Shown: piece by piece, positions 1 through 34,515 of the stretch | Layout: the number at the start of each line of letters is the position of its first letter | Numbering within the stretch: the first letter of the stretch is position 1 | IMG/VR virus record: IMGVR_UViG_2667527976_000007 | Strand: one strand, 5' to 3' | Source of the DNA: a virus | Lineage: Duplodnaviria; Heunggongvirae; Uroviricota; Caudoviricetes | DNA length: 34,515 nucleotides | The notes under the pieces: generated by a model | What the model was told of the DNA's origin: nothing | Seen by the model: the letters and a program-made list of their open reading frames with translations, nothing else | Database searches by the model: none | Position numbers and translations under genes: made by a program

Positions 1-510
1 ATGTCTTCGGATGCTGATGCTCACAAAGTGGGCTTAATCCCCGTCACCCTGATGGTGTCGGGGAATATTATGGGGTCAGGTGTTTTTCTGTTACCTGCAA
101 ACCTGGCCTCCACTGGCGGGATTGCTATTTATGGATGGTTGGTGACGATTATCGGTGCGCTGGGGCTCTCGATGGTATACGCCAAAATGTCGTTCCTCGA
201 CCCAAGTCCTGGTGGTTCTTACGCTTACGCCCGCCGCTGCTTTGGCCCGTTTCTCGGTTATCAAACCAACGTCCTCTACTGGCTGGCCTGCTGGATCGGC
301 AATATCGCCATGGTGGTCATTGGCGTAGGATATTTAAGTTACTTCTTCCCGATTCTGAAAGATCCATTGGTATTAACCATCACCTGCGTCGTGGTGCTGT
401 GGATCTTCGTCCTGCTGAACATTGTCGGTCCGAAAATGATCACCCGCGTACAGGCCGTTGCTACCGTGCTGGCGCTGATCCCCATCGTCGGGATTGCCGT
501 ATTTGATTAG
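1..510 (+). pseudogene. adiC: adiC (arginine:agmatine antiporter) 5' fragment, disrupted after ~codon 168 by prophage insertion
   Basis: Translation 1..510 matches the N-terminus of E. coli AdiC as I recall it, through '...[12 protein letters not shown]', then diverges ('D' + stop). Full AdiC is ~445 aa, so about 60% of the gene is missing downstream. Confidence 0.85.
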
Positions 511-526
511 ACCTGGTTCCGAGATG

Positions 527-585
<59 letters not shown>

Positions 586-586
586 T

Positions 587-664
<78 letters not shown>

Positions 665-673
665 TTGCAGATA

Positions 674-1063
674 TTACTCTTTTTTCTCCGTATCTGCATC
701 GGGTTCATCAGCAAATAGCTTGCCCTGCATCCGATCCAGTTCTTCTTTTCTTACCCGCTTAACCACGCTGTAGACCCACTGAAGCGAAACACCAAATTTG
801 CGGGCCAGTTCGTGGTGGTTGCGTCCGTTAAACTCCCTGAAGATTTCCCGGTCGCGCTGACTGACCTTCCATACCATGCCCATCGGGAAATAAACGTTTT
901 GCCCGCCCCAGACCTGCATCATTCGGTTCGCGACGGCCTGACCAATCTGGTCGGCAACTTCGGGCTCAATATCAATAATCTCGCGAACGGTCTCAGAGGT
1001 ATGCTGTGCCAGTTCCACCAGGAGTTCCGGCCCCTTACTTCGAAACTGATTCAGGTCGCTCAT
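674..1063 (-). CDS. Mor/C-family transcriptional activator (middle/late gene activator)
   Basis: 129 aa, size and C-terminal HTH-like region typical of Mu Mor/C proteins; last gene of the early operon, directly after the GemA-like gene as in Mu. Confidence 0.65.
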   Translation of the reverse strand: MSDLNQFRSKGPELLVELAQHTSETVREIIDIEPEVADQIGQAVANRMMQVWGGQNVYFPMGMVWKVSQRDREIFREFNGRNHHELARKFGVSLQWVYSVVKRVRKEELDRMQGKLFADEPDADTEKKE

Positions 1064-1484
1064 GTTTGACTCCCGCAGCTCTGCGCTGCCACTTCTTCAG
1101 TTTCTCAATAACACTGCTTGCCTGTTCAGTACTGAGCCAGCGCAGGGCGCTGATGCCCGTTTCCCGCTTGATCCACCTCGCTAATGCATTTTCTGAACGG
1201 TCACGAACAATGCCGGCAGCAGCCATTTCAAGCCATAGCGCACGAATTTTCCTGGACTGCGGATGGTTATCAAGCGGTAAACCGGAGCTGGCTTTTCTGG
1301 CTGGTTTAACGCGAAAGCCTTTCTTTTTCATGGATTCCAGCACGCAGTTTAGTTGTGTGGTATCCATTCCTTTGGTTGAGGCTTTACCGGTCAGCCCCTG
1401 TAACATCTGGCGGTAGGTGTCTTCATCCATACCCAGTTCATTACGGGCAATATGGATAAGCTGTATCAGGCGTTTTTTCTGCAT
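1035..1484 (-). CDS. GemA-like protein (Mu gp16 family)
   Basis: 149 aa; position immediately upstream of the Mor-like gene; sequence character consistent with Mu GemA/DUF1018 family. Confidence 0.6.
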   Translation of the reverse strand: MQKKRLIQLIHIARNELGMDEDTYRQMLQGLTGKASTKGMDTTQLNCVLESMKKKGFRVKPARKASSGLPLDNHPQSRKIRALWLEMAAAGIVRDRSENALARWIKRETGISALRWLSTEQASSVIEKLKKWQRRAAGVKHERPESVSK

Positions 1485-1485
1485 A

Positions 1486-1692
1486 TCATCTCCTTTTTTT
1501 CAGTCTGTCGGCAACAATGTCGGTTGCAGCTGGCAGGGTGACTGGCCAGAACAACATGACGGCGGTCATGTACAGGATGTAATGCGCGGTGTCGTAGTGC
1601 CTGCCATAGCCCAGGGAACGATGAAGTCTTGCGCTGCATGATCCTGCGTACATATACCAGAAAAGAAAACAGACAATGGTTTCAGTAGTCAT
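1486..1692 (-). CDS. small membrane protein (2 predicted TM helices)
   Basis: Internal ATG at 1692 of ORF 1486..1848 gives a 68-aa protein 'MTTETIVCFLFWYMYAG...' with two hydrophobic helices; start chosen to fit the operon, uncertain. Confidence 0.4.
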   Translation of the reverse strand: MTTETIVCFLFWYMYAGSCSARLHRSLGYGRHYDTAHYILYMTAVMLFWPVTLPAATDIVADRLKKRR

Positions 1693-1912
1693 TCTGAATA
1701 CCTCCCCATTCGATATGAATATTACGGGCAGCAATGACAGGGTCGTTATTCCACCATGCACCTGACATGTATTTTTCAACCTGTTCGCGTCCGGCAATAA
1801 CACCAATTGTGATCCCCGGCCTGACGTTCTTAAAAAAGGCGCGGGCAAAAAGGTATCTGGCAGATATTCGGCAGGCTTTTAATTTCCGGCTTTTACCTGA
1901 TAGCGTAATCAT
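1682..1912 (-). CDS. hypothetical early protein (76 aa)
   Basis: ORF whose start overlaps the stop of the upstream DUF2786-like gene (coupled arrangement); no recognisable domain. Confidence 0.35.
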   Translation of the reverse strand: MITLSGKSRKLKACRISARYLFARAFFKNVRPGITIGVIAGREQVEKYMSGAWWNNDPVIAARNIHIEWGGIQNDY

Positions 1913-2628
1913 CTGGCCTCCAGTTTCTGTTGTTCCTGCCCACTGACCGGGCGGTGCAGTCTGACGTTCTGCCCTTCACGAAACCCCGCATAGCGCGAGG
2001 CGTCGCCATTGCGGCTTCTTCCCGGTTTACGCGCCCTGGTGGTTTGCGTCTGCGGGTATTTATGTTCCAGCCACTGCTGCATCAGTTCACGCTCATCATC
2101 GGTCAGGGCAAAGGACTGTATTTCACTGATAACGGCCAGCACCCAGCCTTCGGCAAACTGGTCTCCACGGCTGGTGCGGGTGGCGGTTTTTATTCTTTTG
2201 TTCTGTGCACTGATATACTGCTGACGCGCCTTTTTCAGCTGACGGGCCAGCACTTCCCAGGTGTATGCAGCCAGTGCCGCACGTTCCCGGTTGCCGTAGA
2301 ACCCCACAGACGGATGCGTGCCGGGGTGAATGATGGAGTTAACACCAAATACCTCGCGGATGATGTTCATCAGGCCCAGCATGTAGCGCGGTGGACGGAG
2401 ACTGCCTGTCGGCCAGTAGTGACTGATGGTTTCATCAATATCACTCATAGCAATGTCGGAATGTGTGATGCCGTGAACATCCATCAGTTTACGGGCTCGG
2501 CGCAGTGCCAGAGCGGCCTCGTGCGGGTTGCCGGATGCGGCCAGCGCCAGCAACTTTTTCAGTTTCTCAATGTGTTTATTCTGGTCTGTCATTGTTCTGT
2601 ATCTCCGGTATTTTTCTGCCGTTTCCAT
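1909..2628 (-). CDS. DUF2786-like phage early protein
   Basis: 239 aa; N-terminal 'KLLALAASGNPHEAALALRRARKLM' block is characteristic of the DUF2786 family common in phage early regions. Confidence 0.55.
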   Translation of the reverse strand: METAEKYRRYRTMTDQNKHIEKLKKLLALAASGNPHEAALALRRARKLMDVHGITHSDIAMSDIDETISHYWPTGSLRPPRYMLGLMNIIREVFGVNSIIHPGTHPSVGFYGNRERAALAAYTWEVLARQLKKARQQYISAQNKRIKTATRTSRGDQFAEGWVLAVISEIQSFALTDDERELMQQWLEHKYPQTQTTRARKPGRSRNGDASRYAGFREGQNVRLHRPVSGQEQQKLEAR

Positions 2629-2804
2629 GCCCGGACAGCGTCGGACAGCTCTTTCAGGCTGTATGCTGCTTTAAGCTTTTCCCATAACCACTGTGTTGTT
2701 ATGTGCATCAGCAGGGCAGCCAGGGCTGCCCCCGCACTGAGGCATGTCGCCAGGCCAGTAAGAATCAGTGTCCATGCGGTGATTTCCCTGAGTATGTCAG
2801 CCAT
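2589..2804 (-). CDS. small hydrophobic protein (71 aa)
   Basis: ORF with one strongly hydrophobic central segment; sits in the early operon in the same orientation. Confidence 0.4.
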   Translation of the reverse strand: MADILREITAWTLILTGLATCLSAGAALAALLMHITTQWLWEKLKAAYSLKELSDAVRAWKRQKNTGDTEQ

Positions 2805-2818
2805 TGAATGCCTCCCGG

Positions 2819-3115
2819 TTACTCGTTCGTGTAAATCACGCCCAGTCGTGCAGCCAGACGTTCCAGTTTTTTCTGTTTGTGGAAGTCAATCAGCCGGTCC
2901 ATCCCCTGAAGGCGCAGTTGCTCTGTCATGATTTCCACGTCTGCCAGCTCTGCCGCGAGGTCACTTTCGCTGCCCTGTCCGTTCAGGTTGCGGGCGGCAC
3001 TGGCCGCCAGTTCAGCGGCCTCTTCTGCCAGTTTCAGGGCCTGTGCGTCCGGCCCGAAACGCTGCAGGGCCAGACGGTAGAGGGCGGTGCGGGTGAGTTC
3101 GGTGTTTCGTGTCAT
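2819..3115 (-). CDS. hypothetical early protein (98 aa)
   Basis: ORF in operon orientation with tight spacing to neighbours; alpha-helical, Ala/Leu-rich; no recognisable domain. Confidence 0.45.
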   Translation of the reverse strand: MTRNTELTRTALYRLALQRFGPDAQALKLAEEAAELAASAARNLNGQGSESDLAAELADVEIMTEQLRLQGMDRLIDFHKQKKLERLAARLGVIYTNE

Positions 3116-3124
3116 GCCGCGCCC

Positions 3125-3397
3125 TCAGTGCTTCCGGCTGACGGTGATGTGCAGGCCGCCTTCTGCAGTGGTTTCCATCCGGTACGGCACCTCATGCTCT
3201 GCCGTGTGGGTGAGTGTGTTCATCAGTACCTGCAGGGCAGCCTCCTTTCCGTTGGTCGCCACAATGGCCTGTGTGGCCATGCTGATTAGCGCCGTCAGGA
3301 CGTGCTTCACATCGGTGAGGTCGCGGCATTCACACTCGTTGACATAGTGTTCAACAAGAGTTCGGGTGCGCTGTCGTGCTTCCTGTGGGGTAATCAT
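3125..3397 (-). CDS. hypothetical early protein (90 aa)
   Basis: ORF in operon orientation; its start overlaps the stop of the upstream zinc-ribbon ORF. Confidence 0.45.
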   Translation of the reverse strand: MITPQEARQRTRTLVEHYVNECECRDLTDVKHVLTALISMATQAIVATNGKEAALQVLMNTLTHTAEHEVPYRMETTAEGGLHITVSRKH

Positions 3398-3588
3398 TGC
3401 GCGTCCTCCCTGTCAGGGCGGGAGAATTCCATGACGGGCACGTCCGCCGAAAAATGCTGGCTGCAGTACGGGCAGACCAGGGTGACACGTACTGCAGGTA
3501 TGTGATACTTACCGGACATCACGGCGATGGCGCTGTGAAAACGCAGGGCTGTTATATCCCTCTCGCACTGAATACATTTAAATATCAT
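3394..3588 (-). CDS. small zinc-ribbon protein (two CxxC pairs)
   Basis: 64 aa with 'CIQC' and 'CPYC' motifs; RBS-like GAGGAG upstream on the minus strand. Confidence 0.5.
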   Translation of the reverse strand: MIFKCIQCERDITALRFHSAIAVMSGKYHIPAVRVTLVCPYCSQHFSADVPVMEFSRPDREDAQ

Positions 3589-3685
3589 AATTTAATTCTC
3601 CTCTGTTTCCGGCGTGCAGAAGCCCGCGGCGCTGACGCCGGAATAAAAAAGAAAATGTTTTTATTAAATAATTAACGTGGTGTGT

Positions 3686-4216
3686 TTACTGCACATCCTG
3701 CTCAAAAGGAATTATTGAAAAATCCTCAATATCACTTTTTATGGTAATACCGGGAATATTTTTCACAGCCTCTTTTTCATTCAGAATGGCATCTTTATTT
3801 ATTTCCTCCTTTACACGAATAAAGCGCTCAAGCCCCAGACGTCTCAGCAGTTCAATGACATTATCCGCCCCGCGAATGCTGACTGACGGCGGACGGTTTC
3901 GCCACTGCACCTCGCCGGTGGTGAGGTTAGCGAACTTCACCTTCCCGTTGCCGGTCAGTTCATCACGGTGCGCCTCACACCATGTCTGGATACCGGACTG
4001 CAGTTCGGCCATGCGTTTTTTCAGGCTCTCGGTGAGCGGGGCATAACGTGCAGTGATGTCGCCAATGGTGTCATTCATTTCTGTTTCAGCCCTGACCAGT
4101 TCACGTTGCGCGTCACCAAGCAGTCTGATTCCCTCAATGACCTCTTCGCGTGTCCCCGGCACCCAGAGTGCTGCTGCGGCTTTGATACGTTTTGCCCCTT
4201 TTGTACTTTTTGCCAT
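3686..4216 (-). CDS. gam: Gam-like host-nuclease inhibitor (Mu Gam family)
   Basis: 176 aa; 'MAK...KRIKAAAA...EMND.I..IT...AP....L...W...HRDELT..GKVKFANLTTGEVQWR.RPPSVSIRG.D.V.E.L.RLGL.RFIR.K.EINK.AIL.E......GI..KS.IEDFSIIPFEQ' closely parallels Mu Gam as I recall it; AGGAGG RBS upstream. Confidence 0.85.
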   Translation of the reverse strand: MAKSTKGAKRIKAAAALWVPGTREEVIEGIRLLGDAQRELVRAETEMNDTIGDITARYAPLTESLKKRMAELQSGIQTWCEAHRDELTGNGKVKFANLTTGEVQWRNRPPSVSIRGADNVIELLRRLGLERFIRVKEEINKDAILNEKEAVKNIPGITIKSDIEDFSIIPFEQDVQ

Positions 4217-4243
4217 ATTTTATGACTCCTCCTGTTGTGCTGA

Positions 4244-4513
4244 TTACCACAAAGATTCCGGCCACACGACGCGACAGCCGTGCAGTTCGAAAACGCCCTG
4301 ACGGAAATGTCCCCTGTGGTCATGACCGGTATACAGATAACAGGCCTTTCCCTGCTCAAGCATGCGCATGCAATGCGCACTCCGGGAAACGCGGATGACA
4401 GGTTTGTTACCCCTGATGGTGATGCTTTGTACATCCGTGTTCGTCGCCTTAAGCGCCATAATGGCTGACTGCACTTTGCTGATTTGCTGGTTGATACCTG
4501 TGGTGGATTTCAT
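4244..4513 (-). CDS. hypothetical early protein (Kil position, 89 aa)
   Basis: ORF immediately downstream of the MuB-like gene, where Mu carries kil; no sequence-level assignment possible. Confidence 0.4.
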   Translation of the reverse strand: MKSTTGINQQISKVQSAIMALKATNTDVQSITIRGNKPVIRVSRSAHCMRMLEQGKACYLYTGHDHRGHFRQGVFELHGCRVVWPESLW

Positions 4514-4515
4514 TA

Positions 4516-5682
4516 TTAAACCCCTTTGACAACGTCAGCGTTGACCTGTGGAACCCCGATTTCAGCGGCCAGATTCATGGCGGCTATTACCAGGTTACTG
4601 ACGGCCAGCGGATACAGCAGGCTGACCATATTTTTACGATGACTTCCCGGATTGCTCAGGCGGGCACGTATGGCATCCACTGCGCTGGCGTCCATAATGT
4701 CCGTCAGTTGTTTACCGGCCCGTTGCAGTTTGAACGTCAGAAACTCTTCAAGGTTATTGTCCAGAGGCAGAAGTTCGACCACCTCACAGCGCTGAACGAC
4801 TTCACGGACTTCCATATTGCGTTCAGACAGTTTTGTCGCCAGTTCCGGCTGGCCAATCAGCACGATGGACAGCAGTTTTTTGAAACCGGACTCCAGCTCA
4901 AAAAAGCGTTTGAGGTGTTTCAGTGTCGGAATGGGCAGACTGTGGGCCTCCTCAATCACCAGAACGTGGCTGAACCCCGCCTGGCTGCTGTCTTTCAGGA
5001 CGCGATGCAACTGGCGAAAGCGGGCGTCCTGACTGCGTCTGATGCTTTCCAGTGGTGCGATGGTACTGATAATGGCTTCGGCAATCGCTGCTGCCTTCAG
5101 GGTTTTCCCTTTCACATCGTTGTCTTCCATAGCGATGATGTATGGCTCGATAACAATTACCGGCGCATTCTCGCGGTTGATACGTTCAGTCAGGTCGCGG
5201 CGCAGCGTGGATTTACCCGCACCGGACTCACCGATGACGGCCATAAACCCACCATGACGGGCTGTCTGGTACAACGCCTCACGCACGTAGCGAATATCCG
5301 GGGTGGTGAACACATCATCAGAACCCTGCATGGCTTCGTCGGCGAACGGGTCACGGAAAAGACCAAACGCTTTTTTGGTTGCTGGAAATAACACCTGTTT
5401 TTTGAGTAACATATTCTCTTCCTCACTGAGGCTCGTTTTATCTGTGGTACCCGCTGTACGGGGCGTGGCCGCGCCCTGTACAGCATCAAAACTCTTCGTT
5501 GTATCAATCCCCTGACTTTCCAGCCAGGACGCAAGACGCCGGCGCACTTCTCCGGGGCTGGTGCGGGGCCACGCGTTATGATTCACAATCTGGGCCAGCG
5601 TGGCCTCAGAAACATCGACAGCTCTCGCCACCACCGCCTGTGGAATACGGGCCTCTTTCAGTTGCTGCTTCAGTACCAGCAT
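4516..5682 (-). CDS. MuB-like transposition ATPase (AAA+)
   Basis: Walker A 'GESGAGKST'; N-terminal HTH-like region; directly downstream of the transposase. Start set to the ATG at 5682, which follows GGAGGG 5 nt after the transposase TGA, rather than the upstream in-frame ATG at 5721. Confidence 0.8.
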   Translation of the reverse strand: MLVLKQQLKEARIPQAVVARAVDVSEATLAQIVNHNAWPRTSPGEVRRRLASWLESQGIDTTKSFDAVQGAATPRTAGTTDKTSLSEEENMLLKKQVLFPATKKAFGLFRDPFADEAMQGSDDVFTTPDIRYVREALYQTARHGGFMAVIGESGAGKSTLRRDLTERINRENAPVIVIEPYIIAMEDNDVKGKTLKAAAIAEAIISTIAPLESIRRSQDARFRQLHRVLKDSSQAGFSHVLVIEEAHSLPIPTLKHLKRFFELESGFKKLLSIVLIGQPELATKLSERNMEVREVVQRCEVVELLPLDNNLEEFLTFKLQRAGKQLTDIMDASAVDAIRARLSNPGSHRKNMVSLLYPLAVSNLVIAAMNLAAEIGVPQVNADVVKGV

Positions 5683-5692
5683 GTTTCCCTCC

Positions 5693-7462
5693 TCAGTTGC
5701 CGTTAACAATGCTGATAACACTGCTGCGGGCCGGTGTGGTCAGCGTGGCCATGACTTCATCCAGTGCGGCTTCCGGTACGCCGTCCGGGTACTGTGCCGT
5801 TAACTGGCGGTAATGTTCCGGCGTCCAGGTAAGGCCGTCGGCGCTGAACTTATCGCGCAGGGCTTTCGCGGCCTCCACATGAGTCATGGGACGTTGTTCA
5901 GTGCGCGGCCCGCGTACGTCAGAGGCCTGACCACGCTTCGGCATATAGGCCGGAAGTGTGGTGTCGTCGATATGTTTATACGGGTCAAGCCGCCCGCCGA
6001 ACGGCAGCGCCTTCGCCTTGCGTGCGGCGGCTGCATCTGCGGCGTTGTCTGTACCGGTAACCAGCGCTTCGGTTTCTTTTGCCGCCATCTGTGCCGGGGT
6101 TTCCGGCAGGGCTTTGTAACTTTCGCCAAATACCGCCGCGCCTTCAGCAAAGCCAAACTCGTTCTTTCTGACCTCTTCGACCAGGAAGAACGTCTCGTGG
6201 CCGTCCTCACCGGTCAGAACCACCTGTGCCACATCGCTGCGCCATGGGTTACGGGTAATCATCAGTTTTTCACCAACCAGTACGCCCGGTACCGTTGATA
6301 CGTCAAATTCAGTGCCCCGGAACGAGACACGAAGTTTTGGCGTGACTTTGCGGAGTTCTGGTGCCGCCACAGCCAGTTCACGACATACCTCAACGGAAGG
6401 CGCTTTTTTCAGCTGCTCAGCAGTAATCTTCAGCCAGATATCCGTGCGGGTTTTACCGTGGCGGCTGTGAACAGCCGTGGCGTTAAAGTGGCTGCGCCAT
6501 TTCGCGGCCAGCGCGTTGAGTTCTTCCAGACTGTGAACCGGCCGGAACTTCAGACCCGGCTCCAGCTTGCGTTCGATAATGTCACGCGCCTTTTCCACCT
6601 GTCCGGTGGCGCGGGCGTTATGCGGCTTGTGCGCTATCAGGTCAATGCCCAGTGAGCGGCACATGTTTTTCGTCATACCCGCGGTGTTTGCCGAACCGGG
6701 GTCGAGATAGAGTATTTTTGGCACGCCGTGCAGCACGTCTGCGCCGCCACGCTCCTGCATGGCGTTGATAAGCACAGAACACAGGTTCTCACCGGATTCC
6801 GCACCCGTCACATACTCAACGTAAATCCAGCCGCTGGCATGGTCGGTAATCTCGTAACTCCACACGCGGTCACTGGCGATACGGGCAAGGTTAGCGGGTT
6901 TGTTCTTGTAGAACTTCGCGCTGTCCATCACCTGCAGCCCTTTGTGTCCATTGCTCAGGTAGTAAAGCGTGCAGAGCGAGGCATCAATCTGCCAGACATG
7001 ATTGGGATGCAGACTGGCCACTTCGGTATGCGGCGCAGGAGCATCCAGTTGTTCCGGGTGCAGGCCATAGTTACGCAGGGCACGACTGATGGCATCTTCG
7101 GACAACGGGAAAAACTCACCGGTGGTTTCATCTGTTCTGCCTGCGGAGATAAAGCCGTTAGCCCGCAGGGTTTCCACTGCATCCGCGATGGAATAGAGAC
7201 GCTTACCGTTCTTGCGGGTGGCCTCACGCAGTGTGGCAGATATCAGCGCGGCTTCGTCGCGGGTCAGGGCGCTGCGTCCGGCATCAGCGCGTTTTTTGCG
7301 TTTATCAGTCACAGAGACCTCCTTCAGCCTGCGCAGCAGAGTGGCGCGGGACATGCCAAGTTCAGCACAGGCAGCGTCGTATATTGCACCGCGTTTACCA
7401 TGCCCCGCGTCACGTGCCGCGCGGGCGACATAAACCAGTCGTTCAGTCAGGGCAGCATTCAT
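5693..7462 (-). CDS. MuA-like DDE transposase
   Basis: 589 aa; N-terminal DNA-binding region then an rve/DDE-type core; gene order ner-(x)-A-B as in Mu. Confidence 0.8.
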   Translation of the reverse strand: MNAALTERLVYVARAARDAGHGKRGAIYDAACAELGMSRATLLRRLKEVSVTDKRKKRADAGRSALTRDEAALISATLREATRKNGKRLYSIADAVETLRANGFISAGRTDETTGEFFPLSEDAISRALRNYGLHPEQLDAPAPHTEVASLHPNHVWQIDASLCTLYYLSNGHKGLQVMDSAKFYKNKPANLARIASDRVWSYEITDHASGWIYVEYVTGAESGENLCSVLINAMQERGGADVLHGVPKILYLDPGSANTAGMTKNMCRSLGIDLIAHKPHNARATGQVEKARDIIERKLEPGLKFRPVHSLEELNALAAKWRSHFNATAVHSRHGKTRTDIWLKITAEQLKKAPSVEVCRELAVAAPELRKVTPKLRVSFRGTEFDVSTVPGVLVGEKLMITRNPWRSDVAQVVLTGEDGHETFFLVEEVRKNEFGFAEGAAVFGESYKALPETPAQMAAKETEALVTGTDNAADAAAARKAKALPFGGRLDPYKHIDDTTLPAYMPKRGQASDVRGPRTEQRPMTHVEAAKALRDKFSADGLTWTPEHYRQLTAQYPDGVPEAALDEVMATLTTPARSSVISIVNGN

Positions 7463-7465
7463 TGG

Positions 7466-8377
7466 TTATGCCTCCAGCCCGTTAATCTGTGGCGTCGGCT
7501 CAGTCAGCCATGAAGGCGCGGCATTGCCTGTTGGCTCATCCGGCAGGTCAAATGTGGAGCGCAGGCTACGCGCTGTGCTTTCCAGTTGACAGACCAGGCC
7601 TGCCATGAAGTCTCTGGGGGTATCAATCATGTTTTCAGCACAATATGCGCACAGCGTCTCAAAAGCGCTGGACAGTCGAACGGCGATAGCAGATTCCGCC
7701 TCAACCGCTAATGCTGTCACTTCCGCCCGCAGCTTCTTAACCTCTTCATCAGGCTCAGGCGGCTGAATACGGGATTTCTTCTCCAGTCTGGTGGAGAGTG
7801 AGTCTATTTTTTCATTTTTGTCAGCGAGTACGCGCTGTTGTGCTGCGTTGGTTTCGCGCGCTTCGCGCAGGGCCTGACGCAATTCACGTACTGACATGCG
7901 ATCAACGTCGTCAAGCGTCAGGCCGGCAACTGTGCCGCCGTCGGCCAGTTCGGCAAGCTCTTCGTCGTCTTCTGTCATTAATTCGAAAAGTTTGGCTTTT
8001 CCCAAATGTGCCAACGTTGGCACATTTGGTTTCAGCGCCGGGGATAAGTATTTTGTCGATGCTTGCATCATTCTCACAGATGTCCGGTATGCCAGCCCCA
8101 ACTCACTTTCAAGAATCTTTATAAACTCCCCGTGTGGTTCATTTTCCTTAAGGATTATCAGCCGCTTACCTGCCTCCAGCATGGCCTCAGCGCTCTGTGC
8201 CATATAAAAGCGTGCCTCATGGACAACACGATCGCGCTCATAGGGCAGACCATCGCCGAACTGTTGCATGATTTCCATGCGATGCTGTGTCATGGCGTTT
8301 AGACTGACATTGAGATCATCCGACAGCGGTACCTCGACGTTCAGTTCAGTGCTAACCGGTGATTTGGTGCGTCCCAT
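7466..8377 (-). CDS. DUF3102-like early protein
   Basis: 303 aa; between the regulators and the transposase, a position where Mu-like prophages often carry a DUF3102 protein; assigned by family resemblance only. Confidence 0.45.
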   Translation of the reverse strand: MGRTKSPVSTELNVEVPLSDDLNVSLNAMTQHRMEIMQQFGDGLPYERDRVVHEARFYMAQSAEAMLEAGKRLIILKENEPHGEFIKILESELGLAYRTSVRMMQASTKYLSPALKPNVPTLAHLGKAKLFELMTEDDEELAELADGGTVAGLTLDDVDRMSVRELRQALREARETNAAQQRVLADKNEKIDSLSTRLEKKSRIQPPEPDEEVKKLRAEVTALAVEAESAIAVRLSSAFETLCAYCAENMIDTPRDFMAGLVCQLESTARSLRSTFDLPDEPTGNAAPSWLTEPTPQINGLEA

Positions 8378-8387
8378 TGATTACTCC

Positions 8388-8696
8388 TTACAAACGACTA
8401 CCTGAAATAACACGTTGGTTGATTTCGTTAATGCGATCCTGTGCACGTGCCATCTCGTTACTGTGGGCCATGGCGATCTGCAGCAACTGGATGCCTGGTG
8501 CGAAACGCCCGTTTTCTAGTTTCAGAGCCAACCCTTCTTCAATGAGCGTGTTAAGTGCCCGGTTGATGTTTGCCGGTGATTCGTGCAGTGCAACCGCTAG
8601 TTCCCCGTTAGAAACACCGTTCAAAGCGTGGCCACGTAAGGCCTTAAGAACGCGCAAAATACGGGTACCTGAGCTTGATGTATTTGGTTTATTCAT
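8388..8696 (-). CDS. small HTH DNA-binding protein (102 aa)
   Basis: Winged-helix-like segment 'GVSNGELAVALHESPANINRALNTLIEEGLA'; second gene of the early operon. Confidence 0.5.
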   Translation of the reverse strand: MNKPNTSSSGTRILRVLKALRGHALNGVSNGELAVALHESPANINRALNTLIEEGLALKLENGRFAPGIQLLQIAMAHSNEMARAQDRINEINQRVISGSRL

Positions 8697-8917
8697 GACG
8701 CCTCCTTAAGGATACCGGGGGTAACTTCTTTACCTATTGCAACCGATAGATCTCGCAAAATCCGATAAGTCAAACGACCGCGAGGTAGTTCACTTTTACC
8801 AGCCCAGCGACTGACTGCCTGGGTGACTGTTCGTGGTTCATAGCCCGCGTTAAGCGCGAACTGGCGCAAGCTACTGCCTCGTTCAACCAGCCGTGCCCGA
8901 ACTTGTTGTTTGTTCAT
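8693..8917 (-). CDS. Ner-like DNA-binding regulator
   Basis: 74 aa from the ATG at 8917; '...LRQFALNAGYEPRTVTQAVSR.W.....L' resembles the Mu Ner/Nlp family; first gene of the leftward early operon, divergent from the XRE gene. Confidence 0.65.
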   Translation of the reverse strand: MNKQQVRARLVERGSSLRQFALNAGYEPRTVTQAVSRWAGKSELPRGRLTYRILRDLSVAIGKEVTPGILKEAS

Positions 8918-9005
8918 ATGCACCGTGTTCCTGTTAGGTTATGATGTACTCTATTGGGTCTATTGTACACACCCAAATGAGTGTGTCAAATTGAGATATG
9001 TTCAA
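8918..9005. promoter_or_regulatory. divergent promoter/operator (switch) region between Ner-like and XRE-type genes
   Basis: 88-bp AT-rich spacer between divergent start codons; contains inverted repeat ACACAC(8967-8972)/GTGTGT(8981-8986) with an 8-bp spacer and a TGTAC direct repeat. Confidence 0.5.
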
Positions 9006-9413
9006 ATGAGTACAAAAGAGAGATTGCGTGAAGTGATGGATGCTAATGGCATGACAATAAAGGCATTATCTAACTTATCAAAAATTCCATATCGCTCACT
9101 TCAAAACTATTTGCGTGGAGAGAGAGAACCAAACGCAGAGGCTCTTGTTGCGCTAAGCACCCATTTGGGTGTATCGATCGATTGGCTACTTACCGGTAAA
9201 GAACATATTCCATCTAAAGAAATTGTTGCTGTACCAACACAACATCAATTCAGCCCGTCAGACCTTAAAATGCTTGAACTTCTAAACCAGTTAGATCCTG
9301 AGGTTCGGCGAGATCTCATGCGAGGCGCTGAAGAAAAACAGCGTGTGATTGAGATGGAAAAACAACTGAAGGAATTATCCGCAACGATTGAGCGGTTAAA
9401 AAATGTGGGTTAA
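9006..9413 (+). CDS. XRE-family HTH regulator (candidate prophage repressor or regulator of the adjacent cargo operon)
   Basis: Internal ATG at 9006 of ORF 8910..9413; HTH_XRE-like N-terminus '...MTIKALSNLSKIPYRSLQNYLRGEREPNAEALVALSTHLGVSIDWLL' and a C-terminal coiled-coil-like tail; AT-rich like the downstream operon. Confidence 0.65.
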   Translation: MSTKERLREVMDANGMTIKALSNLSKIPYRSLQNYLRGEREPNAEALVALSTHLGVSIDWLLTGKEHIPSKEIVAVPTQHQFSPSDLKMLELLNQLDPEVRRDLMRGAEEKQRVIEMEKQLKELSATIERLKNVG

Positions 9414-9483
9414 TGTGTTCCTAACGAGAACATATAGCAGAAATTATTTGCCATTAAGCAATAAAAAATAAGGTGGATAGCTA

Positions 9484-10491
9484 ATGTCTGAGCAGACCAT
9501 TGAAGTTAAACACGTTGTAGTTCACATTTTAGACAAACAACAAAATGGAGACGCTTCTGAGAGATTGAGTCCTGAAGAAGGTCTAGTTACTGAAGCCTCC
9601 CAGCGCCTTATAAACGATATTTGTGCAAAATATGCAGGACGCACAGGTAAAGGTTATGGCTATTTTGAAGGCGATACGGATAACTATCCTATGGAACGAA
9701 TGGCTGGGGACTTTCTCGAAGGTGTTGATGATTTCTACCAAAGTTCCTGCCGAATGATGCATCACCTGACGGAACGTTCTCAGCGAGAAAACATGGCTAC
9801 TGGTGGTTATGTTCTTTTTGCAAATATCGTGATAGGACACAATGAACACCTGTTGATAGCTATTGTAAGCGCTACCATTGGATCCACTGTCACAGATGAT
9901 TTTAACATCCAAGATAGTACCTATCTTGATATTGCTAAGCTGCGTATGGCTGGGCGCATTGACTTAACCGCGTGGGAAAGTGGCGCAGAGCGCTATATCA
10001 GTTTTCTTAAGGGGCAAGGTAATGTTTCAAACTATTTTAAACAGTTCCTCGGCTGTAATGATGTCTTAATCGCCAAACGAGAGTCTGAAAAGTTACGTGA
10101 CGTTTTAAAAGCATTTGCGGCAGAGAAAGGACTTGACGGCGCTGAAAAAGATGCATTTCTTAAGAGTGCGTTTGAACACTTACATGCACTAAGTAAGGCT
10201 GGTGAACCACTTAGTCTTGAAACCCTTGTTAATGCCATTTGGCCCCAGGCTCCCGAGGAGTTATCTGGTAAACTTGCTGCTGAAGAGTTGGAGTTATCGG
10301 ATGGCTTCGTTCCTGATGGTCGAGTCATTCGGGCTCTGGTATCTTTTAAAGGCAAGTCTAAATATTGGGAACTTAAGTTTGACCGGGAAGGGAAAACTGA
10401 AGGCTATATTGATTATGATCCGGAAACAAATATTATCACCCTACGTAATGTACCTGAAGAATTTAGGGAAATGTGGATGACTGAGGTTTAA
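9484..10491 (+). CDS. YejK/NdpA-like nucleoid-associated protein (NA37 family) homologue
   Basis: 335 aa, the same length as E. coli YejK; blocks 'YLDIAKLRMAGRIDLTAWESGAERYISFLKG' and C-terminal 'YDPETNIITLRNVPEEF' parallel YejK blocks as I recall them; AAGGTGG RBS upstream; markedly AT-rich. Confidence 0.6.
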   Translation: MSEQTIEVKHVVVHILDKQQNGDASERLSPEEGLVTEASQRLINDICAKYAGRTGKGYGYFEGDTDNYPMERMAGDFLEGVDDFYQSSCRMMHHLTERSQRENMATGGYVLFANIVIGHNEHLLIAIVSATIGSTVTDDFNIQDSTYLDIAKLRMAGRIDLTAWESGAERYISFLKGQGNVSNYFKQFLGCNDVLIAKRESEKLRDVLKAFAAEKGLDGAEKDAFLKSAFEHLHALSKAGEPLSLETLVNAIWPQAPEELSGKLAAEELELSDGFVPDGRVIRALVSFKGKSKYWELKFDREGKTEGYIDYDPETNIITLRNVPEEFREMWMTEV

Positions 10492-10493
10492 TC

Positions 10494-11699
10494 GTGGCGA
10501 TTTCATTTGAGATGCTGACAGATCTGTATCGTCGTATGGAATTCCAAGAGGGGTTTCGTGTCGGTTCGCTGTTGCTCTTAGATCAGTCCGATTGTGATCT
10601 GGTTGATACTTTGCTTGATGATCCTCGTGAATATGGTCTTTCTATTGATACAGGCACTATCGCTCCAGGTAACACGATCATCCTACGTGTGACGTCACCA
10701 CGGAGTGGACTGGGACTTGTGTTTTCCACCCATGAAAAATTGCTAAATGCTCCAAAGCATCAGTGCCTTGAGCCAGCTAATTACTTCATCCTAGAAACAA
10801 AGTTTCGTAATGATGATGAAGATATCCCCGTTTTCATCAGCAACTACCGGAAGATTCTCGAGTTCGTTAACCTGCTAAAAGAGGCCGCGGCCTACTTTGA
10901 TAACTCAACTTGTCAGTTAGTTTTTCTGAAAAAAGAAGTTATCAAGCTATTACCGCACTTCGCTGCAGAAAATGTACAAAATTTGCAAAGAGAGTATCTT
11001 GATAACCTTATAGCTTGTTTCAATGATGATACCCATAAGGATCAGAAGCTAGATATTCTGATTGAAAGTATCCAAGCAGTTAGTGATGGAATTGATTCAC
11101 CTCTAGTATTCGCTTATTTACTGGACAATATTCAGCGTCTGCATGAAAAGTTTCTGAAAGGGTATCGTATCTACTCTTCTGGATTCTCTTATGACAAAGT
11201 AATGGATCAACTGCGTGCTGCAAAAGTCGAAGAAATGGGTAAAATCCACAAAGCGTTTTCAGATATCCAGAACCATATACTTGGCATTCCTGTTGCCTCT
11301 GTTATCGTAGCTACCCAATTCAAAGTGGCTACGAAATGGTCAGGCCAAGGGATAACAAACACAATAATTCTTCTGGGATGCATTTTTGCTGCAACGTTAA
11401 TCTGGCTGGCACTTTCGAACCAGATGCAATCTATAAAGGCCTTAGGCGAAGAAATTGAATACAAAGAAAAACAGATTAATAAGGAATATTCCTTCATTAA
11501 AGATGACGTGGCTGGTGTATTTAGCAGTATTTCTGCGCGACTAGACACGCAGAAACGTACGTTCTGGATTATACGTGGTGTTCTAGTTATGGGAATTATT
11601 ACCGCTATCACTGTTTATTTTTGGTACACAAAACCAGCCCTTGACTTCATGCAGTACTTGATTCACTGCATGAAGTCTTACTATTCGGTCAAAAGTTGA
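10494..11699 (+). CDS. uncharacterised protein with soluble N-terminal domain and two C-terminal TM helices
   Basis: GTG start 2 nt after the upstream TAA (translational coupling); predicted TM helices at about residues 287-307 and 357-377; no recognisable catalytic motif; AT-rich. Confidence 0.55.
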   Translation: MAISFEMLTDLYRRMEFQEGFRVGSLLLLDQSDCDLVDTLLDDPREYGLSIDTGTIAPGNTIILRVTSPRSGLGLVFSTHEKLLNAPKHQCLEPANYFILETKFRNDDEDIPVFISNYRKILEFVNLLKEAAAYFDNSTCQLVFLKKEVIKLLPHFAAENVQNLQREYLDNLIACFNDDTHKDQKLDILIESIQAVSDGIDSPLVFAYLLDNIQRLHEKFLKGYRIYSSGFSYDKVMDQLRAAKVEEMGKIHKAFSDIQNHILGIPVASVIVATQFKVATKWSGQGITNTIILLGCIFAATLIWLALSNQMQSIKALGEEIEYKEKQINKEYSFIKDDVAGVFSSISARLDTQKRTFWIIRGVLVMGIITAITVYFWYTKPALDFMQYLIHCMKSYYSVKS

Positions 11700-12459
11700 G
11701 GATAATGAGTTCCTTCTTGCGACTGGATTTGCCAGTGATCTTGAGGTTGTAGCTGATATCAACCGACTGAATATTTAGACCGTTGAATGCCTGCCGCATT
11801 TCCGGGATATCGTTCACCGATATAATCATCTTCCCTTTGATCCTGCGTGCTAAATCTGCCATATGATCATAATTTTCTAGTCCGAACTCCACACCATAAC
11901 CTTCCGTTCCCCAGTATGGAGGGTCACAGTAGAACAACGTATGCGGGCGATCATATCGTTCTATGCACTGTTGCCAGTCCATGTGTTCTATGACCGTTCT
12001 GGAAAGCCGCAGGTGTGCCGCTGACAGTTCTTCTTCAATACGCAGCAGGTTGAAGCGTGGCGGGGATATGGTGGAGGTACCAAAGCTGTGCTCCGCCACC
12101 TTGCCTCCAAACGCCTGCTTCTGAAGGTAGTAGAACCGTGCTGCACGCTGGATATCCGTCAGTGTTTCTTCCGGGGTGATCTGCAGCCATTTGTAGATCT
12201 GCCGGCTGACCAGCGCCCATTTGAACTGGCGTACAAATTCTTCCAGATGATGTTTTACCACCCGATACAGGTTCACCAGTTCACCGTTGATATCATTAAT
12301 GACTTCGATCTTGCCGGGTACCTTAAGAAAATAGAGCGCTGCTGCCCCACAAAACGGCTCCACATAACATTCATGCGCCGGAAACAGCGGCAGGATGTGT
12401 TTTGCAAGGCGGCGTTTGCCACCAATCCATGGAACGATGGGTAATGTCTGCATTTTCAT
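11689..12459 (-). CDS. DNA N6-adenine methyltransferase (Dam/D12-class family)
   Basis: 256 aa; N-terminal 'VEPFCGAAALYF' (SAM-binding motif I) and catalytic 'DPPY' motif; convergent with the cargo operon, overlapping its end by 11 nt. Confidence 0.8.
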   Translation of the reverse strand: MKMQTLPIVPWIGGKRRLAKHILPLFPAHECYVEPFCGAAALYFLKVPGKIEVINDINGELVNLYRVVKHHLEEFVRQFKWALVSRQIYKWLQITPEETLTDIQRAARFYYLQKQAFGGKVAEHSFGTSTISPPRFNLLRIEEELSAAHLRLSRTVIEHMDWQQCIERYDRPHTLFYCDPPYWGTEGYGVEFGLENYDHMADLARRIKGKMIISVNDIPEMRQAFNGLNIQSVDISYNLKITGKSSRKKELIILNF

Positions 12460-12564
12460 AATCTGTAAGCCTTTTACAATTATAAAAAATATGGCAGGCT
12501 AGTCTGGTCTCGCGAGACTGACTGAACCTCGGTCGGCTCACAGCGCATTCCTGTGGGGCGATGG

Positions 12565-12602
12565 CCAGCCCGGTGTTCGGGTACCGGGCTGGTCGTTCTT
12601 TC
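12565..12602 (+). terminator. putative intrinsic terminator/insulator hairpin
   Basis: 9-bp stem CCAGCCCGG / CCGGGCTGG (12565-12573 and 12584-12592) with a 10-nt loop, followed by T-rich TCGTTCTTTC. Confidence 0.35.
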
Positions 12603-12706
12603 AAAGTCATCATGCAGTGCACGTTTACATCTTCACTATTAACGCTGTTTAAAATCCGTATCCCGCCACATTTGTGATGCTGTCTCCACCAAACGAGGAG
12701 ACACAC

Positions 12707-13057
12707 ATGAAAAACCTGAAAAAATTCATTCCCCCTGTTAAAAAACCTCGCCTCAGCGGCTGGCTGCTGACCTCAGTGCTGTTGCTGGGCATCATCGCTC
12801 TGGTCTCGCCACAGCAGTTGCCTGTTGTGATCTACAAGCTGGCACTTATCACGCTGGCAGCAGTGCTGGGTTACTGGCTTGACCGTTCGCTCTTCCCCAA
12901 AGCCCGTCCCGGTCAGTACCTGAAACATGACGACAGGCTGATGGCTGAAGGGCGTTTCCCGGTACAGACCGGCCTTCACCTGGTGTTTTCTGCTGCGTTA
13001 ATCCGCCGTGCACTGATTGTTGCAGCGGTCTGCCTGGCTGTGGCAACAGGACTGTGA
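12707..13057 (+). CDS. putative holin-like membrane protein
   Basis: ATG at 12707 preceded by AGGAGA; 117 aa with 2-3 hydrophobic helices; immediately upstream of the endolysin, with TGA/ATG coupling. Confidence 0.5.
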   Translation: MKNLKKFIPPVKKPRLSGWLLTSVLLLGIIALVSPQQLPVVIYKLALITLAAVLGYWLDRSLFPKARPGQYLKHDDRLMAEGRFPVQTGLHLVFSAALIRRALIVAAVCLAVATGL

Positions 13058-13059
13058 CC

Positions 13060-13788
13060 ATGAACTGGCCTCAAATCACCCTCATTATTCTGTTCGCCTT
13101 TGGTCTGGGCGTAACCGCCATCAGACACGGAGAACCACGTAACGATAAATACAGCTTCTGGTGGCAGCTTGCTGGCAACCTGGTGATTGTCTGGCTGCTC
13201 TGGTGTGGCGGCTTTTTCAGCCAGGCATGCGCAGCGCAGCCCCCGCAGGCTGCGCTGCAGTATCGCGATGATGTGATCCGTAATGCCCGGCTTGAATGGG
13301 GACTGTCTGCGCCGGTGGCCGATTTCGCCGCGCAACTGCATCAGGAAAGCGGCTGGCGACCTGATGCGATCTCGCCGGCTGGCGCTCAGGGACTGGCGCA
13401 GTTCATGCCTGCCACTGCCGACTGGATAAGCCAGTTGATACCGATGCTGAGCAGTCGTGAGCCGTTTAATCCGGCATGGGCTATCCGGGCGCTGGTCAGC
13501 TATGACCGCTGGCTGTGGCAGCGTGTCAGCGCCGCCAGTGACTGCGAGCGTATGGCCATGACACTGTCGGGCTATAACGGTGGTCTGGGCTGGGTACAAC
13601 GGGACAGGCGGCTTGCATCACAGAAAGGTCTGGACAGCACCCGCTGGTTCGGACATGTCGCCACGGTGAATGCCGGACGCAATGCGGCCAGCTGGCGGGA
13701 GAACCGCCATTATCCGCAGCGCATCCTGCGCGAACTGGCACCGCGATATCTCACATGGGGAGGCAGCAGTTGTGCGGCATCTGGTTAA
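13060..13788 (+). CDS. endolysin, lytic transglycosylase (SLT domain) with N-terminal hydrophobic signal-anchor
   Basis: 'LHQESGW' catalytic-Glu motif and 'GLAQFMP' block typical of SLT domains; N-terminal hydrophobic segments suggest a SAR-type endolysin; ATG at 13060 (the ORF track begins at GTG 13054). Confidence 0.7.
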   Translation: MNWPQITLIILFAFGLGVTAIRHGEPRNDKYSFWWQLAGNLVIVWLLWCGGFFSQACAAQPPQAALQYRDDVIRNARLEWGLSAPVADFAAQLHQESGWRPDAISPAGAQGLAQFMPATADWISQLIPMLSSREPFNPAWAIRALVSYDRWLWQRVSAASDCERMAMTLSGYNGGLGWVQRDRRLASQKGLDSTRWFGHVATVNAGRNAASWRENRHYPQRILRELAPRYLTWGGSSCAASG

Positions 13789-14422
13789 AAAGCTGCCGTG
13801 GCGCGGCATTCTGCTGGCCATTCTTATCAATGCCTTTCTGGTCGGCCTGTATGCCATGGGATACAGAAGTGGTCATGACTCTGCAAAGCGTGACGGTGAT
13901 ACCGCGCTCAGTCAGTTGCAGTCAGCATTTGACGCGTACAAAACGGAGCAGGCAACGCTTGAGAATGCTGCGCTGCGGGCCTGGGCCAGACGGTATCAGG
14001 AGCAGGTGGCCGCCGGGCAGCGGGCTGAAGCCGGTTATCTTGAGCAGATTGCTCAACTGGAGAGCCGGAACAAACAACTACAGGGGCAAATTAACGATGT
14101 CACACAGCGCTGGATTGATGAAAAAGGTAAGAGCCATCCCATTGAGTGCGTGTTTACTCGCGGTTTCGTGCGCCAGTACAACGCCGCACTCGGATATGAC
14201 AACGCATCCGTCGACACCGGTCATTCAGACTCAGTTGCCGCCGCTGGCACCCGCTCTGGCACAGCGACCGGGCAACCTGAAACCACTGACACCCGGTTAC
14301 GCGATTCGGGTGTCTCCCAGCGTGACGTTCTCGCCAACATCATCGACAACGCAGGACAATGTCGTCGCTGGCGGAACCAGATAAACGCGTTACTGGATGA
14401 ACGGGAAGGATTACAGAAATGA
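13772..14422 (+). CDS. i-spanin (Rz-like)
   Basis: GTG at 13772 preceded by GGGAGG; N-terminal TM 'ILLAILINAFLVGLYAM' then a coiled-coil-rich periplasmic domain; follows the endolysin. Confidence 0.55.
   Translation: MRHLVKKLPWRGILLAILINAFLVGLYAMGYRSGHDSAKRDGDTALSQLQSAFDAYKTEQATLENAALRAWARRYQEQVAAGQRAEAGYLEQIAQLESRNKQLQGQINDVTQRWIDEKGKSHPIECVFTRGFVRQYNAALGYDNASVDTGHSDSVAAAGTRSGTATGQPETTDTRLRDSGVSQRDVLANIIDNAGQCRRWRNQINALLDEREGLQK
14118..14384 (+). CDS. o-spanin (Rz1-like lipoprotein) embedded in the i-spanin gene in another frame
   Basis: ATG at 14118; 'MKKVRAIPLSACLLAVSCAS' lipoprotein-type signal with a lipobox-like cysteine, followed by a Pro-rich mature region; wholly nested in 13772..14422. 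Confidence 0.55.
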   Translation: MKKVRAIPLSACLLAVSCASTTPHSDMTTHPSTPVIQTQLPPLAPALAQRPGNLKPLTPGYAIRVSPSVTFSPTSSTTQDNVVAGGTR

Positions 14423-14745
14423 CACTGCAGGTTGAATTCTGGACGGTGGTGAGTTTTCTGCTCACCTTCATGGGGTTTGTGGGAGGGCTCGCCAAATGGT
14501 TGTTCAGTAAAACAGAAGAACGCCAGGCGGCACGATTCGCCTCCCTTGAACAGGCCCTGCAACAGTCCGCCTCCAACTGGGGCGAGCTGGAAAAAGAATT
14601 TATGCGATTTAAAGCGGATTTACCGCTGAATTATGTCCGTCGCGAGGATTATATCCGTGGCCAGACAGTCATCGAGGCCAAACTGGACGCGCTCTACAAC
14701 AAACTGGAAGTGGTACAGCAGTACCGCAATACCGGAGGTCAATAA
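14419..14745 (+). CDS. lysis-cassette-associated membrane protein (108 aa)
   Basis: One N-terminal TM helix then a helical domain; tightly coupled to flanking genes. Confidence 0.45.
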   Translation: MTLQVEFWTVVSFLLTFMGFVGGLAKWLFSKTEERQAARFASLEQALQQSASNWGELEKEFMRFKADLPLNYVRREDYIRGQTVIEAKLDALYNKLEVVQQYRNTGGQ

Positions 14746-15056
14746 TGGTCGATATTACCCGGGTACGCCGCGAATCCCTGCGCTGGAGTCTGCTGGTTGC
14801 CCTGAACAAGACCCGCCCTTACACCGCCAGCGAGACGCTGCTGCTGGATGTGTCCCGTGCCATCTACCCGGACACCACACCGCTGGAACTGCGCCGCGAA
14901 CTGGATTATCTGGCTGACCGTAAAATGGTTGATCTGGAGAAAAAACCTTCTGGCGACTGGTTTGCTGACCTGACCCGCCTCGGCGTAGACCTGGTGGAAT
15001 ACACCGTGGAATGTGGTCCGGGTATTGCCCGCCCGGAAAAGTACTGGAGTGAATAA
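14745..15056 (+). CDS. hypothetical late protein (103 aa)
   Basis: ORF in the late operon with ATGA-type coupling at both ends. Confidence 0.45.
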   Translation: MVDITRVRRESLRWSLLVALNKTRPYTASETLLLDVSRAIYPDTTPLELRRELDYLADRKMVDLEKKPSGDWFADLTRLGVDLVEYTVECGPGIARPEKYWSE

Positions 15057-15601
15057 TGGCCAGACGCAGCACAATAGAAAAGCTGCCGGAAGACGTGCGC
15101 CGCTGGCTTGAACGGGCGCTGACTGAATCCGGCTTCAGCGGGTATAACGAGCTGGAGTCCCTGCTGCGTGAGCGGGGGTACGTCATCAGCAAATCCGCTA
15201 TCCATCGCTATGGACAGAAGATTGAGCGCCGCTATGGTGCTATCCGTGCGGCAACAGAAGCGGCCCGCATGCTGACCGAAGGCGCAGCAGACGATCAGGA
15301 TGCGCGTTCGGAGGCTGTGATAGCCCTTATTCAGACCGAGCTGTTCGAGAGTATTGTCCAGTTGCAGGAGGCGGAAGAAGGCGAAGTCGATCCTAAAGAA
15401 CGCGTGGCCCTGCTGTCGAAGGTGGCGAAGAATGTGGCTACGCTGTCCCGCGCGTCCGTCAACCTCAAAAAGTTCCAGTCTGAAGTACGGGCCAGAGCGC
15501 AGCAGGCAGCCAGCAACGCCGAGAAAATTGCCCGTAAGGGGGGACTGTCAAGCGACGCAGTACAGGCGCTTCGTCGCGAGATTCTGGGGATTGCCACATG
15601 A
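15056..15601 (+). CDS. Mu gp27-like terminase small subunit (DUF3486-like)
   Basis: 181 aa; immediately upstream of and coupled to the terminase large subunit; N-terminal basic/HTH-like region. Confidence 0.6.
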   Translation: MARRSTIEKLPEDVRRWLERALTESGFSGYNELESLLRERGYVISKSAIHRYGQKIERRYGAIRAATEAARMLTEGAADDQDARSEAVIALIQTELFESIVQLQEAEEGEVDPKERVALLSKVAKNVATLSRASVNLKKFQSEVRARAQQAASNAEKIARKGGLSSDAVQALRREILGIAT

Positions 15602-17193
15602 CAAAATCATCCGGAGTGATTTTAAACGCCGCTGGCGGCGGCCCCGAAGGGATGAGTCCCATGGACGGGAGGAATAACCTTGCTCCCGTTTTGCCTGATA
15701 CCTCGGCGCTGGATGCCCCTCCCGTTCTGTTGCCTTACCAGCAGCGCTGGGTGGCAGACACCTCTCCGCTTAAGGTGATAGAAAAGAGCCGTCGTACCGG
15801 TATTACATGGGCTGAGGCATCCGATAACGTACTGACCGCCGCCTCTTCTGCGCCAGCAGGCGGGATGAATGTGTATTACATCGCTTATAACCAGGACATG
15901 ACCGTCGAATACATTCAGGCGTGTGCGATGTGGGCACGGGCATTCAACTATGCGGCCAGTGAAATTGAAGAAGGATTCTGGGAAGAGGACGACGACGACA
16001 AACACATCAGGACTTACACCATCAAATTTCCTGACTCCGGCTTTCGTATTGTTGCGCTCTCCAGCCGCCCGTCTAACCTGCGTGGCCGTCAGGGTATTAT
16101 TGTTATCGACGAAGCGGCGTTCCATGAGCAACTGGACGAACTGCTGAAAGCGGCGCTGGCGATGCTTATCTGGGGGGGAAAGGTACGCGTTATCTCCACC
16201 CATAACGGTGACGACAATCCGTTCAATACGCTTATCGGGGATATCCGTGCCGGACGTCAGGGAGGCAGCATACATCGCATCACTTTCCGGGAAGCCGTAT
16301 CTGAGGGGCTGTTCCGGCGCGTCTGTCTGCGCACCGGGAAGGAATGGTCGGAGGCATCCGAGCAGGCCTGGATGGCATCGGTGTACAAATTCTACGGTGC
16401 CGGCGCATCCGAAGAGCTTGACTGTATTCCGGCCAACGGTGGCGGTGCCTGGCTGTCCCGTGCCCTGATAGAGTCCCGCATGTCCGCTGATACGCCGGTA
16501 TTGCGTCTGACCTGCAAGGAAGGTTATGAACTGCTGTCTGATGAGGTTCGCTTCCGCGAGACGCAGGACTGGCTTGATGAGTATCTGAAACCCTTGCTGG
16601 AGGCACTCCCCACTGATGCCCGCTCTTTCCTGGGGCGCGACTTTGGCCGTAGCGGTGATTTGTCGGTGGACTATCCCCTGCTGCAGGAGAAGAACCTGGT
16701 ACGACGCGTGCCATTCGTACTGGAGCTGCGTAACGTGCCGTTCAGACAGCAGGAGCAAATCACCTGGTATCTGATGGATGGCCTGCCCGGTCTGCTGGGT
16801 GCAGCGTTTGATGCCCGTGGTAATGGTGCCTATCTGGCTGAATACGCCATGCAGCGCTACGGCTCCAGCCGGGTTCAGCAGGTGATGCCAACCGAAGGCT
16901 GGTACCGGGAGCATATGCCTCCGGTCAAAGCTGCACTGGAAGACGGTAACCTGGTGGACTTACCAAAGGATGAAGACACACTGGATGACCTGCGGGCCGT
17001 TCAGGTGGTGAACGGTGTCCCCCGCGTACCGGAGCAACGCTCAAAAGCAAAGGCTGACGGTGGTAAACGCCACGGGGATTCAGCCATCGCACTGGCGCTG
17101 GCGTATTTCGCCAGCCGTGAAATTAACAAAGGGCCGGTGAAGGCAAGCTCACGCCGTCGTCGTCAGGCGGCCCGTATGCTGGAGGGATTCTGA
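15598..17193 (+). CDS. terminase large subunit (Mu gp28-like)
   Basis: 531 aa; position and size match Mu-type TerL; ATPase/nuclease-like acidic blocks ('IIVIDEAAF'). Confidence 0.75.
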   Translation: MTKSSGVILNAAGGGPEGMSPMDGRNNLAPVLPDTSALDAPPVLLPYQQRWVADTSPLKVIEKSRRTGITWAEASDNVLTAASSAPAGGMNVYYIAYNQDMTVEYIQACAMWARAFNYAASEIEEGFWEEDDDDKHIRTYTIKFPDSGFRIVALSSRPSNLRGRQGIIVIDEAAFHEQLDELLKAALAMLIWGGKVRVISTHNGDDNPFNTLIGDIRAGRQGGSIHRITFREAVSEGLFRRVCLRTGKEWSEASEQAWMASVYKFYGAGASEELDCIPANGGGAWLSRALIESRMSADTPVLRLTCKEGYELLSDEVRFRETQDWLDEYLKPLLEALPTDARSFLGRDFGRSGDLSVDYPLLQEKNLVRRVPFVLELRNVPFRQQEQITWYLMDGLPGLLGAAFDARGNGAYLAEYAMQRYGSSRVQQVMPTEGWYREHMPPVKAALEDGNLVDLPKDEDTLDDLRAVQVVNGVPRVPEQRSKAKADGGKRHGDSAIALALAYFASREINKGPVKASSRRRRQAARMLEGF

Positions 17194-18689
17194 TGGCGAG
17201 GGGTATCTGGGTTTCACCCGATGAATTTGTTGCTTTTTCTGAGCCTCAGAAATCACTGACCGCGCAGATTGCCTCCCGCAGCCGCGCGATCGACTTTTAC
17301 GGACTGGGCATGTATCTGCCCAATCCTGATCCCATTCTCAAGGCTCAGGGACGGGATATCCGTATCTACCGCGAACTGCGCACCGACCCGCTGGTCGGGG
17401 GCTGTATCCGCAGACGTAAAGCAGCGCTTAAATCGCTGGAGCGTGGACTGGAGCGTGGTCACGCCTCTGCCCGGGTCTTCCGTTTCATCCGCGACATGCT
17501 CGACGATCTGGATCTGTCCCGCATCATCGGTGAAATGAGCGATGCCGTGCTCTACGGGTATCAGCCCTGTGAAATCATGTGGGGCCGTTCGGTCAGGTCG
17601 TGGGCGGTGACGGATATTGTCGGCAAACCGCCTGAGTGGTTTCAGTTTGATACGGACAACTGCCTGCGCTTCCGGGCGCGTGATGCGGGTGTGGAGGGTG
17701 AGCTGCTGTCACCGTCAAAATTCGTGGTGCCGGCACAGGATGCCTCGTATGACAATCCTTACGGTTTCCCGGACCTGTCCATGTGCTTCTGGCCGGTCGC
17801 CTTCAAGAAAGGCGGGATGAAATTCTGGCTCCGCTTTGCCGAAAAGTTTGGCTCCCCGTGGGTGATCGGTAAGCACCCGAGGGGTGCAAATGATGCAGAG
17901 ATTGAAAAACTGCTGGACTCCATGGAGCAGATGGTGGAGGACGCGGTGGCCGCCATCCCCGATGACAGCAGCATCGAACTCAAAGCCGCGGATGGTAAGG
18001 CGGACAGCAGCGAGGTATTCCGCGAGCTGATCACACTGTCACGCAGTGAGATCTCCATTGCATTACTCGGTCAGAATCAGACCACGGAAGCGAACAGTAA
18101 CAAGGCCTCTGCACAGGCCGGGCTGGAGGTAACGGCTGATATCCGCGATGCGGATGCGGACATCATTCAGGCGGCAGTGAATCAGGTCATCAGAACGGTG
18201 GTCACCCTGAACTTCGGCGATGTGCCGTGTCCGGTCTGGGCCATGTGGGAACAGGAGGCCATTGATGACACCCGTGCCACCCGCGACGAAAAACTCACCC
18301 GGGCGGGTCTGCGTCTGACCCCGCAGTACTTCAAGCGTGAGTACCAACTGCAGGACGGCGATATTGACGAGACACCACCGTCGGAACGACAGAATAACAT
18401 GCTGCCGCTGTCATTTGCCGAGGCGATTGATGCTGATATTCAGGCTCAGCAGCAGCTTGACGACGCGCTGGACATTCTGATGAACGGAGGCGCGTTAAAT
18501 GGCACGCTGGAACCCGTCCTGGCACCTCTGTTCAGGCGGGTCGAAAATGGGGTTAACCCGTCTGAGCTGCTGGGCGAACTGGCGGAGCTCTACCCTCAGA
18601 TGAACACGGACGATCTGCAGGAGCGGCTGGCCCGCATTCTCTTTGTGACAAATATCTGGGGGCGTCTGCATGAGCGTGACAACGGCTGA
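17193..18689 (+). CDS. portal protein (Mu gp29 / DUF935-like)
   Basis: 498 aa; follows TerL with overlapping stop/start; size and order as in Mu. Confidence 0.75.
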   Translation: MARGIWVSPDEFVAFSEPQKSLTAQIASRSRAIDFYGLGMYLPNPDPILKAQGRDIRIYRELRTDPLVGGCIRRRKAALKSLERGLERGHASARVFRFIRDMLDDLDLSRIIGEMSDAVLYGYQPCEIMWGRSVRSWAVTDIVGKPPEWFQFDTDNCLRFRARDAGVEGELLSPSKFVVPAQDASYDNPYGFPDLSMCFWPVAFKKGGMKFWLRFAEKFGSPWVIGKHPRGANDAEIEKLLDSMEQMVEDAVAAIPDDSSIELKAADGKADSSEVFRELITLSRSEISIALLGQNQTTEANSNKASAQAGLEVTADIRDADADIIQAAVNQVIRTVVTLNFGDVPCPVWAMWEQEAIDDTRATRDEKLTRAGLRLTPQYFKREYQLQDGDIDETPPSERQNNMLPLSFAEAIDADIQAQQQLDDALDILMNGGALNGTLEPVLAPLFRRVENGVNPSELLGELAELYPQMNTDDLQERLARILFVTNIWGRLHERDNG

Positions 18690-19491
18690 ACTGGCGTACT
18701 GCATGACGCTTCCCCCGAAGCGGGCAATCAACTACCTGAAGTCCAAAGGGTATCAGATTACCTGGGACTGGGAAGAAATGTGGCAGGAGGCCCATGCCCG
18801 CGCCTTTACCGTTGCTAAAGTGACCCGCCTGGATATCCTGGAAGATATTCGCGGGGCACTGCAGCAGGCTGTCGATGAAGGAAAAACCGATCGCTGGTTC
18901 CGGCAGGAGCTGGAGCCGGTGCTGAAGCGTAAGGGATGGTGGGGACCACGTGACACGACTGACCCGGTAACGGGTGAGCCAGTCACCATTCAGCAGGGCA
19001 GTCCGTGGCGGCTCGATACCATCTTTCGCACCAATATGTCCGTACTCTACAGCGCCGGTCGTTGGGCGGAACAGATGGAAAACGTCGACGACAGGCCGTA
19101 CTGGATGTATACCGGCATCAACGACAGCCATACCCGCAGGAGCCATCTGGCGCTGCATGGTCTGGTGCTGCGCTGGGATGACCCGTTCTGGCAGGCATTT
19201 TACCCGCCGAACGGCTGGCGCTGCCGCTGTAGTGTGATTGCCCTGAGTGCGGCGGATGTACGTGCCCGTGGCCTGAAGGTTATCAGCTCCGGCTCTGCCA
19301 TGGGCCAGGAACTGAAACTGGTCTCAGAGAAAACCGGCGAAATGCGGAACGTGGCCACCTTTAATACCGGCACCACGAAGGTGACCACCGACGTCGGCTG
19401 GTCTTATGCACCGGGGGCAGCATACCGTCCCGACCTGGCCCGCTATCAGGGTACGCTTCAGCCACTGGCACAACAGGAACTGAGAGGATAA
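18670..19491 (+). CDS. Mu F-like minor head/morphogenesis protein
   Basis: Conserved 'GWRCRCS' block and '...HTRRSHLALHG...' characteristic of the Phage_Mu_F / SPP1 gp7 family. Confidence 0.75.
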   Translation: MSVTTAELAYCMTLPPKRAINYLKSKGYQITWDWEEMWQEAHARAFTVAKVTRLDILEDIRGALQQAVDEGKTDRWFRQELEPVLKRKGWWGPRDTTDPVTGEPVTIQQGSPWRLDTIFRTNMSVLYSAGRWAEQMENVDDRPYWMYTGINDSHTRRSHLALHGLVLRWDDPFWQAFYPPNGWRCRCSVIALSAADVRARGLKVISSGSAMGQELKLVSEKTGEMRNVATFNTGTTKVTTDVGWSYAPGAAYRPDLARYQGTLQPLAQQELRG

Positions 19492-19493
19492 CA

Positions 19494-19952
19494 ATGGCTT
19501 CCGATAACCTGGTCAGTATCACCATTAACGATAAATCCCTGCGCCGGAGCCTCCGTGCGCTGGATCTTGCTGCCACAGACCTGGAGCCCGCGATGCGCAA
19601 AATTGCCGGAACCCTGCTGGCGGAAACACAGTTTAACTTTCTTGATGAGGGGCGTCCGGGGTGGATGCCCTCGCTGGCAGCGGAAGAGCGTGACGGGCAG
19701 ACACTGCAGGATACCGGGCGTCTGATGGGGTCAGTATCAACCGACCATGACGACCGGCAGGCTGTTGTGGGGACCAACGTTGTTTACGGTGCCATTCACC
19801 AGTTCGGGGGTAAAACGGGGCGTAATGAGTCTGTTGAACTTCCGGCCCGCCCGTTCCTGCCGGTGACGGGGGATGGAGAACTACAGCCTGAAGTGGTAAT
19901 CCCCATCCTCGATACCATTGTCCGCCATCTTGAATCAGCGGCCCGTCGCTGA
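19494..19952 (+). CDS. Mu G-like virion morphogenesis protein
   Basis: 152 aa; position after F and before I as in Mu. Confidence 0.6.
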   Translation: MASDNLVSITINDKSLRRSLRALDLAATDLEPAMRKIAGTLLAETQFNFLDEGRPGWMPSLAAEERDGQTLQDTGRLMGSVSTDHDDRQAVVGTNVVYGAIHQFGGKTGRNESVELPARPFLPVTGDGELQPEVVIPILDTIVRHLESAARR

Positions 19953-19998
19953 GTTTTCTCTCTTCAGGCGGGTGATTTATCATTGCCAGCGAATGAGG

Positions 19999-20040
19999 GG
20001 CTGTATTACCTTTATAAAGGCTTTACAGCCTCTGTTTTAT
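19999..20040 (+). terminator. putative intrinsic terminator downstream of the G-like gene
   Basis: Stem GGCTGTA (19999-20005) / TACAGCC (20024-20030) enclosing an internally palindromic CCTTTATAAAGG, followed by TCTGTTTTAT. Confidence 0.45.
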
Positions 20041-20166
20041 AACCGCCTCCGGTTCACCGTATTGCTTTCCCTGTCCTTCTCCCCTGATGTTTTCTAAAGC
20101 AGATTAAAATCGCCGGGCCTGCATTTCTCACAAACTGTCTCCGACAACATAACGCGGGACAGCAAA
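20041..20166 (+). promoter_or_regulatory. putative late promoter region upstream of the I-like gene
   Basis: ~125-bp non-coding gap before the I-like gene, the position where Mu carries a C-activated late promoter; no motif confirmed. Confidence 0.35.
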
Positions 20167-21282
20167 ATGTCAGCCATTCACATTTTTAAAGCCGGTACTC
20201 ATACCGATATGCACGGCAAAAAACTGCCGTTCACGCCAGACGATCTTGCCGCCTGCGTGAAAGCCTATGACCCGTCCGTCCATGAAGCACCACTCGTGAT
20301 TGGTCATCCCAGAACGGAAGACCCGGCGTGGGGCTGGGTGAAAGCCCTGTCGCTCAGCGGCGTCGATCTGATGGCAGAGCCTGCCCAGCTGGACCCGCAG
20401 TTTGCTGAGATGGTCACCGACGGACGATTCAAAAAAGTGTCCGCCTCTTTCTACCTCCCGGATTCACCGTCCAATCCGAAGCCCGGCGTGCTCTACCTGC
20501 GCCATGTGGGCTTTCTCGGGGCACAGCCACCTTCCGTCAAGGGGCTGAAACAGGTGTCCTTCAGTGAGCAGGAAGAAGGTGTGGTGGAGTTCGCCGACTG
20601 GCAGGCCATCACGAATGCCTCCCTGTGGGGAAAGCTGCGCGATTTTCTGATCGCCCGCTTCAGTCTGGACGAAGCAGAAAAAGTCCTGCCGGAATGGCAG
20701 CTCAACAATCTGCGCGAAGAGGCGTACCGCGACACACCGTCGCAGGATGCAGCAGGTGCGCAATTCAGTGAGACAGGCCAGGTGCCGTCTTCCGCAAGTA
20801 ACGAGGAATCATCGATGACAAAAGAAGAGATTGAAGCCCTTCAGGAGGAGAACCGCCGCCTGAAGCAGCAGGCTGCTGATCGCGATGCGCGTGATGCACA
20901 GGTCAGACAGGAGCAACTGCATAAGGACAATGTGGCCTTTGCAGAAAAACTGGTCGCAGAGGGCCGTCTGGCTCCCCGCGCATCCTCCGTGGTGGTTGCC
21001 CTGCTGGATGCCGTCGCCGGTGGCGACAAGCCGGTGGAGTTTGCTGAGGGGGAAAGCCGCACACCGCTGGCCACCGCCTTTCGTTCATTGCTCTCCGACG
21101 GGGAGCCGGTGATGAATTTCGCCGAACAGGCCACAAAAGAGCGTGTCGGCGACACGGTGAAGGTGGATGTGGCAGAGTTTGCGGAAGCCGATCCTGAGCG
21201 TCTGGCCCTGCATCAGAAAGCAGTGGCCCTGTCCAAAAAAGAAGGCATCAGCTATGAGGCTGCTGTCGCACGCTGCCTGTAA
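20167..21282 (+). CDS. Mu I-like head protease/scaffold protein
   Basis: 371 aa; N-terminal protease-like domain and acidic/coiled-coil C-terminal half; directly precedes the major capsid gene. Confidence 0.7.
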   Translation: MSAIHIFKAGTHTDMHGKKLPFTPDDLAACVKAYDPSVHEAPLVIGHPRTEDPAWGWVKALSLSGVDLMAEPAQLDPQFAEMVTDGRFKKVSASFYLPDSPSNPKPGVLYLRHVGFLGAQPPSVKGLKQVSFSEQEEGVVEFADWQAITNASLWGKLRDFLIARFSLDEAEKVLPEWQLNNLREEAYRDTPSQDAAGAQFSETGQVPSSASNEESSMTKEEIEALQEENRRLKQQAADRDARDAQVRQEQLHKDNVAFAEKLVAEGRLAPRASSVVVALLDAVAGGDKPVEFAEGESRTPLATAFRSLLSDGEPVMNFAEQATKERVGDTVKVDVAEFAEADPERLALHQKAVALSKKEGISYEAAVARCL

Positions 21283-21296
21283 TTTAAGGAGAGAGC

Positions 21297-22250
21297 ATGT
21301 CTGATTACTTAAAAGGTAAACGTGTCGTTGATCCGGTACTGACCAGTATCGCCCGTGGCTATAAAAATGCCGCATTCATCGGCGAACGTATTTTCCCCGT
21401 CGTGCTGACGGACAAGGAAGGCGTGCGTGTACCGACCTTCGGGAAAACCGCCTTTGTGGAATATGACACCGAGCGTGCCGTCGGGGCGGACAGCAATGTT
21501 CTGGTCCGTGAAAAAACAGGCACGCTGGACCTGGTGCTGGGTGAACACGATCTGGCTGCGCCGGTGGACTATCGCGAGCAGGCGGAGTCCATGTTTAACG
21601 AAGAGAGCAAGGCCATCCGTCGCGCCACGAATGGCGTGAACCTGCGCCGTGAACTTATCGCTGCCCGTCTGGCTCAGGATGAAAAGGTCTACCGTACCGG
21701 GCACGTCAAAAAACTGACAGCCAGTGATCGCTGGGCCGGTGGTAAGGGGGACCCCATCGGGGTGATTGAAGCCGGTATGGAAGCGGTCCGTACGGCCACG
21801 GGGCTGCGTCCTAACCTGATGACCATGGGGGCCGGCGTGATGGCGCTGCTGAAGTTCCACCCGGCGATTCAGGCCGCCATCGGAGCCAACGAACGCAAGC
21901 GCATCACCACAGAAATCCTGCAGGACCTCTTTCAGATCGAAGAGATCGTCATCGGTGCCCCAGTCTCCCTGCCGTCCATGAAAGCGGCAATGGATAAGAA
22001 CAGCGTGCCGGCGGATATCTGGGGAGACAATCTGATGCTGCACTATGTCGGCAAACCGCAGCCGGGGGCGGACAGCGCGGACGAGAACGAGCCGTCCTTC
22101 GGCTACACCCTGCGTCGTAAGGGGATGCCTGTTGCCGACAAATACGACGGAGCCGGTGGCAAGGTGAAGTACTGCCGTTATACCGATATCTACAAAGTCG
22201 CCGTGGTTGGTGGCGATGCCGGGTATCTCATTACCGGTATCAGTAAATAA
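21297..22250 (+). CDS. major capsid protein (Mu T-like)
   Basis: 317 aa; GGAGAG RBS upstream; position and size as Mu T. Confidence 0.75.
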   Translation: MSDYLKGKRVVDPVLTSIARGYKNAAFIGERIFPVVLTDKEGVRVPTFGKTAFVEYDTERAVGADSNVLVREKTGTLDLVLGEHDLAAPVDYREQAESMFNEESKAIRRATNGVNLRRELIAARLAQDEKVYRTGHVKKLTASDRWAGGKGDPIGVIEAGMEAVRTATGLRPNLMTMGAGVMALLKFHPAIQAAIGANERKRITTEILQDLFQIEEIVIGAPVSLPSMKAAMDKNSVPADIWGDNLMLHYVGKPQPGADSADENEPSFGYTLRRKGMPVADKYDGAGGKVKYCRYTDIYKVAVVGGDAGYLITGISK

Positions 22251-22259
22251 GGAGGCGTT

Positions 22260-22598
22260 ATGGGAACCACTCAGCAGGTCATTCTGATCACAACCGTAAC
22301 GGCAGGGGCAGCACTGGCACAGCAGCGTTTTGTCGGGGCAGATAATACCCCCTGTAAAGCCGGTGCCGCAGCGCTCGGGGTTGCCGAAGTGGATGCTGTT
22401 ACCGGCGACAGCACGCCGGTGAGCGTTCTGGGCATTATTGCTGTCGAGGCCGGGGCCGCTGTCAGCCGTGGTGTGGCTGTTCAGTCAGATGCTCAGGCCA
22501 GAGCCGTGCCGCAGTCCGGCGACGGTAAATCCTGTGGTATTGCACTTGATGAAGCCGGGGGTGAAGGCGACGTCATTCGTATCCTGCGCGGGGTGTGA
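22260..22598 (+). CDS. DUF2190-like head-associated protein
   Basis: 112 aa, Gly/Ala/Val-rich; directly follows the capsid gene. Confidence 0.5.
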   Translation: MGTTQQVILITTVTAGAALAQQRFVGADNTPCKAGAAALGVAEVDAVTGDSTPVSVLGIIAVEAGAAVSRGVAVQSDAQARAVPQSGDGKSCGIALDEAGGEGDVIRILRGV

Positions 22599-22599
22599 C

Positions 22600-23046
22600 A
22601 TGTACTGCACCCTGGAGGATTTGCTTGCGCAGGTGCCGGAGCGGACGCTTATCGAGCTCACCAGTGAAGAGATGGACTTCGACTCGCCTGCAACAGTGAA
22701 TACCCGTGTGGTGGACAGCTGTATCCGCTATGCCGACGAGCTGATTGATGCCCATCTGCGCGGACGCTATATCCTGCCACTGGCAGAGATACCGACTGTT
22801 CTGCGGGACATTGCCATCACGCTGGTCCGTTACCGGCTCTACGCCCGCCGCCCGGAAGGTGACCTCCCGGATACGGTAAAGGATGACCACAAAGAAGCGC
22901 TGCGGCAACTCAGGGAGTTACGTGATAACAGGCTCACGCTGGGGCTGCCGTCCACTCAGAAAGATGTGCCTGAGCCTGGCGAGTTTCGTGTACGCAGTCG
23001 CCCGGCCACTTTCGGCGGTCGTGACGGTTTACTGGAGAAATACTGA
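22600..23046 (+). CDS. Mu gp36-like head-tail connector protein (DUF1320-like)
   Basis: ATG at 22600, 2 nt after the upstream stop; 148 aa 'MYCTLEDLLAQVPERTLIELT...'. Confidence 0.55.
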   Translation: MYCTLEDLLAQVPERTLIELTSEEMDFDSPATVNTRVVDSCIRYADELIDAHLRGRYILPLAEIPTVLRDIAITLVRYRLYARRPEGDLPDTVKDDHKEALRQLRELRDNRLTLGLPSTQKDVPEPGEFRVRSRPATFGGRDGLLEKY

Positions 23047-23510
23047 TGAACGTTCTGCCCGTCCTTGATGCGGTACTGGCCCGGTTACGCGAGAAGCTGC
23101 CGCAACTGCAGGTGGAGTACTTCCCGGAGAAACCGGCTGAATATCGCCTGAACCATCCGGTTGGCGCGTTGCTGTTGAGCTATGCCGGTTCGCGCTTTGA
23201 CAGGCCGGATGATACCGGTGCGGTGATCCAGTCTCAGACTATCCAGCTCTGCGTCACGGTGGTCTTCCGCCAGCTCAACGGTAAAAAAGGGGCGATTAAT
23301 GTCCTGGATGCTGTCCGCCGCATTCTCGGTGGCCACACCCCGCCCGGCTGCCGCCGCCGTATCTGGCTGACCCGCGAGGTGTTTATCGGTGAAGTCAGGG
23401 GGCTGTGGCAGTACGCCCTCGACTTCGCGACTGAAAGCGTCTTTATCGAAGACAGCGATTTACCGTCCGGCCCGCTGTTAACCGAAGTGAACTATGAGGA
23501 AAGCGAGTGA
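23046..23510 (+). CDS. Mu gp37-like protein (DUF1834-like)
   Basis: 154 aa; coupled to the upstream gene; order matches the Mu head-tail joining genes. Confidence 0.5.
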   Translation: MNVLPVLDAVLARLREKLPQLQVEYFPEKPAEYRLNHPVGALLLSYAGSRFDRPDDTGAVIQSQTIQLCVTVVFRQLNGKKGAINVLDAVRRILGGHTPPGCRRRIWLTREVFIGEVRGLWQYALDFATESVFIEDSDLPSGPLLTEVNYEESE

Positions 23511-23761
23511 TGAAAGAATACCGCTATTCCGGCCCGGCCAGCGGCGTCACGCTGTCGGACGGAACCGAAATCCTGCTCTGGCCGGGGAAGACGGTTTCCC
23601 TGCCGGAGGAGCATGACTACGTGAAGGTACTGGTGGCGCTGAAACATCTGACGCCGGTACCTGAAGAGACTAAACCCGCCGGCACACCGGCTGTGCAGTC
23701 ACCAAAGCGCAGAAGCAGCAGTGACAGCGAAGTGAAAACGGAGGACACCCATGGCAGCTAA
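23507..23761 (+). CDS. hypothetical protein (84 aa) preceding tail sheath
   Basis: Small ORF coupled on both sides. Confidence 0.4.
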   Translation: MMKEYRYSGPASGVTLSDGTEILLWPGKTVSLPEEHDYVKVLVALKHLTPVPEETKPAGTPAVQSPKRRSSSDSEVKTEDTHGS

Positions 23762-25178
23762 CTATCTGCATGGTCCCGAAACCATTGAGGTGGAAAACGG
23801 TGCCCGCCCGGTTAAAACGGTGAAATCTGCCGTTATTGGCCTGATTGGTACCGCCCCGATGGGGGATGTCAATACGCTGGTACAGTGCCTGTCTGAGAAA
23901 GACGCAGCGGCATTTGGCAGCCAGTTCACCGGCTTTACCATTCCGCAGGCGCTGGATGCGATTTATGACCATGGTGCAGGTACCGTTCTGGTCATTAACG
24001 TCCTCGACCCGGCGAAACATAAAACGGCGATCGAGGATGAGGTGGTTACCTTTGACAAATCGACAGGGCAGGCCAGACTGGCGCATCCGGTTGTCGCTAA
24101 TGTGGTGGTGAAAAACAGTGAAGGCAGCACCTCCCACACGGCGAACACGGACTACCGTGTTGATGCGCAGGCGGGTGTGCTCACGAACCTGGGCAAGGCT
24201 ATTGAGGCCGGTGGCAGCGTGAAGGTGAGCTATGAGTACGCGGACCCGTCGAAGGTGACTGCGGCGGACATCATCGGCGGGGTGAACAGCGCCGGAAACC
24301 GAACCGGCATGAAGCTGCTTAACGACAGCTTCAACCTGTACGGCTATTTCGCCAAAATTCTGATTGCGCCGGTGTTCTGCACCCAGAAGAGTGTCGCAGT
24401 TGAGCTTATCGCCATGGCAGAGAAGCTGGGCGCGGTAACCTACATTGATGCGCCTGTCGGTACCACCTTTGCACAGGCTCTGGCAGGTCGTGGCCCGGAA
24501 GGCACCATCAACTTCAATACCAGCTCCGACCGCGTCCGTCTGTGCTATCCGCATGTGAAGGTATATGACCCGGTGACAAACACAGAGCGTCTGGAGCCGC
24601 TCAGCCAGCGTGCAGCAGGTCTGCGTGCCAGAGTCGATCTGGACAAGGGCTACTGGTGGTCATCCTCCAATCAGGAGATTCTGGGGATCACCGGCGTGGA
24701 GCGCCAGCTGTCCGCGATGATTGATGACCCGCAGAGTGAGGTGAACCTGCTTAACGAACAGGGGATCACCACGGTATTCAGCAGTTACGGCAGCGGCCTT
24801 CGTCTGTGGGGTAACCGGACGGCAGCATGGCCAACGGTCACCCATATGCGTAACTTTGAGAACGTTCGCCGCACCGGTGATGTGATCAACGAGTCCATTC
24901 GTTATTTCAGCCAGCAGTACATCGACATGCCGATTACTCAGGCGCTGATTGATGCACTGACGGAGTCGGTCAACGCCTACGGTCGCAAAATGACTGGTGA
25001 TGGTGCGGTACTGGGCTTCCGTTGCTGGTTTGATCCGGCCCGCAATCCGGAGACGGAGCTGGCCGCCGGGCACCTGTTGCTGAGCTACAAATATACGCCA
25101 CCACCGCCGCTGGAGCGACTGACGTTTGAGACTGAGATCACCTCGGAATACCTGTTAACCCTGAAAGGGGGCAACTGA
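23751..25178 (+). CDS. contractile tail sheath protein (Mu L-like)
   Basis: 475 aa; followed by the tube gene with ATGA coupling. Confidence 0.8.
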   Translation: MAANYLHGPETIEVENGARPVKTVKSAVIGLIGTAPMGDVNTLVQCLSEKDAAAFGSQFTGFTIPQALDAIYDHGAGTVLVINVLDPAKHKTAIEDEVVTFDKSTGQARLAHPVVANVVVKNSEGSTSHTANTDYRVDAQAGVLTNLGKAIEAGGSVKVSYEYADPSKVTAADIIGGVNSAGNRTGMKLLNDSFNLYGYFAKILIAPVFCTQKSVAVELIAMAEKLGAVTYIDAPVGTTFAQALAGRGPEGTINFNTSSDRVRLCYPHVKVYDPVTNTERLEPLSQRAAGLRARVDLDKGYWWSSSNQEILGITGVERQLSAMIDDPQSEVNLLNEQGITTVFSSYGSGLRLWGNRTAAWPTVTHMRNFENVRRTGDVINESIRYFSQQYIDMPITQALIDALTESVNAYGRKMTGDGAVLGFRCWFDPARNPETELAAGHLLLSYKYTPPPPLERLTFETEITSEYLLTLKGGN

Positions 25179-25699
25179 TGTCAAAGATTGAGATAAACCG
25201 CATCACGAATGCCAACATCTATCTGGATGGTACTAACCTGCTGGGACGGGCTGAGGAAGTTAAACTCCCCGATGTCTCCATGATTATGCAGGAACACAAG
25301 GCGCTGGGGATGGTGGGTAAGGTGGAACTCCCGGCTGGTTTTGACAAACTGGAAGGCGAAATCAAATGGAACAGCTTTTACCGCGATGCGATGCTGTCTG
25401 CCGCGAACCCGTACAGGTCGCTGGCACTGCAGTGTCGTTCCAGCGTCCAGCGCTACAGCTCGCAGGGGCTGATTGACGAAATCCCGCTGGTCACCTTCCT
25501 GACGATTATGTTCAAGAAGAACCCGCTGGGGACGTTCAAACAGCACGAGAACGCCGAGTTCTCCAGTAGCTTCACCTGCACGTATATCAGACAGGTACTG
25601 GATGGTGAAGAGCTGCTGCAACTGGACTATCTGGCCAACATCTTCCGGGTCGGCGGTGTTGATCAACTGACTGACTACCGTATCAATATCGGGGGCTGA
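25178..25699 (+). CDS. tail tube protein (Mu M-like)
   Basis: 173 aa immediately after the sheath gene. Confidence 0.7.
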   Translation: MSKIEINRITNANIYLDGTNLLGRAEEVKLPDVSMIMQEHKALGMVGKVELPAGFDKLEGEIKWNSFYRDAMLSAANPYRSLALQCRSSVQRYSSQGLIDEIPLVTFLTIMFKKNPLGTFKQHENAEFSSSFTCTYIRQVLDGEELLQLDYLANIFRVGGVDQLTDYRINIGG

Positions 25700-25701
25700 C
25701 G

Positions 25702-25983
25702 GTGAGTGTTGAACTGACGGATAAAGGAGGACGATGTGCGGCACTGGGCATGTCAAATGGTACGTGGTTTACCCTCCTTGATATTCCGGGGGTGGAAACC
25801 CTTTTTAATACCCGTAAAACCAATGACCCGATTGACTGCACACGTTCAAAGGCCCGCAAACTGGCGGATTTGATTGAAGCATGGGAGCCTCCCGACCACT
25901 GGTTCTCCGGCACCGGCAAATCTGAGGGAAAGACGCTTCTCATCGCTTTCCTGCGTAACTGCAAGGGGTTTCGCACTTGCTGA
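25702..25983 (+). CDS. hypothetical small protein (93 aa)
   Basis: ORF with a probable non-ATG start directly after the tube gene; coding status uncertain. Confidence 0.3.
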   Translation: MSVELTDKGGRCAALGMSNGTWFTLLDIPGVETLFNTRKTNDPIDCTRSKARKLADLIEAWEPPDHWFSGTGKSEGKTLLIAFLRNCKGFRTC

Positions 25984-25989
25984 CATCAC

Positions 25990-26011
25990 AGGGGCTCCGG
26001 CCCCTTCTTCT
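25990..26011 (+). terminator. putative intrinsic terminator after the tube region
   Basis: AGGGGC (25990-25995) / GCCCCT (26000-26005) stem with TCCG loop, followed by TCTTCTT. Confidence 0.4.
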
Positions 26012-26080
26012 TAATCTCCTTTAATATCCGTCACGCGCTTCTCCCGACATACTGCCCTGAACTTACACAGGAGCACAATC

Positions 26081-26416
26081 ATGTCACAGACCCCATCCGA
26101 TACTTTTAAATTGTCTTATCCCTTCACCACTGCTGCAGGCACCAGAATTGAGCAGGTTGAACTGAAACGCCTGACGGTAAAAGACCTGAAGCAGGTGCGC
26201 AAAATCAGCAAAAACCCGGCAGACTGGGACGAACCGCTGATTGCCCGCAGTACTGGTCTTCTCCCGGAAGATCTCGACAATATGGATCTGGCTGATTACC
26301 TGCAGTTACAGAAACGATTTCAGCTCATCACGGGGATGGGTGAGAGCAACCAGGGCGCTGACGCAGGCGCAGGGGCTGCTGGCGAGATGGTTCCGGTTTC
26401 AGCCGGGGGAGATTGA
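26081..26416 (+). CDS. tail assembly chaperone (P2 gpE-like)
   Basis: 111 aa; between tube and tape-measure genes; GGAG RBS upstream. Confidence 0.6.
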   Translation: MSQTPSDTFKLSYPFTTAAGTRIEQVELKRLTVKDLKQVRKISKNPADWDEPLIARSTGLLPEDLDNMDLADYLQLQKRFQLITGMGESNQGADAGAGAAGEMVPVSAGGD

Positions 26417-26498
26417 TGCCCTCGATACTGACGATCTGGAGATGTGGCTGGAGCAGGCTGAAGAGCAAATAAAAAGCGAGTACGGCGACAAATCATAG
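26241..26498 (+). CDS. overlapping +1-frame ORF: candidate frameshift extension of the tail assembly chaperone
   Basis: Open frame overlapping the 3' half of the chaperone gene and extending 82 nt past its stop; no ATG or RBS of its own (track start is TTG); a G5 run at 26405-26409 lies just before the chaperone stop. Confidence 0.45.
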   Translation: MPAVLVFSRKISTIWIWLITCSYRNDFSSSRGWVRATRALTQAQGLLARWFRFQPGEIDALDTDDLEMWLEQAEEQIKSEYGDKS

Positions 26499-26573
26499 TA
26501 CAGACAGCCGCCAGTAGCGGCTGTTCTGCGTTATCCCCTCACGTCTTTTCACCTTCCCCGGAGGTTAACCACT

Positions 26574-29264
26574 ATGTCGGGACAGTTTTCAGTCGGCGTT
26601 GTTATCGGCGGGATGATTGGTAGCACATTCCGTTCTGCAATGAGCGGTACCCGCCGTGCGCTTGATTCCCTGAGCGATACCTCACGCCGCCTGCAGGAAC
26701 GTCAGAACGCTTTAACCCGTGCAACAGAACGTTATGGTCAACTGGGTTCTTCCCGGATGCAGCATCTCAACAGCGAGCTGCTGCGGGTAAGCCGCACCAT
26801 GGAGCAAATTGAGCGCCAGCAGCGCCGTCTGTCAGCGGCATCCGCTACCAGTGATGAGCTGAAAGCTAACCGCATGGCGCTGTATGGTCAGGGGATTGAA
26901 GCGTATGGCATGGCACAGACTGTTTATCATACGGTTTCCCCTGCCGTTCAGCAGTCCATGTCTTTTCAGGACAAAATGATTGATATGTCGATCACCGCAA
27001 AATATGACAATAAAACGCGGGATGGACTTGCCGGACAGATAAAAGGCTGGGCGCTTAAATACAATCAGTATCAGGATGAGCTGCAGGAGGCGGTGGGTTC
27101 ACTCATCAGCGACAATATTGATAATGTGTCAGATATCGGTTTTCTGATGCCGGATATTGCCCGCGCGGCAACGGCAACACGCACGTCTGCTCAGGACTGG
27201 GCAAAAGTGGCCGCAGTCTGGCAAAACTCCCTGAAAGGTGCGGCCAGAGATTTTGGTGCCGTTCAGAATATTATGGCTTATGCCGGTGACCAGGGGTCAT
27301 TTGAAATCCCGGATCAGGTCAAGTGGATGCAGTCCCTGGCCCCAATGATGGCGGGTATTGCCAGTGGAAAAGAGGCTGTTGCTGAAATCGGGGCCAGTCT
27401 CCAGATAGCAAAAATCGGTGCAGGTTCCACCGACGAAGCAGCCAATAATTTTAAAAACTTTCTTACCAAAATTTTTGCCCGCGATACTCAGAAACAGTTT
27501 GCTGATCTGGGTATTGATTTGCAGGGATCTATTGCGAGTTATAAAGCTGCGGGGATCTCTCCGATTGAAGGGATGTTGAGTGTTATAGAACGTTACCTCA
27601 ATGCCAAAAGCCCCGAAGCGCTGGCCGGCTTCAAATCAGCCATGAAAATAAAGAATGATACGGCAAGAGATGAGGCACTTCAGGCTCTGGCGAAAAACTT
27701 TGGTCTGGGCGATATGTTCGCGGATATGCAGGTCATGGCATTTATCCGCCCGATGCTGGCCAACATGGACAGATATCGAGAGATCCGTGCCGGTGCTCTC
27801 AGGGCTGCGGATAACGATTTGCTTGCCAGTGCTTATGATCAGCGGCTGAAATCTCCCCTTGAAGCCACTAAAACACTTATGGTCAGCAGTCGCGATCTGG
27901 CAATTACGCTGGGCGATCAATTAGCTCCATCTTTTATTTCTTTGACTCAGGAACTGCTTCCACTCATTCAGGGGGCAAAACACTGGGTAGCGACTCACCC
28001 GCAATTTGTCAGTGGGGCTTTTAAGCTCATCAGTGCGCTCCTTGCGATTAAGATAGCGACTGTTGGTCTCAAACTGGGGCTGAATCTCCTTATTTCCCCC
28101 TTTGTAAGTGTCTGGAAAAATGCTGTTTTACTTCGGGCCAACTGGCTTCGTCTGTCGCTCGCACTGGGGCAAGGCGGTAAGCTCCGCTGGCTGGTGACCG
28201 GATTTAGCGCCGTCGCCAGAGGAGCCAGAACACTGAGTGGCGTGCTCTCCGAGGGGCTGGTTCGCGGAATTATGCTCGCCGGACGTGCTGTTCTCTGGAT
28301 TGGACGTGCGCTGATGATGAATCCCATCGGTCTCGTTATCACCGCTGTCGCGGCAGCAGCTTACCTTATCTACCGCAACTGGGGGGCAGTCAGTGGCTGG
28401 TTTAAACAGCGCTGGGCAGACATTCAGGAAGCCTTTAACGGCGGCATTGTGGGAATTGGTAAGTTACTGATTAACTGGTCGCCGGCAGGCCTGCTCTATA
28501 AAGCCTTTGCAGCTGCGCTGAAATATCTTGGTGTTGATCTGCCGGCAAAGTTTACCGACTTCGGTGGCCATCTTGTCGATGGTCTGATTAACGGTATCAA
28601 AAACAAATGGGAGTCGCTCAAATCCAGTGTAACCGGAATGGGTGACAGCATCAGTGGCTGGTTCAGCGAAAAGCTGGGCATTCATTCGCCGAGCCGCGTG
28701 TTTATGGGCTTTGGTGACAATATCGCGCAGGGGGCCGCCATTGGCCTGCAGCGGACCACTCCGCTTGCAGCTCTGGCCGGGCAGCGAATGGCCAGTGAAC
28801 TGCTCCCCAGAATGCCCGTGAGCATCCAGGGGCCAGAAATACGGGATAACACTTCAGGTGTTCGCTTCAGTATGCCGTTGCCCGATATCAATGGGTTTAT
28901 GTCGTCTGCTAAAAATGCGATCGGAGCCGTAATCAATAGTTTGTCTTCCATGCCCGCTATTCCGCTCTCCACCCGGGCATCGATTTTACCAGGGCAACGT
29001 CTGGCAAATGAGATGACACCGGATGTTCCCCGTATCCCCTCGCCTGAAATCCTGGCTGCCGGATATTCAGGCCGTGGTGCAGCTGCAACCAGCGGTGGAA
29101 CGTCTGGTGGTATCCAGGTCAGCTTTAATCCTCAGTTTTTCCTCAATGGCAGGGAAACCACAGCGCCTGCAGGACTGACTGGTGCCCTGAATATGAGTCT
29201 GCATGAGCTGGAAAAAATGCTGGAGCGTCTGCTGGCTCAGAAACAACGTAAGGAGTACCGCTGA
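26574..29264 (+). CDS. tail tape measure protein
   Basis: 896 aa, helical N-terminal half, hydrophobic central segments, Gly-rich C-terminal region; follows the chaperone pair. Confidence 0.8.
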   Translation: MSGQFSVGVVIGGMIGSTFRSAMSGTRRALDSLSDTSRRLQERQNALTRATERYGQLGSSRMQHLNSELLRVSRTMEQIERQQRRLSAASATSDELKANRMALYGQGIEAYGMAQTVYHTVSPAVQQSMSFQDKMIDMSITAKYDNKTRDGLAGQIKGWALKYNQYQDELQEAVGSLISDNIDNVSDIGFLMPDIARAATATRTSAQDWAKVAAVWQNSLKGAARDFGAVQNIMAYAGDQGSFEIPDQVKWMQSLAPMMAGIASGKEAVAEIGASLQIAKIGAGSTDEAANNFKNFLTKIFARDTQKQFADLGIDLQGSIASYKAAGISPIEGMLSVIERYLNAKSPEALAGFKSAMKIKNDTARDEALQALAKNFGLGDMFADMQVMAFIRPMLANMDRYREIRAGALRAADNDLLASAYDQRLKSPLEATKTLMVSSRDLAITLGDQLAPSFISLTQELLPLIQGAKHWVATHPQFVSGAFKLISALLAIKIATVGLKLGLNLLISPFVSVWKNAVLLRANWLRLSLALGQGGKLRWLVTGFSAVARGARTLSGVLSEGLVRGIMLAGRAVLWIGRALMMNPIGLVITAVAAAAYLIYRNWGAVSGWFKQRWADIQEAFNGGIVGIGKLLINWSPAGLLYKAFAAALKYLGVDLPAKFTDFGGHLVDGLINGIKNKWESLKSSVTGMGDSISGWFSEKLGIHSPSRVFMGFGDNIAQGAAIGLQRTTPLAALAGQRMASELLPRMPVSIQGPEIRDNTSGVRFSMPLPDINGFMSSAKNAIGAVINSLSSMPAIPLSTRASILPGQRLANEMTPDVPRIPSPEILAAGYSGRGAAATSGGTSGGIQVSFNPQFFLNGRETTAPAGLTGALNMSLHELEKMLERLLAQKQRKEYR

Positions 29265-30148
29265 TGTTTGCCGTACTGGGTGATATTGAGTTTGAGCTGA
29301 TTACCTACTGGGACGGCTTCGAGGCCACGTTCGGCGTCGATTATGCGGAGCATGCCCGCATCGGGGGTAAGCCTGGCCTGCAGTTCGTCGGCGACAGGCT
29401 GGACGAAATCCAGATAACTCTGGTTTTCCATCAGCATTATTGTGTACCCGATGTGGAGCTGGCGAGACTGCGAACAGCCATGAAAGCCCATCAGGCACTG
29501 GCGCTGGTCTTCGGCAACGGTGACTATCGCGGCTGGTTCGTGATTACCGATGTGACTGCAACCAGCGAGCAGACTGACAGTACCGGCAACGTGCTGGCTG
29601 TCAGTGCCACCGTGTCTCTCCGGGAATACACCGGTGACCCGAAAAATCCTCTGCAACCACCGGCAATACGCACGAAGCTCCCGGGTGTCGGGGCGGTCTC
29701 CGGTGCCATACCTTCACCTTCAGGGGTGGCGCAGTTCATCCGCAACGGCGTCAACTATGCGAAACAGGCGCAGTCTGTACTCCAGACCACTATCAGCGCC
29801 GTTCGGGTGACACAGAAAATGAAGGATAACCCCGTTGTCGCACTGACCCGTGTGCCGGGGCTGATGAGCGGACTGGGTAATATCTCCGGGGCTCTGGGGA
29901 AAAGTGTTCCGGCGTTTAACGCACTCTCTGAATCCATGCCCGATGCCATCAGTCTGGCCAGAACAGCCAGCGAAGCAGCCACGTATGTACAGCAGGCACA
30001 GTCTGCGCTGAGTGGTGTGGACAAAAGAAATATTGCAGGTGCTCTGGATACCGTTTCCGGGCAGCTTAACGCCGCCGGCACAGCATTCAACCGCATGTCT
30101 CCGGGATTAAGTGCAATGGCCGCCAGAATACTGACGAGGAGTGTGTGA
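29264..30148 (+). CDS. tail protein (Mu N / P2 gpU-like)
   Basis: 294 aa directly after the tape measure, coupled; assigned by position and general resemblance. Confidence 0.5.
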   Translation: MFAVLGDIEFELITYWDGFEATFGVDYAEHARIGGKPGLQFVGDRLDEIQITLVFHQHYCVPDVELARLRTAMKAHQALALVFGNGDYRGWFVITDVTATSEQTDSTGNVLAVSATVSLREYTGDPKNPLQPPAIRTKLPGVGAVSGAIPSPSGVAQFIRNGVNYAKQAQSVLQTTISAVRVTQKMKDNPVVALTRVPGLMSGLGNISGALGKSVPAFNALSESMPDAISLARTASEAATYVQQAQSALSGVDKRNIAGALDTVSGQLNAAGTAFNRMSPGLSAMAARILTRSV

Positions 30149-30360
30149 TGTTTCTTGAACATGTTACCCGTGACGGAGAGCGCTGGGATTCGCTGGCATG
30201 GCAGTACTACGGTGACCCGCTGGGCTATCCCCGGATTATTGCCGCCAATCCGCACGTGGCCATCACGCCGGTGCTGCCCTCCGGGCTGTTGTTACTGATC
30301 CCGGTGATTGAGGCTGAAGAAGCCCGTACAGAAGAGGATATTGCCCCATGGCTGAGATAA
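30145..30360 (+). CDS. tail protein X-like (P2 gpX family)
   Basis: 71 aa; 'RWDSLAWQYYGDPLGYPRIIAANPHV' resembles the gpX signature. Confidence 0.55.
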   Translation: MMFLEHVTRDGERWDSLAWQYYGDPLGYPRIIAANPHVAITPVLPSGLLLLIPVIEAEEARTEEDIAPWLR

Positions 30361-31502
30361 ACAGCACTGCGCAAGTCACATCAGCGTTAACCGGCGTCAG
30401 CGATGTGCTGACACCGGTGTTCACTTTGTGGTATCTGCAGAAAAACATCACCTCTGATATCGCGCCTTATGTCACCCGTGTGACCTGGAGCGATAACATC
30501 AAAAATGAGTCCGATACCATTGAGGTGGAGCTGGACGACACCGATGGCCGCTGGCTGGATAAATGGTATCCGGGCAAGGGTGACACGCTGACGCTGAAAA
30601 TGGGCTATCAGGGCGAGAAGCTGCTGTCCTGCGGTACGTTCTCTATAGACGAGATCGAAGTGAGTTCGCCCGCTTCCGTTGTTTCTATCCGTGGGGTGGC
30701 CACCTCGGTTAACAGTGCCCTGCGGACTAAAACCAGTCGTGGTTTTGAGAACACCACGCTGGCAGCTGTTGCGGGGCGGATTGCCAGAAAGCACCGACTG
30801 AAACTGGTGGGCAGCATTGAGTCCATCAGAATCGACCGGGTGACCCAGTATGCTGAAACCGACGTGGGTTTTCTGCGCCGGCTGGCCAGCGAGTATGGTT
30901 ATGCAGTGAAAGTGGTCAGTGACCAGCTGATTTTTTCTCATCTGGCCACACTGCGCAGTCAGGAGCCGGTCAGGCAGTTAAAACCGCAGGATGTGGCCCG
31001 CTTTTCCCTGCGTGACACCATCAACCGGGTCTATAAATCTGCAAAGGTAAAACACCAGAAAAGCAGCAGTAAAAAACTGATCGTCTACGAAGCTGATGGT
31101 GGTACCCGTGAAAGCGACAAAAAGCTCAAAGGTGGTAAGGTTACCAGCGCTGACTCACTTAAAGTTAACAGCCGCGTCAGCGACCCGGACAGTGCCCGGA
31201 TTAAAGCGGATTCAGCACTGGCCAGACATAACGAATACCAGCAGAACGGCTCCCTGACGCTGACGGGAACACCTCAACTGACAGCAGGCAACAAAATTGA
31301 ACTGGTGGGTTTTGGGCAGTTATCCGGGCCATGGCTCATAACCACTGCCCGCCATGCGTTTGACCGTAACAGCGGCTACACCACAGAGCTGGAAGTGGCA
31401 CGGGGGCCAGTCACAAGAGGGAAAAAACAAAAAACTCAGAAACTCACGGTTTATCACCCGGATGGCAGTACATCGACGGTGATTAAGGAGAAGAAAAAAT
31501 GA
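30348..31502 (+). CDS. baseplate hub / late control gpD-like protein (Mu P-like)
   Basis: 384 aa; size and position match the P2 gpD / Mu gp44 family. Confidence 0.65.
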   Translation: MAEINSTAQVTSALTGVSDVLTPVFTLWYLQKNITSDIAPYVTRVTWSDNIKNESDTIEVELDDTDGRWLDKWYPGKGDTLTLKMGYQGEKLLSCGTFSIDEIEVSSPASVVSIRGVATSVNSALRTKTSRGFENTTLAAVAGRIARKHRLKLVGSIESIRIDRVTQYAETDVGFLRRLASEYGYAVKVVSDQLIFSHLATLRSQEPVRQLKPQDVARFSLRDTINRVYKSAKVKHQKSSSKKLIVYEADGGTRESDKKLKGGKVTSADSLKVNSRVSDPDSARIKADSALARHNEYQQNGSLTLTGTPQLTAGNKIELVGFGQLSGPWLITTARHAFDRNSGYTTELEVARGPVTRGKKQKTQKLTVYHPDGSTSTVIKEKKK

Positions 31503-32095
31503 CTGGTGTCACTCGTCAGGTCGGTACGGTCAGTGCCGTTGATGCCGACAGGGTTCAGGCCCGCGTTCGTCTGCCTGAATGCGATAACCTGCGCACAAAC
31601 TGGCTTAACGTGCTGCAGCGCAATACCCAGGATAACAAAGATTACTGGCTCCCTGACGTGGGGGAGCAGGTTGAGGTGCTGCTCGATGCCAACGGCGAGG
31701 ATGGTGTTATTCTGGGCGCGGTGTATTCAGACGTCGATAAACCACCGTTCAGTGACAAAAATATCCGGGGAACCCGGTTTGCTGATGGTGCAGAGTACAG
31801 CTACAACCGGAAGACGCACACTCTGACCATCCGGGGCGGCATTGAGCATATTGTCATTGAGTGTGGTGCTGATGTGGTATTGAAAACACAGAAAGCCACG
31901 ATTGACGCACCGGAAACCGAACTTACCGGAGATCTGCGTGTCAGGGGTAAGCTGATTTACGAAGGAGGCATGGCGGGTTCTGGTGGTGAAGGTGTTACCG
32001 CGACCATCCATGGCAATATCGAGATTAAAGGGAATGCCCATGCCACGGGCAGTATGTTGTCTGATGGCGAAAACTCCAGCCACCACTCCCACTGA
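31499..32095 (+). CDS. baseplate central spike protein (gpV / Mu gp45-like)
   Basis: 198 aa with an N-terminal OB-like region and Gly-rich C-terminal segment; coupled to the upstream gene. Confidence 0.6.
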   Translation: MTGVTRQVGTVSAVDADRVQARVRLPECDNLRTNWLNVLQRNTQDNKDYWLPDVGEQVEVLLDANGEDGVILGAVYSDVDKPPFSDKNIRGTRFADGAEYSYNRKTHTLTIRGGIEHIVIECGADVVLKTQKATIDAPETELTGDLRVRGKLIYEGGMAGSGGEGVTATIHGNIEIKGNAHATGSMLSDGENSSHHSH

Positions 32096-32149
32096 GCTTT
32101 TTAAACGCCTTTAATATCAGCGTTCCCGCACGGGGGCAATACTGCCCCC

Positions 32150-32497
32150 ATGAAAACAACCTCAGTATTCTGGCAACCGACCCTGCAGGCTCCCGGCGAA
32201 ATTGTCCGGGGGCTGGATGATATCCGGCAGGCGATTCAAATTATCCTGCGGACTCCCCGCGGCAGCGACCCGCATCGCCCGGAGTTCGGCAGCAATCTGC
32301 ATCTTTATATCGACTGGCCTGTAGACCGGGCCATTCCGCATGTGGTGCGCGAATCCGTCGATGCCATCCGGCGCTGGGAGCCCCGCTGCCAGCTTATGTC
32401 AGTTAAACCCGCCGTCGACGGCGAACATCTTACGCTCCGGGTGAGCTGGAAAGGCTCAGACGGACAGACCCGGACTCAGGAGCTGCTATGGCGCTGA
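32150..32497 (+). CDS. baseplate wedge protein (GPW / gp25-like)
   Basis: 115 aa; size and position of the gp25-like baseplate protein. Confidence 0.6.
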   Translation: MKTTSVFWQPTLQAPGEIVRGLDDIRQAIQIILRTPRGSDPHRPEFGSNLHLYIDWPVDRAIPHVVRESVDAIRRWEPRCQLMSVKPAVDGEHLTLRVSWKGSDGQTRTQELLWR

Positions 32498-33591
32498 CAG
32501 AACCCGATTTTATTGAACGCGATGCCGACAAAATCACGGCAGAAATGATTGCGAAGTATGAAGCGGATACCGGCAAAACGCTGTACCCGGCACAGGCAGA
32601 ACGTCTGCTGATTGATCTGTGGGCCTATCGCGAAATGCTGGTCAGGGTTGCGGTACAGGAGGCAGCAAAGCAGAATCTGGTCGCCTTTGCCCGTGAGCCG
32701 ATGATTGATTACCTCGGTGAACTGGTCGGTGTATACCGTCTTGCCGCGCAGCCTGCCACTACCACGCTCCAGTTCTCCGTAGATGAGGCACTGGCCATTG
32801 ATGTGCTGATCCCGGCAGGCACCCGCGTCAGCGCTTCCGACAGCGTTATTTTTGCCACCGATACAGATGTGGTACTGAAGGCCGGATTGCTGCTGGTCAA
32901 TGTCACGTCCACCTGTACCGAACCCGGTACCGCTGGTAACGGCTGGCAACCTGCGCAGGTCAGTCAGTTACTCGATGAGATTGATAACGTCGACCTGCTG
33001 GTGAGCAATCTGACGGCCAGTTCCGGCGGTTCAGAACAGGAAGACGATGACAGGCTCCGGGAGCGTATCAGGCTGGCCCCGGAGTCATTCACCAATGCCG
33101 GAAGCCGTGGCGCATACCGCTTTCATGCCATGCAGGCCCATCCCAACATTGTCGATGTTGCTGTGCTTTCCCCGGTTCCCGGGACCGTAGATCTGTATCC
33201 GCTGCTCAGTACCGGTCTGCCGGACGGCGGTGTTCTCACGCTGGTAGAGAGTTTCTGCTCTGATGAGAAAGTCAGGCCACTCACTGATACAGTGCGGGCT
33301 AAAACACCAGTGAAGGTGGATTACACCATTGAAGCCAGGATTACGATCTATCGTGATCAGGATGCCAGGTCTGTAAAAGATGCCGCTAACAGCGCCATAC
33401 AGAACTGGGTGGCATCACGTGCCGCCACGCTGGGGCGCGATATTGTCCCCAGCCAGATTATCAGTGCATTGTCCGTTTCCGGGGTGTACCAGGTTGAACT
33501 GGTGACACCGGCACTGCGGGTGGTGGCAGAAAACGAATGGGCAAACTGTACGGCAATCACTCTTAACATGACTGGAGTGTCTGATGACTGA
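32488..33591 (+). CDS. baseplate J-like protein (Mu gp47-like)
   Basis: 367 aa following the GPW-like gene with overlapping start. Confidence 0.65.
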   Translation: MALTEPDFIERDADKITAEMIAKYEADTGKTLYPAQAERLLIDLWAYREMLVRVAVQEAAKQNLVAFAREPMIDYLGELVGVYRLAAQPATTTLQFSVDEALAIDVLIPAGTRVSASDSVIFATDTDVVLKAGLLLVNVTSTCTEPGTAGNGWQPAQVSQLLDEIDNVDLLVSNLTASSGGSEQEDDDRLRERIRLAPESFTNAGSRGAYRFHAMQAHPNIVDVAVLSPVPGTVDLYPLLSTGLPDGGVLTLVESFCSDEKVRPLTDTVRAKTPVKVDYTIEARITIYRDQDARSVKDAANSAIQNWVASRAATLGRDIVPSQIISALSVSGVYQVELVTPALRVVAENEWANCTAITLNMTGVSDD

Positions 33592-34162
33592 GCCATTACA
33601 ACTCCCGCCACCGCTTGAGGGTGATATCAGTCTCAGGACGCTGGGAAGACTGGCAGGACGGCTGGATAACATCGACCTGAGCGTACTGATGGTCTTTCTC
33701 GTCGATATCGTCGACAGTTCCGCGCTGCCATGGCTGGGCGAGCAGTTCTCACTGTCTGGCGATGGCTGGGAGCTGGCGGAATCGGACGATGTTCGCCGCA
33801 TGCTTATAAAAGCAGCCATCGAACTGCACCGGTATAAAGGGACGCCGTGGTCAATCCGGGAAGTTATCCGCCGTTTTGGCTTTGGTGAAGTGGATCTGAT
33901 TGAAGGCACAGGTCGTCTCAGTTACGACGGCAATCGCAGCTATAACGGACTGTTTGTTCATGGAGATGCAGCCGCCTGGGCAGTTTATCGCGTTATTCTG
34001 AAACAGCCCATTACTAACGATCAGGCCGCGATGCTGCGTCAGACGCTGGCTGCATTTGCACCGGCCCGCTGCCATCTGGCCAGCCTGGAGTATCAGTCTG
34101 TGGCCATTCGCTATAACAATACCGCCATCCATGATGGCAGTTATAACCACGGGAGCAGTTGA
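33584..34162 (+). CDS. tail protein I-like (Mu gp48 / P2 gpI-like)
   Basis: 192 aa between the J-like gene and the tail fibre gene. Confidence 0.55.
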   Translation: MTEPLQLPPPLEGDISLRTLGRLAGRLDNIDLSVLMVFLVDIVDSSALPWLGEQFSLSGDGWELAESDDVRRMLIKAAIELHRYKGTPWSIREVIRRFGFGEVDLIEGTGRLSYDGNRSYNGLFVHGDAAAWAVYRVILKQPITNDQAAMLRQTLAAFAPARCHLASLEYQSVAIRYNNTAIHDGSYNHGSS

Positions 34163-34164
34163 TT

Positions 34165-34515
34165 ATGGGAAACCTGAATGAAACAGAAAAGTGGGAAGAA
34201 AATATCTATCAACTGGAGACATCAGATCCGGTTCTGGGTGGTGCAGACGGGATATCAAATCGAGCCCCCCGGCAACTGGCAAACAGGACGAAATGGCTGA
34301 AGAAGAAAACGGAGGAAGCCGCACAGTCACTGGCTGAACACGTACGTTCCCGTAACCACCCGGACGCGACACTGACAGCTAAGGGGTTCACCCAACTGAG
34401 CAGTGCCACCAACAGCACCTCTGAAACGCTGGCCGCCACACCAAAAGCGGTCAAGGCTGCATACGACCTGGCAGCCGGCAAGGCGCCTGCCAGCCACACT
34501 CACCCGTGGAGTCAG
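34165..34515 (+). CDS. tail fibre protein, N-terminal part (truncated by window end)
   Basis: ATG at 34165 open to the window end (117 codons); contains 'GFTQLSSATNSTSETLAATPKAVKAAYD', a motif widespread at tail-fibre N-termini. Confidence 0.7.
   Translation, partial: MGNLNETEKWEENIYQLETSDPVLGGADGISNRAPRQLANRTKWLKKKTEEAAQSLAEHVRSRNHPDATLTAKGFTQLSSATNSTSETLAATPKAVKAAYDLAAGKAPASHTHPWSQ

What the first reader, a model, noticed from the sequence alone, without database searches (positions are those of the whole stretch)
674..12706. Early module reads toward the adjacent prophage end, opposite to the canonical Mu layout
In Mu the repressor gene faces the left end and ner-A-B-...-mor read away from it toward the late genes. 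Here the entire ner-to-mor early operon (8917 down to 674) reads toward the adiC junction, while the XRE gene, cargo operon and all late genes read the other way. This implies an inversion of the early module or a distinct lineage of transposable phage, so late activation must act across the cargo and Dam region.
Basis: inference. Interest (0 to 1): 0.5.

Follow-up and report, generated by a model that had tools for sequence, protein, structure and literature searches.

The report
Standard BcepMu/B3-type transposable prophage layout
The leftward-reading early genes are real, but this is the normal, published layout of BcepMu-like and B3-like transposable phages, which work perfectly well this way, so the finding is ordinary.

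Summary
Sixteen intact early genes, from the Ner-like gene (8917) to mor (674), lie on the minus strand and read toward the prophage left end, which I place at 504 inside adiC. The CI/XRE repressor, a two-gene cargo and all late genes are on the plus strand; dam is on the minus strand.

The layout is not unusual. The prophage is colinear, gene by gene and strand by strand, with Burkholderia phage BcepMu. In all 39 phage records listed in both tblastn tables, the transposase is antiparallel to the large terminase; these include plaque-forming BcepMu and the B3-like Pseudomonas phages. Published work describes this two-arm organisation. [quoted passage not shown]

Three full-length E. coli copies have TG...CA ends and 6-bp target duplications, so both arms transpose as one unit and the element is not a composite.

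"Late activation across cargo and Dam" is not a constraint, because Mor is a diffusible protein. I infer that the single Mor/C homologue acts at four late intergenic sites that share a motif conserved with BcepMu.

Verdict: already known, low interest. Side notes: the cargo has the architecture of a type II PANGU defence system, and the left terminus in this window is an odd phage/adiC mosaic.

The parts
1..503 (+). Host adiC (arginine/agmatine antiporter), interrupted by the prophage insertion
   Evidence: Window 250-503 is 254/254 identical to E. coli SK1144 adiC; the Salmonella adiC alignment ends at 503.
504..600 (.). Prophage left end. It starts with the terminal TG (TGATTAGAC...) and carries repeats resembling the right-end and BcepMu terminal repeats (GAGAT(G)AAATGAC 521-533, GAGATATTTATGG 545-557), plus ATGGGAAGA at 554-562 and 574-582. 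Positions 513-526 deviate from the consensus end.
   Evidence: Six independent insertions share TGATTAGACTTGAGATAAATGACAGGG directly after unrelated flanks. BcepMu ends are similar: TGAAGAGAGGTGAGATATTT / TGAAGCGCGGCGCGATATTT.
621..666 (-). Terminator-like hairpin just downstream of mor, before the terminal repeats (inferred end of the early transcript)
   Evidence: RNA fold: centroid hairpin -24 kcal/mol, whole-fragment z = -2.81; inverted repeat I1.
674..1063 (-). mor: the only Mor/C-family activator, last gene of the leftward early operon
   Evidence: Pfam Mor E 1.3e-43; 54% identical to BcepMu gp01, 30% to Mu Mor, 37% to Mu C; no second homologue in the window, in the full-length copy or in BcepMu.
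1035..1484 (-). gemA homologue
   Evidence: Pfam GemA E 8e-41; hits BcepMu gp02 and Mu gp16.
1486..3588 (-). Seven small early genes (the counterpart of Mu's semi-essential region), including a DUF2786/DUF7168 protein at 1909-2592
   Evidence: Intact ORFs; Pfam; no counterpart in BcepMu or Mu, so this is a variable region.
3686..4216 (-). gam (host-nuclease inhibitor)
   Evidence: Pfam Phage_Mu_Gam E 1e-40; 61.5% identical to Mu Gam, in opposite orientation relative to the late genes.
4516..5682 (-). Transposition ATPase (TnpB / ExeA-like, AAA_22)
   Evidence: Pfam AAA_22; PHROG 296 'DNA transposition protein' E 2e-93; 59% identical to BcepMu gp08.
5693..7462 (-). DDE transposase of the B3/Tn552 (rve) type, not MuA
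   Evidence: Pfam rve; PHROG 310 transposase E 8e-148; 68.5% identical to BcepMu gp09, about 57% to B3-like phage transposases; no tblastn hit to Mu at E<=1e-3.
7466..8917 (-). Promoter-proximal early genes: DUF3102 (7466-8377), winged-HTH regulator (8388-8696), Ner-like small HTH (8693-8917)
   Evidence: Pfam and PHROGs; homologous to BcepMu gp10 and gp12 on the same strand.
8918..9005 (.). Lysis-lysogeny switch. The leftward early promoter is TTGACA-16-TACAAT (-35 at 8989-8984, -10 at 8967-8962), overlapped by three copies of an operator-like motif CAAATGAGT(ACA).
   Evidence: This is the best promoter match in 400-13200, 11 of 12 positions. Function is inferred.
9006..9413 (+). CI/XRE-type repressor, reading toward the late genes
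   Evidence: Pfam HTH_3 and Phage_CI_repr; PHROG repressor families; same position and strand as BcepMu gp17 and Fc02 repc.
9484..11699 (+). Low-GC (0.40-0.43) two-gene cargo in the variable slot after the repressor: an NA37/YejK-like nucleoid-associated protein plus a 401-aa protein with an acidic N-terminal domain and C-terminal transmembrane segments (type II PANGU-like architecture)
   Evidence: Composition; Pfam NA37 E 1e-80; YejK structure 9be2 E 7e-30; TM segments and pI; module borders 9434/11707 against KP12; gene pair conserved in unrelated contexts; the preprint describing PANGU.
11689..12459 (-). Dam-type N6-adenine methyltransferase, antiparallel to the late genes
   Evidence: Pfam MethyltransfD12 E 7e-28; same relative orientation in PhiKM and KP12.
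12559..12602 (+). Strong terminator-like hairpin ahead of the first late promoter (inferred insulator against rightward read-through from the repressor/cargo transcript)
   Evidence: RNA fold -31.5 kcal/mol, z = -4.46, followed by UCGUUCUUUC; perfect 10-nt inverted repeat.
12640..12654 (+). Late-promoter-associated motif 1 (TAACGCTGTTTAAAA), 52 nt upstream of the holin gene
   Evidence: Motif search. The stretch from about 12634 to the holin ATG is conserved in PhiKM and KP12, while sequence further upstream is not. The same motif sits upstream of the BcepMu holin.
12707..19952 (+). First late cluster: holin, SLT endolysin, spanin-region genes, TerS, TerL, portal, Mu F-like and Mu G-like proteins
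   Evidence: Colinear with BcepMu gp21-gp31 on the same strand; Pfam holin; RefSeq annotation.
19996..20109 (+). Terminator-like hairpin (19996-20033) followed by late-promoter motif 2 (TAAAGCAGATTAAAA, 20095-20109), upstream of the protease/scaffold gene. This corresponds in position to Mu's late promoter P_I.
   Evidence: Fold -20.5 kcal/mol, z = -2.71; zero-mismatch motif; hairpin and motif both conserved in BcepMu and KP12.
20167..25983 (+). Second late cluster: protease/scaffold, major head protein, head-tail joining proteins, tail sheath, tail tube
   Evidence: Colinear with BcepMu gp32-gp40.
25990..26023 (+). Terminator hairpin GGGGCTCCGGCCCC plus a T-run, overlapping dyad-like late motif 3 (TTAATCTCCTTTAATAT; it scores on the minus strand as TAAAGGAGATTAAGA)
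   Evidence: Fold -12.8 kcal/mol, z = -2.97; motif; conserved in KP12 and partly in BcepMu.
26081..34162 (+). P2-like tail and baseplate genes, with motif 4 at 32099-32113 in the gap between the V-like and W-like genes. The window ends before the tail-fibre/invertase region and the right end.
   Evidence: Colinear with BcepMu gp41-gp51. Motif 4 occupies the same gap as the BcepMu site at 30772-30786. The right end appears only in full-length copies.

Best explanation
The window holds the left 34 kb of a complete-looking transposable prophage of the BcepMu type (B3-type organisation), inserted in adiC. Its two divergently transcribed arms are the native, conserved architecture of this lineage, not a rearrangement. 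The proposed mechanism is as follows; the gene content and order are shown here, the regulatory steps are inferred from homologues. In the lysogen, the CI/XRE repressor (9006-9413) is transcribed rightward together with the cargo genes downstream of it. A strong hairpin at 12559-12602 stops that transcript before the lysis genes. On derepression, the near-consensus promoter at 8989-8962 drives one leftward operon of about 8.3 kb: the Ner-like protein, a wHTH regulator, DUF3102, the rve transposase, the AAA+ partner, Gam, small genes, GemA and finally Mor. That transcript ends at a hairpin (621-666) just inside the left terminal repeats. Because mor is the promoter-distal gene, as in Mu and Fc02, Mor is the last product encoded on the operon, so its synthesis is expected to come latest. 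Being a diffusible protein, it activates late transcription in trans at four late intergenic sites (12640, 20095, about 26009, 32099). These sites share a TAAAGCnGATTAAAA-like element, and three of them follow terminator-like hairpins. Only one Mor/C-family gene is present, so the cascade is probably two-step (early to late) rather than Mu's three-step cascade. The element moves as a unit by B3/Tn552-type transposition, with TG...CA ends and a 6-bp target duplication.
For: Colinearity and identical strandedness with BcepMu for 33 of 48 proteins on both arms, versus opposite relative orientation of Gam, GemA and Mor in Mu. Transposase antiparallel to TerL in 39 of 39 phage records listed in both tables, spanning BcepMu-like phages of Burkholderia and Ralstonia, close relatives from E. 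coli and Klebsiella, and B3-like Pseudomonas phages. The same map in Fc02, KP12 and PhiKM. Literature: the BcepMu two-cluster organisation with lysogeny control at the interface (PMC2771037); the 'B3 genome organization', the 6-bp duplication and TG-CA ends (PMC8705779); Fc02 strand-specific RNA-seq showing exactly this programme (PMC9936078); BcepMu forms plaques (PMC2628397). Three full-length E. coli copies flanked by 6-bp duplications GTCACC, ACGTGA and GCTCGC. All 48 ORFs intact. Early promoter match of 11/12. A single Mor/C homologue. The motif occurs in BcepMu 3 times against 0.00 expected; in the window all four matches with 2 or fewer mismatches fall in late intergenic gaps. Hairpins.
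Against: No transcript data exist for this prophage. The promoters, terminators, operator repeats and the Mor-motif link are sequence inferences, and I could not place transcription start sites. Two of the four motif copies score on the minus strand (the element is dyad-like), so it could be something other than a promoter element. The right end is outside the window. The left terminus in this window deviates from the consensus of six other copies (7 extra nt). If that is real, this particular copy may not transpose. The repressor's own promoter was not identified convincingly.
Confidence: 0.93

Rival explanations
1. A recent inversion of the immunity/early module occurred in this particular prophage, which would otherwise have a Mu-type layout.
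For: Relative to Mu, the c-ner-...-mor block is exactly inverted between the left end and the late genes.
Against: The transposase and ATPase are not MuA/MuB (no tblastn hit at E<=1e-3). The same orientation is found in BcepMu, the other BcepMu-like phages, KP12, PhiKM and all listed B3-like phages: 39 of 39. Mor lies next to the left terminal repeats in every independent E. coli copy. No inverted-repeat scars flank the block. Any inversion is ancient and lineage-defining.
Confidence: 0.02
2. The region is a composite of two elements: a leftward transposon-like module abutting an unrelated rightward myovirus prophage.
For: GC content drops to 0.40-0.45 at 8500-12000, between the two arms. The tail module is P2-like while the packaging and head genes are Mu-like.
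Against: The GC dip coincides with the cargo module (borders 9434/11707), not with a junction between elements. Three full-length copies at different chromosomal sites are bounded by TG...CA ends and perfect 6-bp duplications that enclose both arms. Both arms are colinear with BcepMu. The left and right ends carry related terminal inverted repeats.
Confidence: 0.02
3. The layout is standard, but this copy is a locked, non-transposing prophage because its left terminus is damaged: 7 extra nt between the terminal TG and the first terminal repeat.
For: Window 504-533 reads TGATTAGACCTGGTTCCGAGATGAAATGAC, against TGATTAGACTTGAGATAAATGAC in six independent copies. The deviating bases match the displaced adiC sequence in register, 19 of 26.
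Against: A mosaic that follows the register of the uninterrupted target gene is what consensus polishing of a mixed read population would produce (cells with and without the insertion). All 48 genes are intact and the rest of the end is reported 100.0% identical (one 1-nt gap) to the other copies.
Confidence: 0.2

Closest known systems
Burkholderia phage BcepMu and relatives (genus Bcepmuvirus: BcepMu, phiE255; related E. coli, Klebsiella and Salmonella prophages such as PhiKM and KP12 clone 2)
   Same: Same gene order and strands on both arms. Mor and GemA sit at the left end, the ATPase, transposase, DUF3102 and wHTH genes read leftward, and the CI-type repressor reads rightward. Then follow an accessory slot, holin/SLT endolysin, Mu-like packaging and head genes, and a P2-like tail. 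Both have TG...CA ends with similar terminal repeats, a single Mor/C homologue and the shared late-gap motif. PhiKM is 95.7% identical over 71% of window 1-13000 and is filed under Bcepmuvirus.
   Different: Only 31-76% protein identity to BcepMu. The small early genes, the Ner-like gene, the repressor and the cargo have no BcepMu counterpart. Gam is Mu-like (61.5%) and absent from BcepMu by tblastn. A dam gene is present. Full-length E. coli copies carry a Gin-like invertase and an invertible tail-fibre segment, which BcepMu lacks.
Pseudomonas phage B3 and B3-like phages (Beetrevirus: Fc02, JBD25, JD18 and others)
   Same: The same transposase family (about 57% identity) and the same two-arm 'B3 organisation'. 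mor is the last gene of the leftward early operon at the left end. The repressor plus an accessory gene read rightward, and late clusters start with the holin. The family has a 6-bp target duplication. Fc02 RNA-seq demonstrates the temporal programme.
   Different: B3-like phages are siphoviruses with different tail genes, and their accessory genes and immunity regions differ. Fc02 has extra overlapping exclusion genes upstream of repc that were not seen here.
Escherichia phage Mu (Muvirus)
   Same: Replicative-transposition lifestyle. Homologous Gam (61.5%), GemA, Mor, TerL (49%), portal, F and G proteins. mor is promoter-distal in the early operon. Late genes are activated by a Mor/C-family protein. 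A late promoter lies in the G-I gap. E. coli copies of this prophage have a Gin-type invertible tail-fibre segment.
   Different: Mu uses MuA/MuB transposition proteins and makes a 5-bp duplication. Its c gene faces the left end and its early operon is co-oriented with the late genes. It has two activators (Mor, then C) in a three-step cascade, Mu-type tails, and mom/com at the right end.
Type II PANGU anti-phage system (Pag2A NAP sensor plus Pag2B membrane effector; bioRxiv 10.64898/2026.04.06.716658). This applies to the cargo only.
   Same: A bicistronic operon. A YejK/NA37-like protein is followed within 3 nt by a protein with an acidic N-terminal domain (pI 4.6-5.0) and a C-terminal transmembrane region. 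The pair is conserved across unrelated mobile contexts.
   Different: Sequence identity to the tested Pag2A/Pag2B could not be checked, and no functional data exist for this copy. Here the module sits in a prophage moron slot and is presumably co-transcribed with the repressor.

Membership tests
BcepMu-like / B3-type transposable phages | DDE transposase of the B3/Tn552 (rve) family with an adjacent AAA+ partner, rather than MuA/MuB | tested here: met
   Pfam rve and AAA_22; 68.5% and 59% identity to BcepMu gp09 and gp08; no tblastn hit in Mu; about 57% identity to B3-like transposases.
BcepMu-like / B3-type transposable phages | [quoted passage not shown] | tested here: met
   This matches the descriptions in PMC2771037 and PMC8705779.
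BcepMu-like / B3-type transposable phages | TG...CA termini and a 6-bp target-site duplication at variable insertion sites | tested here: met
   Left TG at window 504. Six different insertion sites share the same end. Three full-length copies have CA right ends and 6-bp duplications. The right end of this particular copy lies outside the window.
BcepMu-like / B3-type transposable phages | Late region made of holin/SLT endolysin, Mu-like TerS/TerL/portal/F/G and a P2-like contractile tail, colinear with BcepMu (the myovirus branch) | tested here: met
   27 of 28 late proteins hit BcepMu in the same order and on the same strand, at 31-76% identity.
Genus Bcepmuvirus in the strict ICTV sense | Genome-wide nucleotide similarity to the type species at genus level (about 70% is the usual criterion, from my own knowledge) | tested here: inconclusive
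   blastn against BcepMu finds only patches of 65-76% identity, covering roughly a third of the window. NCBI nevertheless files the 95.7%-identical PhiKM under Bcepmuvirus.
Muvirus (Mu, D108) | MuA/MuB transposition proteins | tested here: not met
   No tblastn hit of the window's transposase or ATPase to Mu at E<=1e-3.
Muvirus (Mu, D108) | Repressor facing the left end, with the early operon co-oriented with the late genes | tested here: not met
   Mu map compared with the window map.
Muvirus (Mu, D108) | Two paralogous activators, Mor (middle) and C (late) | tested here: not met
   Only one Mor/C-family locus in the window, in the full-length copy and in BcepMu (tblastn run to E<=10; no other locus scored below E=0.07).
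Type II PANGU (cargo only) | A YejK/NA37-like NAP gene in a two-gene operon with a downstream effector that has an acidic N-terminal (DNA-mimic) domain and a C-terminal TM region | tested here: met
   Pfam NA37 E 1e-80; YejK 9be2 E 7e-30; TM segments at 262-311 and 356-378; N-terminal pI 4.6-5.0; the pairing is conserved in three distant contexts. These are architectural criteria only.
Type II PANGU (cargo only) | Sequence homology to the experimentally tested Pag2A/Pag2B, and anti-phage activity | not testable with these tools
   The preprint text held here gives no sequences or accession numbers. PADLOC 2023 has no model for it; it gave only a weak KwaA hit, E 8e-5.

The most novel reading that the evidence does not exclude
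BcepMu-type phages may run a two-step cascade rather than Mu's three-step one. In this reading the lone Mor/C-family protein, encoded last on the leftward early operon at the very end of the genome, directly switches on four separate late transcription units. Each unit would be marked by a conserved dyad-like TAAAGCnGATTAAAA element, and three of the four follow a terminator-like hairpin. The slot between repressor and late genes would serve as a lysogen-expressed cargo bay, here holding a PANGU-type NAP-sensor defence system. I found no experimental test of this for the BcepMu branch.
Probability: 0.4. Interest if true: 0.3.

Novelty: already known. Interest (0 to 1): 0.1.

Why it matters
It matters little as a discovery. 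The divergent two-arm layout has been in the literature for BcepMu and B3 since the mid-2000s, and its transcription programme has been shown by RNA-seq in Fc02. The useful outcomes are practical:

1. Prophages of this kind in Enterobacteria should be annotated as BcepMu/B3-type, not as rearranged Mu.
2. The comparison yields a testable candidate late-promoter element and suggests a simpler, single-activator cascade.
3. The slot downstream of the repressor is a swap-in cargo bay. In this strain it carries what looks like a recently described NAP-sensor (PANGU type II) defence module, probably expressed in the lysogen.
4. The insertion disrupts adiC, a component of arginine-dependent acid resistance, which may affect the host phenotype.

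Tried and rejected
- The original B3 genome paper (PMC516594) is not held. My recollection that its abstract reports 'inversion of the immunity/early gene region' therefore remains memory only. I relied instead on PMC8705779, PMC2771037 and PMC9936078.
- I searched for a second Mor/C paralogue with the window Mor, Mu Mor, Mu C and BcepMu gp01. None turned up.
- I aligned the holin-upstream regions of the window, PhiKM and KP12 to find a conserved activator site at -35 to -60. Conservation stops about 15 nt upstream of the TTAACGC...TAAAAT element, so no separate upstream site could be defined. I could not decide whether the shared motif contains the -10 or is the activator site.
- The simple promoter scan found no convincing rightward promoter for the repressor in 8918-9005.
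- PADLOC gave nothing for the NA37 protein and only a weak KwaA hit for its partner. The PDB sequence search gave nothing for the 401-aa protein. I rejected Kiwa membership because there is no KwaB/DUF4868 and the gene order differs.
- I considered the conserved palindrome in the G-I gap as an analogue of Mu's strong gyrase site. It folds as a terminator-like hairpin followed by a T-run, which is the simpler reading. The gyrase-site idea was not tested.
- No genome in the complete E. coli collection has this adiC insertion: the best hits start at window 521. The right junction of this copy could therefore not be recovered.
- tRNA scan: none.

Full report
**What is in the window**

Window 1-503 is the 3' part of the host gene adiC; positions 250-503 match E. 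coli adiC at 254 of 254 positions. From 504 to the end of the window runs a prophage. A copy reported 100.0% identical (one 1-nt gap) over window 521-13000 sits at a different chromosomal site in E. coli NZ_LR883012.1. Its RefSeq gene models, transferred to the window, give 48 of 48 intact ORFs. No tRNA genes are present.

**Check of the observation**

Sixteen consecutive genes on the minus strand run from 8917 down to 674 (Pfam, PHROGs):
- a Ner-like small HTH protein (8693-8917)
- a winged-HTH regulator (8388-8696)
- a DUF3102 protein (7466-8377)
- an rve-type transposase (5693-7462)
- an AAA_22/ExeA-like transposition ATPase (4516-5682)
- a small ORF (4244-4513) and Gam (3686-4216)
- seven small ORFs (1486-3588)
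- GemA (1035-1484) and Mor (674-1063)

On the plus strand are a CI/XRE repressor (9006-9413), a two-gene cargo (9484-11699) and, from the holin at 12707, all lysis, packaging, head and tail genes. Dam (11689-12459) is on the minus strand. In Mu, by contrast, c is on the minus strand next to the left end, and ner-A-B-...-gam-...-gemA-mor-C-lys and the late genes are all on the plus strand.

**What it is**

tblastn of the 48 proteins against Burkholderia phage BcepMu gives hits for 33 of them, in the same order and on the same strands across both arms. Mor matches gp01 and GemA matches gp02 at the left end. The ATPase matches gp08, the transposase gp09 (68.5% identity), DUF3102 gp10 and the wHTH protein gp12, all on the minus strand. 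The holin through the baseplate proteins match gp21-gp51, all on the plus strand.

Against Mu, only Gam, GemA, Mor, TerL, portal, F, G and one baseplate protein match. The three early ones are in opposite orientation relative to the late genes, and the transposase and ATPase have no tblastn hit in Mu at E<=1e-3. [quoted passage not shown] Escherichia phage PhiKM, which is 95.7% identical over 71% of window 1-13000, is filed under Bcepmuvirus.

**How general the layout is**

tblastn of the transposase and of TerL against 50,697 phage records gave 39 records that appear in both result tables. In all 39 the two genes are antiparallel. These records cover BcepMu, phiE255 and other Burkholderia phages, Ralstonia YO107_2, E. 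coli PhiKM and Phi06_2974 B, Klebsiella KP12 clone 2, and the B3-like Pseudomonas phages (JBD25, JD18, Fc02, H71, H72 and others). The annotated maps of Fc02 and KP12 show the same plan in detail. Mor is the first gene at the left end, the early genes read toward that end, the repressor and an accessory gene read the other way, and the holin and late genes follow.

**What the literature says**

- Lavigne et al. 2009 (PMC2771037) state that the BcepMu genome is organised into two clusters. Genes 1-13 are on the bottom strand and include transcription regulators and the transposase, which is Tn552/IS1604-like and not MuA. Genes 17-52 are on the top strand, and the lysogeny control region lies at the interface.
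[quoted passage not shown] It notes gemA near one genome end, TG-CA ends, and a 6-bp duplication as the footprint of a B3/Tn552-family transposase.
In the lysogen only repc and the accessory gene downstream of it are transcribed, on the forward strand. [quoted passage not shown] Three forward-strand late clusters follow, the first beginning with holin and endolysin.
- BcepMu is a plaque-forming phage (PMC2628397).

**Not a composite, not a recent inversion**

Six independent insertions share the left end TGATTAGACTTGAGATAAATGACAGGG directly after unrelated flanking DNA. The sites are a lambdoid tail gene, downstream of chbG, hycH, an exonuclease pseudogene, yhfW, and the host fragment in the PhiKM record.

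Three full-length copies of 36.8-37.4 kb end in ...GCGCGGCGCATCA and are flanked by perfect 6-bp duplications: GTCACC, ACGTGA and GCTCGC. Both arms therefore transpose as one unit. The left and right ends carry related inverted terminal repeats that resemble those of BcepMu. The GC dip at 8500-12000 coincides with the cargo module and not with a junction between two elements.

**How it most likely works (inferred unless stated otherwise)**

- *Switch region.* The 88-bp region 8918-9005 contains the best sigma-70 match in the left 13 kb, TTGACA-16-TACAAT on the minus strand at 8989-8962. It is overlapped by three copies of a CAAATGAGT(ACA) operator-like motif.
- *Early operon.* The leftward operon ends in a hairpin at 621-666, about 90 nt inside the left end. 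mor is its promoter-distal gene, so Mor is the last product encoded on the operon and its synthesis is expected to come latest.
- *Single activator.* Only one Mor/C-family gene exists here, in the full-length copy and in BcepMu. It is about equally similar to Mu Mor (30%, E 8e-15) and Mu C (37%, E 2e-14). This suggests a two-step cascade.
- *Shared late motif.* A 15-nt element, TAAAGCnGATTAAAA, occurs in BcepMu upstream of the holin gene (11486), upstream of the protease gene (18813) and in the V-W gap (30772), against 0.00 matches expected by chance. In the window, the four matches with 2 or fewer mismatches lie at 12640, 20095, 26009 and 32099. Each is in a late intergenic gap at the corresponding position. 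Those gaps make up under 4% of the late region (gap lengths).
- *Terminators.* Three of the four sites follow terminator-like hairpins: 12559-12602 (-31.5 kcal/mol, z = -4.5), 19996-20033 and 25990-26005. This parallels the separately timed, terminator-bounded late clusters of Fc02.

The hairpin at 12559-12602 would stop the lysogenic repressor/cargo transcript before the lysis genes. The late promoters would then be switched on in trans by Mor. On this reading the cargo and dam genes in between pose no mechanistic problem.

**The cargo (a side finding)**

blastn against KP12 places the borders of the variable slot at 9434 and 11707. KP12 has a different 177-aa gene there, and PhiKM has replaced both the immunity genes and the cargo. 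The window's cargo has two genes:
- an NA37/YejK-family protein (Pfam E 1e-80; YejK structure 9be2 E 7e-30);
- a 401-aa protein starting 3 nt downstream, with no Pfam match, an acidic N-terminal domain of about 260 aa (pI about 5) and C-terminal transmembrane segments.

Homologues of the second protein at 33-38% identity are each immediately preceded by an NA37 gene in three distant settings: a Salmonella lambdoid prophage (between Q and the holin), a Paraburkholderia island beside an Mrr-like nuclease, and a Shewanella contig. This is the architecture of the 'type II PANGU' defence system in a 2026 preprint, which pairs the NAP sensor Pag2A with Pag2B, a protein with an N-terminal DNA-mimic domain and a C-terminal TM region. 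I could not test sequence-level membership or activity.

**An oddity at the left terminus**

Window 504-533 reads TGATTAGACCTGGTTCCGAGATGAAATGAC, whereas six other copies read TGATTAGACTTGAGATAAATGAC. The deviating bases match, in register, the adiC sequence that the insertion displaced: 19 of 26 identical, falling to 7 of 30 further in. The likeliest cause is consensus polishing over a mixed population of cells with and without the insertion. If the variant is real, it puts 7 extra nt between the cleavage site and the first terminal repeat and could immobilise this copy.

**Verdict**

But the arrangement is the documented standard of BcepMu- and B3-type transposable phages, and RNA-seq in Fc02 shows that it works as such. 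It is already known and of low interest (0.1). The residual novelty lies in untested regulatory details (a single activator and a shared late motif) and in the cargo.

Noticed in passing
window 504-533: The prophage left terminus is a mosaic. It reads TGATTAGAC + CTGGTTCCG + AGATGAAATGAC, against the consensus TGATTAGACTTGAGATAAATGAC seen in six independent copies. The odd bases match the displaced adiC sequence in register (19/26). This is probably a polishing artefact from a mixed population. If real, it adds 7 nt at the transposase-recognised end.
   Followed up: partly
window 9484-11699: The low-GC two-gene cargo (an NA37/YejK-like protein plus a 401-aa protein with an acidic N-terminal domain and C-terminal TM segments) has the architecture of the recently described type II PANGU abortive-infection system. 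The gene pair is conserved in a Salmonella lambdoid prophage (L013), a Paraburkholderia island (L015) and Shewanella (L017). PADLOC 2023 does not recognise it.
   Followed up: partly
window 12640-12654, 20095-20109, 26009-26023, 32099-32113; L004 11486-11500, 18813-18827, 30772-30786: A TAAAGCnGATTAAAA-like element recurs in the late intergenic gaps at equivalent positions in this prophage and in distantly related BcepMu (0 expected by chance in BcepMu). It is a candidate late-promoter or Mor-binding element. Two copies score on the opposite strand, so the element is dyad-like.
   Followed up: partly
window 12559-12602, 19996-20033, 25990-26005, 621-666: Strong terminator-like hairpins precede three of the four candidate late-promoter sites, and another follows mor. 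The hairpin in the G-I gap is conserved in BcepMu (L004 about 18729-18757). It lies where Mu has its strong gyrase site; that possibility was not tested.
   Followed up: partly
window 8697-11747 compared with L001 (PhiKM) and L007 (KP12): The region between the early operon and dam is a replacement hot spot. KP12 keeps the repressor but has a different 177-aa gene in place of the cargo. PhiKM has swapped the Ner-like gene, the repressor and the cargo for unrelated minus-strand genes, which amounts to a different immunity type.
   Followed up: partly
L003 34342-37886; L019 15-3462: Full-length E. coli copies end with a tail-fibre segment, inverted alternative fibre and assembly genes, and a Gin-like recombinase just inside the right end. 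This resembles the Mu G segment and is absent from BcepMu. It lies beyond the end of the window.
   Followed up: no
window 1-503: The insertion interrupts adiC, the arginine:agmatine antiporter of arginine-dependent acid resistance, so the host is likely defective in that system. The ORF ends at a TAG created 7 nt into the prophage.
   Followed up: no
L001 20200-20587; L007 record header: Database curiosities. The PhiKM record joins the right-end region to the left end through a fragment annotated as an Fe2+ ABC-transporter gene. This is presumably packaged host DNA, as expected for a transposable phage (inferred from the annotation only). 'Klebsiella phage KP12 clone KP12_2' is labelled Vequintavirinae but is a BcepMu-like element.
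   Followed up: no
window 3686-4216: Gam is 61.5% identical to Mu Gam and 84% identical at the DNA level over 100 nt to Pseudomonas phage H72 gam. BcepMu has no detectable Gam, which points to module exchange between Mu-type and BcepMu/B3-type phages within the early arm.
   Followed up: no

Follow-up and report, generated by a model that had tools for sequence, protein, structure and literature searches.

Six small early genes of a BcepMu-type Escherichia coli prophage and their probable correspondence to the semi-essential region of Mu

What do the six small genes do that lie between the MuB-like ATPase gene and the DUF2786 gene of a prophage found in about one in nine complete Escherichia coli genomes, ST131 strains among them? 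A first-pass annotation of the 34,515-nucleotide stretch of DNA analysed here (the window) read them as candidate host-takeover or anti-defence genes and compared the block to the accessory early region of Mu. Our analysis bears out the comparison, in the position of the block after B, in the presence of Gam and in that of a Kil-like protein. We consider it probable that the six ORFs represent the middle of a BcepMu-type early operon and the functional counterpart of the Mu semi-essential region.

Layout of the early operon and coding status of its six small genes

The prophage in the window is of the Bcepmuvirus type, i.e. a BcepMu-type transposable phage, and its insertion site is adiC. The region, which 637 of 5426 complete E. 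coli genomes carry, matches phage PhiKM with 98% identity. The early operon covers about 8 kb of the minus strand and encodes, in order, regulators, a DUF3102 protein, transposase A, ATPase B, the six small proteins, the DUF2786 protein, two further small proteins, GemA and Mor. The best sigma-70-like site (11/12) is found at 8989-8962 on the minus strand, upstream of the operon; terminator-like sites occurred no more frequently than expected by chance. The six ORFs, of 64 to 176 aa, were confirmed in coordinates and in strand (all minus), flanked on one side by the gene for the AAA_22 MuB-like ATPase and on the other by that for the DUF2786+DUF7168 protein. They had been described as tightly packed and, for the most part, they are: the first ATG of the block, that of the 4244-4513 gene, abuts the stop codon of B, ATGA stop/start overlaps occur at 3394-3397 and 2589-2592, and the remaining intergenic gaps measure 9-27 nt, apart from the one that separates the zinc-ribbon gene from Gam (97 nt).

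Each of the six ORFs has a PHROG match (E 1e-34 to 2e-73), the RefSeq/PGAP gene calls are the same six genes, and pN is well below pS in all six when compared to diverged copies. No usable NCBIfam match was obtained for any of the six proteins, none matched the defence models of PADLOC, and a search of Rfam gave nothing in the whole window. It is very improbable that some of these ORFs, notably those of 64 and 71 aa, are spurious and untranslated. This idea would draw on their short length, on the PhiKM record, which has a plus-strand ORF over the zinc-ribbon gene instead, and on the antisense frames that are open in several relatives. However, the coding signature is restricted to the sense frame (pS 0.78 and pN 0.26 for the zinc-ribbon gene vs. 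0.36 and 0.37, respectively, for the antisense ORF of the PhiKM annotation), and we rejected the plus-strand ORF (3397-3675) as non-coding on this basis. Moreover, the four Cys of the zinc ribbon are invariant at 25% identity, PHROG matches are seen at 1e-40, both genes are called by PGAP, and Shine-Dalgarno sequences and stop/start coupling are present.

The first-pass annotation had named a lack of conservation in any related phage, together with the absence of a phenotype on expression, as an observation that would count against its proposal; the ORFs are conserved in related phages and prophages. Thirteen related loci from other Enterobacterales genera have the order A-B-Kil-like-(Gam or DUF3164)-zinc ribbon, followed by the MazG-like gene in 11 of the 13 and then by GemA-Mor.

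A Gam protein and probable relatives of Kil and MazG

Although Gam had been thought to be the only recognisable product, three of the six have recognisable roles (Gam, the Kil-like protein and a MazG-like protein), the other three offering clues from fold or topology only. With recognisable roles in half of the genes, we see in the block an accessory region of the kind usual in phages, and no new system. Throughout, the biochemical activities of all six proteins and the timing of their expression are those that we infer.

The 176-aa product of 3686-4216 (minus strand) belongs to the Mu Gam family of DNA-end-binding proteins. It matches the Pfam family Phage_Mu_Gam (PF07352) with 139.5 bits (1.1e-40; cut-off 28.3), residues 23-169 covering profile positions 1-148 of 149, and shows an identity of 61.5% with Mu Gam across 169 aa (E 7e-66). 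By homology, the protein would bind double-stranded DNA ends and block RecBCD. Gam of the Mu type, which blocks RecBCD, is in turn sensed by the Gabija system (PMC12407980). In sister lineages, Gam is replaced by DUF3164.

The first gene of the block (4244-4513, minus strand), directly after the MuB-like gene, encodes an 89-aa protein that matches phrog_2041 at 1e-36, is called 'HI_1482 family' by PGAP, and has a weak match to phrog_6381 'Kil' (E 0.023). BLASTP aligned only 22 residues with Mu Kil. In hhalign comparisons of its family (85 cluster representatives), full-length alignments were obtained both with Mu Kil (88.2%, E 3e-6) and with a two-sequence Kil alignment (84.2%, E 7.4e-6), while about 30 other small phage proteins used as controls all scored below 2%. 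Members of the family also match the Kil PHROGs (5/55 each for phrog_6381 and phrog_2743). The gene lies directly after B in each of the 12 related Enterobacterales loci in which B is present, and two genes after B in the distant family member L023; a search for related loci with one distant member gave no viral-contig locus. These data suggest that the 4244-4513 product is probably a distant relative of Mu Kil, which would link the phrog_2041 / 'HI_1482 family' annotation to the Mu Kil superfamily. Cells expressing Mu kil become spherical and die (Waggoner 1989, cited in PMC3961180), and the Kil-like protein would most likely arrest host growth or envelope synthesis.

Structure prediction, proposed in the first-pass annotation and run here on the Kil-like protein and the zinc ribbon, yielded models of similar pLDDT (84 and 84.8, respectively, with AF2) but no significant PDB match for either. 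In Foldseek, no PDB structure matched the Kil-like model at E <= 0.001; complex I subunits and the MenT toxin, which ranked highest, had E > 0.01 and were taken as noise. In BFVD, the best match was an uncharacterised Myoviridae protein (5.3e-7); only uncharacterised phage proteins were retrieved, and Mu Kil was absent among the 50 matches listed. A PDB sequence search with the family profile gave nothing significant.

The 98-aa product of 2819-3115 (minus strand), missed by the first-pass annotation, is a predicted MazG-like all-alpha NTP pyrophosphohydrolase. It matches phrog_2245 (5.5e-34) and, more weakly, three further MazG/NTP-PPase PHROGs, and in the PGAP annotation it is a 'nucleoside triphosphate pyrophosphohydrolase family protein'. 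The acidic metal-binding motif EExxE(12-28)ExxD is intact (E32-E33-A-A-E36 ... E57-L-A-D60) and is kept in the homologues from KP12, L009 and L017; that of L020 has K at the second position (EKAAE), and in that of L018 the stretch separating the two motifs is gone. The Pfam PRA-PH scores were below the 21.3-bit cut-off both for the window protein (15.5 bits) and for its KP12 homologue (19.6 bits), phmmer of the protein against the PDB gave no match, and a local HMM of the family lined up the motifs of E. coli MazG and BcepMu gp06 correctly, with scores that were not significant. We propose that the enzyme may hydrolyse nucleoside polyphosphates, non-canonical (d)NTPs or (p)ppGpp. A homologue also follows DUF3164 in the true Mu-type phage Kp4866-3; a MazG-like enzyme recurs in early arms of the Mu type and of the BcepMu type alike.

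By analogy, this enzyme may also claim the best published anti-defence precedent, that of Atd1 from Pectobacterium phage PcCB7V, a phage MazG-like (p)ppGpp pyrophosphatase that depletes (p)ppGpp and confers protection from TIR effectors (bioRxiv 10.1101/2022.06.09.495361). Going by its description, Atd1 resembles the window enzyme in being a short phage protein with a single MazG-type catalytic domain and acidic metal-binding motifs. In the phage collection, tblastn with the window protein found only four records, all from Escherichia or Klebsiella phages, and no Pectobacterium record.

The zinc ribbon, its upstream stem-loop and the two variable genes

The zinc-ribbon gene (3394-3588, minus strand; phrog_3401) encodes a 64-aa protein with two CxxC motifs, whose four Cys (C5, C8, C39 and C42) are invariant in seven sequences, down to 25% identity. 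The gene is syntenic in all 13 related Enterobacterales loci. The AF2 model, built on a 3-sequence alignment, is all-beta. Its best Foldseek matches in the PDB were the zinc ribbons of NrdR, which were not significant (E 0.06-0.3, TM 0.46-0.51); Cren7 and eIF5A also appeared at E > 0.06, as a weak lead. In hhalign, the protein aligned with Mu gp6 (phrog_3786) over 40 columns with a 10-residue gap (74%, E 2.8e-5), compared to 12% for gp13, the other Cys-rich Mu protein. The zinc ribbon and Mu gp6 belong to different PHROGs, and both match phrog_4875 weakly. We propose that this small, conserved protein is probably a nucleic-acid-binding factor and possibly the counterpart of Mu gp6.

The zinc ribbon is the most conserved of the unknowns and not a fast-changing accessory protein, and a core phage function fits its conservation better than strain-specific counter-defence. 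Both this protein and the ORF in the position of kil had been singled out in the first-pass annotation as the most plausible candidates for host takeover or anti-defence. The host-takeover reading survives in part, through the functions predicted for the Kil-like protein, Gam and the MazG-like enzyme.

The 97 nt that separate the zinc-ribbon gene from Gam contain a stem-loop (3607-3643, minus strand) with an MFE of -29.5 kcal/mol (z = -3.95). Fifteen pairs are conserved across 11 loci, with one compensatory C-G to U-A change and a single broken cell, in the outermost pair. The element has no Rfam match. We rejected it as an intrinsic terminator: on the transcribed strand the U-tract precedes the stem, and neither strand has a T-run after it.

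A potential role for this element would be as the target, in RNA or DNA, of the zinc ribbon, which would thereby regulate the downstream half of the early operon through translation or transcript stability, much as Mu Com acts on the mom leader. We regard this role as quite improbable. It would account for the maintenance of the stem-loop sequence, compensatory change included, while the flanking genes diverge or get swapped; in the extended fold, the U-tract beside the stem-loop is predicted to pair with the Shine-Dalgarno sequence of the zinc-ribbon gene and sequester it, the gene is coupled in translation to the next by an ATGA overlap, and the top folds are those of DNA-binding NrdR zinc ribbons. 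Those fold matches, however, are not significant (TM about 0.5), and in Pfam the protein resembles neither the Com nor the Ogr family. Furthermore, L020 has the zinc-ribbon gene without the stem-loop, the stop codon of Gam abutting its start, and the hairpin could be a mere recombination boundary or an mRNA-stability element.

The two other genes vary between strains. The 90-aa protein (3125-3397, minus strand; phrog_3691) has 41 homologues, almost all in E. coli, and its gene was found in only one of the 13 loci from other genera. It is locally hypervariable, with an amino acid identity of 76-83% vs. 96-99% for the neighbouring genes, a dN/dS of 0.43-0.46 and mosaic N-terminal alleles. A PDB sequence search with the family profile gave nothing significant. 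The 71-aa product of 2589-2804 (minus strand; phrog_3958, 1.1e-41) is a predicted single-pass membrane peptide. The first-pass annotation spoke of membrane peptides in the plural, but this is the only one of the six with a transmembrane-grade hydrophobic segment (KD19 = 1.98 at residues 14-32 vs. <=1.31 in the other five). The gene is present in 533 of the 637 region-carrying genomes, missing in about 100 of them and absent from variant L005. When the 90-aa protein, the membrane peptide and the MazG-like protein were compared directly, by BLAST or phmmer, to the full set of early proteins of Mu and BcepMu, no relatives turned up. We propose that the 90-aa protein and the membrane peptide are strain-variable accessory genes.

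Could the whole block be a dedicated anti-defence island, each small protein inhibiting a host immune system and the content turning over under arms-race selection? The swap between Gam and DUF3164, the patchy membrane peptide and the hypervariable 90-aa protein (dN/dS about 0.45) would be in keeping with this, as would the precedents of Atd1 and Mu-type Gam cited above. We nevertheless consider it unlikely. None of the six proteins could be linked, by sequence or by fold, to a described anti-defence protein in the searches made, in which the PADLOC models represent defence systems. The zinc-ribbon and MazG-like genes belong to a stable core that extends across genera (pS saturated, pN low), and tblastn gave the MazG-like protein no detectable tie to the source phage of Atd1, if that phage is in the collection. 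More obvious cargo for defence and counter-defence is found away from the block, at 9.4-12.5 kb, and comprises a Dam-like methyltransferase, NA37 and a KwaA-like ORF.

A narrower proposal is that the stem-loop, the zinc ribbon and the MazG-like enzyme form one regulated module erasing a nucleotide alarm signal, either (p)ppGpp or a defence second messenger, during replication, with the 90-aa protein as an arms-race inhibitor of a host immune protein. It seems to us quite improbable; if true, a very common E. coli prophage would be a source of new counter-defence genes.

Comparison with Mu and BcepMu

The reading we favour, a counterpart of the Mu semi-essential region, draws in part on the comparison with other transposable phages. 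The semi-essential early region of Mu (kil/gp5, gp6-gp9, gam/gp10, gp11-gp15, gemA and mor) occupies the same position, after B and before GemA/Mor, with the same strand logic and small, tightly packed genes. The two have Gam in common; in addition, the Kil-like protein aligns with Mu Kil over its full length in profile comparisons, and the zinc ribbon shows a weak match to gp6. They differ in several respects: unlike those of Mu, the A and B proteins of the window are of the BcepMu (Tn552/ExeA-like) type and its early arm as a whole is inverted with respect to the late genes; the window has MazG-like and DUF2786 genes, both of which Mu lacks; its Kil-like protein exceeds Mu Kil in length by 15 aa and has an additional helix and hairpin; and its gene order is Kil-Gam-Zn, as opposed to Kil-gp6...Gam in Mu.

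According to this reading, the six genes would be expressed along with the transposition proteins, upon infection or induction, and their products would condition the host for replicative transposition. The block would be a mixed bag of functions rather than one system, with growth or envelope arrest by the Kil-like protein, end protection by Gam, nucleic-acid binding by the zinc ribbon, polyphosphate hydrolysis by the MazG-like enzyme and two accessory genes. With the timing assumed here, each induction of the phage would switch on these early genes, in a large proportion of clinical isolates. Our understanding of transposable phages would be unchanged; the gain lies in better annotation, with the zinc ribbon flagged as a conserved core gene and possible Mu gp6 counterpart, and in a short list of genes for toxicity and counter-defence screens.

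The early arm of Burkholderia phage BcepMu (gp01 Mor to gp09 transposase) has the same genus-level architecture as the window, sharing the order Mor-GemA...pyrophosphatase-gp07-B-A. Its gp07 comes after B, belongs weakly to the Kil-like network (hhalign 71%, phrog_2041 at 0.008), and is followed by the pyrophosphatase gene gp06, in the same place as the MazG-like gene of the window. However, the BcepMu pyrophosphatase (145 aa) has no BLAST similarity to the 98-aa enzyme, and BcepMu has DUF3164, HU and an SSB-like gene but lacks Gam, the zinc ribbon, the 90-aa protein and DUF2786.

Klebsiella phage KP12 and Salmonella-type BcepMu-like prophages share with the window the order B-Kil-like-[slot]-hairpin-Zn-MazG-...-GemA-Mor, with identities of 69% for the Kil-like protein, 55% for the zinc ribbon and 74% for the MazG-like protein. 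In these prophages, DUF3164 takes the place of Gam, and the 90-aa gene and the membrane peptide are both missing. KP12 itself encodes a 128-aa protein in place of DUF2786.

A BcepMu-type early gene cluster

The six small ORFs downstream of the MuB-like ATPase gene (B) proved to be as tightly packed as initially described, each lying on the minus strand at its proposed position: Kil-like (4244-4513; phrog_2041, 1e-36), Gam (3686-4216; phrog_491, 2e-73), zinc ribbon (3394-3588; phrog_3401, 1e-40), a 90-aa protein (3125-3397; phrog_3691, 4e-56), MazG-like (2819-3115; phrog_2245, 5.5e-34) and a membrane peptide (2589-2804; phrog_3958, 1e-41). All six PHROG matches run end to end, and PGAP makes identical gene calls in RefSeq genomes. 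The stop codon of B abuts the ATG of the Kil-like gene, 27 nt separate the latter from Gam, which has an AGGAGG Shine-Dalgarno, and ATGA overlaps connect the zinc-ribbon gene to the 90-aa gene and the membrane-peptide gene to the DUF2786 gene. Compared with diverged copies, pN was well below pS in all six genes (0.19 vs. 0.81 for the Kil-like gene, 0.30 vs. 0.74 for the zinc-ribbon gene and 0.19 vs. 0.60 for the MazG-like gene); the dN/dS ratio of the Gam gene was 0.04. Only one of the six, 2589-2804, has a transmembrane-grade segment, and the plural "membrane peptides" of the first-pass annotation is thus not borne out.

The cluster corresponds, in a BcepMu-type element, to the semi-essential region of Mu. 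Its surroundings on the minus strand consist, in order, of HTH regulators, DUF3102, a DDE transposase, the ExeA/AAA_22 "MuB-like" ATPase, the six small genes, DUF2786/DUF7168, two small genes, GemA and Mor, the same arrangement as the inverted early arm described for the Burkholderia phage BcepMu. Among sigma-70-like sites of the first 9.5 kb, the strongest (TTGACA-16-TACAAT, 11/12) occupies 8989-8962 of the minus strand, within the divergent regulatory gap, and terminator-like sites are fewer than expected by chance (4 vs. 9.9). Combined with the overlapping stops and starts, these features are in keeping with one early transcript. Two further small early genes outside the cluster are conserved, encoding a 76-aa basic protein (1682-1912), with homologues in only some related loci, and a 68-aa hydrophobic protein (1486-1692), with a homologue in most; both lack a family assignment.

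The element itself is already known: it is common, has been sequenced as a phage and is clustered in PHROGs. Over its whole length, region 2400-4700 shares 98.0% identity with Escherichia phage PhiKM, classified in Bcepmuvirus; of 5426 complete E. coli genomes, 637 have the region, 619 of them with at least 80% of it. What the analysis adds is better annotation and a shortlist of genes for experimental work.

The probable Kil relative and the exchangeable Gam slot

A word-indexed search with the Kil-like protein (4244-4513) returned close Enterobacterales relatives only, while a full HMM search, run against 1.84 billion cluster representatives, yielded 85 family proteins at E <= 1e-3, mostly of 85-120 aa and sharing the pattern L..G..V...RP.I.I...C...G.A.Y...G.F...GCRVVW. 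A 55-sequence profile of the family matched whole Mu Kil with 88.2% probability (E 3e-6) and a two-sequence Kil alignment (Mu and the Klebsiella Mu-type phage Kp4866-3) with 84.2%. Control comparisons with some 30 further small proteins of Mu, BcepMu and the window remained below 2%, except for BcepMu gp07 (71%). All 55 members match phrog_2041, and five each match phrog_6381 and phrog_2743, both annotated as Kil and both matched by Mu Kil; BcepMu gp07 matches phrog_2043 and, weakly, phrog_2041. On these profile matches, we take the Kil-like family, Mu Kil and BcepMu gp07 to form a single superfamily of early "after-B" proteins. The AF2 model is confident (pLDDT 84, pTM 0.72) and has an N-terminal helix followed by a hairpin, a short helix and three strands. 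Since this model matches no solved structure, and Mu Kil is absent among the BFVD matches listed for it, the relationship of 4244-4513 to Mu Kil is probable rather than proven. Expression of Mu kil gives spherical, dying cells (Waggoner 1989, as reported in PMC3961180); "Kil-like" is a label for a phenotype class, not for a mechanism.

ORF 3686-4216 is clearly a Gam family member (139.5 bits on Pfam Phage_Mu_Gam). Its identity to Mu Gam is 61.5%, although the transposition genes of the window are not of Mu type. In 12 of 13 loci from other Enterobacterales genera, and in Klebsiella phage KP12, the slot between the Kil-like and zinc-ribbon genes is occupied by a DUF3164 protein, Gam itself being found only in the Symbiopectobacterium locus (L020). 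Gam thus resembles an exchangeable cassette. The early arm of BcepMu, too, contains a gene for a DUF3164 protein. Mu-type Gam stops RecBCD loading and so licenses attack by Gabija (PMC12407980), which would be a plausible selective reason for Gam/DUF3164 swaps.

The cluster's only real gap, 97 nt between the Gam and zinc-ribbon genes, contains a GC-rich stem-loop (3607-3643, minus strand). It is nearly invariant in 11 loci, including those with DUF3164 upstream; L020 lacks it. Across the 11 loci we counted one compensatory change (C-G to U-A), several changes compatible with wobble pairing, and one broken cell, which affects the outermost pair. In an extended fold (-29.5 kcal/mol, z = -3.95), an upstream U-tract pairs with the zinc-ribbon Shine-Dalgarno. 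On neither strand does the stem-loop resemble a terminator, and Rfam has no match for it. It might act as a translational operator, stabilise the mRNA or mark a conserved boundary for cassette exchange.

A conserved zinc ribbon and a MazG-like enzyme

The zinc-ribbon family is small, but the gene (3394-3588) is present in 13 of 13 related loci, always directly after the Gam/DUF3164 slot, with C5, C8, C39 and C42 invariant down to 25% identity. Such constancy favours a core role in the phage over that of a strain-specific inhibitor. The AF2 model, built from a three-sequence alignment, is all-beta (pLDDT 84.8), and its best PDB matches, to the N-terminal DNA-binding zinc ribbons of NrdR, fall short of significance (E 0.06-0.3). 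The family profile aligns both knuckles with Mu gp6, a 76-aa protein encoded after kil (74%, E 2.8e-5), vs. 12% for gp13, the other Cys-rich Mu protein, making it a possible counterpart of gp6. A hypothetical protein annotated in PhiKM on the plus strand over this gene (L001 5055-5276) has near-equal pS and pN (0.36 and 0.37) and is non-coding, vs. 0.78 and 0.26 in the minus-strand frame; the real gene is the zinc ribbon.

Gam was said to be the only recognisable product; however, 2819-3115 is MazG-like by PHROG, PGAP name and acidic motifs. PGAP gives it the name of phrog_2245, "nucleoside triphosphate pyrophosphohydrolase", three further NTP-PPase/MazG PHROGs match more weakly, and it contains E32-E33-A-A-E36 and E57-L-A-D60. 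Such motifs are the metal-binding signature of all-alpha NTP pyrophosphohydrolases, and most homologues from other genera retain them, with K at the second position in L020. Because the Pfam PRA-PH score stays below threshold, the protein is filed at superfamily level only, as a putative all-alpha NTP pyrophosphohydrolase. In a Candidatus Erwinia dacicola insect-symbiont prophage (L018 5218-5427), the segment between the two motifs is deleted, and this is probably a decaying copy.

The gene occurs in 11 of 13 related loci, Kp4866-3 encodes a homologue with a fused C-terminal extension after DUF3164, and BcepMu has a pyrophosphatase, unrelated to the window enzyme, at the same place. Nucleotide pyrophosphatase thus appears to be a recurrent early function of transposable phages. 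The enzyme might clean non-canonical dNTPs during massive replicative transposition, or it might remove an alarmone, as does the phage MazG-like protein Atd1 (bioRxiv 10.1101/2022.06.09.495361).

The first-pass annotation saw in these ORFs candidate host-takeover or anti-defence genes, favouring the zinc ribbon and the Kil-position ORF. This reading is half right: the probable Kil relative, Gam and the MazG-like enzyme plausibly act on the host, but nothing links any of the six genes to a specific anti-defence mechanism, and the zinc ribbon behaves as a conserved core gene.

Variable genes, insertion site and cargo island

The 90-aa protein (3125-3397) is almost limited to E. coli prophages (1 of 13 loci from other genera). 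Its copies are 76-83% identical between prophages where neighbouring genes are 96-99% identical, with a dN/dS of 0.43-0.46 and mosaic or recombinant N-terminal alleles; the gene is a local divergence hot spot. The membrane peptide (2589-2804) was found in 533 genomes, vs. 637 with the region, and is missing from a variant locus (L005) in which the MazG-like gene directly overlaps that for DUF2786. Among the six, these two proteins are the leading candidates for accessory roles specific to the host.

Positions 1-510 encode the N-terminal part of an arginine/agmatine-antiporter-type protein, by eye presumably AdiC, that breaks off abruptly. The gene is cut at 510 by the left prophage end (junction about 505-545), and transposable prophage sequence starts at about 540; phage insertion appears to have inactivated an acid-resistance transporter gene. 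An island of low GC content (9484-12459; 41-42%) separates the CI-type repressor from the late genes. It contains genes for a nucleoid-associated protein like NA37/YejK (Pfam 1e-80), a 401-aa product with a weak C-terminal match to Kiwa KwaA (PADLOC 8e-5) and, on the opposite strand, a D12 Dam-like N6-adenine methyltransferase (PADLOC MTase_II 4e-115). The phage's real cargo for defence and counter-defence may be this island.

What the first reader, a model, noticed from the sequence alone, without database searches (positions are those of the whole stretch)
8918..9483. AT-rich switch region: XRE-type HTH gene could be the prophage repressor or a dedicated regulator of the cargo operon
The XRE-family gene (9006-9413) is divergent from the Ner-like early operon, which is the position of a Mu-type repressor. 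It nevertheless shares the low GC of the downstream cargo operon, suggesting the AT-rich block 8930-11700 may have been acquired as one unit. The divergent spacer carries an inverted repeat ACACAC-N8-GTGTGT at 8967-8986.
Basis: partly seen in the sequence, partly recalled or inferred. Interest (0 to 1): 0.55.

Follow-up and report, generated by a model that had tools for sequence, protein, structure and literature searches.

The report
Transposable prophage repressor switch region
This is the ordinary lysis/lysogeny switch of a BcepMu-like transposable prophage of E. coli: a small DicA/P22-c2-type repressor gene facing a strong early promoter, with an exchangeable anti-phage gene cassette riding behind the repressor rather than owning it as a private regulator.

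Summary
The window is a BcepMu-like (Bcepmuvirus) prophage of E. coli. The 135-aa XRE protein (9006-9413) is best read as the phage immunity repressor. It is 34% identical over its full length to the Qin prophage repressor DicA. Its DNA-binding domain superposes on P22 c2. It occupies the slot of BcepMu gp17. The 88-bp spacer holds the only near-consensus sigma-70 promoter of the whole window (TTGACA-16-TACAAT, minus strand), aimed at the early/transposase operon. As described, the repeat is no better than chance and its arms vary among relatives. It does overlap a better-supported 14-bp dyad, CACCCA-AA-TGAGTG. In about 40 related loci the same repressor and spacer occur with unrelated cargo. 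The NdpA-like cassette also occurs in other slots and in other phages without this gene. All repressor variants and all cargos are AT-rich. So the "dedicated cargo regulator" and "one acquired block" readings are not supported. The cargo matches the recently described NAP-plus-membrane-effector defence (PANGU type II / DS-1-like) and is probably co-transcribed with the repressor, like lambda cI-rexAB. This is an ordinary finding of modest interest.

The parts
8693..8917 (-). First gene of the early (transposase) operon. It is a 74-aa small DNA-binding protein of the BcepMu gp16 family, in the position of Ner/Cro. An alternative GTG start lies at 8923.
   Evidence: ORF. phrog_8503 at E 5e-35. 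TIGR04111 BcepMu_gp16 at 29 bits, below cut-off. 100% identical in most relatives.
8962..8989 (-). Early promoter Pe: -35 TTGACA (8989..8984), 16-nt spacer, -10 TACAAT (8967..8962). The inferred start is near 8955, reading into the gp16-like/IclR-like/DUF3102/transposase operon.
   Evidence: 11/12 consensus match. It is the only match of 11/12 or better on either strand of the 34.5-kb window. The hexamers are invariant in nearly all X-type relatives. Equivalent hexamers sit at the same positions in the other immunity types. Function is inferred.
8967..8986 (.). It fills the gap between the Pe hexamers.
   Evidence: Sequence. Not significant by shuffles. Arms are polymorphic among relatives.
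8970..8983 (.). Candidate main operator O-a: the 14-bp dyad CACCCA-AA-TGAGTG, inside the Pe core promoter.
   Evidence: Matches YACYCAWWTGRGTR exactly. A second exact match lies at 9158-9171. There are 3 hits at 1 mismatch or fewer against 0.27 expected, but the pattern was derived from these sites. The left half is kept in relatives down to 54% protein identity. The position equals that of the statistically supported operator of the P-type relatives. Binding is inferred.
8947..8960 (.). Weak operator-like site O(-1), TACTCTATTGGGTC, 23 bp left of O-a. It covers the inferred Pe start and lies next to the candidate Pc -10.
   Evidence: 8/12 arm matches. The 23-bp offset is the same as in P-type relatives. 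The site is invariant in X-type loci. Weak evidence.
8999..9012 (.). Weak operator-like site O-b, TGTTCAAATGAGTA, 29 bp right of O-a. It overlaps the repressor start codon.
   Evidence: It shares the 9-mer CAAATGAGT with O-a. In Serratia relative L039 the two sites are 12/14 identical. The 29-bp offset is the same as in the P type. Weak evidence.
8940..8945 (+). Candidate -10 (TATGAT) of the repressor promoter Pc. The -35 is poor.
   Evidence: Best plus-strand candidate, at only 8/12. T1, A2 and T6 are kept in all relatives while position 4 varies: TATGAT, TATCAT, TATTAT, TATTGT. Inferred.
9006..9413 (+). Immunity repressor, 135 aa. It has a five-helix XRE/P22-c2-type HTH (residues 3-63), a flexible linker (64-83) and a C-terminal helical, coiled-coil-like domain (84-134). 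It has no S24 peptidase domain.
   Evidence: Pfam HTH_3 and Phage_CI_repr. PHROG repressor families. 34% identity to DicA over 124 aa. Foldseek top hit is P22 c2 at rmsd 0.9 A. AF2 model.
9158..9171 (.). Perfect 14-bp palindrome CACCCATTTGGGTG inside the repressor gene (codons 51-56), 188 bp from O-a. It is a candidate auxiliary operator.
   Evidence: Top inverted repeat I1, 14/15 with 8969-8983. 12/12 arm match. Copies at the same +152 position occur in L037, L039 and L041. It is lost in the lineage with the small cargo and it lies in coding sequence, so the evidence is mixed.
9416..9432 (.). Conserved inverted repeat TGTTC-N7-GAACA, 3 nt after the repressor stop. It marks the left boundary of the exchangeable cargo slot. 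Its function is unknown.
   Evidence: The arms are kept in all related loci whatever the DNA-binding domain or cargo, while the centre varies. It is unique in the window. It forms only a weak hairpin and has no U-run.
9470..9476 (+). Shine-Dalgarno sequence AAGGTGG of the NA37 gene, 7 nt before its ATG.
   Evidence: Sequence. No promoter at 9/12 or better and no terminator were found in 9414-9483.
9484..10491 (+). Cargo gene 1: a YejK/NdpA-family nucleoid-associated protein, matching the sensor component of PANGU type II / DS-1-like defence systems.
   Evidence: PF04245 at E 1e-80. phrog_3767. NCBIfam YejK at 186 bits and DS1_1_antiphage at 64 bits, both below cut-off. Literature.
10494..11699 (+). 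Cargo gene 2: a 401-aa protein with an acidic N-terminal domain (net charge -11) and three C-terminal membrane segments (262-378). This is the Pag2B-like effector architecture.
   Evidence: phrog_5023. NCBIfam DS1_2_antiphage at 76 bits, below cut-off. Weak KwaA hit. Composition. It is paired with an NA37 gene in unrelated phages.
11643..11677 (+). 13-bp-stem hairpin at the 3' end of the cargo, the likely end of the repressor-cargo transcription unit. It is convergent with dam (11689-12459, minus strand).
   Evidence: dG -21 kcal/mol, z -4.06, 0 of 200 shuffles fold as well. Every cargo type carries its own hairpin before dam.

Best explanation
Region 8918-9483 is the immunity switch of a BcepMu-like transposable prophage.

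The 135-aa XRE protein is the lysogeny-maintenance repressor. It is probably a dimer or higher oligomer held together by its C-terminal helical domain. It most likely binds a 14-bp dyad (CACCCA-AA-TGAGTG, 8970-8983) that lies between the -35 and -10 of the strong leftward early promoter Pe. That would shut off the gp16-like/IclR-like/DUF3102/transposase operon. Weaker flanking sites, and a palindromic copy inside its own gene, may add cooperativity or autoregulation.

The repressor gene is transcribed rightward from a weak promoter. With no terminator after it, transcription probably continues into whatever cassette occupies the slot between the repressor and dam. Here that cassette is a NAP-plus-membrane-effector abortive-infection system (PANGU type II / DS-1-like). 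The lysogen would therefore express repressor and defence together, as in lambda cI-rexA-rexB.

Shown: gene content, promoter match, homologies, mosaic structure, and independent assortment of repressor and cargo. Inferred: DNA binding at the named sites, repression, oligomeric state, co-transcription and defence activity.
For: 1. Position. The gene is divergent from the early operon across an 88-bp spacer that holds the only sigma-70 match of 11/12 or better in the window, pointing leftward.

2. Family.
- HTH_3 and Phage_CI_repr domains, and PHROG repressor families.
- 34% identity over 124 of 135 aa to the Qin prophage repressor DicA, which sits in the same divergent arrangement with dicC.
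- The NCBIfam DicA model matches full length.
- The model's DNA-binding domain superposes on P22 c2 (rmsd 0.9 A, 33% identity). By sequence the nearest solved structures are ImmR, 434 cI, P22 c2 and 186 CI.
- Some sources name cluster members 'phage repressor protein' or 'bacteriophage CI repressor'.

3. Synteny. BcepMu has gp16 (-), gp17 (+, XRE, 138 aa) and gp18 (membrane protein) at the same place. gp17 is called the lysogenic repressor in PMC2628397.

4. Immunity-type modularity.
- Relatives keep the gp16-like gene, the left 30-35 bp of the spacer and the C-terminal domain.
- They swap the right half of the spacer together with the DNA-binding domain, X type (HTH_3) against P type (PF07022).
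- PhiKM has a third type.

5. Operators.
- In the P type, 17-bp sites TTATTCAAAATGAATAA recur three times in the spacer. One fills the gap between the Pe hexamers (0-1 of 500 shuffles match the repeat).
- None lies upstream of cargo.
- The X-type candidate sites sit at the same 23-bp and 29-bp offsets.

6. Independence from cargo.
- The X-type repressor occurs with NA37+401aa (7 loci) or with a 177-aa protein (12 loci).
- The P-type repressor occurs with 297+153 aa (6 loci) or with the small protein (4 loci).
- The NA37 module lies in the Dam-holin slot in Serratia and behind another gene in E. coli L037.
- It also occurs in Sinorhizobium, Acinetobacter and Klebsiella phages.

7. Operon structure.
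- No terminator lies between the repressor and cargo.
- The cargo has a strong SD, and no promoter at 9/12 or better lies in the gap.
- A strong hairpin lies at the cargo's end.

8. Cargo identity. It matches type II PANGU and DS-1.
Against: - No experiment. Binding, repression and co-transcription are all inferred.
- The X-type operator cannot be established statistically from this window alone. The degenerate consensus was derived from the sites it then finds.
- The right half of O-a varies among relatives with an identical recognition helix: TGAGTG, CGGGTA, TGAACA.
- The intragenic copy lies in coding sequence and is lost in one lineage.
- No convincing promoter for the repressor gene itself was found. 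The best candidate scores 8/12.
- A 9/12 promoter-like site inside the repressor gene (9349-9378) could drive the cargo independently.
- Similarity to BcepMu gp17 is only 27% over 48 residues.
- The protein scores below the NCBIfam DicA cut-off, 40 against 101 bits.
- The induction mechanism is unknown. There is no S24 domain and no adjacent protease or antirepressor.
Confidence: 0.75

Rival explanations
1. The XRE protein is a dedicated regulator of the NdpA-like/membrane-protein cassette, acquired together with it as one AT-rich block.
For: - It lies directly upstream of the cassette, on the same strand, with the same low GC.
- The extreme C-terminus of the protein co-varies with cargo type, as expected for tight linkage.
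- It has a weak PADLOC hit to the defence regulator CapH, E 1e-5.
Against: - The same DNA-binding domain and spacer occur with unrelated cargo in 12 loci, and the same small cargo occurs with another DNA-binding domain.
- The NA37 module is found behind dam (L039), behind another gene (L037) and in unrelated phages, all without this gene.
- All repressor variants and all cargos are AT-rich.
- No operator-like site lies in 9414-9483.
- PhiKM has an XRE gene in this position and no cargo at all.
- There is no CapP/ImmA-type partner protease.
Confidence: 0.05
2. The XRE protein is a regulator of the switch but not the maintenance repressor. It could be a Cro-like or accessory factor, with true immunity provided by another prophage protein such as the gp16-like or IclR-like proteins.
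For: - Two further small HTH proteins are encoded next door.
- No experimental assignment exists for enterobacterial BcepMu-like phages.
- The protein is small and lacks a cleavage domain.
Against: - The two other HTH genes lie inside the early operon that must be silent in a lysogen.
- Only the XRE gene is transcribed away from it.
- The XRE gene, not the gp16-like gene, changes together with the operator half of the spacer. The gp16-like protein is 96-100% identical across both immunity types.
- The protein is homologous to DicA and P22 c2.
Confidence: 0.1
3. The ACACAC-N8-GTGTGT repeat, and the CACCCA dyad inside it, are chance features of an unconstrained promoter spacer. The real operators lie elsewhere, for example over the -35 (TCAAATTGA, 8986-8994) or the -10 (TGGGTCTATTGTACACACCCA, 8955-8975).
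For: - The repeat is not significant by shuffles.
- Four or five of the few substitutions in the spacer fall inside it, while the hexamers are invariant.
- Alternative dyads score 7/8 and 7/10.
Against: - The left half CAC(C/T)CA and the core CAAATG are kept down to 54% protein identity.
- Near-identical copies lie at +152 and, in Serratia, at the start codon.
- The P-type relatives place a statistically supported operator in exactly this gap.
Confidence: 0.3

Closest known systems
DicA, repressor of the cryptic lambdoid prophage Qin of E. coli K-12
   Same: Both are 135 aa. They share 34% identity over 124 residues, covering both the HTH and the C-terminal helical region with its LSPxxLxxLELxNxL motif. 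In both, the gene is divergent from a small Cro-like gene across a spacer of about 85 bp: dicC-dicA 83 bp, here 88 bp. Neither has an S24 peptidase domain.
   Different: The score is below NCBIfam's DicA cut-off, 40 against 101 bits. The host element is a lambdoid remnant, not a transposable phage. The downstream genes differ (ydfABC, dicF, dicB). No similarity between the operators was looked for.
BcepMu gp17 (with gp16 and gp18), Burkholderia phage BcepMu
   Same: Same genome position and orientation, between the leftward transposase operon and the lysis genes. Both are XRE HTH proteins of similar size (138 aa). Each is followed by a cargo-like membrane protein. gp17 is called the lysogenic repressor in PMC2628397.
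   Different: Only 27% identity, over 48 residues of the HTH. No detectable similarity was found by BLASTP between the two gp16-like proteins. BcepMu has no dam gene and no AT-rich bias there; gp17 is 60% GC.
P22 c2 and 434 cI repressors (N-terminal domains)
   Same: Five-helix HTH fold, rmsd 0.9 A and 33% identity to P22 c2. PDB profile hits. Operators of this class are 14-18-bp dyads, and the candidate site here has that form.
   Different: Those repressors carry a LexA-like S24 self-cleavage domain. This protein instead has a helical tail of about 50 residues, so RecA-mediated cleavage is not expected.
Mu c repressor (Rep)
   Same: Same functional position: a divergent gene facing the early ner-A-B-type operon of a transposable phage.
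   Different: Different fold family. There is no MuA-like winged-helix domain, so it is an analogue, not a homologue. In Mu the repressor gene lies next to the left end. Here it is internal and is followed by cargo, dam and the late genes.
Lambda cI-rexA-rexB immunity operon
   Same: A repressor gene followed on the same transcript by a two-gene abortive-infection system, made of a soluble DNA-binding component and a membrane effector, and expressed in the lysogen. This rests on established knowledge; the parallel is by architecture only.
   Different: The cargo proteins are unrelated. Co-transcription is inferred here. The cargo is exchangeable among close relatives.
PANGU type II (Pag2A NAP + Pag2B DMK-TM effector; bioRxiv 10.64898/2026.04.06.716658) and DS-1 (DefensePredictor, PMC13092281)
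   Same: A YejK-family NAP is followed within 2 bp by a protein with an acidic N-terminal domain and C-terminal membrane helices. Both proteins hit the NCBIfam DS1_1 and DS1_2 anti-phage models.
   Different: Scores are far below the equivalog cut-offs, 64 against 330 and 76 against 315 bits. No published sequences were available for comparison. Defence was not tested. The published accounts as read do not mention prophage or repressor linkage ('prophage' occurs 0 times).

Membership tests
XRE / Cro-CI-type HTH phage repressors (Pfam HTH_3, Phage_CI_repr) | N-terminal five-helix HTH domain above the family threshold | tested here: met
   PF01381 at 44 bits (cut-off 23). PF07022 at 28 bits (cut-off 22). 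The AF2 model has helices at 3-63. P22 c2 superposes at rmsd 0.9 A.
LexA-like cleavable repressors (lambda cI, P22 c2, 434 cI) | C-terminal S24 peptidase domain with a Ser/Lys dyad and a cleavage site | tested here: not met
   No Peptidase_S24 hit. The C-terminal 50 residues are predicted as two helices.
DicA subfamily (NCBIfam NF007257) | Full-length match above the curated cut-off | tested here: not met
   The alignment is full length (5-131 against 8-132 of 135) but scores only 40.3 bits against a cut-off of 101. Pairwise identity to K-12 DicA is 34%, E 7e-14. It is a relative, not a member by NCBI's criterion.
Mu-type c repressor | MuA-like winged-helix DNA-binding domain, with operators that double as the transposition enhancer | tested here: not met
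   No such Pfam domain; the fold is XRE. The enhancer function cannot be tested here.
Phage immunity repressor (functional class) | Divergent from the early lytic operon, with operators overlapping the early promoter | tested here: inconclusive
   The divergent arrangement and the 11/12 promoter are shown. Candidate operators lie inside the promoter, but binding was not tested and the statistics are weak for the X type. They are strong for the P-type relatives.
Phage immunity repressor (functional class) | The DNA-binding domain co-varies with the operator region between heteroimmune relatives | tested here: met
   The X and P types differ in 8938-9237 (36-58% identity), while the flanks are 90-100% identical.
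Phage immunity repressor (functional class) | Confers superinfection immunity and maintains lysogeny | not testable with these tools
   Needs genetics.
Dedicated regulator of a defence cassette (CapH-, BrxR- or ImmR-like) | Regulator and cassette travel together, with the regulator's site upstream of the cassette | tested here: not met
   Repressor and cargo assort independently. No operator-like site lies in 9414-9483. There is no partner protease.
PANGU type II / DS-1 defence (cargo) | YejK-like NAP gene in a two-gene operon (gap under 40 bp) with a TM effector that has an acidic N-terminal domain | tested here: met
   PF04245 at E 1e-80. The gap is 2 bp. The N-terminal domain has net charge -11 and there are three TM segments.
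PANGU type II / DS-1 defence (cargo) | Equivalog-level similarity to validated systems, and anti-phage activity | tested here: not met
   DS1_1 scores 63.7 against 330 bits and DS1_2 scores 75.9 against 315 bits, so they are distant homologues only. Activity cannot be tested here.

The most novel reading that the evidence does not exclude
BcepMu-like phages of Enterobacterales may have a defined 'repressor-coupled defence slot'. The slot is bounded on the left by the conserved 17-bp inverted repeat TGTTC-N7-GAACA (9416-9432) directly after the repressor stop codon. On the right, each cassette carries its own terminator hairpin.

The repeat would be a functional site, either a protein-binding or recombination site or an RNA-processing site. 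It would mediate cassette exchange, or set how much repressor transcription reads into the defence genes. In parallel, the small repressor would use an operator inside its own coding sequence (9158-9171) to loop DNA to the early promoter.
Probability: 0.15. Interest if true: 0.45.

Novelty: new member of a known kind. Interest (0 to 1): 0.28.

Why it matters
The result assigns the immunity repressor, the early promoter and the likely operator position for a common but unstudied group of E. coli and Enterobacterales transposable prophages. Related elements were matched in 634 of 5,426 complete E. coli genomes, and this repressor type in 62.

It also shows that the gene behind the repressor is a hot spot where different small cassettes are exchanged. 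One of these is a recently described nucleoid-protein-based abortive-infection system. That places a PANGU type II / DS-1-like system in a natural context in which it is probably expressed with the prophage repressor. This is useful for people who study prophage-encoded defence.

It does not reveal a new kind of regulator.

Tried and rejected
1. Treating the GTGTTCCT 8-mer found at 8925 and 9415 as a shared operator. Rejected: the left copy is the complement of the gp16-like gene's Shine-Dalgarno region, and an 8-mer repeat in 600 nt is expected by chance.

2. Reading the post-stop repeat as a terminator or structured RNA. Rejected: the consensus hairpin is -2.2 kcal/mol with no covariation, the local fold has z -0.58, and there is no U-run.

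3. TCTATTG x2 as direct-repeat operators. Five copies occur in the window against 2.7 expected, which is not significant.

4. A lambda PRM-like back-to-back promoter giving a leaderless repressor mRNA. No acceptable -10/-35 pair was found.

5. Kiwa (KwaA/KwaB) as the identity of the cargo. There is only a weak KwaA hit in the membrane region (E 8e-5) and no KwaB hit. This was superseded by the DS-1 and PANGU matches.

6. Direct homology to BcepMu gp17 and gp16 by BLASTP was weak or absent. Only synteny and the TIGR04111 hint remain.

7. Literature searches for PF04245 in phages, KwaB with NAPs, and Bcepmuvirus in E. coli gave nothing on this switch.

8. The PANGU preprint holds no sequences or supplements, so no direct comparison was possible.
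Full report
**What the window is.** The stretch 8300-12700 is 99.6-100% identical to chromosomal DNA of 18 complete E. coli genomes. Partial matches occur in 634 of 5,426 genomes and in phages classified as Bcepmuvirus. In RefSeq record NZ_CP086627 the element begins with a Mor-family gene next to a truncated hycH. It continues leftward-transcribed through Gam, ExeA-type transposition protein B, a DDE transposase, DUF3102, an IclR-type HTH and a 74-aa protein. After the region in question come dam, holin, an SLT endolysin, and head and contractile-tail genes. This is the BcepMu layout. The early transposition genes run one way and the lysis and late genes the other, with the switch between them.

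**Checking the observation.**
- The ORF at 9006-9413 (+) encodes 135 aa with an HTH_3 domain (E 2e-11) and a Phage_CI_repr match.
- It is divergent from the 74-aa gene at 8693-8917 (-).
- GC is 38.6% in the spacer, 41.4% in the HTH gene, 31.4% in the 9414-9483 gap, and 42.7% and 40.5% in the two downstream genes. The whole window is 54.4%.
- ACACAC (8967-8972) and GTGTGT (8981-8986) are there with 8 nt between them.

All of this is confirmed. The repeat as described is not beyond chance. 29% of shuffled spacers have a perfect 6-nt inverted repeat with a loop of 0-20 nt. 10.5% of dinucleotide shuffles reach the 8/10 symmetry of the 20-mer.

**The spacer is a promoter.** A consensus scan finds TTGACA (8989..8984), 16 nt, TACAAT (8967..8962) on the minus strand, an 11/12 match. 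It is the only match of 11/12 or better on either strand of the 34.5-kb window. It points into the early operon and would start near 8955, so I call it Pe.

On the plus strand the best candidate for the repressor's own promoter is weak, at 8/12. Its -10 (TATGAT, 8940-8945) keeps T1, A2 and T6 in all relatives, while position 4 varies.

**What the protein is.**
- PHROGs place it in repressor families.
- Several source databases call cluster members 'phage repressor protein' or 'bacteriophage CI repressor'.
- NCBIfam's best model is DicA, aligned end to end but below cut-off.
- Against K-12 DicA itself, identity is 34% over 124 of 135 residues (E 7e-14), including the C-terminal region. dicA likewise faces a small Cro-like gene, dicC, across 83 bp.
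- An AlphaFold model (pLDDT 73) shows a five-helix HTH (3-63), a disordered linker (64-83) and a short helix plus a long helix (84-134).
- Foldseek's best PDB match is the P22 c2 DNA-binding domain (rmsd 0.9 A, 33% identity). ImmR, DdrO, 434 and TP901-1 repressors follow. A sequence profile search of the PDB gives the same list.
- There is no S24 peptidase domain.
- BcepMu gp17, a 138-aa XRE protein in the same position, is called the lysogenic repressor in PMC2628397. It shares only 27% identity over the HTH.

**The comparative test.** I collected about 40 related loci from E. coli genomes, GenBank phages, one genome per species, IMG/VR, and contigs encoding more distant homologues. For the main set of 29 related loci I tabulated the gp16-like gene, the spacer, the HTH protein, and everything between its stop codon and dam. 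Three results follow.

*First, the repressor is modular.* Two DNA-binding domains occur on one C-terminal domain. One is the X type of this window (HTH_3; MSIKERLRE...). The other is a P type (PF07022; MNKK.V.AVL...). The P type comes with a different right half of the spacer. The left 30-35 bp (the gp16-like gene's ribosome site and the TATNAT-GTACTC block), the spacer length (88-89 bp) and the positions of the Pe hexamers are kept. Binned identity to the window puts the breakpoints near 8940-8950, near 9190 (just after the DWLLTG motif) and at 9436. PhiKM carries a third type, an unannotated 118-aa XRE ORF facing a different small gene. A DNA-binding domain that is exchanged together with the adjacent operator region, between conserved flanks, is the signature of a phage immunity region.

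*Second, the repressor and the cargo assort independently.*

| Repressor type | Cargo between repressor and dam | Loci |
|---|---|---|
| X | NA37 + 401-aa pair | 7 |
| X | unrelated 177-181-aa protein | 12 |
| P | 297 + 153-aa pair | 6 |
| P | the small (143-177-aa) protein | 4 |

In more distant relatives:
- the NA37 pair lies behind dam in the Dam-holin slot (Serratia, L039);
- it lies behind a 173-aa gene (E. coli, L037);
- the 297-aa-type pair appears in the Dam-holin slot (L040).

The NA37 + partner pair is also found in Sinorhizobium phage phi2LM21, an Acinetobacter phage and a Klebsiella phage, with no such XRE gene.

*Third, low GC does not discriminate.* Repressor genes that have other cargos are 43-45% GC, and all cargos are 39-45%.

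**Operators.** In P-type loci a 17-bp near-palindrome, TTATTCAAAATGAATAA, recurs three times in the spacer, with centres 23 and 29 bp apart:
- the first copy is near the Pe start;
- the second exactly fills the gap between the Pe hexamers;
- the third lies over the repressor start codon.

A fourth copy lies inside the DNA-binding-domain coding region. None lies upstream of cargo. The repeat is reached by 0-1 of 500 shuffles.

In the X type the gap between the hexamers holds CACCCA-AA-TGAGTG (8970-8983). A perfect palindromic copy, CACCCATTTGGGTG, lies inside the gene at 9158-9171. This is the top inverted repeat found in the region, 14/15. Weaker matches sit 23 bp to the left (8947-8960, 8/12) and 29 bp to the right over the start codon (8999-12, 6/12). 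That is the same geometry as in the P type.

In relatives with the same recognition helix but only 54-66% overall identity:
- the left half and the CAAATG core of the promoter site are kept;
- Serratia has two 12/14-identical copies, in the promoter gap and at the start codon;
- the +152 copy is present as TACCCATTTGGGTA, AACCCATTTGGGTA or AACTCAAATGGGTA.

The degenerate pattern YACYCAWWTGRGTR has two exact hits in the window, both here. It has three hits at one mismatch or fewer, against 0.27 expected. The pattern was derived from these sites, so this number is only descriptive.

Against this model, the right half of the promoter site varies (TGAGTG, CGGGTA, TGAACA). The +152 copy is lost in the small-cargo lineage through a Gly-to-Asn change and is partly explained by coding constraint. 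The conserved dyad is offset from the ACACAC/GTGTGT arms, which are specific to this lineage and one other locus (L006).

**The second spacer, 9414-9483.** Its first 20 nt hold an inverted repeat, TGTTC-N7-GAACA (9416-9432). The arms are kept in every related locus, whatever the DNA-binding domain, the cargo, or the repressor's divergence. The seven central bases vary, and homology between cargo types stops right after the repeat. It is unique in the window. It makes only a weak hairpin without covariation or a U-run. It cannot be the repressor's operator, because it is shared by X and P types. I could not assign a function.

The rest of the gap belongs to the cassette. It is conserved with the upstream region of the Serratia copy only from about 9447 onward, and it ends in a strong Shine-Dalgarno sequence (9470-9476). 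No terminator and no promoter at 9/12 or better were found in the gap. A 9/12 site lies inside the repressor gene at 9349-9378. The cassette ends in a 13-bp-stem hairpin (11643-11677; -21 kcal/mol, z -4.06), and every other cargo type has its own hairpin before dam. The simplest reading is one transcription unit from repressor to cargo to hairpin. This is inferred, not shown.

**The cargo.**
- The 335-aa protein is a YejK/NdpA-family nucleoid-associated protein (PF04245, E 1e-80).
- The 401-aa protein has an acidic N-terminal domain (net charge -11) and three C-terminal membrane segments.
- NCBIfam matches them, well below cut-off, to DS1_1 'nucleoid-associated anti-phage protein' and DS1_2 'anti-phage protein'.
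- DefensePredictor reports a YejK domain among newly validated defence domains (PMC13092281).
- A 2026 preprint defines PANGU type II as a NAP (Pag2A) plus a TM effector (Pag2B) with an acidic DNA-mimic N-domain, acting by abortive infection against T4 (10.64898/2026.04.06.716658).

The architecture here fits that description. Membership at sequence level and activity could not be tested, because no sequences are held.

**How it most likely works.** In the lysogen the repressor, held as a dimer or higher oligomer by its helical tail, occupies the site inside Pe and probably the flanking weaker sites. This keeps the transposase operon silent. Its own weak rightward transcription continues into the defence cassette, so repressor and abortive-infection system are made together. 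This is analogous to lambda cI-rexA-rexB (established knowledge). The trigger for induction is unknown. Self-cleavage of the LexA type is not expected.

**Novelty and verdict.** The repressor is a new member of a known kind: DicA-like, P22-c2-fold, and a BcepMu gp17 positional equivalent. The switch architecture is conventional. The cargo belongs to a kind described in 2025-2026. The points that go beyond the ordinary are the exchange of DNA-binding domains on a constant C-terminal domain, the cassette slot bounded by an unexplained conserved inverted repeat, and the possible intragenic operator. Interest is modest (0.28).

Noticed in passing
window 9416-9432: A 17-bp inverted repeat, TGTTC-N7-GAACA, lies 3 nt after the repressor stop codon. 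Its arms are kept in all related loci, across both DNA-binding-domain types, all cargo types, and repressors down to 54% identity. The centre varies, and homology between cargo types ends right after it. It is not a convincing terminator or RNA structure. Its function is unknown.
   Followed up: partly
window 9484-11699: The 'cargo' is a YejK-family NAP plus a protein with an acidic N-domain and three TM segments. This is the architecture of PANGU type II. Both proteins hit the NCBIfam DS1_1 and DS1_2 anti-phage models, below cut-off. The same two-gene module occurs in Sinorhizobium phage phi2LM21 (L032 628-2806), an Acinetobacter phage (L034 2166-4532) and Klebsiella phage Kp4865-4 (L033).
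   Followed up: partly
window 12460-12673; L039 4942-6417; L040 4974-6261; L007 6855-7421; L005 7654-8976: There is a second variable slot between dam and the holin gene. It is empty (214 bp) in the window. In relatives it holds a DUF2441 protein, three small genes, the NA37+TM module (Serratia) or the 296+134-aa module. The same cassettes move between the two slots.
   Followed up: partly
window 11643-11699: The 401-aa ORF ends inside a 13-bp-stem hairpin (z -4.06). Its last 11 nt overlap the 3' end of the convergent dam gene (11689-12459).
   Followed up: partly
L003 2231-2587 (Escherichia phage PhiKM, PQ738613.1): An unannotated 118-aa XRE-family ORF (HTH_3, E 5e-15) lies in the repressor position. 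It faces a 62-aa gene that differs from the window's gp16-like gene. This is a third immunity type, with no cargo before dam. A record that matches the same dam/IclR flanks at 90.4% identity. Most E. coli matches fall in the 90-95% identity band (475 records), but their immunity type was not checked.
   Followed up: partly
window 8974-8982 and 9003-9011: The 9-mer CAAATGAGT, which contains the repressor start codon, is duplicated 29 bp upstream inside the early promoter. There it opens a 5-codon mini-ORF (ATG at 8977, stop at 8992-8994). It looks like a duplication of the gene's 5' end that created, or is, the operator.
   Followed up: partly
L005 5353-6643 and relatives L012, L024-L027, L040: An alternative cargo is a 297-aa protein with no Pfam hit, followed by an overlapping 153-aa membrane protein. 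This soluble-plus-membrane pair is reminiscent of two-gene abortive-infection systems. A consensus TTGACA follows the post-stop repeat in these loci.
   Followed up: no
window 1-~900 (L035 1-2895): The left end of the prophage lies next to a truncated hycH-like pseudogene beside hyfR. So this copy is inserted in the hyf/formate hydrogenlyase region. The Mor-family late activator is the first phage gene.
   Followed up: no
window 8388-8696: The second early gene encodes a 102-aa IclR-type winged-helix protein (phrog_1368). It is 35% identical to BcepMu gp12 and 82-100% conserved in all relatives whatever the immunity type. Its role in the switch is unknown.
   Followed up: no

Follow-up and report, generated by a model that had tools for sequence, protein, structure and literature searches.

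The cargo cassette beside the prophage repressor

We analyzed a window of 34,515 nucleotides (the whole stretch of DNA considered here) that contains a Mu-like prophage of E. coli, of the BcepMu-like kind. Within this prophage, two genes, referred to here as ORF A and ORF B, occupy a slot located 3' of the repressor gene. The features of this locus are as follows.

9006..9413, + strand: CI-type prophage repressor gene (HTH_3 / Phage_CI_repr), 70 nt upstream of ORF A and on the same strand
9434..11707, no strand: AT-rich cargo cassette, discrete and 2,274 bp long, occupying the slot 3' of the repressor gene; delimited by blastn breakpoints and GC content
9470-9476, + strand: SD sequence of ORF A (AAGGTGG)
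9484..10491, + strand: ORF A, 335 aa, ATG start; YejK-like nucleoid-associated protein (NAP), putative DNA-bound sensor
10483..10496, + strand: translational-coupling junction (GAGG, 2 nt, TAA, 2 nt, GTG)
10494..11699, + strand: ORF B, 401 aa, GTG start; membrane protein, putative effector
11643..11677, no strand: perfect 13-bp inverted repeat with a 9-nt loop, found by repeat search

A first-pass annotation made from the sequence alone had placed two translationally coupled ORFs of 335 and 401 aa at this locus. We recovered both, and RefSeq holds the same two CDSs in identical copies as WP_000003711.1 ('nucleoid-associated protein', ORF A) and WP_001007985.1 ('hypothetical protein', ORF B). 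The junction between them reads GAGG (10483-10486), TT, TAA (10489-10491), TC, GTG (10494), and the GTG start of ORF B is backed by the residues F5, L8, and Y12, which are near-invariant across 52 homologues. Close spacing of the two genes is common among their relatives, since 47 of 49 homologous pairs overlap or are separated by 10 nt or less.

The limits of the cassette were read from comparison with related elements. Homology to Klebsiella phage KP12 and to E. coli 1438 prophages ends at position 9433 and restarts at 11708 (blastn), and the Mu-like prophages of Brenneria and Pectobacterium, whose repressors are different, match from 9457 onward (blastn). The pair had been described as richer in AT than the prophage backbone, which is correct, with a GC content of 0.38-0.43 across 9001-12000 versus 0.55-0.60 for the backbone; however, the repressor gene is also part of this AT-rich block, and the description needed to be widened accordingly. 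A search of the cassette edges for flanking direct repeats or recombination sites found none, and the sole feature there is the 13-bp inverted repeat, which falls in the right junction zone (11635-11708), lies within the last codons of ORF B, and is 12 nt from the stop codon of the convergent dam gene. The RNA fold of this repeat has an energy of -20.2 kcal/mol (z -3.4) on the + strand and -25.0 kcal/mol (z -4.4) on the - strand, making it a candidate for a bidirectional terminator or a junction element.

The cassette is transcribed on the repressor strand, separate from the early operon. Between positions 9413 and 9484, a sequence scan found no terminator-like site and no strong promoter. Promoter-like sites in the scan numbered 10, compared to 7.2 +/- 3.0 in shuffled sequences, and since this count is not above the shuffles we claim no promoter for the cassette. 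Given the lack of signals in between, co-transcription with the repressor is the probable source of cassette transcription in the lysogen.

Properties and homologues of ORF A and ORF B

Judged by its profile and pairwise matches, ORF A is a full-length NA37/YejK-family protein. Residues 12-327 align with positions 1-324 of the 325 positions of the Pfam NA37 profile (PF04245; E 1e-80, 272.1 bits against a cutoff of 24.6), and ORF A also matches phrog_3767 (E 7e-117) and, over residues 4-330, the solved YejK structure 9be2_A (phmmer, E 6.8e-30). YejK of MG1655, which is likewise 335 aa long, shares 28% identity with ORF A over its full length. These results bear out both the earlier expectation of an NA37 profile match and the earlier view of ORF A as a YejK-like protein of YejK length. 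We judged that ORF A is not an orthologue of the housekeeping YejK because its score against the corresponding equivalog model, NF001557, is 186.2 bits and therefore under the cutoff of 341.

ORF B matches phrog_5023 (E 6e-143), and a Pfam search found no family at E <= 0.1, including SLATT, RexA/B, and toxSAS. An N-terminal domain followed by two C-terminal transmembrane (TM) helices had been expected for this protein, and Kyte-Doolittle analysis and the AF2 model agree on that arrangement, which divides ORF B as follows.

10494..11189, + strand: ORF B residues 1-232, cytoplasmic alpha/beta N-terminal domain; putative NAP-receptor ('DMK'-like) domain (AF2)
11190..11342, + strand: ORF B residues 233-283, the segment of highest conservation in the family, a long helix into the membrane
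11346..11627, + strand: ORF B residues 285-378, with TM1 at 285-311, a helical hairpin loop at 312-355, and TM2 at 356-378

Structure prediction and fold search, both foreseen for ORF B, differed in their yield: the AF2 model is confident (pLDDT 82.9 overall and mostly 82-93 in the N-terminal domain), whereas no structural relative was found in PDB or BFVD. We take the N-terminal domain, which is modelled with confidence, to be a new fold. The net charge of ORF B is -12 over residues 1-260, and in each of the 52 ORF B homologues the 1-232 domain carries a net negative charge, with a median of -7, the same value as that of DS-1B (see below). This acidity is modest and not clearly above that of an ordinary cytoplasmic protein.

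Conservation is concentrated at the approach to the membrane. Invariant or near-invariant columns run from G223 to K277, AF2 places a helix at 233-275, and the conserved segment 233-283 reads FSYDK...AKVEEMGKIHK.FSDIQN.ILGIPVATVIVATQ. The hydrophobic segments at approximately 285-311 and 356-378 (Kyte-Doolittle windows >1.6, with a marginal segment at 262-280) sit inside the long AF2 helices 284-331 and 333-378, and this region contains the invariant residues G295, N309, Q310, E320, R349, and G367. Exactly two strong hydrophobic segments are present in 47 of the 52 homologues.

Both ORFs are real genes under purifying selection: against three orthologous copies, dN/dS is 0.035-0.037 in ORF A, while ORF B gives 0.07-0.09. 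Their pairing is near-obligate. Directly upstream of the ORF B homologue there is a NAP gene at 56 of 59 genomic loci; among 49 viral loci, this holds for 44, and in 3 more the NAP gene is slightly further away. The two proteins co-diverge (mirror-tree r = 0.916; Mantel 0/2000), which lends indirect support to a joint action of the kind reported for PANGU-Ecu (see below).

We found that both proteins are related to DS-1, a validated two-gene anti-phage system of E. coli (WP_000355468.1 and WP_000150292.1; NCBIfam NF053868/NF053869) that lowers Bas1 plating by 7.6 logs, with smaller drops of 1.7-2.7 logs for Bas26, Bas3, and T3 (DefensePredictor, Science 2026). ORF A matches the DS1_1 model with E 1.4e-17 and 63.7 bits (equivalog cutoff 330) and aligns with DS-1A at 23% identity over 196 aa (BLASTP, E 8e-9). 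For ORF B, the DS1_2 model gave E 3e-21 and 75.9 bits (equivalog cutoff 315), BLASTP gave 23% identity to DS-1B over 302 aa (E 6e-10), and hhalign gave 95.8%; the best aligned region comprises the 233-283 segment and the TM hairpin. The DS1_2 model is also matched by 52 of 52 diverse ORF B homologues, with a best E of 2.4e-27. By these sequence comparisons, ORF A and ORF B are significantly homologous to DS-1A and DS-1B. Since identity is approximately 23% and the scores are far under the NCBI equivalog cutoffs, we assign the pair to a separate, currently unannotated subfamily, and with similarity this low its function could have diverged from that of DS-1.

Distribution of the cassette and its proposed role in defense

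It had been asked whether related prophages carry other genes at this position, and the pair is indeed not universal among them: 19 of 562 related E. coli prophages contain the cassette and 543 do not, their slot being most commonly empty and otherwise holding different cargo. With so many relatives lacking it, the cassette is an accessory element that lytic growth does not require, and the earlier condition under which a defense role would have been refuted, presence in all related phages, does not hold. The other cargos include a lipoprotein, a pair consisting of a 297-aa protein and a 3-TM protein, a set of 328/203-aa proteins with DUF2441, and other membrane proteins; none had PADLOC or NCBIfam matches, and DUF2441 was their only Pfam match. 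Of complete E. coli genomes, about 10% contain a member of the prophage family with this slot.

Beyond this family, the same pair is found in non-Mu phages, in ICEs and other conjugative elements, and in defense islands, and the subfamily comprises 704 representative clusters. Elsewhere its neighbors include integrases, antiterminator Q, holins, P2 tail genes, and conjugation genes, as well as defense-type genes (RM, AbiEii, Shedu SduA_C, and AAA_15/21, from Pfam neighbor counts taken without a statistical control). Neither ORF A nor ORF B is represented by a model in PADLOC 2023.

Our data suggest that the cassette is a prophage-encoded two-component abortive-infection system, with a NAP as sensor and a membrane protein as effector, which belongs to a subfamily distantly related to DS-1 and is laid out like type II PANGU; we give this reading a probability of roughly 0.75. 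A prophage-carried defense or abortive-infection module had been proposed for this locus at the outset, and the homology of both proteins to DS-1, along with the type II PANGU architecture, fits that proposal. Here we infer anti-phage function by homology, which covers both its transfer from relatives and the action of the effector on the membrane. Type II PANGU (Pag2A/Pag2B) is a bicistronic system of a YejK-like NAP and a transmembrane effector in which the N-terminal domain of Pag2B is acidic and the C-terminal one is a TM domain (bioRxiv 10.64898/2026.04.06.716658). It acts by abortive infection and is triggered by phage-induced degradation of the host genome, its NAP leaving the nucleoid upon T4 infection (bioRxiv 10.64898/2026.04.06.716658). 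For relatives, binding of the NAP to the effector N-domain at 19 nM has been reported.

By analogy, ORF A and ORF B would be co-expressed in the lysogen, probably by read-through from the repressor operon, and their translation would be coupled. ORF A would reside on chromosomal DNA, as YejK does, and ORF B would be anchored in the inner membrane by the helical hairpin at its C-terminus, its N-terminal domain facing the cytoplasm, and would be inactive. Degradation of the host chromosome by a superinfecting lytic phage would release ORF A, which may then bind the N-terminal domain of ORF B. The conserved helix/TM module would thereby be switched on, presumably through oligomerisation and membrane permeabilisation, and the cell would no longer support phage growth.

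We weighed this proposal against other explanations. Mu-type transposition uses host nucleoid proteins, the cassette adjoins both the early/transposition region and the lysogeny switch, and at least 16 of the 49 viral contigs with the pair are Mu-like, all of which is compatible with a housekeeping role in which the phage's own YejK-like protein and its membrane partner serve Mu-type transposition, replication, or packaging by organising or tethering the DNA. We consider such a role highly improbable, since just 19 of 562 related prophages carry the pair and an empty slot is the commonest state, the pair also occurs in non-Mu phages (near lambdoid Q/holin and P2 tail genes), conjugative elements, and defense islands, and the cassette is both transcribed on the repressor strand, apart from the early operon, and homologous to a validated defense system. 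The more specific suggestion of a phage-supplied nucleoid protein serving the transpososome is likewise not supported, as the same cassette is found in non-transposable phages, ICEs, and islands. The tight coupling of a two-gene module that includes a membrane protein could alternatively reflect addiction or superinfection exclusion, with ORF B as a membrane toxin or injection blocker and ORF A as its antitoxin or regulator; genome damage would not be sensed, and the module would stabilize the prophage or exclude related phages. The lipoprotein and other membrane proteins in the slot of relatives are typical of exclusion and are in line with this idea. However, type II PANGU needs both genes and neither is toxic alone (bioRxiv 10.64898/2026.04.06.716658), which is not how a toxin-antitoxin pair behaves, and the DNA-binding fold of ORF A is large and conserved from end to end, more than a simple antitoxin would need. 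Given also that Pfam neighbor counts indicate defense islands and prophages, we find addiction or exclusion doubtful.

A defense of the same kind that differs from PANGU in its trigger or in the action of its effector is possible, though we hold it at well under an even chance. ORF A might, for example, sense phage DNA, replication intermediates, or a phage protein, and ORF B might signal without permeabilising the membrane. Such divergence would agree with the identity of approximately 23% to DS-1, with the recorded screen in which DS-1 was strongest against Bas1, which is not a T-even phage, and with the fact that the region of highest conservation in ORF B (residues 223-283) matches no described function. 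It would also agree with the behavior of T1 and T5, which degrade host DNA yet are unrestricted by the two PANGU systems tested (bioRxiv 10.64898/2026.04.06.716658). On the other hand, NAP relocalisation and the escape of denA-null T4 are common to both PANGU types (bioRxiv 10.64898/2026.04.06.716658), which suggests that the sensing logic is shared across effectors.

If the cassette is an abortive-infection system of a NAP sensor and a membrane effector, employing a nucleoid protein to stand sentinel over genome integrity would be a strategy that temperate transposable phages carry as well, and its position beside the repressor would shield the lysogen and its prophage from competing lytic phages. 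The subfamily would be a sizeable one without a name in current defense-annotation models, the swap site in this prophage family could be mined for more defense genes, and the cassette would offer a compact natural example for studying the activation of membrane effectors of this class. Taking these elements jointly, we tentatively propose, at somewhat less than even odds, that the pair is a large, separate, unannotated branch of NAP-sensor/membrane-effector systems (704 clusters) that is typically phage-borne and expressed from the repressor operon in a Rex-like manner, that the slot 3' of the repressor is a hotspot of further undescribed defense systems, and that the trigger or the membrane action might differ from PANGU.

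Relation to known systems

Chromosomal YejK (E. coli b2186; PDB 9be2) resembles ORF A in fold family, in its length of 335 aa, and in its pI of 4.9. It differs in sharing 28% identity with ORF A and in that the MG1655 annotation shows no such partner gene for yejK, whereas ORF A is mobile, AT-rich, and paired.

In position and logic, the cassette is similar to lambda cI-rexA-rexB, in which a cytoplasmic sensor (RexA) and a membrane protein (RexB) are co-transcribed with the repressor and cause abortive infection through membrane depolarisation. Both are two-gene sensor and membrane-effector modules directly downstream of the repressor on the same strand, and the likeness ends there, since protein sizes and folds differ. 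Neither ORF A nor ORF B had a RexA or RexB hit in Pfam at E <= 0.1, ORF A matching NA37 only. Kiwa was considered for ORF B on account of a PADLOC KwaA match (E 8e-5); this match covers the TM region only, occurs in 2 of 52 homologues, and was rejected as compositional, and the partner gene encodes NA37, not KwaB (DUF4868).

The pairing of a YejK-like protein with a membrane protein had not been recognized as a described system in the first-pass annotation, a statement overtaken by the publication of DS-1 and type II PANGU in 2025-2026; on NA37 or on defense hotspots of Mu-like phages, our literature search found nothing specific beyond the DS-1 and PANGU papers. Type I PANGU (Pag1A and Pag1B) is similar to the cassette in that its sensor is a YejK-like NAP, which upon release binds a DNA-mimic domain of the effector. 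It differs in its effector, a soluble alarmone synthetase (the GRel toxSAS Pag1B), as ORF B has no toxSAS domain. Type II PANGU is closer, being a bicistronic pair of a YejK-like NAP and a transmembrane protein with the same domain order as ORF B, a likeness of architecture only. Its genomic association with defense genes and mobile elements is also seen for homologues of the cassette. In type II PANGU, an E. coli example (PANGU-Ecu) was tested and the distribution is wide and horizontal (bioRxiv 10.64898/2026.04.06.716658), and our cassette could even be identical to PANGU-Ecu. The preprint contains 0 mentions of prophages, in contrast to the cassette, which is phage cargo beside a repressor.

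DS-1 shares the gene order of the cassette, with an NA37 gene first and then a partner of approximately 400 aa (404 aa versus 401 aa for ORF B), and the same 2-nt gap, the DS-1 genes lying at 220602-221777 and 221780-222994. DS-1B also has hydrophobic helices in its C-terminal third, weaker than those of ORF B. A difference lies in DS-1A, which is 391 aa long against the 335 aa of ORF A and has an N-terminal, Zn-ribbon-like extension of approximately 40 aa that ORF A lacks. Being distantly related to anti-phage systems whose first descriptions date from 2025-2026, the cassette is probably a defense module of a known sort and not a new kind of system.

Structure and coding of the gene pair

Two genes lie directly 3' of the repressor gene in the window.

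9484-10491, + strand: ORF A, 335 aa
10494-11699, + strand: ORF B, 401 aa, GTG start

We found that only 2 nt separate the ORF A stop from the ORF B start (GAGG-TT-TAA-TC-GTG), with a Shine-Dalgarno-like GAGG 7 nt ahead of the GTG. This start is supported because residues F5, L8, and Y12 are near-invariant across an alignment of 52 homologues and because the RefSeq annotation of identical copies uses it. The coupled genes are exactly as the first-pass annotation had placed them, and the AT-richness that it described is real, with GC at 0.38-0.43 over 9001-12000 and 0.55-0.60 in the remaining prophage. Strong purifying selection acts on both genes: comparison with their orthologues from Mixta, Brenneria, and Pectobacterium yields dN/dS values of 0.035-0.037 (ORF A) and 0.07-0.09 (ORF B).

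ORF A had been predicted to be an NA37 protein. Indeed, a profile search matches it to Pfam NA37 at full length (E 1e-80, profile positions 1-324 of 325); it also belongs to PHROG 3767 ('nucleoid associated protein') and matches solved YejK 9be2 (E 6.8e-30). Identity to MG1655 YejK, also 335 aa, is 28% over the whole length. Since ORF A scores 186 bits against the NCBI YejK equivalog model, under the cutoff of 341, it is a divergent paralogue distinct from housekeeping yejK. Like genuine YejK (pI 4.88), it is acidic (pI 4.9).

A Pfam profile search found no family for ORF B, which falls in PHROG 5023, a group with no assigned function. Its AlphaFold2 model, built from the 52-sequence alignment, is confident (pLDDT 82.9) and has three regions.

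Residues 1 to about 230: alpha/beta N-terminal domain
Residues 233-275: long helix containing the family's most conserved stretch
Residues 284-331 and 333-378: two very long helices

Hydrophobic segments 285-311 and 356-378 fall within the last two helices. A 208-aa stand-alone ORF in three Cupriavidus loci, L052-L054 (e.g. L052 7992-8618), comprises only the helix and 2-TM module; it aligns to ORF B residues ~191-392 at 44% identity, lacks the N-domain and a nearby nucleoid-associated protein (NAP) gene, adjoins a nitrilase-like gene, and is a remnant or, alternatively, a membrane module in its own right. Several ORF B-family representatives of 165-270 aa resemble it.

A swap site beside the prophage repressor

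The E. coli prophage of the window is BcepMu-like, with Mor, Gam, MuB-like, MuA-like, and Ner-like genes, a CI-like repressor, lysis genes, and Mu-type head genes. Window 1-529 holds the 3' end of the host gene adiC, at 98.7% identity to other E. coli, which places the prophage just downstream of this gene. The cassette comprising ORF A and ORF B (9434-11707) is 100% identical in strain RIVM_C036569, there in a prophage at hyf/hycH; differing sites of this kind are what transposable phages should show and fit random, Mu-type insertion. Its edges are fixed by DNA comparison, since Klebsiella phage KP12 and E. coli 1438 are homologous to the window up to 9433 and again from 11708, and Mu-like prophages that have a different repressor are homologous from 9457 on. 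The 3' ends of ORF B and a convergent Dam-type methyltransferase gene (11689-12459, - strand) share 11 nt (11689-11699); because the right breakpoint lies inside the last codons of dam, the C-terminal residues of dam travel with the cassette.

In a survey of complete E. coli genomes (n = 5,426), a related switch/dam region was present in 562, of which 19 have the cassette. In the other 543 the slot is empty or holds other cargo, a variation at this locus that the first-pass annotation had raised.

Content of the slot 3' of the repressor in related prophages
Empty (e.g. JJ2434): most E. coli copies
175-177-aa lipoprotein: repressor strand
297-aa soluble protein and 114-aa 3-TM protein: repressor strand
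328-aa single-TM protein, 203-aa protein, and DUF2441 protein: repressor strand

In BcepMu-like prophages, the position immediately 3' of the repressor gene (window 9434-11707) is a swap site. The alternative cargos (comparison loci L063, L064, L065, L066, and L002) are AT-rich (GC 0.38-0.43; DUF2441 gene 0.49), are uncharacterised, have no PADLOC or NCBIfam annotation, and are candidates for undescribed defence or exclusion genes. Furthermore, the cassette has more than one insertion position among Mu-like genomes, since it lies beyond dam in two IMG/VR Mu-like contigs, L072 and L083 (order repressor, dam, NAP, ORF B, holin), and between terminase and portal genes in Acinetobacter L056.

Promoter-like matches around the cassette are no commoner than in shuffles. 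The repressor gene ends at 9413 on the same strand as ORF A, and between 9413 and 9484 neither a terminator-like site nor a strong promoter was found; from this we reasonably infer that read-through from the repressor operon transcribes the cassette in lysogens. Two other elements are candidate signals.

8962-8989, - strand: near-consensus sigma-70 promoter (TTGACA, 16 nt, TACAAT; 11/12) in the 82-bp divergent repressor/early-operon region
11643-11677, both strands: perfect 13-bp inverted repeat with a 9-nt loop, within the last codons of ORF B and 12 nt from the convergent dam stop

The former reads towards the early operon (Ner-like/transposase) and probably serves as the switch's early lytic promoter. 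The latter folds into a strong RNA hairpin whichever strand is transcribed (-20.2 and -25.0 kcal/mol, z -3.4 and -4.4) and may be a bidirectional terminator for the cassette and dam transcripts or a cassette junction element.

Pairing and relation to DS-1 and PANGU

The ORF B family contains 704 representative clusters (E <= 1e-3), drawn from Gamma-, Beta-, and Alphaproteobacteria. Of 59 genomic loci, 56 have a same-strand NA37 gene immediately before ORF B, as do 44 of 49 IMG/VR viral contigs (three more have it slightly further off; two contigs are truncated); genes overlap or are spaced by <=10 nt in 47 of 49 pairs. The NAP and ORF B co-diverge (r = 0.916, Mantel 0/2000; r = 0.72 for distant pairs). 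The two genes form a near-obligately paired unit. Only about 7 of the 59 genomic loci, and at least 16 of the 49 viral ones, have Mu-like flanks. Further neighbours include integrases, resolvases, antiterminator Q, holins, P2 tail genes, conjugation genes, RM enzymes, AbiEii, AAA_15/21, MqsR, and Shedu SduA_C. Few sequenced virions or plasmids carry the pair (6 records in each collection).

DS-1 is an anti-phage system validated with DefensePredictor (Science 2026, PMC13092281), in a study whose newly validated defence domains include 'a YejK nucleoid-associated domain'. DS-1A (WP_000355468.1, 391 aa) has a Zn-ribbon-like N-terminus before NA37 at 42-382, and DS-1B (WP_000150292.1, 404 aa) starts 2 nt after it (PMC13092281, supplementary tables); plating dropped by 7.6 logs for Bas1, 2.7 for Bas26, and 1.7 each for Bas3 and T3 (PMC13092281, screen data). 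The window cassette shares this arrangement of NAP gene, 2-nt gap, and partner of 404 aa (401 aa in ORF B). Against the NCBIfam model pair, ORF A matches DS1_1_antiphage ('nucleoid-associated anti-phage protein'; E 1.4e-17) and ORF B matches DS1_2_antiphage (E 3e-21), both far under the equivalog cutoff, and DS1_2 is matched by 52 of 52 diverse ORF B homologues. Direct comparison gave 23% identity between ORF A and DS-1A (E 8e-9) and 23% between ORF B and DS-1B (E 6e-10, residues 74-355), and hhalign of the ORF B family with DS-1B gave a probability of 95.8%. By these sequence comparisons, the cassette is a new, distant member of an already described pairing of NAP and partner.

Independently of the DS-1 work, 'PANGU' systems were defined in a preprint (bioRxiv, April 2026, 10.64898/2026.04.06.716658). 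Type II comprises a YejK-like NAP (Pag2A) and a transmembrane effector, Pag2B, whose N-terminal domain is an acidic DNA mimic ('DMK') and whose TM domain is C-terminal. In its E. coli example, the phenotype was abortive infection, both genes were needed, and no toxicity came from either one by itself; the NAP departs the nucleoid upon T4 infection, denA-null T4 escapes, and binding of the NAP to the DMK domain has a KD of 19 nM, with the activation of Pag2B by the NAP left open (10.64898/2026.04.06.716658). In domain order, ORF B agrees with the published description of Pag2B, and the cassette could be the tested system itself, a close relative, or a separate branch. The first-pass proposal of a defence or abortive-infection function stands up well, matching DS-1 and type II PANGU, but its view that the pairing was undescribed does not, as both systems are published.

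A putative abortive-infection module

Our data suggest, at roughly three chances in four, that the cassette is an anti-phage defence system. A prophage-encoded abortive-infection module is the best-supported reading, with its detailed mechanism less sure than the defence assignment. ORF A would coat the chromosome and be freed when a superinfecting phage destroys host DNA; freed ORF A would bind the cytoplasmic N-domain of ORF B, whose conserved helix/TM module would then compromise the membrane. Since a Mu-type phage requires an intact host chromosome as its transposition target, such a genome-damage sensor should not harm the phage's own lytic cycle.

The cassette might instead supply a housekeeping NAP to the phage, or act as a toxin-antitoxin or exclusion module, but both explanations are less likely given its accessory status, the range of its mobile contexts, and its homology to DS-1. 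The same evidence weighs against a system of the same kind with a different trigger, which is still quite possible.

The abortive-infection reading has an analogue in lambda cI-rexA-rexB, which is alike in position and logic only; a Pfam search found no homology of ORF A or ORF B to the rexA-rexB products. Relative to DS-1 and type II PANGU, our analysis defines the pair as a 2.27-kb cassette, locates it at a repressor-adjacent swap site in prophages of a family that about 10% of complete E. coli genomes carry, and gives the size of its unannotated subfamily. Furthermore, it reveals frequent phage carriage of the pair, of which the PANGU preprint (10.64898/2026.04.06.716658) makes no mention.

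Follow-up and report, generated by a model that had tools for sequence, protein, structure and literature searches.

The mom locus of phage Mu has overlapping divergent promoters, momP1 and momP2. Its com–mom genes modify phage DNA against restriction, an activity that is harmful to the host and tightly gated (PMC3299994). In Mu-like phages, com can be followed by an adenine methyltransferase gene in place of mom (Drozdz et al., PMC3299994), and the enzymes Hia5, Hin1523 and Nme1821 encoded behind com are Dam-related alpha-class proteins with a DPPY motif and a divergent target-recognition region (Drozdz et al. 2012). In E. coli ST131, the methyltransferase M.EcoMIV (EC958_1101) is encoded on the Mu-like prophage Phi2 and is transcribed far below dam, and up to 2015 it could be matched with no methylation motif (Forde et al. 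2015, PMC4659465). In a Salmonella strain with a BcepMu-like prophage, the methylation motifs are solely those usual for the host (PMC3868858). The methylase homologue of phi1026b gives an appreciable RNA-seq signal in a lysogen (PMC2920897), so silence in the lysogen is not universal. Lysogen methylome data fit equally well a GATC specificity masked by host Dam, and masking of this kind would make restriction protection in Dam+ enterobacteria marginal.

We analysed a 34,515-nt stretch of viral DNA (the window; IMG/VR record IMGVR_UViG_2667527976_000007) and find that it carries an orthologue of M.EcoMIV on a BcepMu-like transposable prophage of E. coli. The gene, its motifs and its neighbours are placed as follows.

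11689-12459, minus strand: methyltransferase open reading frame, 256 aa, alpha-class and D12/Dam-like, with the start MKMQTLPIVPWIGGK
Residues 11-15 of the methylase: motif X, WIGGK
12340-12354, minus strand: FCGAA (residues 36-40) of AdoMet motif I, which reads EPFCGAAALYF (residues 34-44)
Residues 56-58 of the methylase: DIN
11914-11925, minus strand: DPPY (motif IV, residues 179-182) within FYCDPPYWG
674-1063: Mor/C-family activator
About 9006-9413: c repressor, upstream of the cargo pair
9484-10491, plus strand: YejK/NA37-like nucleoid-associated protein (Pfam NA37, 1e-80)
10494-11699, plus strand: 401-aa protein with a C-terminal membrane region, ending at 11699
11643-11677: 13-bp perfect inverted repeat, GACTTCATGCAGT and ACTGCATGAAGTC separated by 9 nt
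12639-12657, plus strand: element conserved with the holin gene, TTAACGCTGTTTAAAATCC
12707-13057, plus strand: holin gene (PF13272), first of the lysis/late operon

A sequence-only reading had proposed a Dam-family N6-adenine methyltransferase here, and the open reading frame with its DPPY motif is genuine, with matches far beyond chance to Pfam PF02086 (D12 N6-adenine methyltransferase; E = 7e-28, 98.4 bits against a cutoff of 22), PADLOC MTase_II PDLC03253 (E = 4e-115), phrog_56 (E = 4e-100) and the TIGR00571 'dam' subfamily model, the last a marginal pass at 116.9 bits against 114.85. The PF02086 alignment spans residues 11-234 and profile positions 1-248 of 253. Motif X is followed by motif I, the target-recognition region and then motif IV, the order that defines the D12/alpha group, and WIGGK, FCGAA, DIN and DPPY are all unchanged when the protein is aligned to E. 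coli Dam and to three relatives from phages; the AdoMet and catalytic motifs are invariant among relatives at 27-92% identity. RefSeq annotates the same open reading frame in a near-identical prophage as 'DNA adenine methylase' (WP_000783856.1). PF02086 is the sole domain match, with no Mom enzyme domain (Pfam PF25680) in the protein, and Mom is unrelated to it, catalysing a carbamoylmethyl-type adenine modification in which no methyl group is transferred; any likeness between the two is functional and regulatory rather than homologous. Hia5-type non-specific adenine methyltransferases carry FxGxG, have relaxed specificity and are 281 aa long, against 256 aa for the window methylase. Motif I of the window methylase is FxGxA rather than FxGxG. 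B3 ORF48, a close relative of the window protein, is not among the 1000 sequences closest to Hia5 (Drozdz et al. 2012), and this reported absence argues against membership of the window methylase in the Hia5/Hin1523 subfamily.

The proposed orphan status also holds. The neighbours are the NA37 protein, the membrane protein, the holin and an SLT transglycosylase (PF01464) that accompanies the holin in the plus-strand lysis cassette, with no adjacent restriction endonuclease; the full RefSeq annotation of a near-identical prophage lists neither a nuclease nor a restriction gene, and the neighbours vary among relatives. The family, comprising phage B3 ORF48, phiE125 gp27, VP882 gp37 and M.EcoMIV, is retained at 65% identity or more in gamma- and beta-proteobacterial prophages and occurs in ST131, Klebsiella and Salmonella, in Burkholderia pseudomallei phages, in Pseudomonas B3-like phages and in Vibrio VP882. 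It is present in 535 of 5426 complete E. coli genomes (~10%), and near-identical proteins number in the thousands in Enterobacterales. The window gene encodes a real and common prophage DNA methyltransferase that is ordinary in itself and not new.

Close relatives place this gene in differing surroundings. M.EcoMIV is likewise a D12 orphan on a BcepMu-like prophage, in the same slot between repressor and holin, and is 88% identical overall and ~99% identical over residues 1-182; its C-terminal third is only ~65% identical, which marks the gene as a mosaic. At the nucleotide level, positions 1-500 of the gene are ~96% identical to ST131, whereas positions 500-720 are closer to KP12 (~90%) than to ST131 (~68%). 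Unlike the window phage, ST131 Phi2 has no cargo between repressor and methylase, and three small genes lie between its upstream RNA motif, described below, and the holin. ORF48 of Pseudomonas phage B3 ('Dam modification methylase') is 66% identical over 254 aa and has the same RNA motif directly upstream and divergent (36 bits), but in B3 the Com gene ORF47 sits between RNA and methylase and the unit lies inside a tail-gene operon. The phiE125 protein (gp27; gp26-27 in phi1026b) is 65% identical over 250 aa, again with the motif upstream (39 bits); phiE125 is a lambda-like siphovirus in which the methylase follows the lysis cassette and has its neighbours on the same strand. VP882 gp37 is 64% identical to the window protein.

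Directly upstream of the methylase, on the opposite strand, we identified a structured RNA motif with candidate promoters in the 40 nt between it and the methylase start.

12482-12615, plus strand: structured RNA motif, divergent from the methylase, ~100-130 nt and terminator-ended
~12501-12523, plus strand: H1, a hairpin or palindrome
12524-12527 and 12595-12598, plus strand: H2 outer helix, GAAC pairing with GUUC
Within the motif, plus strand: H3, CUCACAG...CUGUGGG with G:U extensions
~12563-12594, plus strand: H4, a GC-rich stem
12599-12606, plus strand: U/C-rich tail
12463-12500, on both strands: interdigitated candidate promoters, as sequence matches
12484-12479, minus strand: candidate methylase -10, TATAAT
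12473-12469, minus strand: candidate methylase Shine–Dalgarno sequence, AAAGG
12475-12480 or 12495-12500, plus strand: candidate RNA promoter element, TACAAT or CAGGCT

The structure was derived from alignments, RNAalifold, pair counts and a covariance model, which gave hits at 132 bits. In alignments that were fitted to the covariance model and so lean towards the modelled structure, 94.7-96.6% of cells pair and compensatory changes fall in 14 to 29 of the 31 pairs; none of 500 shuffled controls reaches the observed values. G:U cells outnumber A:C cells by 243 to 39, and at 47 of 49 loci folding favours the strand that does not encode the methylase. On these pair counts and folding energies, we infer that the RNA strand is the one opposite the methylase. 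The motif was previously uncatalogued, with no entry in Rfam 15 and no RefSeq annotation: Rfam gives no match in the whole window or in eight relatives at gathering scores, nor in 11500-12800 at E<=1, and no RefSeq feature lies at the motif in 556 E. coli genomes. The nearest described family is ctRNA_pGA1 (Rfam RF00236), a plasmid counter-transcribed antisense RNA that likewise has two hairpins and a U-tail and is encoded across from the leader of its target gene. The gathering score of this family is 45; the phiE125 copy aligns to it from end to end with 38.4 bits (E = 2e-6), and the copy at locus L033 scores 29.5 bits; such matches occur in GC-rich Burkholderia copies only, the window has none at E<=1, and the motif differs in possessing the extra helices H1 and H2. 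The motif was therefore filed under no Rfam family, its matches being sub-threshold and confined to Burkholderia copies.

The motif is strictly linked to DNA-modification genes. Across 676 kb searched, all significant full-length covariance-model matches lie within ~340 nt upstream of a methylase and divergent from it, and an IMG/VR search with an 18-nt RNA core returned 30 true motifs, each beside a partner gene: a divergent methylase in 29, some preceded by com, and com–mom in the remaining one. On that viral contig the RNA motif, com and mom (PF25680, 3.6e-73) stand in the same geometry; phage Mu itself has no copy of the motif. The RNA accompanies the methylase family through many phage lineages, sometimes with the Com zinc-finger gene between them, and where relatives have cargo inserted between the motif and the holin-conserved element (~12606-12630 in window coordinates), it stays with the methylase and not with the holin. 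Its partners, whether methylase, com–methylase or com–mom, span Mu-like, BcepMu-like, lambda-like and telomere phages of gamma- and beta-proteobacteria. The Com zinc-ribbon gene (Pfam PF10122) directly precedes the methylase in B3 and in at least seven genomic or viral loci (com-bearing family loci: B3, L048, L054, L068, L084, L089, L098, L117, L126 and L127), and the 214-nt gap at 12460-12673 of the window contains no com open reading frame.

The candidate promoters at 12463-12500 are weak consensus matches, and a recurrent arrangement on the RNA strand of relatives (a TTGCAA-like -35, a 16-18-nt spacer and TAGGCT or TAGAAT) is found at ~15 of 51 loci. The methylase leader AAAGGCTTRCAG resembles the 5′ arm of H3. 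On its complementary strand, the conserved leader may supply the -35 of the RNA promoter. A crude test for trans pairing of the RNA with the methylase or com translation-initiation region gave no signal, mean duplex energies being -26.4 kcal/mol for cognate, -25.6 kcal/mol for non-cognate and -25.5 kcal/mol for shuffled pairs. Upstream of the methylase, no site for a late activator could be identified, and the holin-proximal element TTAACGCNNTTTAAAATCC occurs as a single copy, with no further copies upstream of the methylase that would give a late-promoter signature. In the window phage, the methylase strand is opposite to that of the late operon; this and the missing activator site count against the Mom-like reading given next.

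We favour the reading that this locus is a Mom-like, tightly gated self-protection methylase module, and put its probability at roughly 55%. The methylase, a phage-borne alpha-class (Dam-related) DNA amino-methyltransferase that we take to be active, would serve its phage as Mom serves Mu. In the lysogen it would be held almost silent, and lytic growth would turn it on, so that new phage genomes carry methyl marks by the time they are packaged and are spared restriction in the host infected next. The module would form a mobile, self-contained unit of structured RNA with divergent promoters, methylase (with Com in front in some relatives) and 3′ hairpin, with the RNA partner as the most likely gate. 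RNA polymerase at the RNA promoter could occlude the overlapping methylase promoter until a late activator bound the H1 palindrome, as at momP1 and momP2 of Mu, or the RNA itself could repress the methylase. The suggestion of the sequence-only reading that the gene protects phage DNA from restriction accordingly stays plausible and is strengthened by the comparative data, namely Com before the relatives and the RNA motif before com–mom.

We tentatively regard the RNA as an undescribed small regulatory RNA family and a portable gate for phage anti-restriction DNA-modification genes, at somewhat less than even odds; with divergent promoters interdigitated with those of its partner, it might, with similar reserve on our part, decide when the phage marks its DNA. 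The methylase alone would be a routine annotation, and M.EcoMIV is already listed in REBASE-based work. The interest of the locus is that a very common prophage methylase family without the canonical GATC-reading residues occurs in fixed physical linkage with an RNA of strong covariation, which also stands before com–mom. If the RNA controls self-protective modification, it would add a further regulatory layer to the classic Mu mom system, offer a simple sequence tag by which anti-restriction modules could be recognized in phage genomes and account for the failure of lysogen methylomes to reveal such methylases.

A different function for the enzyme would be that of a GATC-specific Dam isoenzyme which tops up host Dam on replicating or transposing phage DNA, for instance avoiding MutH nicking or SeqA binding or timing transposition or packaging, instead of evading restriction. 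The methylase clears the TIGR00571 cutoff, and the GATC m6A methyltransferases E. coli Dam, T4 Dam and DpnM, whose structures are solved, share its fold family and motif order, with Dam-type PDB chains matching over nearly full length (E = 5e-17 to 2e-14; identity ~25-27%). The DNA-reading hairpin is equal in length to that of E. coli Dam, and flanking aromatic and arginine residues are kept (Y119 as F118, Y138 as F137 and R137 as R136). GATC is depleted in the phage (ratio 0.58) and missing from a 6.1-kb early region, which is also GATC-free in ST131 Phi2, a sequence pattern suggesting that GATC matters to the phage; lysogen methylomes without a new motif would be expected if the site were GATC. 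VP882 gp37 has reportedly been described, by Lan and colleagues in 2009, as a 'functional DNA adenine methylase'. Against this reading, the protein reaches 69.2 bits on NF008152, the equivalog model for E. coli Dam, whose cutoff is 441. Horton and colleagues (2006) are said to have identified K9, R124, L122, N120 and P134 as the GATC base contacts of E. coli Dam, and the aligned window residues are P10, A123, K121, G119 and S133 (with a proline, P134, at the adjoining position). At 27% identity, these changes weaken the case for GATC and do not exclude it. The family moreover thrives in Burkholderia and Pseudomonas phages, whose hosts are not known to have a Dam/MutH system, and its association with Com and with an RNA also found at mom suggests a harmful modification under tight gating rather than housekeeping; we consider the isoenzyme reading rather unlikely. 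Of the label 'Dam family', the D12 alpha class stands, with the TIGR00571 pass, but the protein is no orthologue of E. coli Dam, and the motif establishes neither GATC specificity nor N6-adenine chemistry, since the alpha-class DPPY enzyme M.CbeI (PDB 7m6b), which makes N4-methylcytosine, matches as well as Dam does (E = 6e-15). phiE125 DNA reportedly contains N6-methyladenine conferred by the phage's methylase gene (Woods and colleagues, 2002), and by analogy with gp27 an m6A product is likely for the window enzyme. For its target, GATC or a GATC-containing site comes close to even odds, another specific site is appreciably less probable and relaxed specificity a little less probable again. 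Papers on Campylobacter CJE0220, Shewanella MuM16-1 and Pseudomonas ANT_H14 give no specificity for this family, and the region upstream of the gene has no GATC cluster like that of the OxyR/Dam switch. Epigenetic regulation had also been suggested for the gene, and a lysogenic-conversion methylase that alters host or prophage expression would fit the ability of orphan methylases to act in this way, the detectable expression of the phi1026b homologue in a lysogen and a position in a moron-rich region between repressor and lysis genes, BcepMu itself lacking the gene. The ST131 orthologue is, however, nearly untranscribed and associated with no extra methylated motif, and the methylase–RNA unit sits within late tail operons in B3 and behind the lysis genes in phiE125 and KS9, positions that, together with Com-gating in relatives, fit lytic-cycle expression and leave a regulatory role improbable.

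The upstream motif could instead be DNA-level regulatory architecture, with operator palindromes and an ordinary insulating terminator and no RNA gene. H1 overlaps the predicted promoters, could bind a dimeric regulator and pairs less well than the other helices (85% in the broad alignment); the 3′ helix with its U/C tail is terminator-like (mean 5.2 U in 10 nt against ~2.7 expected), and in the window phage the motif lies just upstream of the late-operon element. Yet H2, H3 and H4 show compensatory changes in 24 of 26 pairs, the sixfold excess of G:U over A:C is meaningful only for an RNA on that strand, and the conserved unpaired GCCUUGG and the conserved sequence of H3 go beyond the requirements of a terminator. 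The element opposes the flanking genes in B3, phiE125 and KS9 and therefore cannot be their terminator, and we judge the DNA-level account unlikely. Insulation of the late operon from repressor or cargo read-through, together with antisense silencing of the methylase, was considered as well and rejected as a general role, because in ST131 the repressor already has a separate terminator ahead of the methylase and because the element points against its neighbours in phiE125, KS9 and B3. A further proposal concerned the 3′ end of the gene. The methylase does lie between the cargo operon and the lysis cassette on the opposite strand, convergent with the cargo and divergent from the lysis genes, and by open reading frame coordinates it overlaps the membrane-protein gene by exactly 11 nt (11689-11699), as had been noted. 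From this, a possible antisense coupling of methylase and cargo had been suggested, which would act by transcription or collision, and in a strong form of the idea the methylase would be the modification half of a defence system with the nucleoid-associated and membrane-protein pair. The inverted repeat, 12 nt beyond the methylase stop, falls inside the last 19 codons of the membrane-protein open reading frame, so the 3′ ends of both transcripts must overlap, and the arrangement recurs in E. coli AREA_C483 and Mixta. Coupling is nonetheless not supported, the overlap being lineage-specific and its partner gene variable: ST131 Phi2 has the methylase without the cargo, and a canonical terminator separates it from the repressor gene; KP12 has a different gene in the partner position; Erwinia and Photorhabdus, like KP12, carry unrelated cargo; and the same membrane-protein gene in Brenneria ends 19 nt sooner, leaving no overlap. 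The methylase also occurs in unrelated phage types, and a recombination breakpoint inside its 3′ third makes the cargo junction a swap scar. Coupling through the overlap is thus highly improbable, and the methylase as part of a system with the pair was rejected on comparison of relatives.

The cargo pair, which some relatives lack, forms the surroundings of the methylase and does not belong to its unit. Its NA37 gene is followed after a 2-nt gap by the membrane gene, whose C-terminal region is weakly KwaA-like. By description the pair resembles the type II PANGU abortive-infection system, and PANGU-type systems are described as two genes without a methylase (bioRxiv 10.64898/2026.04.06.716658). 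The NCBIfam antiphage models DS1_1 and DS1_2 score 63.7 and 75.9 bits, below their cutoffs of 330 and 315. Brenneria keeps the inverted repeat at 11643-11677 with a compensatory change, and every other cargo type has a hairpin of different sequence in that place; on this sequence comparison, the repeat is probably the 3′-end or terminator hairpin of the methylase unit.

The prophage methylase is accompanied by a conserved structured RNA that lies directly upstream of its gene. In both ST131 Phi2, a BcepMu-like prophage of E. coli EC958 (hereafter ST131), and Klebsiella phage KP12, the methylase and the 145 nt preceding its start are conserved as one block despite unrelated genes inserted beyond, and the holin-proximal 75 nt remain with the holin. 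The locus comprises the following features:

11689-12459, minus strand: methylase ORF, 256 aa
12482-12615, plus strand: conserved RNA motif, structured and terminator-ended, running divergently from the methylase just upstream of it
9484-11699, plus strand: cargo pair downstream of the repressor, a YejK/NA37-like nucleoid protein and a 401-aa protein bearing a membrane region at its C terminus
11643-11677: inverted repeat with perfect 13-bp arms, immediately beyond the stop codon of the methylase and within the final 19 codons of the membrane-protein gene
~12606-12630: second cargo insertion point, between the RNA motif and the holin-proximal element
12639-12657: holin-proximal element, TTAACGCTGTTTAAAATCC

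Across 21 enterobacterial prophages the segment shares a common fold consisting of a 5′ hairpin or palindrome (H1), an outer helix (H2) enclosing a conserved hairpin CUCACAG...CUGUGGG with G:U extensions (H3) and a GC-rich hairpin (H4), and a U/C-rich tail. In this alignment 96.6% of cells pair and compensatory changes occur in 14 of 31 pairs; none of 500 shuffles reaches any measure, and slid partners pair in only 32–52% of cells. RNAalifold assigns −29.8 kcal/mol to the plus strand of the window versus −20.6 to the minus strand. A covariance model built from the alignment and searched in 676 kb recovered copies of the motif at about 46 of 61 additional methylase-family loci from beta- and gammaproteobacteria, as well as in phages phiE125, KS9, B3, VP882, MuM16-1 and AM106. 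Copies include those in phage B3 (L093:1198-1332, minus strand), VP882 (L094:1342-1475, minus strand) and two further loci (L011:4769-4895, minus strand; L125:1148-1282, plus strand). Each match lies no more than about 340 nt upstream of a methylase on the opposite strand, and none occurs elsewhere in the 676 kb; BcepMu, which has no methylase, and Mu have no copy. Among 50 diverse copies, aligned by fitting to the model and therefore with flattered numbers, 94.7% of cells pair (slid-partner controls, at most 54%) and 29 of the 31 pairs carry compensatory changes. The RNA is transcribed away from the methylase, because G:U cells exceed A:C cells in the broad alignment (243 versus 39) and in 47 of 49 cases the fold is more stable on the strand opposite the methylase. 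The 10 nt past the last helix contain a mean of 5.2 U, compared with about 2.7 expected from composition.

Rfam 15 gave no match in the window, and the RefSeq annotation of 556 E. coli genomes has no feature at the motif. Resemblance to an Rfam family is confined to the Burkholderia copies, which match the plasmid counter-transcript ctRNA_pGA1 at a sub-threshold score (38.4 bits versus 45). Tiny hypothetical ORFs have been called across the motif in B3 (ORF45/46, L093:1079-1304) and VP882 (gp36, L094:1084-1416), and these are probably not genes.

A search of IMG/VR with the 18-nt RNA core GCCTTGGYTGRCTCACAG, using no protein information, returned 31 loci, 30 with the full motif. In each of the 30, a divergently oriented partner adjoins the RNA. 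The partner is a member of the methylase family in 29, three of them with a Com zinc-ribbon gene in between, and the remaining locus has com and then a bona fide Mom gene (Mom PF25680, 3.6e-73; Com PF10122, 2e-21). Phage B3 and several genomic loci likewise carry com between RNA and methylase. These partners and com loci tie the RNA to Mom-type phage DNA-modification genes rather than to one enzyme. RNA and methylase together are a variant of an already known kind of unit, and the RNA component of this portable unit appears to be undescribed and common to com-mom. Interest in the locus lies in this shared RNA and in an enzyme that is missing GATC-reading residues.

The methylase itself is a new member of an already known and very common prophage enzyme family, and its annotation is correct but ordinary. 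Its coordinates, strand and DPPY motif are as the sequence-only reading had them. The AdoMet motifs WIGGK and FCGAA are N-terminal, the catalytic DPPY occupies residues 179–182, and the protein matches the D12 N6-adenine methyltransferase family (Pfam PF02086, E=7e-28), the REBASE-derived PADLOC type II methylase model (4e-115) and phrog_56. The enzyme is also an orphan, as that reading had proposed. The whole annotation of a near-identical RefSeq prophage contains no nuclease gene, and the neighbours are the repressor, the NA37/YejK-like protein, the membrane protein, the holin and an SLT transglycosylase. The further label of Dam family stands in part: the protein passes NCBIfam TIGR00571 'dam' only marginally (116.9 bits versus a cutoff of 114.85), and the E. 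coli Dam equivalog model scores 69 versus a cutoff of 441. Among solved structures, the protein is closest to DpnM, M.CbeI and E. coli Dam (E=5e-17 to 2e-14, about 25% identity). M.CbeI is a DPPY alpha-class enzyme that makes N4-methylcytosine (PMC8616854), so DPPY alone is no proof of adenine methylation. Relatives with 55–67% identity include phiE125 gp27, phi1026b, KS9, Pseudomonas B3 ORF48 ('Dam modification methylase'), Vibrio VP882 gp37, phiHAP-1, Shewanella MuM16-1 p50 and several Acinetobacter phages. The DNA-reading hairpin equals that of E. coli Dam in length and keeps its framing residues. The GATC base contacts of E. coli Dam reportedly include K9, R124, L122 and N120 (Horton et al. 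2006), and in our alignment these are replaced by P, A, K and G, respectively. B3 ORF48 is not close to the non-specific Hia5 family (Drozdz et al., PMC3299994).

The window carries a BcepMu-like (Mu-like transposable) prophage, with Mor, Gam, an ExeA-type B protein, a DDE transposase and a Ner-like protein on the minus strand and the repressor (c-type HTH) followed by lysis, head and tail genes on the plus strand. E. coli RIVM_C036569 carries an essentially identical copy in its hyf operon. Relative to that copy, the Gam–Mor interval of the window (~1100-3700) differs by a ~221-nt indel and 2–3% divergence, which makes the source of the window a related strain rather than that one; the left end of the window (1-~650) seems to be host DNA, probably from the hyf region. 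GATC occurs at 0.58 of expectation over the whole window, and a 6.1-kb stretch at 1812-7899, the leftward early operon (Gam, B-like ATPase, transposase, DUF3102), is free of it, as is its counterpart in ST131 (L007:30431-36580). The methylase gene is present in 535 of 5,426 complete E. coli genomes (at least 80% nucleotide identity), and near-identical proteins occur throughout Enterobacterales. All enterobacterial BcepMu-like prophages retrieved (from Mixta, Pantoea, Erwinia, Trabulsiella, Buttiauxella, Photorhabdus, Xenorhabdus, Serratia, Citrobacter, Brenneria and Symbiopectobacterium) keep the order repressor/Ner region, methylase, holin, with methylase and holin divergent. Because the genes flanking it on both sides vary, and BcepMu has other genes and no methylase at the corresponding place, comparison identifies the methylase as an accessory unit, fixed in the enterobacterial lineage between two cargo insertion points. 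The gene is a recombinant mosaic (compared with relatives' loci L004 and L001), its ST131-like 5′ two-thirds (nt 1–500, about 96% identity) joined near the DPPY codons to a KP12-like 3′ third (nt 500–720, about 90% identity to KP12, against about 68% to ST131); the final 50 nt resemble neither. This mosaicism explains why most megablast matches end 60 nt before the 3′ end, and cargo exchange has therefore used sites inside the gene.

The convergent overlap of 11 nt is real, as the 401-aa ORF ends at 11699 and the methylase at 11689. Comparison lends no support to the antisense coupling with the cargo that had been proposed from it: the cargo pair is limited to some relatives (AREA_C483, Mixta, Brenneria), its place being empty in ST131 and taken by an unrelated gene in KP12, and in Brenneria the membrane-protein ORF stops inside the hairpin, with no overlap. 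A hairpin directly past the methylase stop codon is found in every cargo type, forming a canonical terminator of the repressor transcript in ST131 and of the methylase in Photorhabdus and Xenorhabdus. The 11643-11677 hairpin is kept in Brenneria through a compensatory change and is replaced by unrelated hairpins in other cargo types. Across these genomes the hairpin is thus the conserved feature and, since Brenneria keeps it without the overlap, the overlap is a lineage-specific tail. Lambda rexAB adjoins cI, and the cargo pair is similarly placed downstream of the repressor. By its matches (Pfam NA37, 1e-80; NCBIfam antiphage models DS1_1 and DS1_2, weak and sub-threshold), the pair resembles a type II PANGU abortive-infection system, which combines a YejK-like nucleoid-associated sensor with a membrane effector (bioRxiv 10.64898/2026.04.06.716658).

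The data establish the identity, conservation and orphan status of the enzyme, the structure and strand of the RNA, and the linkage between RNA and enzyme; the mechanism that follows is inferred. By analogy, the unit is probably best accounted for as Mom-like self-protection, in which the methylase would stay silent during lysogeny and be switched on during lytic growth, so that progeny DNA would be marked against restriction. The 40 nt between methylase start and RNA hold interdigitated candidate promoters, recognized as sequence matches:

12484-12479, minus strand: candidate methylase −10, TATAAT
same 40-nt interval, other strand: candidate RNA −10, TACAAT or CAGGCT

A TTGCAA-like −35 followed after 16–18 nt by TAGGCT/TAGAAT recurs on the RNA strand in relatives, and the centre of the H1 palindrome coincides with the methylase −35 position. 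RNA polymerase might be unable to occupy both promoters simultaneously, similar to the momP1/momP2 arrangement of Mu mom. The RNA itself may also act directly; a crude pairing test between RNA and methylase leader gave no signal. Silence in the lysogen fits RT-PCR data for the ST131 orthologue M.EcoMIV (WP_000783854.1; 88% protein identity), a D12-class enzyme with no known recognition site (Forde et al. 2015, PMC4659465), whose transcription is significantly below that of dam in log phase and to which no methylation pattern could be assigned (PMC4659465). Counting against the Mom-like account, the phi1026b homologue is detectably expressed in a lysogen (PMC2920897), the methylase lies on the strand opposite the late operon, no activator site is recognizable upstream of it, and with GATC as its site the enzyme would bring little benefit in Dam+ hosts. 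In the lysogen methylomes of EC958 (PMC4659465) and a Salmonella strain that harbours a BcepMu-like prophage (PMC3868858), no extra motif appears, which is compatible with either methylase silence or GATC specificity hidden behind host Dam.

The holin-side insertion point holds three small genes in ST131 and one gene in KP12, and in both a degenerate copy of TTAACGCTGTTTAAAATCC seems to be present at the methylase-side edge of the insert.

Follow-up and report, generated by a model that had tools for sequence, protein, structure and literature searches.

The Dam methylases of phages shield the progeny DNA against restriction and, if over-made, can disturb mismatch repair and replication timing of the host. 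To our knowledge, the restraint of such enzymes by prophages is largely unknown outside the mom gene of Mu. In the Mu com-mom system the DNA-modification gene of a transposable phage is under elaborate control; overlapping divergent polymerase-binding sites were reported for the mom promoter, and a dyad-symmetric site is located upstream. We know of no conserved structured RNA at mom. The dam gene described here is likewise the DNA-modification gene of a transposable phage, and in some relatives it is preceded by a Com-like gene. In contrast to Mu, the window (the whole stretch of 34,515 nucleotides of viral DNA which was analysed) contains no com gene, and the palindrome found upstream of dam is unlike the late-promoter motif of the prophage. 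Control by OxyR and Dam of the Mu mom type requires a cluster of GATC sites, and no GATC is present in the intergenic region at 12460-12706.

A second group of related systems are the countertranscript RNAs, among them ctRNA_pGA1 (RF00236), the C4 RNA of P1/P7 and RNA-OUT of IS10. The element reported below would resemble them in its size (~80-100 nt), its stem-loops and its putative intrinsic terminator as well as in being read opposite to the adjoining gene, and by its gene layout in the phages VP882, phiE125 and B3 it would be antisense to the mRNA just upstream of dam or com. It differs from them in that its neighbour is a methylase gene and not a replication or immunity gene, and in that for the window no overlap is predicted between the RNA and the dam mRNA. 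A search of Rfam 15 gave no match for the element of the window (E <= 10). Among 22 distant loci only two showed sub-threshold matches to ctRNA_pGA1, both full-length and on the same strand (L092 with 32.7 bits and L088 with 29.5 bits, gathering threshold 45), and the other 20 showed none. Due to these sub-threshold scores membership in that family was rejected, and the likeness is one in kind only (two hairpins and a terminator). In a Chromobacterium locus (L091) two tandem sub-threshold matches to the C4 antisense RNA of the P1 type are located downstream of dam (3950-4041 and 4130-4220; 39.7 and 39.2 bits, threshold 45).

The dam cassette can also be compared to morons, because it moves between prophages as a unit and its recombination joints are found exactly at a terminator. 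However, this terminator would end a separate divergent transcript and not the protein gene of the cassette. A controller (C-protein) gene of the restriction-modification type is not found in the conserved module, which comprises only dam and the element. In literature searches neither an RNA nor a regulatory element was found described next to a phage dam gene. As judged from sequence comparison, the element is a conserved companion of dam in many unrelated phages, and no curated RNA family matches it. Its occurrence beside dam in Enterobacterales, Burkholderiales, Neisseriales and the phages VP882 and B3 makes it a concrete and easily testable candidate regulator, which would add an RNA family missed by present genome annotation.

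The element between dam and the lysis genes

The prophage is of the BcepMu type with E. coli as host, and identical DNA is found in several complete E. coli chromosomes; the related phage PhiKM has been placed in Bcepmuvirus. The minus strand carries the early operon, which extends from Mor to the transposase. A repressor-type HTH gene on the plus strand is followed by two cargo genes, which encode a nucleoid-associated protein (9484-10491) and a 401-aa membrane protein (10494-11699). The dam gene (DNA adenine methylase, 11689-12459, minus strand) was assigned from the list of open reading frames and the RefSeq annotation of the identical DNA. It is separated by a gap of 247 bp (12460-12706) from the holin gene, which starts with an ATG at 12707 on the plus strand and is followed by lysin, spanins, terminase and the late genes. 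The AT-rich cargo genes (9484-11699) converge on dam with an overlap of 11 nt and without a terminator between them, so that lysogenic transcription would run antisense through dam.

The first-pass annotation described two separate sites in this gap. The palindrome GTCTCGCGAGAC is indeed present at 12507-12518, 48-59 bp upstream of the dam ATG (12459, minus strand), and the hairpin is confirmed with arms at 12565-12574 and 12583-12592, which are 100% complementary over 10 bp and enclose a loop of 8 nt. Both positions were given correctly; what had been missed is that the two features bracket one widely conserved element bound to dam. According to the sequence comparisons they are the first and the last stem-loop of this element, which covers ~12492-12603 on the plus strand and consists of an extended -10-like box (TGGCAGGCT), HP1, HP3, and HP4 with a T-tract. 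HP1 (12501-12524, no strand assigned) comprises the perfect palindrome and its imperfect flanks and is predicted to form a 5'-terminal RNA hairpin. The linker that follows (12519-12535, plus strand) may form a weak hairpin, HP2, whose helix is 80.8% paired and weakly supported. It is homologous to a conserved GAGCCTTGG box of other lineages, which is altered to GAACCTCGG in the lineage of the window. HP3 (12537-12557, plus strand) is built from the arms CTCACAG and CTGTGGG around a 7-nt loop. HP4 (12560-12603, plus strand) is a hairpin of the terminator type with a core at 12565-12592, an extended stem at 12560-12597 and the tail TCGTTCTTTCA. With G-U pairs the stem reaches 16 bp and -28.7 kcal/mol, compared to -21.1 kcal/mol for the perfect 10 bp stem. 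The sequence 3' of the core hairpin, TCGTTCTTTC, has 6 T in 10 positions, of which only CTTTCA is left if the extended stem forms.

Comparison of 41 distinct E. coli copies shows far better conservation between AAAATATGG and the T-tract than in the neighbouring dam codons. These copies were used to build a covariance model, R1, which was searched against 80 loci found via the Dam protein, with one genome per species. Full-length matches at E < 1e-3 were obtained for 53 of the 80 dam loci, each time directly upstream of dam or of a preceding Com-like gene and without exception on the strand that does not encode dam. Among the hosts are Mixta, Erwinia, Serratia, Brenneria, Citrobacter, Xenorhabdus, Photorhabdus, Burkholderia, Paraburkholderia, Chromobacterium, Iodobacter, Nitrosomonas, Rubrivivax, Methylophilaceae and others. 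Matches were also identified in Vibrio phage VP882 between tail gene D and dam (NC_009016, ~20854-20976; E 9e-10), in Burkholderia phage phiE125 between Rz and the dam gene gp27 (E 1e-7) and in Pseudomonas phage B3 upstream of com-dam (E 6e-6), and phiHAP-1 gave a weak match. In VP882, phiE125 and B3 the neighbours on both sides are read in the direction of dam, so that the element is embedded in a late operon in antisense orientation, directly before dam or com.

Small hypothetical ORFs are annotated over the element in phage B3 (ORF45/46, L148 2272-2497) and in VP882 (gp36, L147 3155-3487); these are probably not real genes. The arrangement of phage B3, in which a Com-like zinc-finger ORF separates the element from dam in a manner similar to Mu com-mom, was seen in six further loci (L123, L103, L133, L134, L144 and L100), which belong to several Betaproteobacteria and Gammaproteobacteria. 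In Pantoea stewartii (L068, ~2440-2475) the element ends right after GGCAGGCTA with unrelated DNA beyond and only a remnant score, and this interruption is probably due to an insertion. Two dam genes without the element, from Yersinia pekkanenii (L113) and Pantoea bathycoeliae (L132), have an AT-rich upstream region packed with GATC, a sequence feature which suggests that they are under a different, methylation-sensitive control.

Among 44 diverse copies changes on both sides were found in 27 of the 32 modelled pairs, and 91.6% of the cells are paired. None of 500 shuffles reached the observed values, and partner columns that were slid against each other gave 30-50% pairing. For HP4 91.6% pairing was observed, and 13 of its 15 pairs covary. 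Compensatory changes in HP4 are already seen among the E. coli copies (C-G to U-G to U-A; A-U to G-C; U-A to C-G and A-U), and the intermediates in E. coli are all wobble pairs which fit the plus strand only. HP3 has fixed arms in the E. coli copies and a loop which is hypervariable in sequence and length; in the distant copies it is 97.4% paired with four covarying pairs.

The strand was judged from several measures. The alignment behind the covariation counts had been fitted to a plus-strand model, which favours the plus strand; the energies of the single sequences and the location of the U-rich tail are independent of that fit. In total 255 G-U cells were counted compared to 46 A-C cells, and for HP3 the numbers are 41 and 1, which favours the plus strand. 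RNAalifold of 32 non-redundant copies gave -28.4 kcal/mol for the plus strand and -13.2 kcal/mol for the minus strand, and when the sequences were folded singly, without an alignment, 28 of the 32 copies had their lower minimum free energy on the plus strand. G-U pairs and folding energies hence point to the strand divergent from dam as the structured one.

An opposite assignment, in which the dam-sense strand is structured and forms the 5' leader of the dam mRNA as a riboswitch or a translational control like that of Mu com-mom, was also considered. It is compatible with the observation that both strands fold better than shuffles (z -3.1 and -3.6), with GGCTTACAG of the dam leader being an inverted repeat of GGCTCACAG in HP3, where both change together in some lineages, and with the Com-like gene that some relatives carry between element and dam. 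However, the excess of G-U pairs, which would turn into A-C mismatches on the dam strand, over A-C, above all in HP3, the consensus fold and the per-sequence energies all favour the other strand, and a U-rich tail 3' of the hairpin exists on the plus strand only. Moreover, homology among E. coli prophages ends at the hairpin, so that a dam promoter located farther upstream would sit in unrelated DNA. On the grounds of the G-U asymmetry, the energies and the side of the U-tract a dam-sense leader was rejected, and we regard it as very improbable.

HP4 behaves as a terminator-type RNA hairpin of the plus strand, which is supported by its covariation, the plus-strand wobble pairs and the pyrimidine- or T-rich tail. 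A simple terminator scan did not flag the copy of the window, but it flagged the versions of KP12 and ATCC 43896. The T-tract of the window is interrupted, and in some lineages the tail is CU-rich instead of U-rich. Clear U-tracts with runs of T6-T8 are found in GC-rich relatives, for example GGTCGCCCTGTTTTTT.

The palindrome as a shape

Taken alone, the palindrome is not unusual. The window contains eight palindromes of at least 12 bp, where dinucleotide shuffles give 9.1 +/- 3.0, and a statistical peculiarity of the palindrome by itself was ruled out due to these equal counts. A repeated operator was ruled out as well, since no second copy beyond chance is present in the window at up to three mismatches. 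The palindrome is significant only through comparison. By far the longest palindrome of the window is a perfect one of 28 bp, CCAAATGTGCCAACGTTGGCACATTTGG, which is located at 8002-8029 inside a DUF3102 CDS of the early operon.

In the E. coli family GTCTCGCGAGAC is unchanged in 39 of 41 distinct copies, while the adjacent dam codons differ by ~14%. At the homologous position of distant relatives at least 25 different perfect palindromes of 8-16 nt were found, such as GTTCTCGAGAAC, GTCATCGATGAC, CCTACCGGTAGG, CCGTAGCTACGG, CTTTCGTGCACGAAAG and GCCTCGCGAGGC. A perfect palindrome of 6-16 nt is present in 40 of 46 copies and one of at least 10 nt in 26 of them; among the shuffled controls only 1.4% contain a palindrome of 12 nt or longer. 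The central four bases are self-complementary in nearly all lineages (CGCG, TCGA, ACGT, AGCT, GGCC, CCGG, GCGC, GATC, GTAC). As far as the sequences tell, the palindrome is a hallmark of the family as a shape only, with a sequence that differs by lineage.

In the 44 diverse copies HP1 is 94.7% paired and all four modelled pairs covary. Its cells comprise 137 Watson-Crick, 7 G-U and 4 A-C combinations, which makes it nearly strand-symmetric, and within the E. coli family HP1 does not drift, whereas HP4 does. An RNA hairpin accounts for the covarying arms, but it leaves the self-complementary central four bases unexplained and fails to explain the nearly exclusive Watson-Crick pairing and the constancy within E. 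coli. The self-complementary centre and the Watson-Crick composition without drift argue for some additional constraint on the double-stranded DNA, which may be protein binding, formation of a cruciform or a mutational mechanism. The strict dyad symmetry hints at a binding site for a regulator, as had been proposed earlier. Against such a regulator stands that the sequence differs in each lineage and that a partner protein is not encoded in the module. The rule that any sequence is accepted as long as it is a palindrome is a clean puzzle on selection for DNA symmetry.

Another reading does without a functional RNA. The palindrome could be the operator of a dimeric protein on the -35 region of the dam promoter, with the hairpin as a terminator that closes the cassette. 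The strand symmetry of HP1 and its steadiness beside the drifting HP4 would fit, as would the self-complementary central 4-mer, which is needed by a two-fold symmetric DNA site and not by a hairpin loop, and the position of the palindrome centre ~31-33 bp upstream of the predicted dam start. However, Dam is the sole DNA-binding protein of the module, yet there are at least 25 lineage-specific sequences; the same palindrome is kept in E. coli prophages with four different repressor types, and the prophage has no second copy. It is also hard to explain in this way why the loop of HP3 is hypervariable in length between covarying arms with a 41:1 asymmetry of G-U pairs, and a bare terminator has no need of a conserved -10-type box ~100 nt upstream. 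We therefore consider control at the DNA level without an RNA as rather unlikely.

The module joint and the lysis promoter

The region was matched in 636 of 5426 complete E. coli genomes, but an end-to-end match was found in only 35. In an evenly spaced sample of the 636 matches, on which the following estimates are based, ~four fifths of the hits covered 12440-12603 or 12440-12609, which corresponds to an estimated several hundred of the 636 genomes. Of dam this block includes the first 20 nt, and palindrome, hairpin and T-tract all lie within it. A second block (12634/12636-12730), which carries the lysis promoter and the beginning of the holin gene, was matched separately in some of the sampled prophages, including ones without the dam block. 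The BLAST end points at 12603/12609 and 12634/12636 delimit a junction with a variable spacer (12604-12633, no strand). Homology between prophages stops directly after the T-tract, at 12603-12609, and beyond TTTCA other prophages continue with at least four unrelated sequences. In other E. coli prophages DUF2441, an IS66 element or hypothetical genes are inserted as cargo between the two blocks. By this comparison the gap is the joint of two modules, and the lysis promoter block (12634-12706) is separate from the dam element; the RNA gene proposed below would be part of the mobile dam cassette.

Four E. coli prophages (L005 at 4940-5170, L010, L059 and L042) retain only the first ~80 nt of dam, with the upstream element whole. 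In these the plus-strand -10 sequence TACAAT is changed to TATAAT. In another locus (L013, 2801-2826 and 3795-3841) a DUF2441 cargo insertion has the terminator tail of the element on its left flank and a second, internally deleted copy of the element on its right flank (GGCTAGTCAGGT...GCACCCGGCTTGTCGTTCTTTCA). This arrangement suggests that the ends of the element serve as recombination joints for the exchange of cargo. An integron attC-like or cassette recombination site at the boundary was rejected from reading the sequence, because GTTRRRY is not matched by the tail, which reads GTTCTTT.

The late lysis promoter block (12634-12706, plus strand) is a separately conserved module. It contains TTAAC at 12639-12643, TTAAAATC at 12649-12656, the -10-like GATGCT at 12676-12681, CTGTCT at 12680-12685 and the ribosome-binding site GAGGAG at 12695-12700. 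The motif TTAAWATC-N23-CTGYCY is found upstream of four late operons on the plus strand (12649-12685, 20104-20140, 26021-26057 and 32111-32147) and nowhere else in the window, where 0.05 matches are expected. It was derived from three upstream regions, and the fourth exact match was then found at 32111. The motif is preceded, ~10 bp upstream, by another TTAAN. The four sites, which the analysis locates along with the cargo exchange sites, are probably late promoters of this prophage that depend on an activator of the Mor family, as in Mu.

This bears on the earlier proposal that the palindrome could be a regulator-binding site, with a Mor/C-like activator in view, and the hairpin an insulating terminator which shields the lysis promoter. 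A link to such an activator is not supported: the late promoters share another motif, to which the palindrome shows no likeness, and it is therefore not the site of a Mor-type activator. The proposal for the hairpin stands in part. A terminator-type hairpin is in fact located 45 bp upstream of the late block on the same strand. Downstream of the repressor/cargo operon no convincing plus-strand terminator precedes it, and no other is found before the holin gene; it would consequently stop rightward transcription before the lysis genes. But the hairpin is not conserved for that purpose. It travels with dam, and in most of the E. coli prophages that carry the cassette other genes lie between it and the lysis promoter; prophages without the dam cassette use other terminators. 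The element is also present in phages where no lysis gene follows, and in VP882, phiE125 and B3 the hairpin faces tail or lysis genes that read towards the element. Insulation as the primary role is already contradicted by these observations, and we hold it, together with the activator site, for quite doubtful. The shielding of the lysis genes would be a local benefit of a structure which is conserved for another reason.

Promoters and the putative countertranscript RNA

Promoter candidates for both directions were identified between dam and the element. The dam leader (12460-12481, minus strand) with the ribosome-binding region AAAAGGCTTACAG was read from the sequence and the alignments; within it GTAAGCCTTTT is conserved from E. 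coli to Burkholderia. According to the alignments two candidate -10 sequences of dam lie at 12479-12491 on the minus strand, TATAAT (12484 to 12479), which is confined to the subgroup of the window, and TATTTT (12491 to 12486), which is conserved in Enterobacterales. A good -35 sequence is not present upstream of either of them, and HP1 overlaps the -35 region of this candidate promoter.

On the plus strand a box of the form nGnTANNNT is found 6-10 nt before the palindrome in every lineage. In 44 distinct copies G(-14) was counted 38 times, T(-12) 40 times, A(-11) 42 times and T(-7) 43 times, numbers which come from a best-match search and are thus somewhat flattering. The hexamer itself varies (TAGGCT, TAGAAT, TAAACT, TACGCT, CATACT). 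That the key positions are kept while the hexamer changes is, on the sequence level, the signature of an extended -10 promoter. In the window the candidate promoter of the divergent RNA (12473-12500) would consist of the -35 sequence TTTACA (12473-12478), a spacer of 16 nt and TGG-CAGGCT (12492-12500). The hexamer CAGGCT is weak and helped only by the TG and a -35 element with five of six positions; an alternative hexamer, TAGTCT, is located 5 nt further on. From the position of TGG-CAGGCT a start at ~12506-12507 is predicted, at the foot of the palindrome, which would result in an RNA of ~97 nt. Since the candidate -10 sequences of dam directly adjoin the box on the opposite strand, the two promoters are back to back and should exclude each other.

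A plus-strand promoter at 12453-12480, which was proposed by a scan, was discarded as the conserved start because in the sister group its -10 sequence reads TGCAAT and lacks the key A. A sigma-54 promoter at TGGCAG was dismissed from the sequence due to wrong spacing and lack of conservation.

Taken together, the region 12492-12603 is rather probably a gene for a structured RNA of the countertranscript type, ~97 nt in length, which belongs to dam and is divergent from it. The sequences establish that the element is conserved and covaries, that its strands are asymmetric, where its module ends and how it is placed relative to dam; production of the RNA, its start and an effect on dam are what we infer. 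RNA polymerase would start at the extended -10 promoter (TGGCAGGCT), ~6-7 nt before the palindrome. The palindrome would form the 5'-terminal hairpin of the transcript, HP3 would follow, and the GC-rich hairpin with its T-tract would end it near 12600. The promoter cores of RNA and dam would lie within ~10 bp so that only one could be occupied at once, and firing of the RNA promoter would then lower the expression of dam. In VP882, phiE125 and B3, where dam or com-dam is part of a late operon, the RNA would be antisense to the incoming mRNA and could act as a countertranscript. In this prophage the terminator, 45 bp ahead of the lysis promoter of the Mor type, would in addition halt this transcription and any that leaves the repressor/cargo operon and runs antisense through dam.

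A restraint of dam by the element, through promoter competition in the window and through antisense pairing or transcriptional collision where dam is in a late operon, is a tentative proposal. In this window no overlap is seen between the RNA and the dam mRNA as predicted, and the neighbour on the other side is the divergent holin gene; antisense pairing would therefore not apply in this prophage. Pairing of the RNA with the dam leader was also considered. The 3' arm of HP3 (CUGUGGG) and the dam leader (CUUACAG) share a match of 6-8 bp which changes in step in two lineages. However, in three designs pairing of the RNA with the ribosome-binding and start region of dam was not better than in shuffled or non-cognate controls. 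The mean z was ~0 against shuffles, and for the dam start region, the only target tested, cognate pairs gave -7.4 kcal/mol and non-cognate pairs -6.7 kcal/mol. A modest preference for the cognate partner was seen in the lineages with CUGCGGG and CAGUGGA.

The RNA could also be a trans-acting, chaperone-bound sRNA which acts on host or phage messages elsewhere, like VpdS or PreS of lambda, so that its proximity to dam reflects co-inheritance. Its architecture is typical for such RNAs, with a 5' hairpin, a conserved single-stranded box, which in most lineages reads GAGCCTTGG, and a terminator hairpin followed by a pyrimidine tail, and VpdS and PreS are likewise short phage-borne RNAs with a terminator hairpin. 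Phage VP882, which carries a copy of the element, is reported to encode VpdS, an Hfq-binding sRNA of ~50 nt that promotes replication (PMC12197685). For the map position of VpdS in VP882 no coordinates were found in reviews. However, the reported ~50 nt differ from the ~95 nt predicted for the element, and the conserved box is altered in the lineage of the window (GAACCTCGG). A target could not be predicted, and for the dam start region complementarity was not above background. The element is tied to dam across unrelated phage types and long evolutionary distances, which argues for a role related to dam. We consider a trans-acting RNA of this kind fairly improbable.

For the countertranscript-type RNA divergent from dam, a more far-reaching model can be offered as a speculation. 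The element might represent an undescribed, widespread phage RNA family tied to dam, whose first part is selected for being a perfect palindrome in DNA, irrespective of its sequence. This part would act both in double-stranded DNA on the -35 region of the dam promoter, either as an operator or as a supercoil-sensitive cruciform, and as the 5' hairpin of a countertranscript, and the two levels would constitute a switch by which a potentially mutagenic methylase is silenced until lytic growth.

Follow-up and report, generated by a model that had tools for sequence, protein, structure and literature searches.

The Mor-binding dyad of the phage Mu promoter Pm extends from -51 to -36, with its centre at -43.5, and Pm has no -35 element (PMC4287176). 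Proteins of the Mor/C family touch two neighbouring major grooves immediately upstream of the -35 region and can bind as tetramers, nearly three helical turns then being covered (bioRxiv 2025.05.02.651988). The late promoters of Mu have also been described (PMC2582627). According to reviews, gyrase sites lie between genes G and I in both Mu and FluMu (PMC2628397; PMC10052514), and the central strong gyrase site (SGS) of Mu is needed for efficient replicative transposition (PMC10052514; PMC3820752; PMC2628397). In the database record of Mu, the gyrase cut is annotated at 17879/17880, inside the G-I gap. The terminator of the Mu lys transcript has reportedly been mapped between G and I as well, by Zha, Zhao and Howe.

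Here we analyse the corresponding gap in a stretch of viral DNA of 34,515 nucleotides, hereafter called the window, together with the same region in related phages and prophages.

Identity and gene layout of the prophage

Sequence comparison identifies the window as a transposable E. coli prophage of the BcepMu type (genus Bcepmuvirus). Around the gap, it shares 99.5% identity with Escherichia phage PhiKM, a member of the same genus, and about 86% with Klebsiella phage KP12. The prophage was found in 638 of 5426 complete E. coli genomes (~12%), including that of the ST131 strain EC958. Its left end lies near base 506, within the host gene adiC, and its right end lies beyond the window. Early genes are carried by the minus strand and comprise a DDE transposase (5693-7462), GemA and a Mor-family activator. 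The late genes are on the plus strand, in the order holin, terminase, Mu-type portal, F-like, G-like, gap, I-like protease/scaffold and capsid.

674-1063, minus strand: gene of a transcription activator of the Mor/C family (Pfam PF08765 Mor, E = 1.3e-43)

The product of this gene shares 30% identity with Mu Mor and 37% with Mu C, and RefSeq labels its counterpart in strain EcPF7 as a Mor family protein. It is presumed to be the activator of the late promoters described below.

The gap between the G-like and I-like genes and its hairpins

The G-like ORF (Pfam Phage_tail_S) stops at 19952 and the I-like ORF starts at 20167, leaving a gap of 214 bp (19953-20166). A preliminary description had singled it out as the sole sizeable gap of the head module, and the ORF ends bear this out; it is the only gap larger than about 15 bp in the late region from 12.7 kb to 25.98 kb. 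When aligned with KP12-type relatives, conserved blocks alternate with diverged sequence and two single-base indels are seen. The gap is therefore not coding, and a small ORF in it (19918-20097; a 41-aa ORF is annotated in KP12) was ruled out on the same grounds. A search of 19800-20300 against Rfam gave no match. The upstream part of the gap contains the following features.

19935-19962, plus strand: small hairpin T1 over the G-like stop codon, followed by GTTTTCTCTC; weak terminator candidate from the terminator scan
19967-19987, no strand assigned: conserved block GGCGGGTGATTTATCATTGCC, identical in the window and in the KP12 type and kept in Photorhabdus and Xenorhabdus
19996-20033, plus strand: nested hairpin T2 (inverted repeat I1), a terminator-like stem-loop of the upstream late operon (-20 kcal/mol, z = -4.3)
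20034-20042, plus strand: T-rich tail GTTTTATAA of T2, read from the sequence

In T2, an outer stem of 10 bp and an inner stem CCUU/AAGG are separated by a 3x3 internal loop, and the hairpin closes with a UAUA loop. None of 200 shuffled sequences folded as stably, and the 3' end of T2 lies 133 bp upstream of the I-like ATG. The preliminary description had reported a hairpin with an internal perfect palindrome followed by a T-rich tract, and this is what we find at these positions. The tail reads G-UUUU-A-U (20034-20040), a U-tract that is short and only moderate. It is not kept in KP12-type relatives, which have CGCTTTGCA instead and show no T-tract after the stem (CGCUUUGC). The T1 stem (19935-19952) is not significant alone (-8.8 kcal/mol, z = -1.5). 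T2 plausibly acts as an intrinsic terminator in this phage. Given that its U-tract is short, and missing in the KP12 type, termination may be partial, or may take place at T1 or depend on Rho.

A predicted Mor-type late promoter upstream of the I-like gene

Positions 20093-20143 very likely constitute a late promoter of the Mor type, analogous to Mu P_I, as judged from the following elements.

20093-20110, plus strand: predicted binding site of a Mor-type activator, TCTAAAGCAGATTAAAAT, the highest-scoring site of the window (26.9 bits)
20131-20136, plus strand: -10 hexamer CAAACT, exactly 23 nt past TTAA
20143-20144, plus strand: predicted transcription start of the I-like (head) operon, 7-8 nt past the hexamer

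TCTAAAGCAGATTAAAAT comprises the half-sites CTAAA (20094-20098) and TTAA (20104-20107), whose midpoint falls at about -42.5 relative to the predicted +1; neither KP12 nor Photorhabdus nor the close relatives show any change in this site. A spacing of one helical turn between the half-sites fits the two-groove contact of Mor/C proteins. CAAACT is a weak hexamer and a -35 element is absent: the hexamer 17 bp upstream of the -10, AATCGC, matches TTGACA at 0 of 6 positions. A generic sigma-70 scan of the gap found no promoter on the plus strand. The U-tract of T2 is poor, and read-through from the upstream operon is therefore plausible.

The position of the -10 was examined in 49 distinct regions upstream of I, taken from 80 loci in other species. 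In all but one of them (48/49), the second base of the hexamer located 23 nt past TTAA is A and the sixth is T. In beta-proteobacterial relatives the ATG follows the hexamer by 6-7 nt, as expected for a leaderless mRNA, and this distance independently fixes the hexamer as the -10. The block TTTTCTAAAGCAGATTAAAA is conserved with the KP12 type and recurs as GTAAAGCCGATTAAAAG in the GC-rich Burkholderia phage BcepMu. The final base of the TTAAAAT motif is G and not T in the KP12 type, showing that this base is not essential. From this arrangement we infer that the promoter depends on the activator and that transcription starts at about 20143.

Recurrence of the motif ahead of four late operons

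Searching the window for blocks of the TTTTCTAAAGCAGATTAAAA type returned copies only in the gaps that precede late operons. These gaps share a bipartite motif composed of TTAAwAT, exactly 20 nt, nAnnCT and then G. The pattern WTTAAWAT-N20-NANNCTG has five matches in the window where 0.00 are expected, and four of the five are on the plus strand, directly upstream of the lysis (12648), head (20103), tail (26020) and baseplate (32110) operons. With a relaxed pattern, exactly the same four sites were obtained in KP12 and three in BcepMu, in which a fourth site, with the variant right half-site TGAA, was located by eye. An activator-site matrix was built from 30 distinct sites, the 99.9th percentile of the window being -0.7 bits. 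The four sites rank first in the window with 18-27 bits, true sites reaching 18-29 bits overall, and in BcepMu the sites come first as well. Besides the promoter of the I-like gene, the predicted late promoters are the following.

12637-12681, plus strand: sister late promoter A (lysis operon), ATTAACGCTGTTTAAAAT, 20 nt, GATGCT, from motif and matrix
26009-26053, plus strand: sister late promoter C (tail operon), CTTAATCTCCTTTAATAT, 20 nt, CATACT, from motif and matrix
32099-32150, plus strand: sister late promoter D (baseplate W operon), TTTAAACGCCTTTAATAT, 20 nt, AATACT, from the motif

A strong hairpin (12560-12597) lies upstream of promoter A, and promoter C is preceded by a terminator hairpin (25990-26005) and then UUCUUCUU. 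At promoter D the ATG stands 7 nt past the hexamer, implying a leaderless mRNA. The motif and the comparative evidence strongly support the activator-dependent late promoter that the preliminary description had proposed as a candidate upstream of the I-like gene, and its parallel with Mu P_I holds. That description had also suggested a comparison of motifs with the region upstream of the lysis genes and with the Mu late promoters. The motif is indeed shared with the former; on the Mu side, the C sites differ and it is Pm that matches.

A hairpin in the leader of the I-like gene

20135-20162, plus strand: inverted repeat CTGTCTCCG / CGCGGGACAG, from the -10/discriminator to the Shine-Dalgarno sequence of the I-like gene (-10.7 kcal/mol, z = -4.5)

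The arms of this hairpin occupy 20135-20143 and 20153-20162, and 0 of 200 shuffled sequences were as stable. It begins with the CUG inside the -10 hexamer and ends with a CAG just upstream of the AUG. A stem is present at the same place in most of 25 distinct relatives that have a leader (z <= -2 in 21 of them). Stems of different sequence are found at this position in the Photorhabdus, Serratia, Pantoea-symbiont and Pseudomonas lineages and at Mu P_I, and promoters A and C of the window have a similar leader hairpin. RNAalifold applied to a MAFFT alignment of the leaders returned no structure, the arms being misaligned, and folds of the individual sequences were used instead. The predicted start coincides with the 3' end of the 5' arm, so that only read-through RNA could form the stem covering the ribosome-binding site. 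Shielding of the I-like ribosome-binding site by such a fold-back, which hinges on the predicted start, is conceivable at odds somewhat short of even.

A conserved palindromic core

20009-20026, no strand assigned: perfect palindrome CCTTTATAAAGG plus CTTTAC, with the family-wide core TTTATAAA(GGCTTTA)

CCTTTATAAAGG is a perfect 12-bp palindrome (20009-20020) within T2. Its core TTTATAAA was found in the I-upstream gap of 56 of the 80 related loci, from both gamma- and beta-proteobacteria (Enterobacterales, Burkholderiales, Pseudomonas, Iodobacter). The BcepMu genome (36.7 kb, 63% G+C) and the EcPF7 locus (41 kb) each contain it once. Across the family the consensus reads gC-TTTATAAA-GcCTTt, flanked by AT-rich blocks that recur symmetrically on both sides at intervals of about 10 bp. 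Some lineages have only one arm of the palindrome, or an arm that is flipped, and keep the AT phasing. The core is invariant, whereas the enclosing stem is absent or weak (~-5 kcal/mol) in the Photorhabdus/Xenorhabdus, Erwinia-type and Pseudomonas lineages, and a T-rich tail follows the core in only a minority of lineages. The terminator reading of the preliminary description is thus supported for the stem itself, which is terminator-like, and is incomplete, as many relatives that keep TTTATAAA have no T-tract or outer stem. Because these two parts are lineage-specific, termination alone is insufficient to account for the conservation of the core.

In the window, the palindrome is centred about 128 bp upstream of the predicted start, and some 85 bp separate it from TCTAAAGCAGATTAAAAT further downstream. 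Among relatives, the spacing between TTTATAAA and the promoter box forms a near-continuum from 72 to 123 bp, which rules out a fixed helical phasing between palindrome and promoter, and it reaches 0.45-2.1 kb where genes are inserted. In the five loci that carry extra genes between the G-like and I-like genes, TTTATAAAGGCTTTA adjoins the G-like gene, 455-2097 bp from the I-like gene, and the promoter box remains at the I-like gene. On this comparative sequence evidence, the palindrome core is an element separate from the promoter. Two other roles were considered and rejected. A sigma-70 promoter at the TATAAA of the palindrome would have no -35 element on either strand, and the upstream sequence is not conserved. 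An operator for the phage repressor was discarded since the early control region (8680-8930) contains no similar sequence.

Comparison of the core with gyrase sites

The preliminary description had overlooked that the central strong gyrase site of Mu lies in the same gap. Expressed as a fraction of genome length, the core is located at 0.510 in BcepMu, at about 0.513 in EcPF7 and at about 0.519 in the window prophage, and the gyrase site of Mu at 0.487. The first 13 nt of GGCGGGTGATTTATCATTGCC resemble the reverse complement of the Mu gyrase cleavage core GCGGcTGATTTtAT, a resemblance that is not significant and serves only as a lead. Two other similarities are likewise leads only, many lineages having been inspected: GCGGGTGATTT matches the Mu core at 10 of 11 positions, and the 9-mer CAGCCGCAC is common to Mu and Pectobacterium prophages. 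Smith-Waterman comparison of the Mu gap with the window gap gave a score at chance level, equalled by 65 of 1000 shuffles. TATAAAGGCTTTA fits the IHF consensus WATCAANNNNTTR at all specified positions but one. We also computed a surrogate gyrase score from a 133-bp consensus (Sutormin et al. 2019), in one variant with base matches and in another with the GC pattern, and rejected it as it did not rank the Mu site among the top sites of the Mu genome. For A/T periodicity (10-11 bp), the gap ranks within the top 0.1-0.2% of the window, and the KP12 gap takes rank 1 for a span of 105 bp. This measure is weak, the Mu gyrase site itself reaching only the top 0.4-1.3%.

To our knowledge, Pato's work raised the question of whether a central site is needed beyond Mu and left it open for the BcepMu family. 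Oram and Pato are said to have found that gyrase cleaved the central site of a Mu-like prophage of S. Typhi CT18. This site reportedly was no substitute for the gyrase site in Mu. The S. Typhi CT18 prophage is reportedly a relative of BcepMu (Summer et al. 2004).

The core is deeply conserved and its function can only be proposed. By analogy with Mu, an architectural role resembling that of a gyrase site is our leading idea, put forward tentatively.

Discussion

We propose that two late operons meet in the gap at a boundary of the Mu type, T2 ending the upstream unit and an activator-dependent promoter of the Mor type starting the downstream one. To this reading we assign a probability of roughly 0.7. 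The mRNA of the first late operon, which covers the lysis, terminase, portal, F-like and G-like genes, would end at T2, possibly with the help of T1. The Mor-family activator (674-1063) would bind TCTAAAGCAGATTAAAAT, through half-sites one helical turn apart and centred near -43. Once bound, it would recruit sigma-70 RNA polymerase to the -10 CAAACT without a -35 element, and the I-like and head genes would be transcribed from about 20143. The I-like gene might then be translated mainly from promoter-initiated RNA, with read-through RNA folding over its ribosome-binding site; we would not quite put even money on this step. TTTATAAA(GGCTTTA) would be a separate DNA-level element at the end of the G-like unit, for which an architectural role at the genome centre is a speculative assignment. 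Both flanking operons being presumably controlled by the same activator, the gain from insulating them from each other is not evident.

Other explanations of the gap have to be set against this one. The weak -10 hexamers without -35 elements, together with a hairpin whose poor U-tract makes read-through plausible, would suit a gap without any promoter, the head genes being read through from the lysis-operon promoter and the repeated motif serving another purpose. Yet the four copies of the motif stand at operon starts only, 48 of 49 lineages keep the 23-nt spacing together with the A (position 2) and the T (position 6) of the hexamer, the ATG of leaderless lineages is found exactly at the expected start, and sequence and spacing are close to those of the characterised Mor site of Mu Pm, which makes a gap devoid of promoter highly improbable. 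The preliminary description had considered that the palindrome itself could be the binding site of the activator. It could serve the I promoter in this way, or act as an auxiliary or decoy site: its arms hold GTAAAG/CTTTAC, the same left half-site as the I promoter, BcepMu has GTAAAG-N5-TAAAG in its palindrome and GTAAAG-N5-TAAAAG in its promoters, the palindrome scores of 7.5 bits (window) and 6.9 bits (BcepMu) both exceed the 99.9th percentile of the genome, and Mor/C tetramers can cover nearly three helical turns. These scores are nevertheless far below the 18-29 bits of true sites (18-27 bits for the four sites of the window). There is no -10-like hexamer at 23 nt on either strand, the distance to the I promoter varies (72-123 bp, and up to 2.1 kb with insertions), one arm is reversed in the P. 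putida-type lineage, and the three other late promoters have no such element upstream. We consequently place the activator site at 20093-20110 and regard its location in the palindrome as improbable.

Two further readings concern the nature of the conserved core. It may be nothing other than the stem-loop of an intrinsic terminator, conserved through terminator constraints or shared ancestry. A stable hairpin with a U-rich tail does exist in the window, in BcepMu, in a Serratia prophage and in the Pantoea-symbiont group; the element always follows the G-like gene and insertions are always downstream of it, as for a terminator; hairpins are also found upstream of promoters A and C; and a terminator is reported at the equivalent place in Mu. 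Terminators, however, usually conserve structure, whereas here the AT core is invariant and several lineages have lost the outer stem. The T-tract is confined to a minority of lineages and missing from the KP12 type, and termination leaves unexplained an 8-bp word made only of A and T that occurs once in a genome of 63% G+C. We therefore consider a pure terminator unlikely. Alternatively, the core region would be the BcepMu-family counterpart of the Mu SGS, and DNA gyrase or a host protein that bends DNA sharply, such as IHF, would bind it. Its place would be at the apex of a supercoiled loop, where it would aid the synapsis of the ends for replicative transposition, any terminator function being secondary. 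The gyrase cut of Mu in the homologous G-I gap is in line with this proposal, as are the position of the core at 0.51-0.52 of genome length in BcepMu, EcPF7 and the window prophage, its single copy per genome and its conservation across gamma- and beta-proteobacterial hosts. The AT blocks spaced by about 10 bp and symmetric, the A/T periodicity of the gap and the near-match of TATAAAGGCTTTA to the IHF consensus point the same way, and the loss or flipping of arms with AT phasing maintained suits indirect readout better than a base-specific dimer. The cleavage said to occur at the central site of the S. Typhi CT18 prophage would also agree with it. Against it, the similarity to the Mu site is not significant, the surrogate score misses even the Mu site and is hence uninformative, and the periodicity measure has modest power. 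The central location is not independent evidence given the conserved gene order, the AT-only core does not show the G/C preferences of quinolone-induced cleavage sites, and the S. Typhi site reportedly failed to replace that of Mu. A gyrase-site counterpart thus remains a minority reading, although one to which we give some weight.

Returning to the operon boundary that we favour, the four late promoters, the activator box and the operon boundaries together form a map that makes prophage induction and expression directly testable. The Mor/C paradigm of Mu is extended to a family whose late operons all seem to be under one activator acting on a Pm-like box. With the conserved palindrome there is a defined site to mutate when asking if transposable phages outside Mu depend on a central architectural or gyrase site, and the leader hairpins suggest a simple way of shielding phage late genes from read-through translation. 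Taken further, these two elements lead to a joint hypothesis that we hold to be doubtful. TTTATAAA with its phased AT flanks would be an undescribed central site of the BcepMu family, a counterpart of SGS in another sequence, recognised by gyrase or a DNA-bending protein and required for efficient end synapsis and replicative transposition in gamma- and beta-proteobacterial hosts alike, and the anti-Shine-Dalgarno arms would limit translation to activator-initiated transcripts.

Comparison with known systems

The leader hairpin recalls the insertion sequences IS10 and IS50, in which fold-back inhibition of read-through transcripts was reportedly described by Davis, Simons and Kleckner and by Schulz and Reznikoff. 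There too, an inverted repeat is said to have its 5' arm ahead of the native transcription start and its 3' arm across the ribosome-binding site, and the inhibitory stem to form only in transcripts coming from outside. Here, in contrast, the gene belongs to a phage late operon and is not a transposase gene, and its start is predicted, not mapped. Moreover, the upstream transcript is co-regulated here, so that the selective gain is not evident.

In the G-I region of Mu, the flanking genes match (G-like virion morphogenesis, I-like protease/scaffold), the gap is of similar size (196 bp, against 214 bp here) and likewise near the genome centre, and a terminator-like hairpin is followed by an activator-dependent promoter, as predicted here. 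The identical hexamer CAAACT followed by G is found upstream of Mu gene I, where we read it as the -10 of P_I, and a hairpin likewise runs from the CUG in this hexamer to a CAG before the ribosome-binding site. Both gaps have a pyrimidine-rich tract upstream of the activator site. In contrast, the overall similarity between the two gap sequences is not significant. The Mu C sites consist of ATAAC/ATAAT motifs and then C-rich sequence, whereas the activator site here is CTAAA-N5-TTAA; the AT-rich element is a palindrome around TTTATAAA here and TTTAAAC repeats in Mu; and a gyrase site is only a candidate here.

The closest likeness of the promoter is with Mu Pm. We presume that the +1 of Pm is at about 9223 on the Mu genome, from our reading of its -10 and from the start reportedly described by Stoddard and Howe (1990). 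With Pm placed in this way, Mu has CAGTAAAGCCGG-TTAA-23 nt-TATCCT and the window has TCTAAAGCAGA-TTAA-23 nt-CAAACT. The half-sites and their spacing are nearly the same in Mu (GTAAAGCCGGTTAA), BcepMu (GTAAAGCCGATTAA) and the window (CTAAAGCAGATTAA). In all of them TTAA is separated from the -10 by 23 nt and a -35 element is absent, and in Mu and in the window the activator belongs to the Pfam family Mor. The two systems differ in that the activator of this phage is only 30% identical to Mor, and in that the motif is found here ahead of four predicted late operons, structural and lysis, and not of a single middle operon. Finally, where Mu has two Mor/C proteins, this phage has one homologue.

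Surroundings of the palindrome core in related phages

The region around TTTATAAA, the palindrome core of the gap separating the G-like and I-like genes, was compared among related loci. Five relatives (L046, L060, L062, L081 and L086) carry between their G-like and I-like genes one to three added genes each. The insert lies exactly in the space that separates TTTATAAA from the Mor-type promoter serving the I-like gene. By this comparison of sequences, the interval from TTTATAAA to the promoter is a recurrent point of cargo-gene insertion. On the other side of the element, the beta-proteobacterial relatives possess a second conserved block, about 35 bp upstream of TTTATAAA, in place of which the enterobacterial relatives have GCGGGTGATTTATCATTG, located 31-41 bp upstream of TTTATAAA. 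The beta-proteobacterial block is found as follows:

L009 18700-18720, and homologous positions in L042-L059: conserved block CAACGATAGCC

Words resembling the palindrome arms and core are also present in CTGTAAGCCTTTTACAATTATAAAAAATATGG (window 12464-12495), within the divergent region that separates the methylase gene from the lysis operon.

Leaders of the late promoters and additional pattern matches

A hairpin linking the -10/discriminator to the Shine-Dalgarno region is present at two other late promoters of the window, namely promoter A of the lysis genes (12680-12705, z = -3.0) and promoter C of the tail genes (26053-26075, z = -2.1), as well as at P_I of phage Mu (L091 18022-18052, z = -4.3). 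Its occurrence at these three promoters suggests that Mu-like late operons employ such hairpins as a common device. At promoter D (window 32099-32152), the baseplate W-like gene begins with an ATG 7 nt downstream of the -10 hexamer AATACT, and its mRNA is thus predicted to be leaderless. The promoter D ATG lies at a leaderless distance from the -10 in Klebsiella phage KP12 and Burkholderia phage BcepMu as well, and the same holds for the ATG of the I-like gene in many beta-proteobacterial relatives.

The late-promoter pattern has two extra matches in the window:

27422-27455, minus strand: antisense match within the tape-measure gene
1850-1883, minus strand: match within a gene on the opposite strand, early region

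Searching KP12 with the late-promoter pattern recovered neither match, and both are therefore probably due to chance.

Insertion site and cargo of the prophage

The first 168 of the 445 residues of the arginine/agmatine antiporter are encoded at window positions 1-504 (match to NCBIfam NF007929, E = 4e-102), and phage sequence starts at about position 506 with TGATTAGAC. Judging from this homology, adiC (window 1-505) is the insertion site of the prophage, and the host strain should have lost arginine-dependent acid resistance.

A cargo at 9484-11699, flanked by the repressor gene and a Dam-like methylase gene, is lacking from the otherwise near-identical prophage of strain EcPF7. Its first gene encodes an NA37/YejK-type nucleoid-associated protein (Pfam PF04245, E = 1e-80) and is followed by a 401-aa ORF, which matches the anti-phage family NF053869 DS1_2 below threshold (76 bits for a cut-off of 315). 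This cargo may constitute a defence module.

Comparison with the G-I gap of Mu and Mu-like prophages

In distant Mu-like prophages, the same gap contains TTTAAC repeats spaced 10-12 bp apart. The G-I gaps of Mu (L091 17890-17940) and of the Mu-like E. coli O157:H7 prophage (L092 1480-1535) have TAAACCGGTATTTAACGG / CTAACCTGTATTTAACGGG in common. The O157:H7 copy runs on into TTTAACGGGCTTTAAAATC, from which no -10 is found at the 23-nt distance and which resembles the activator box of the window.
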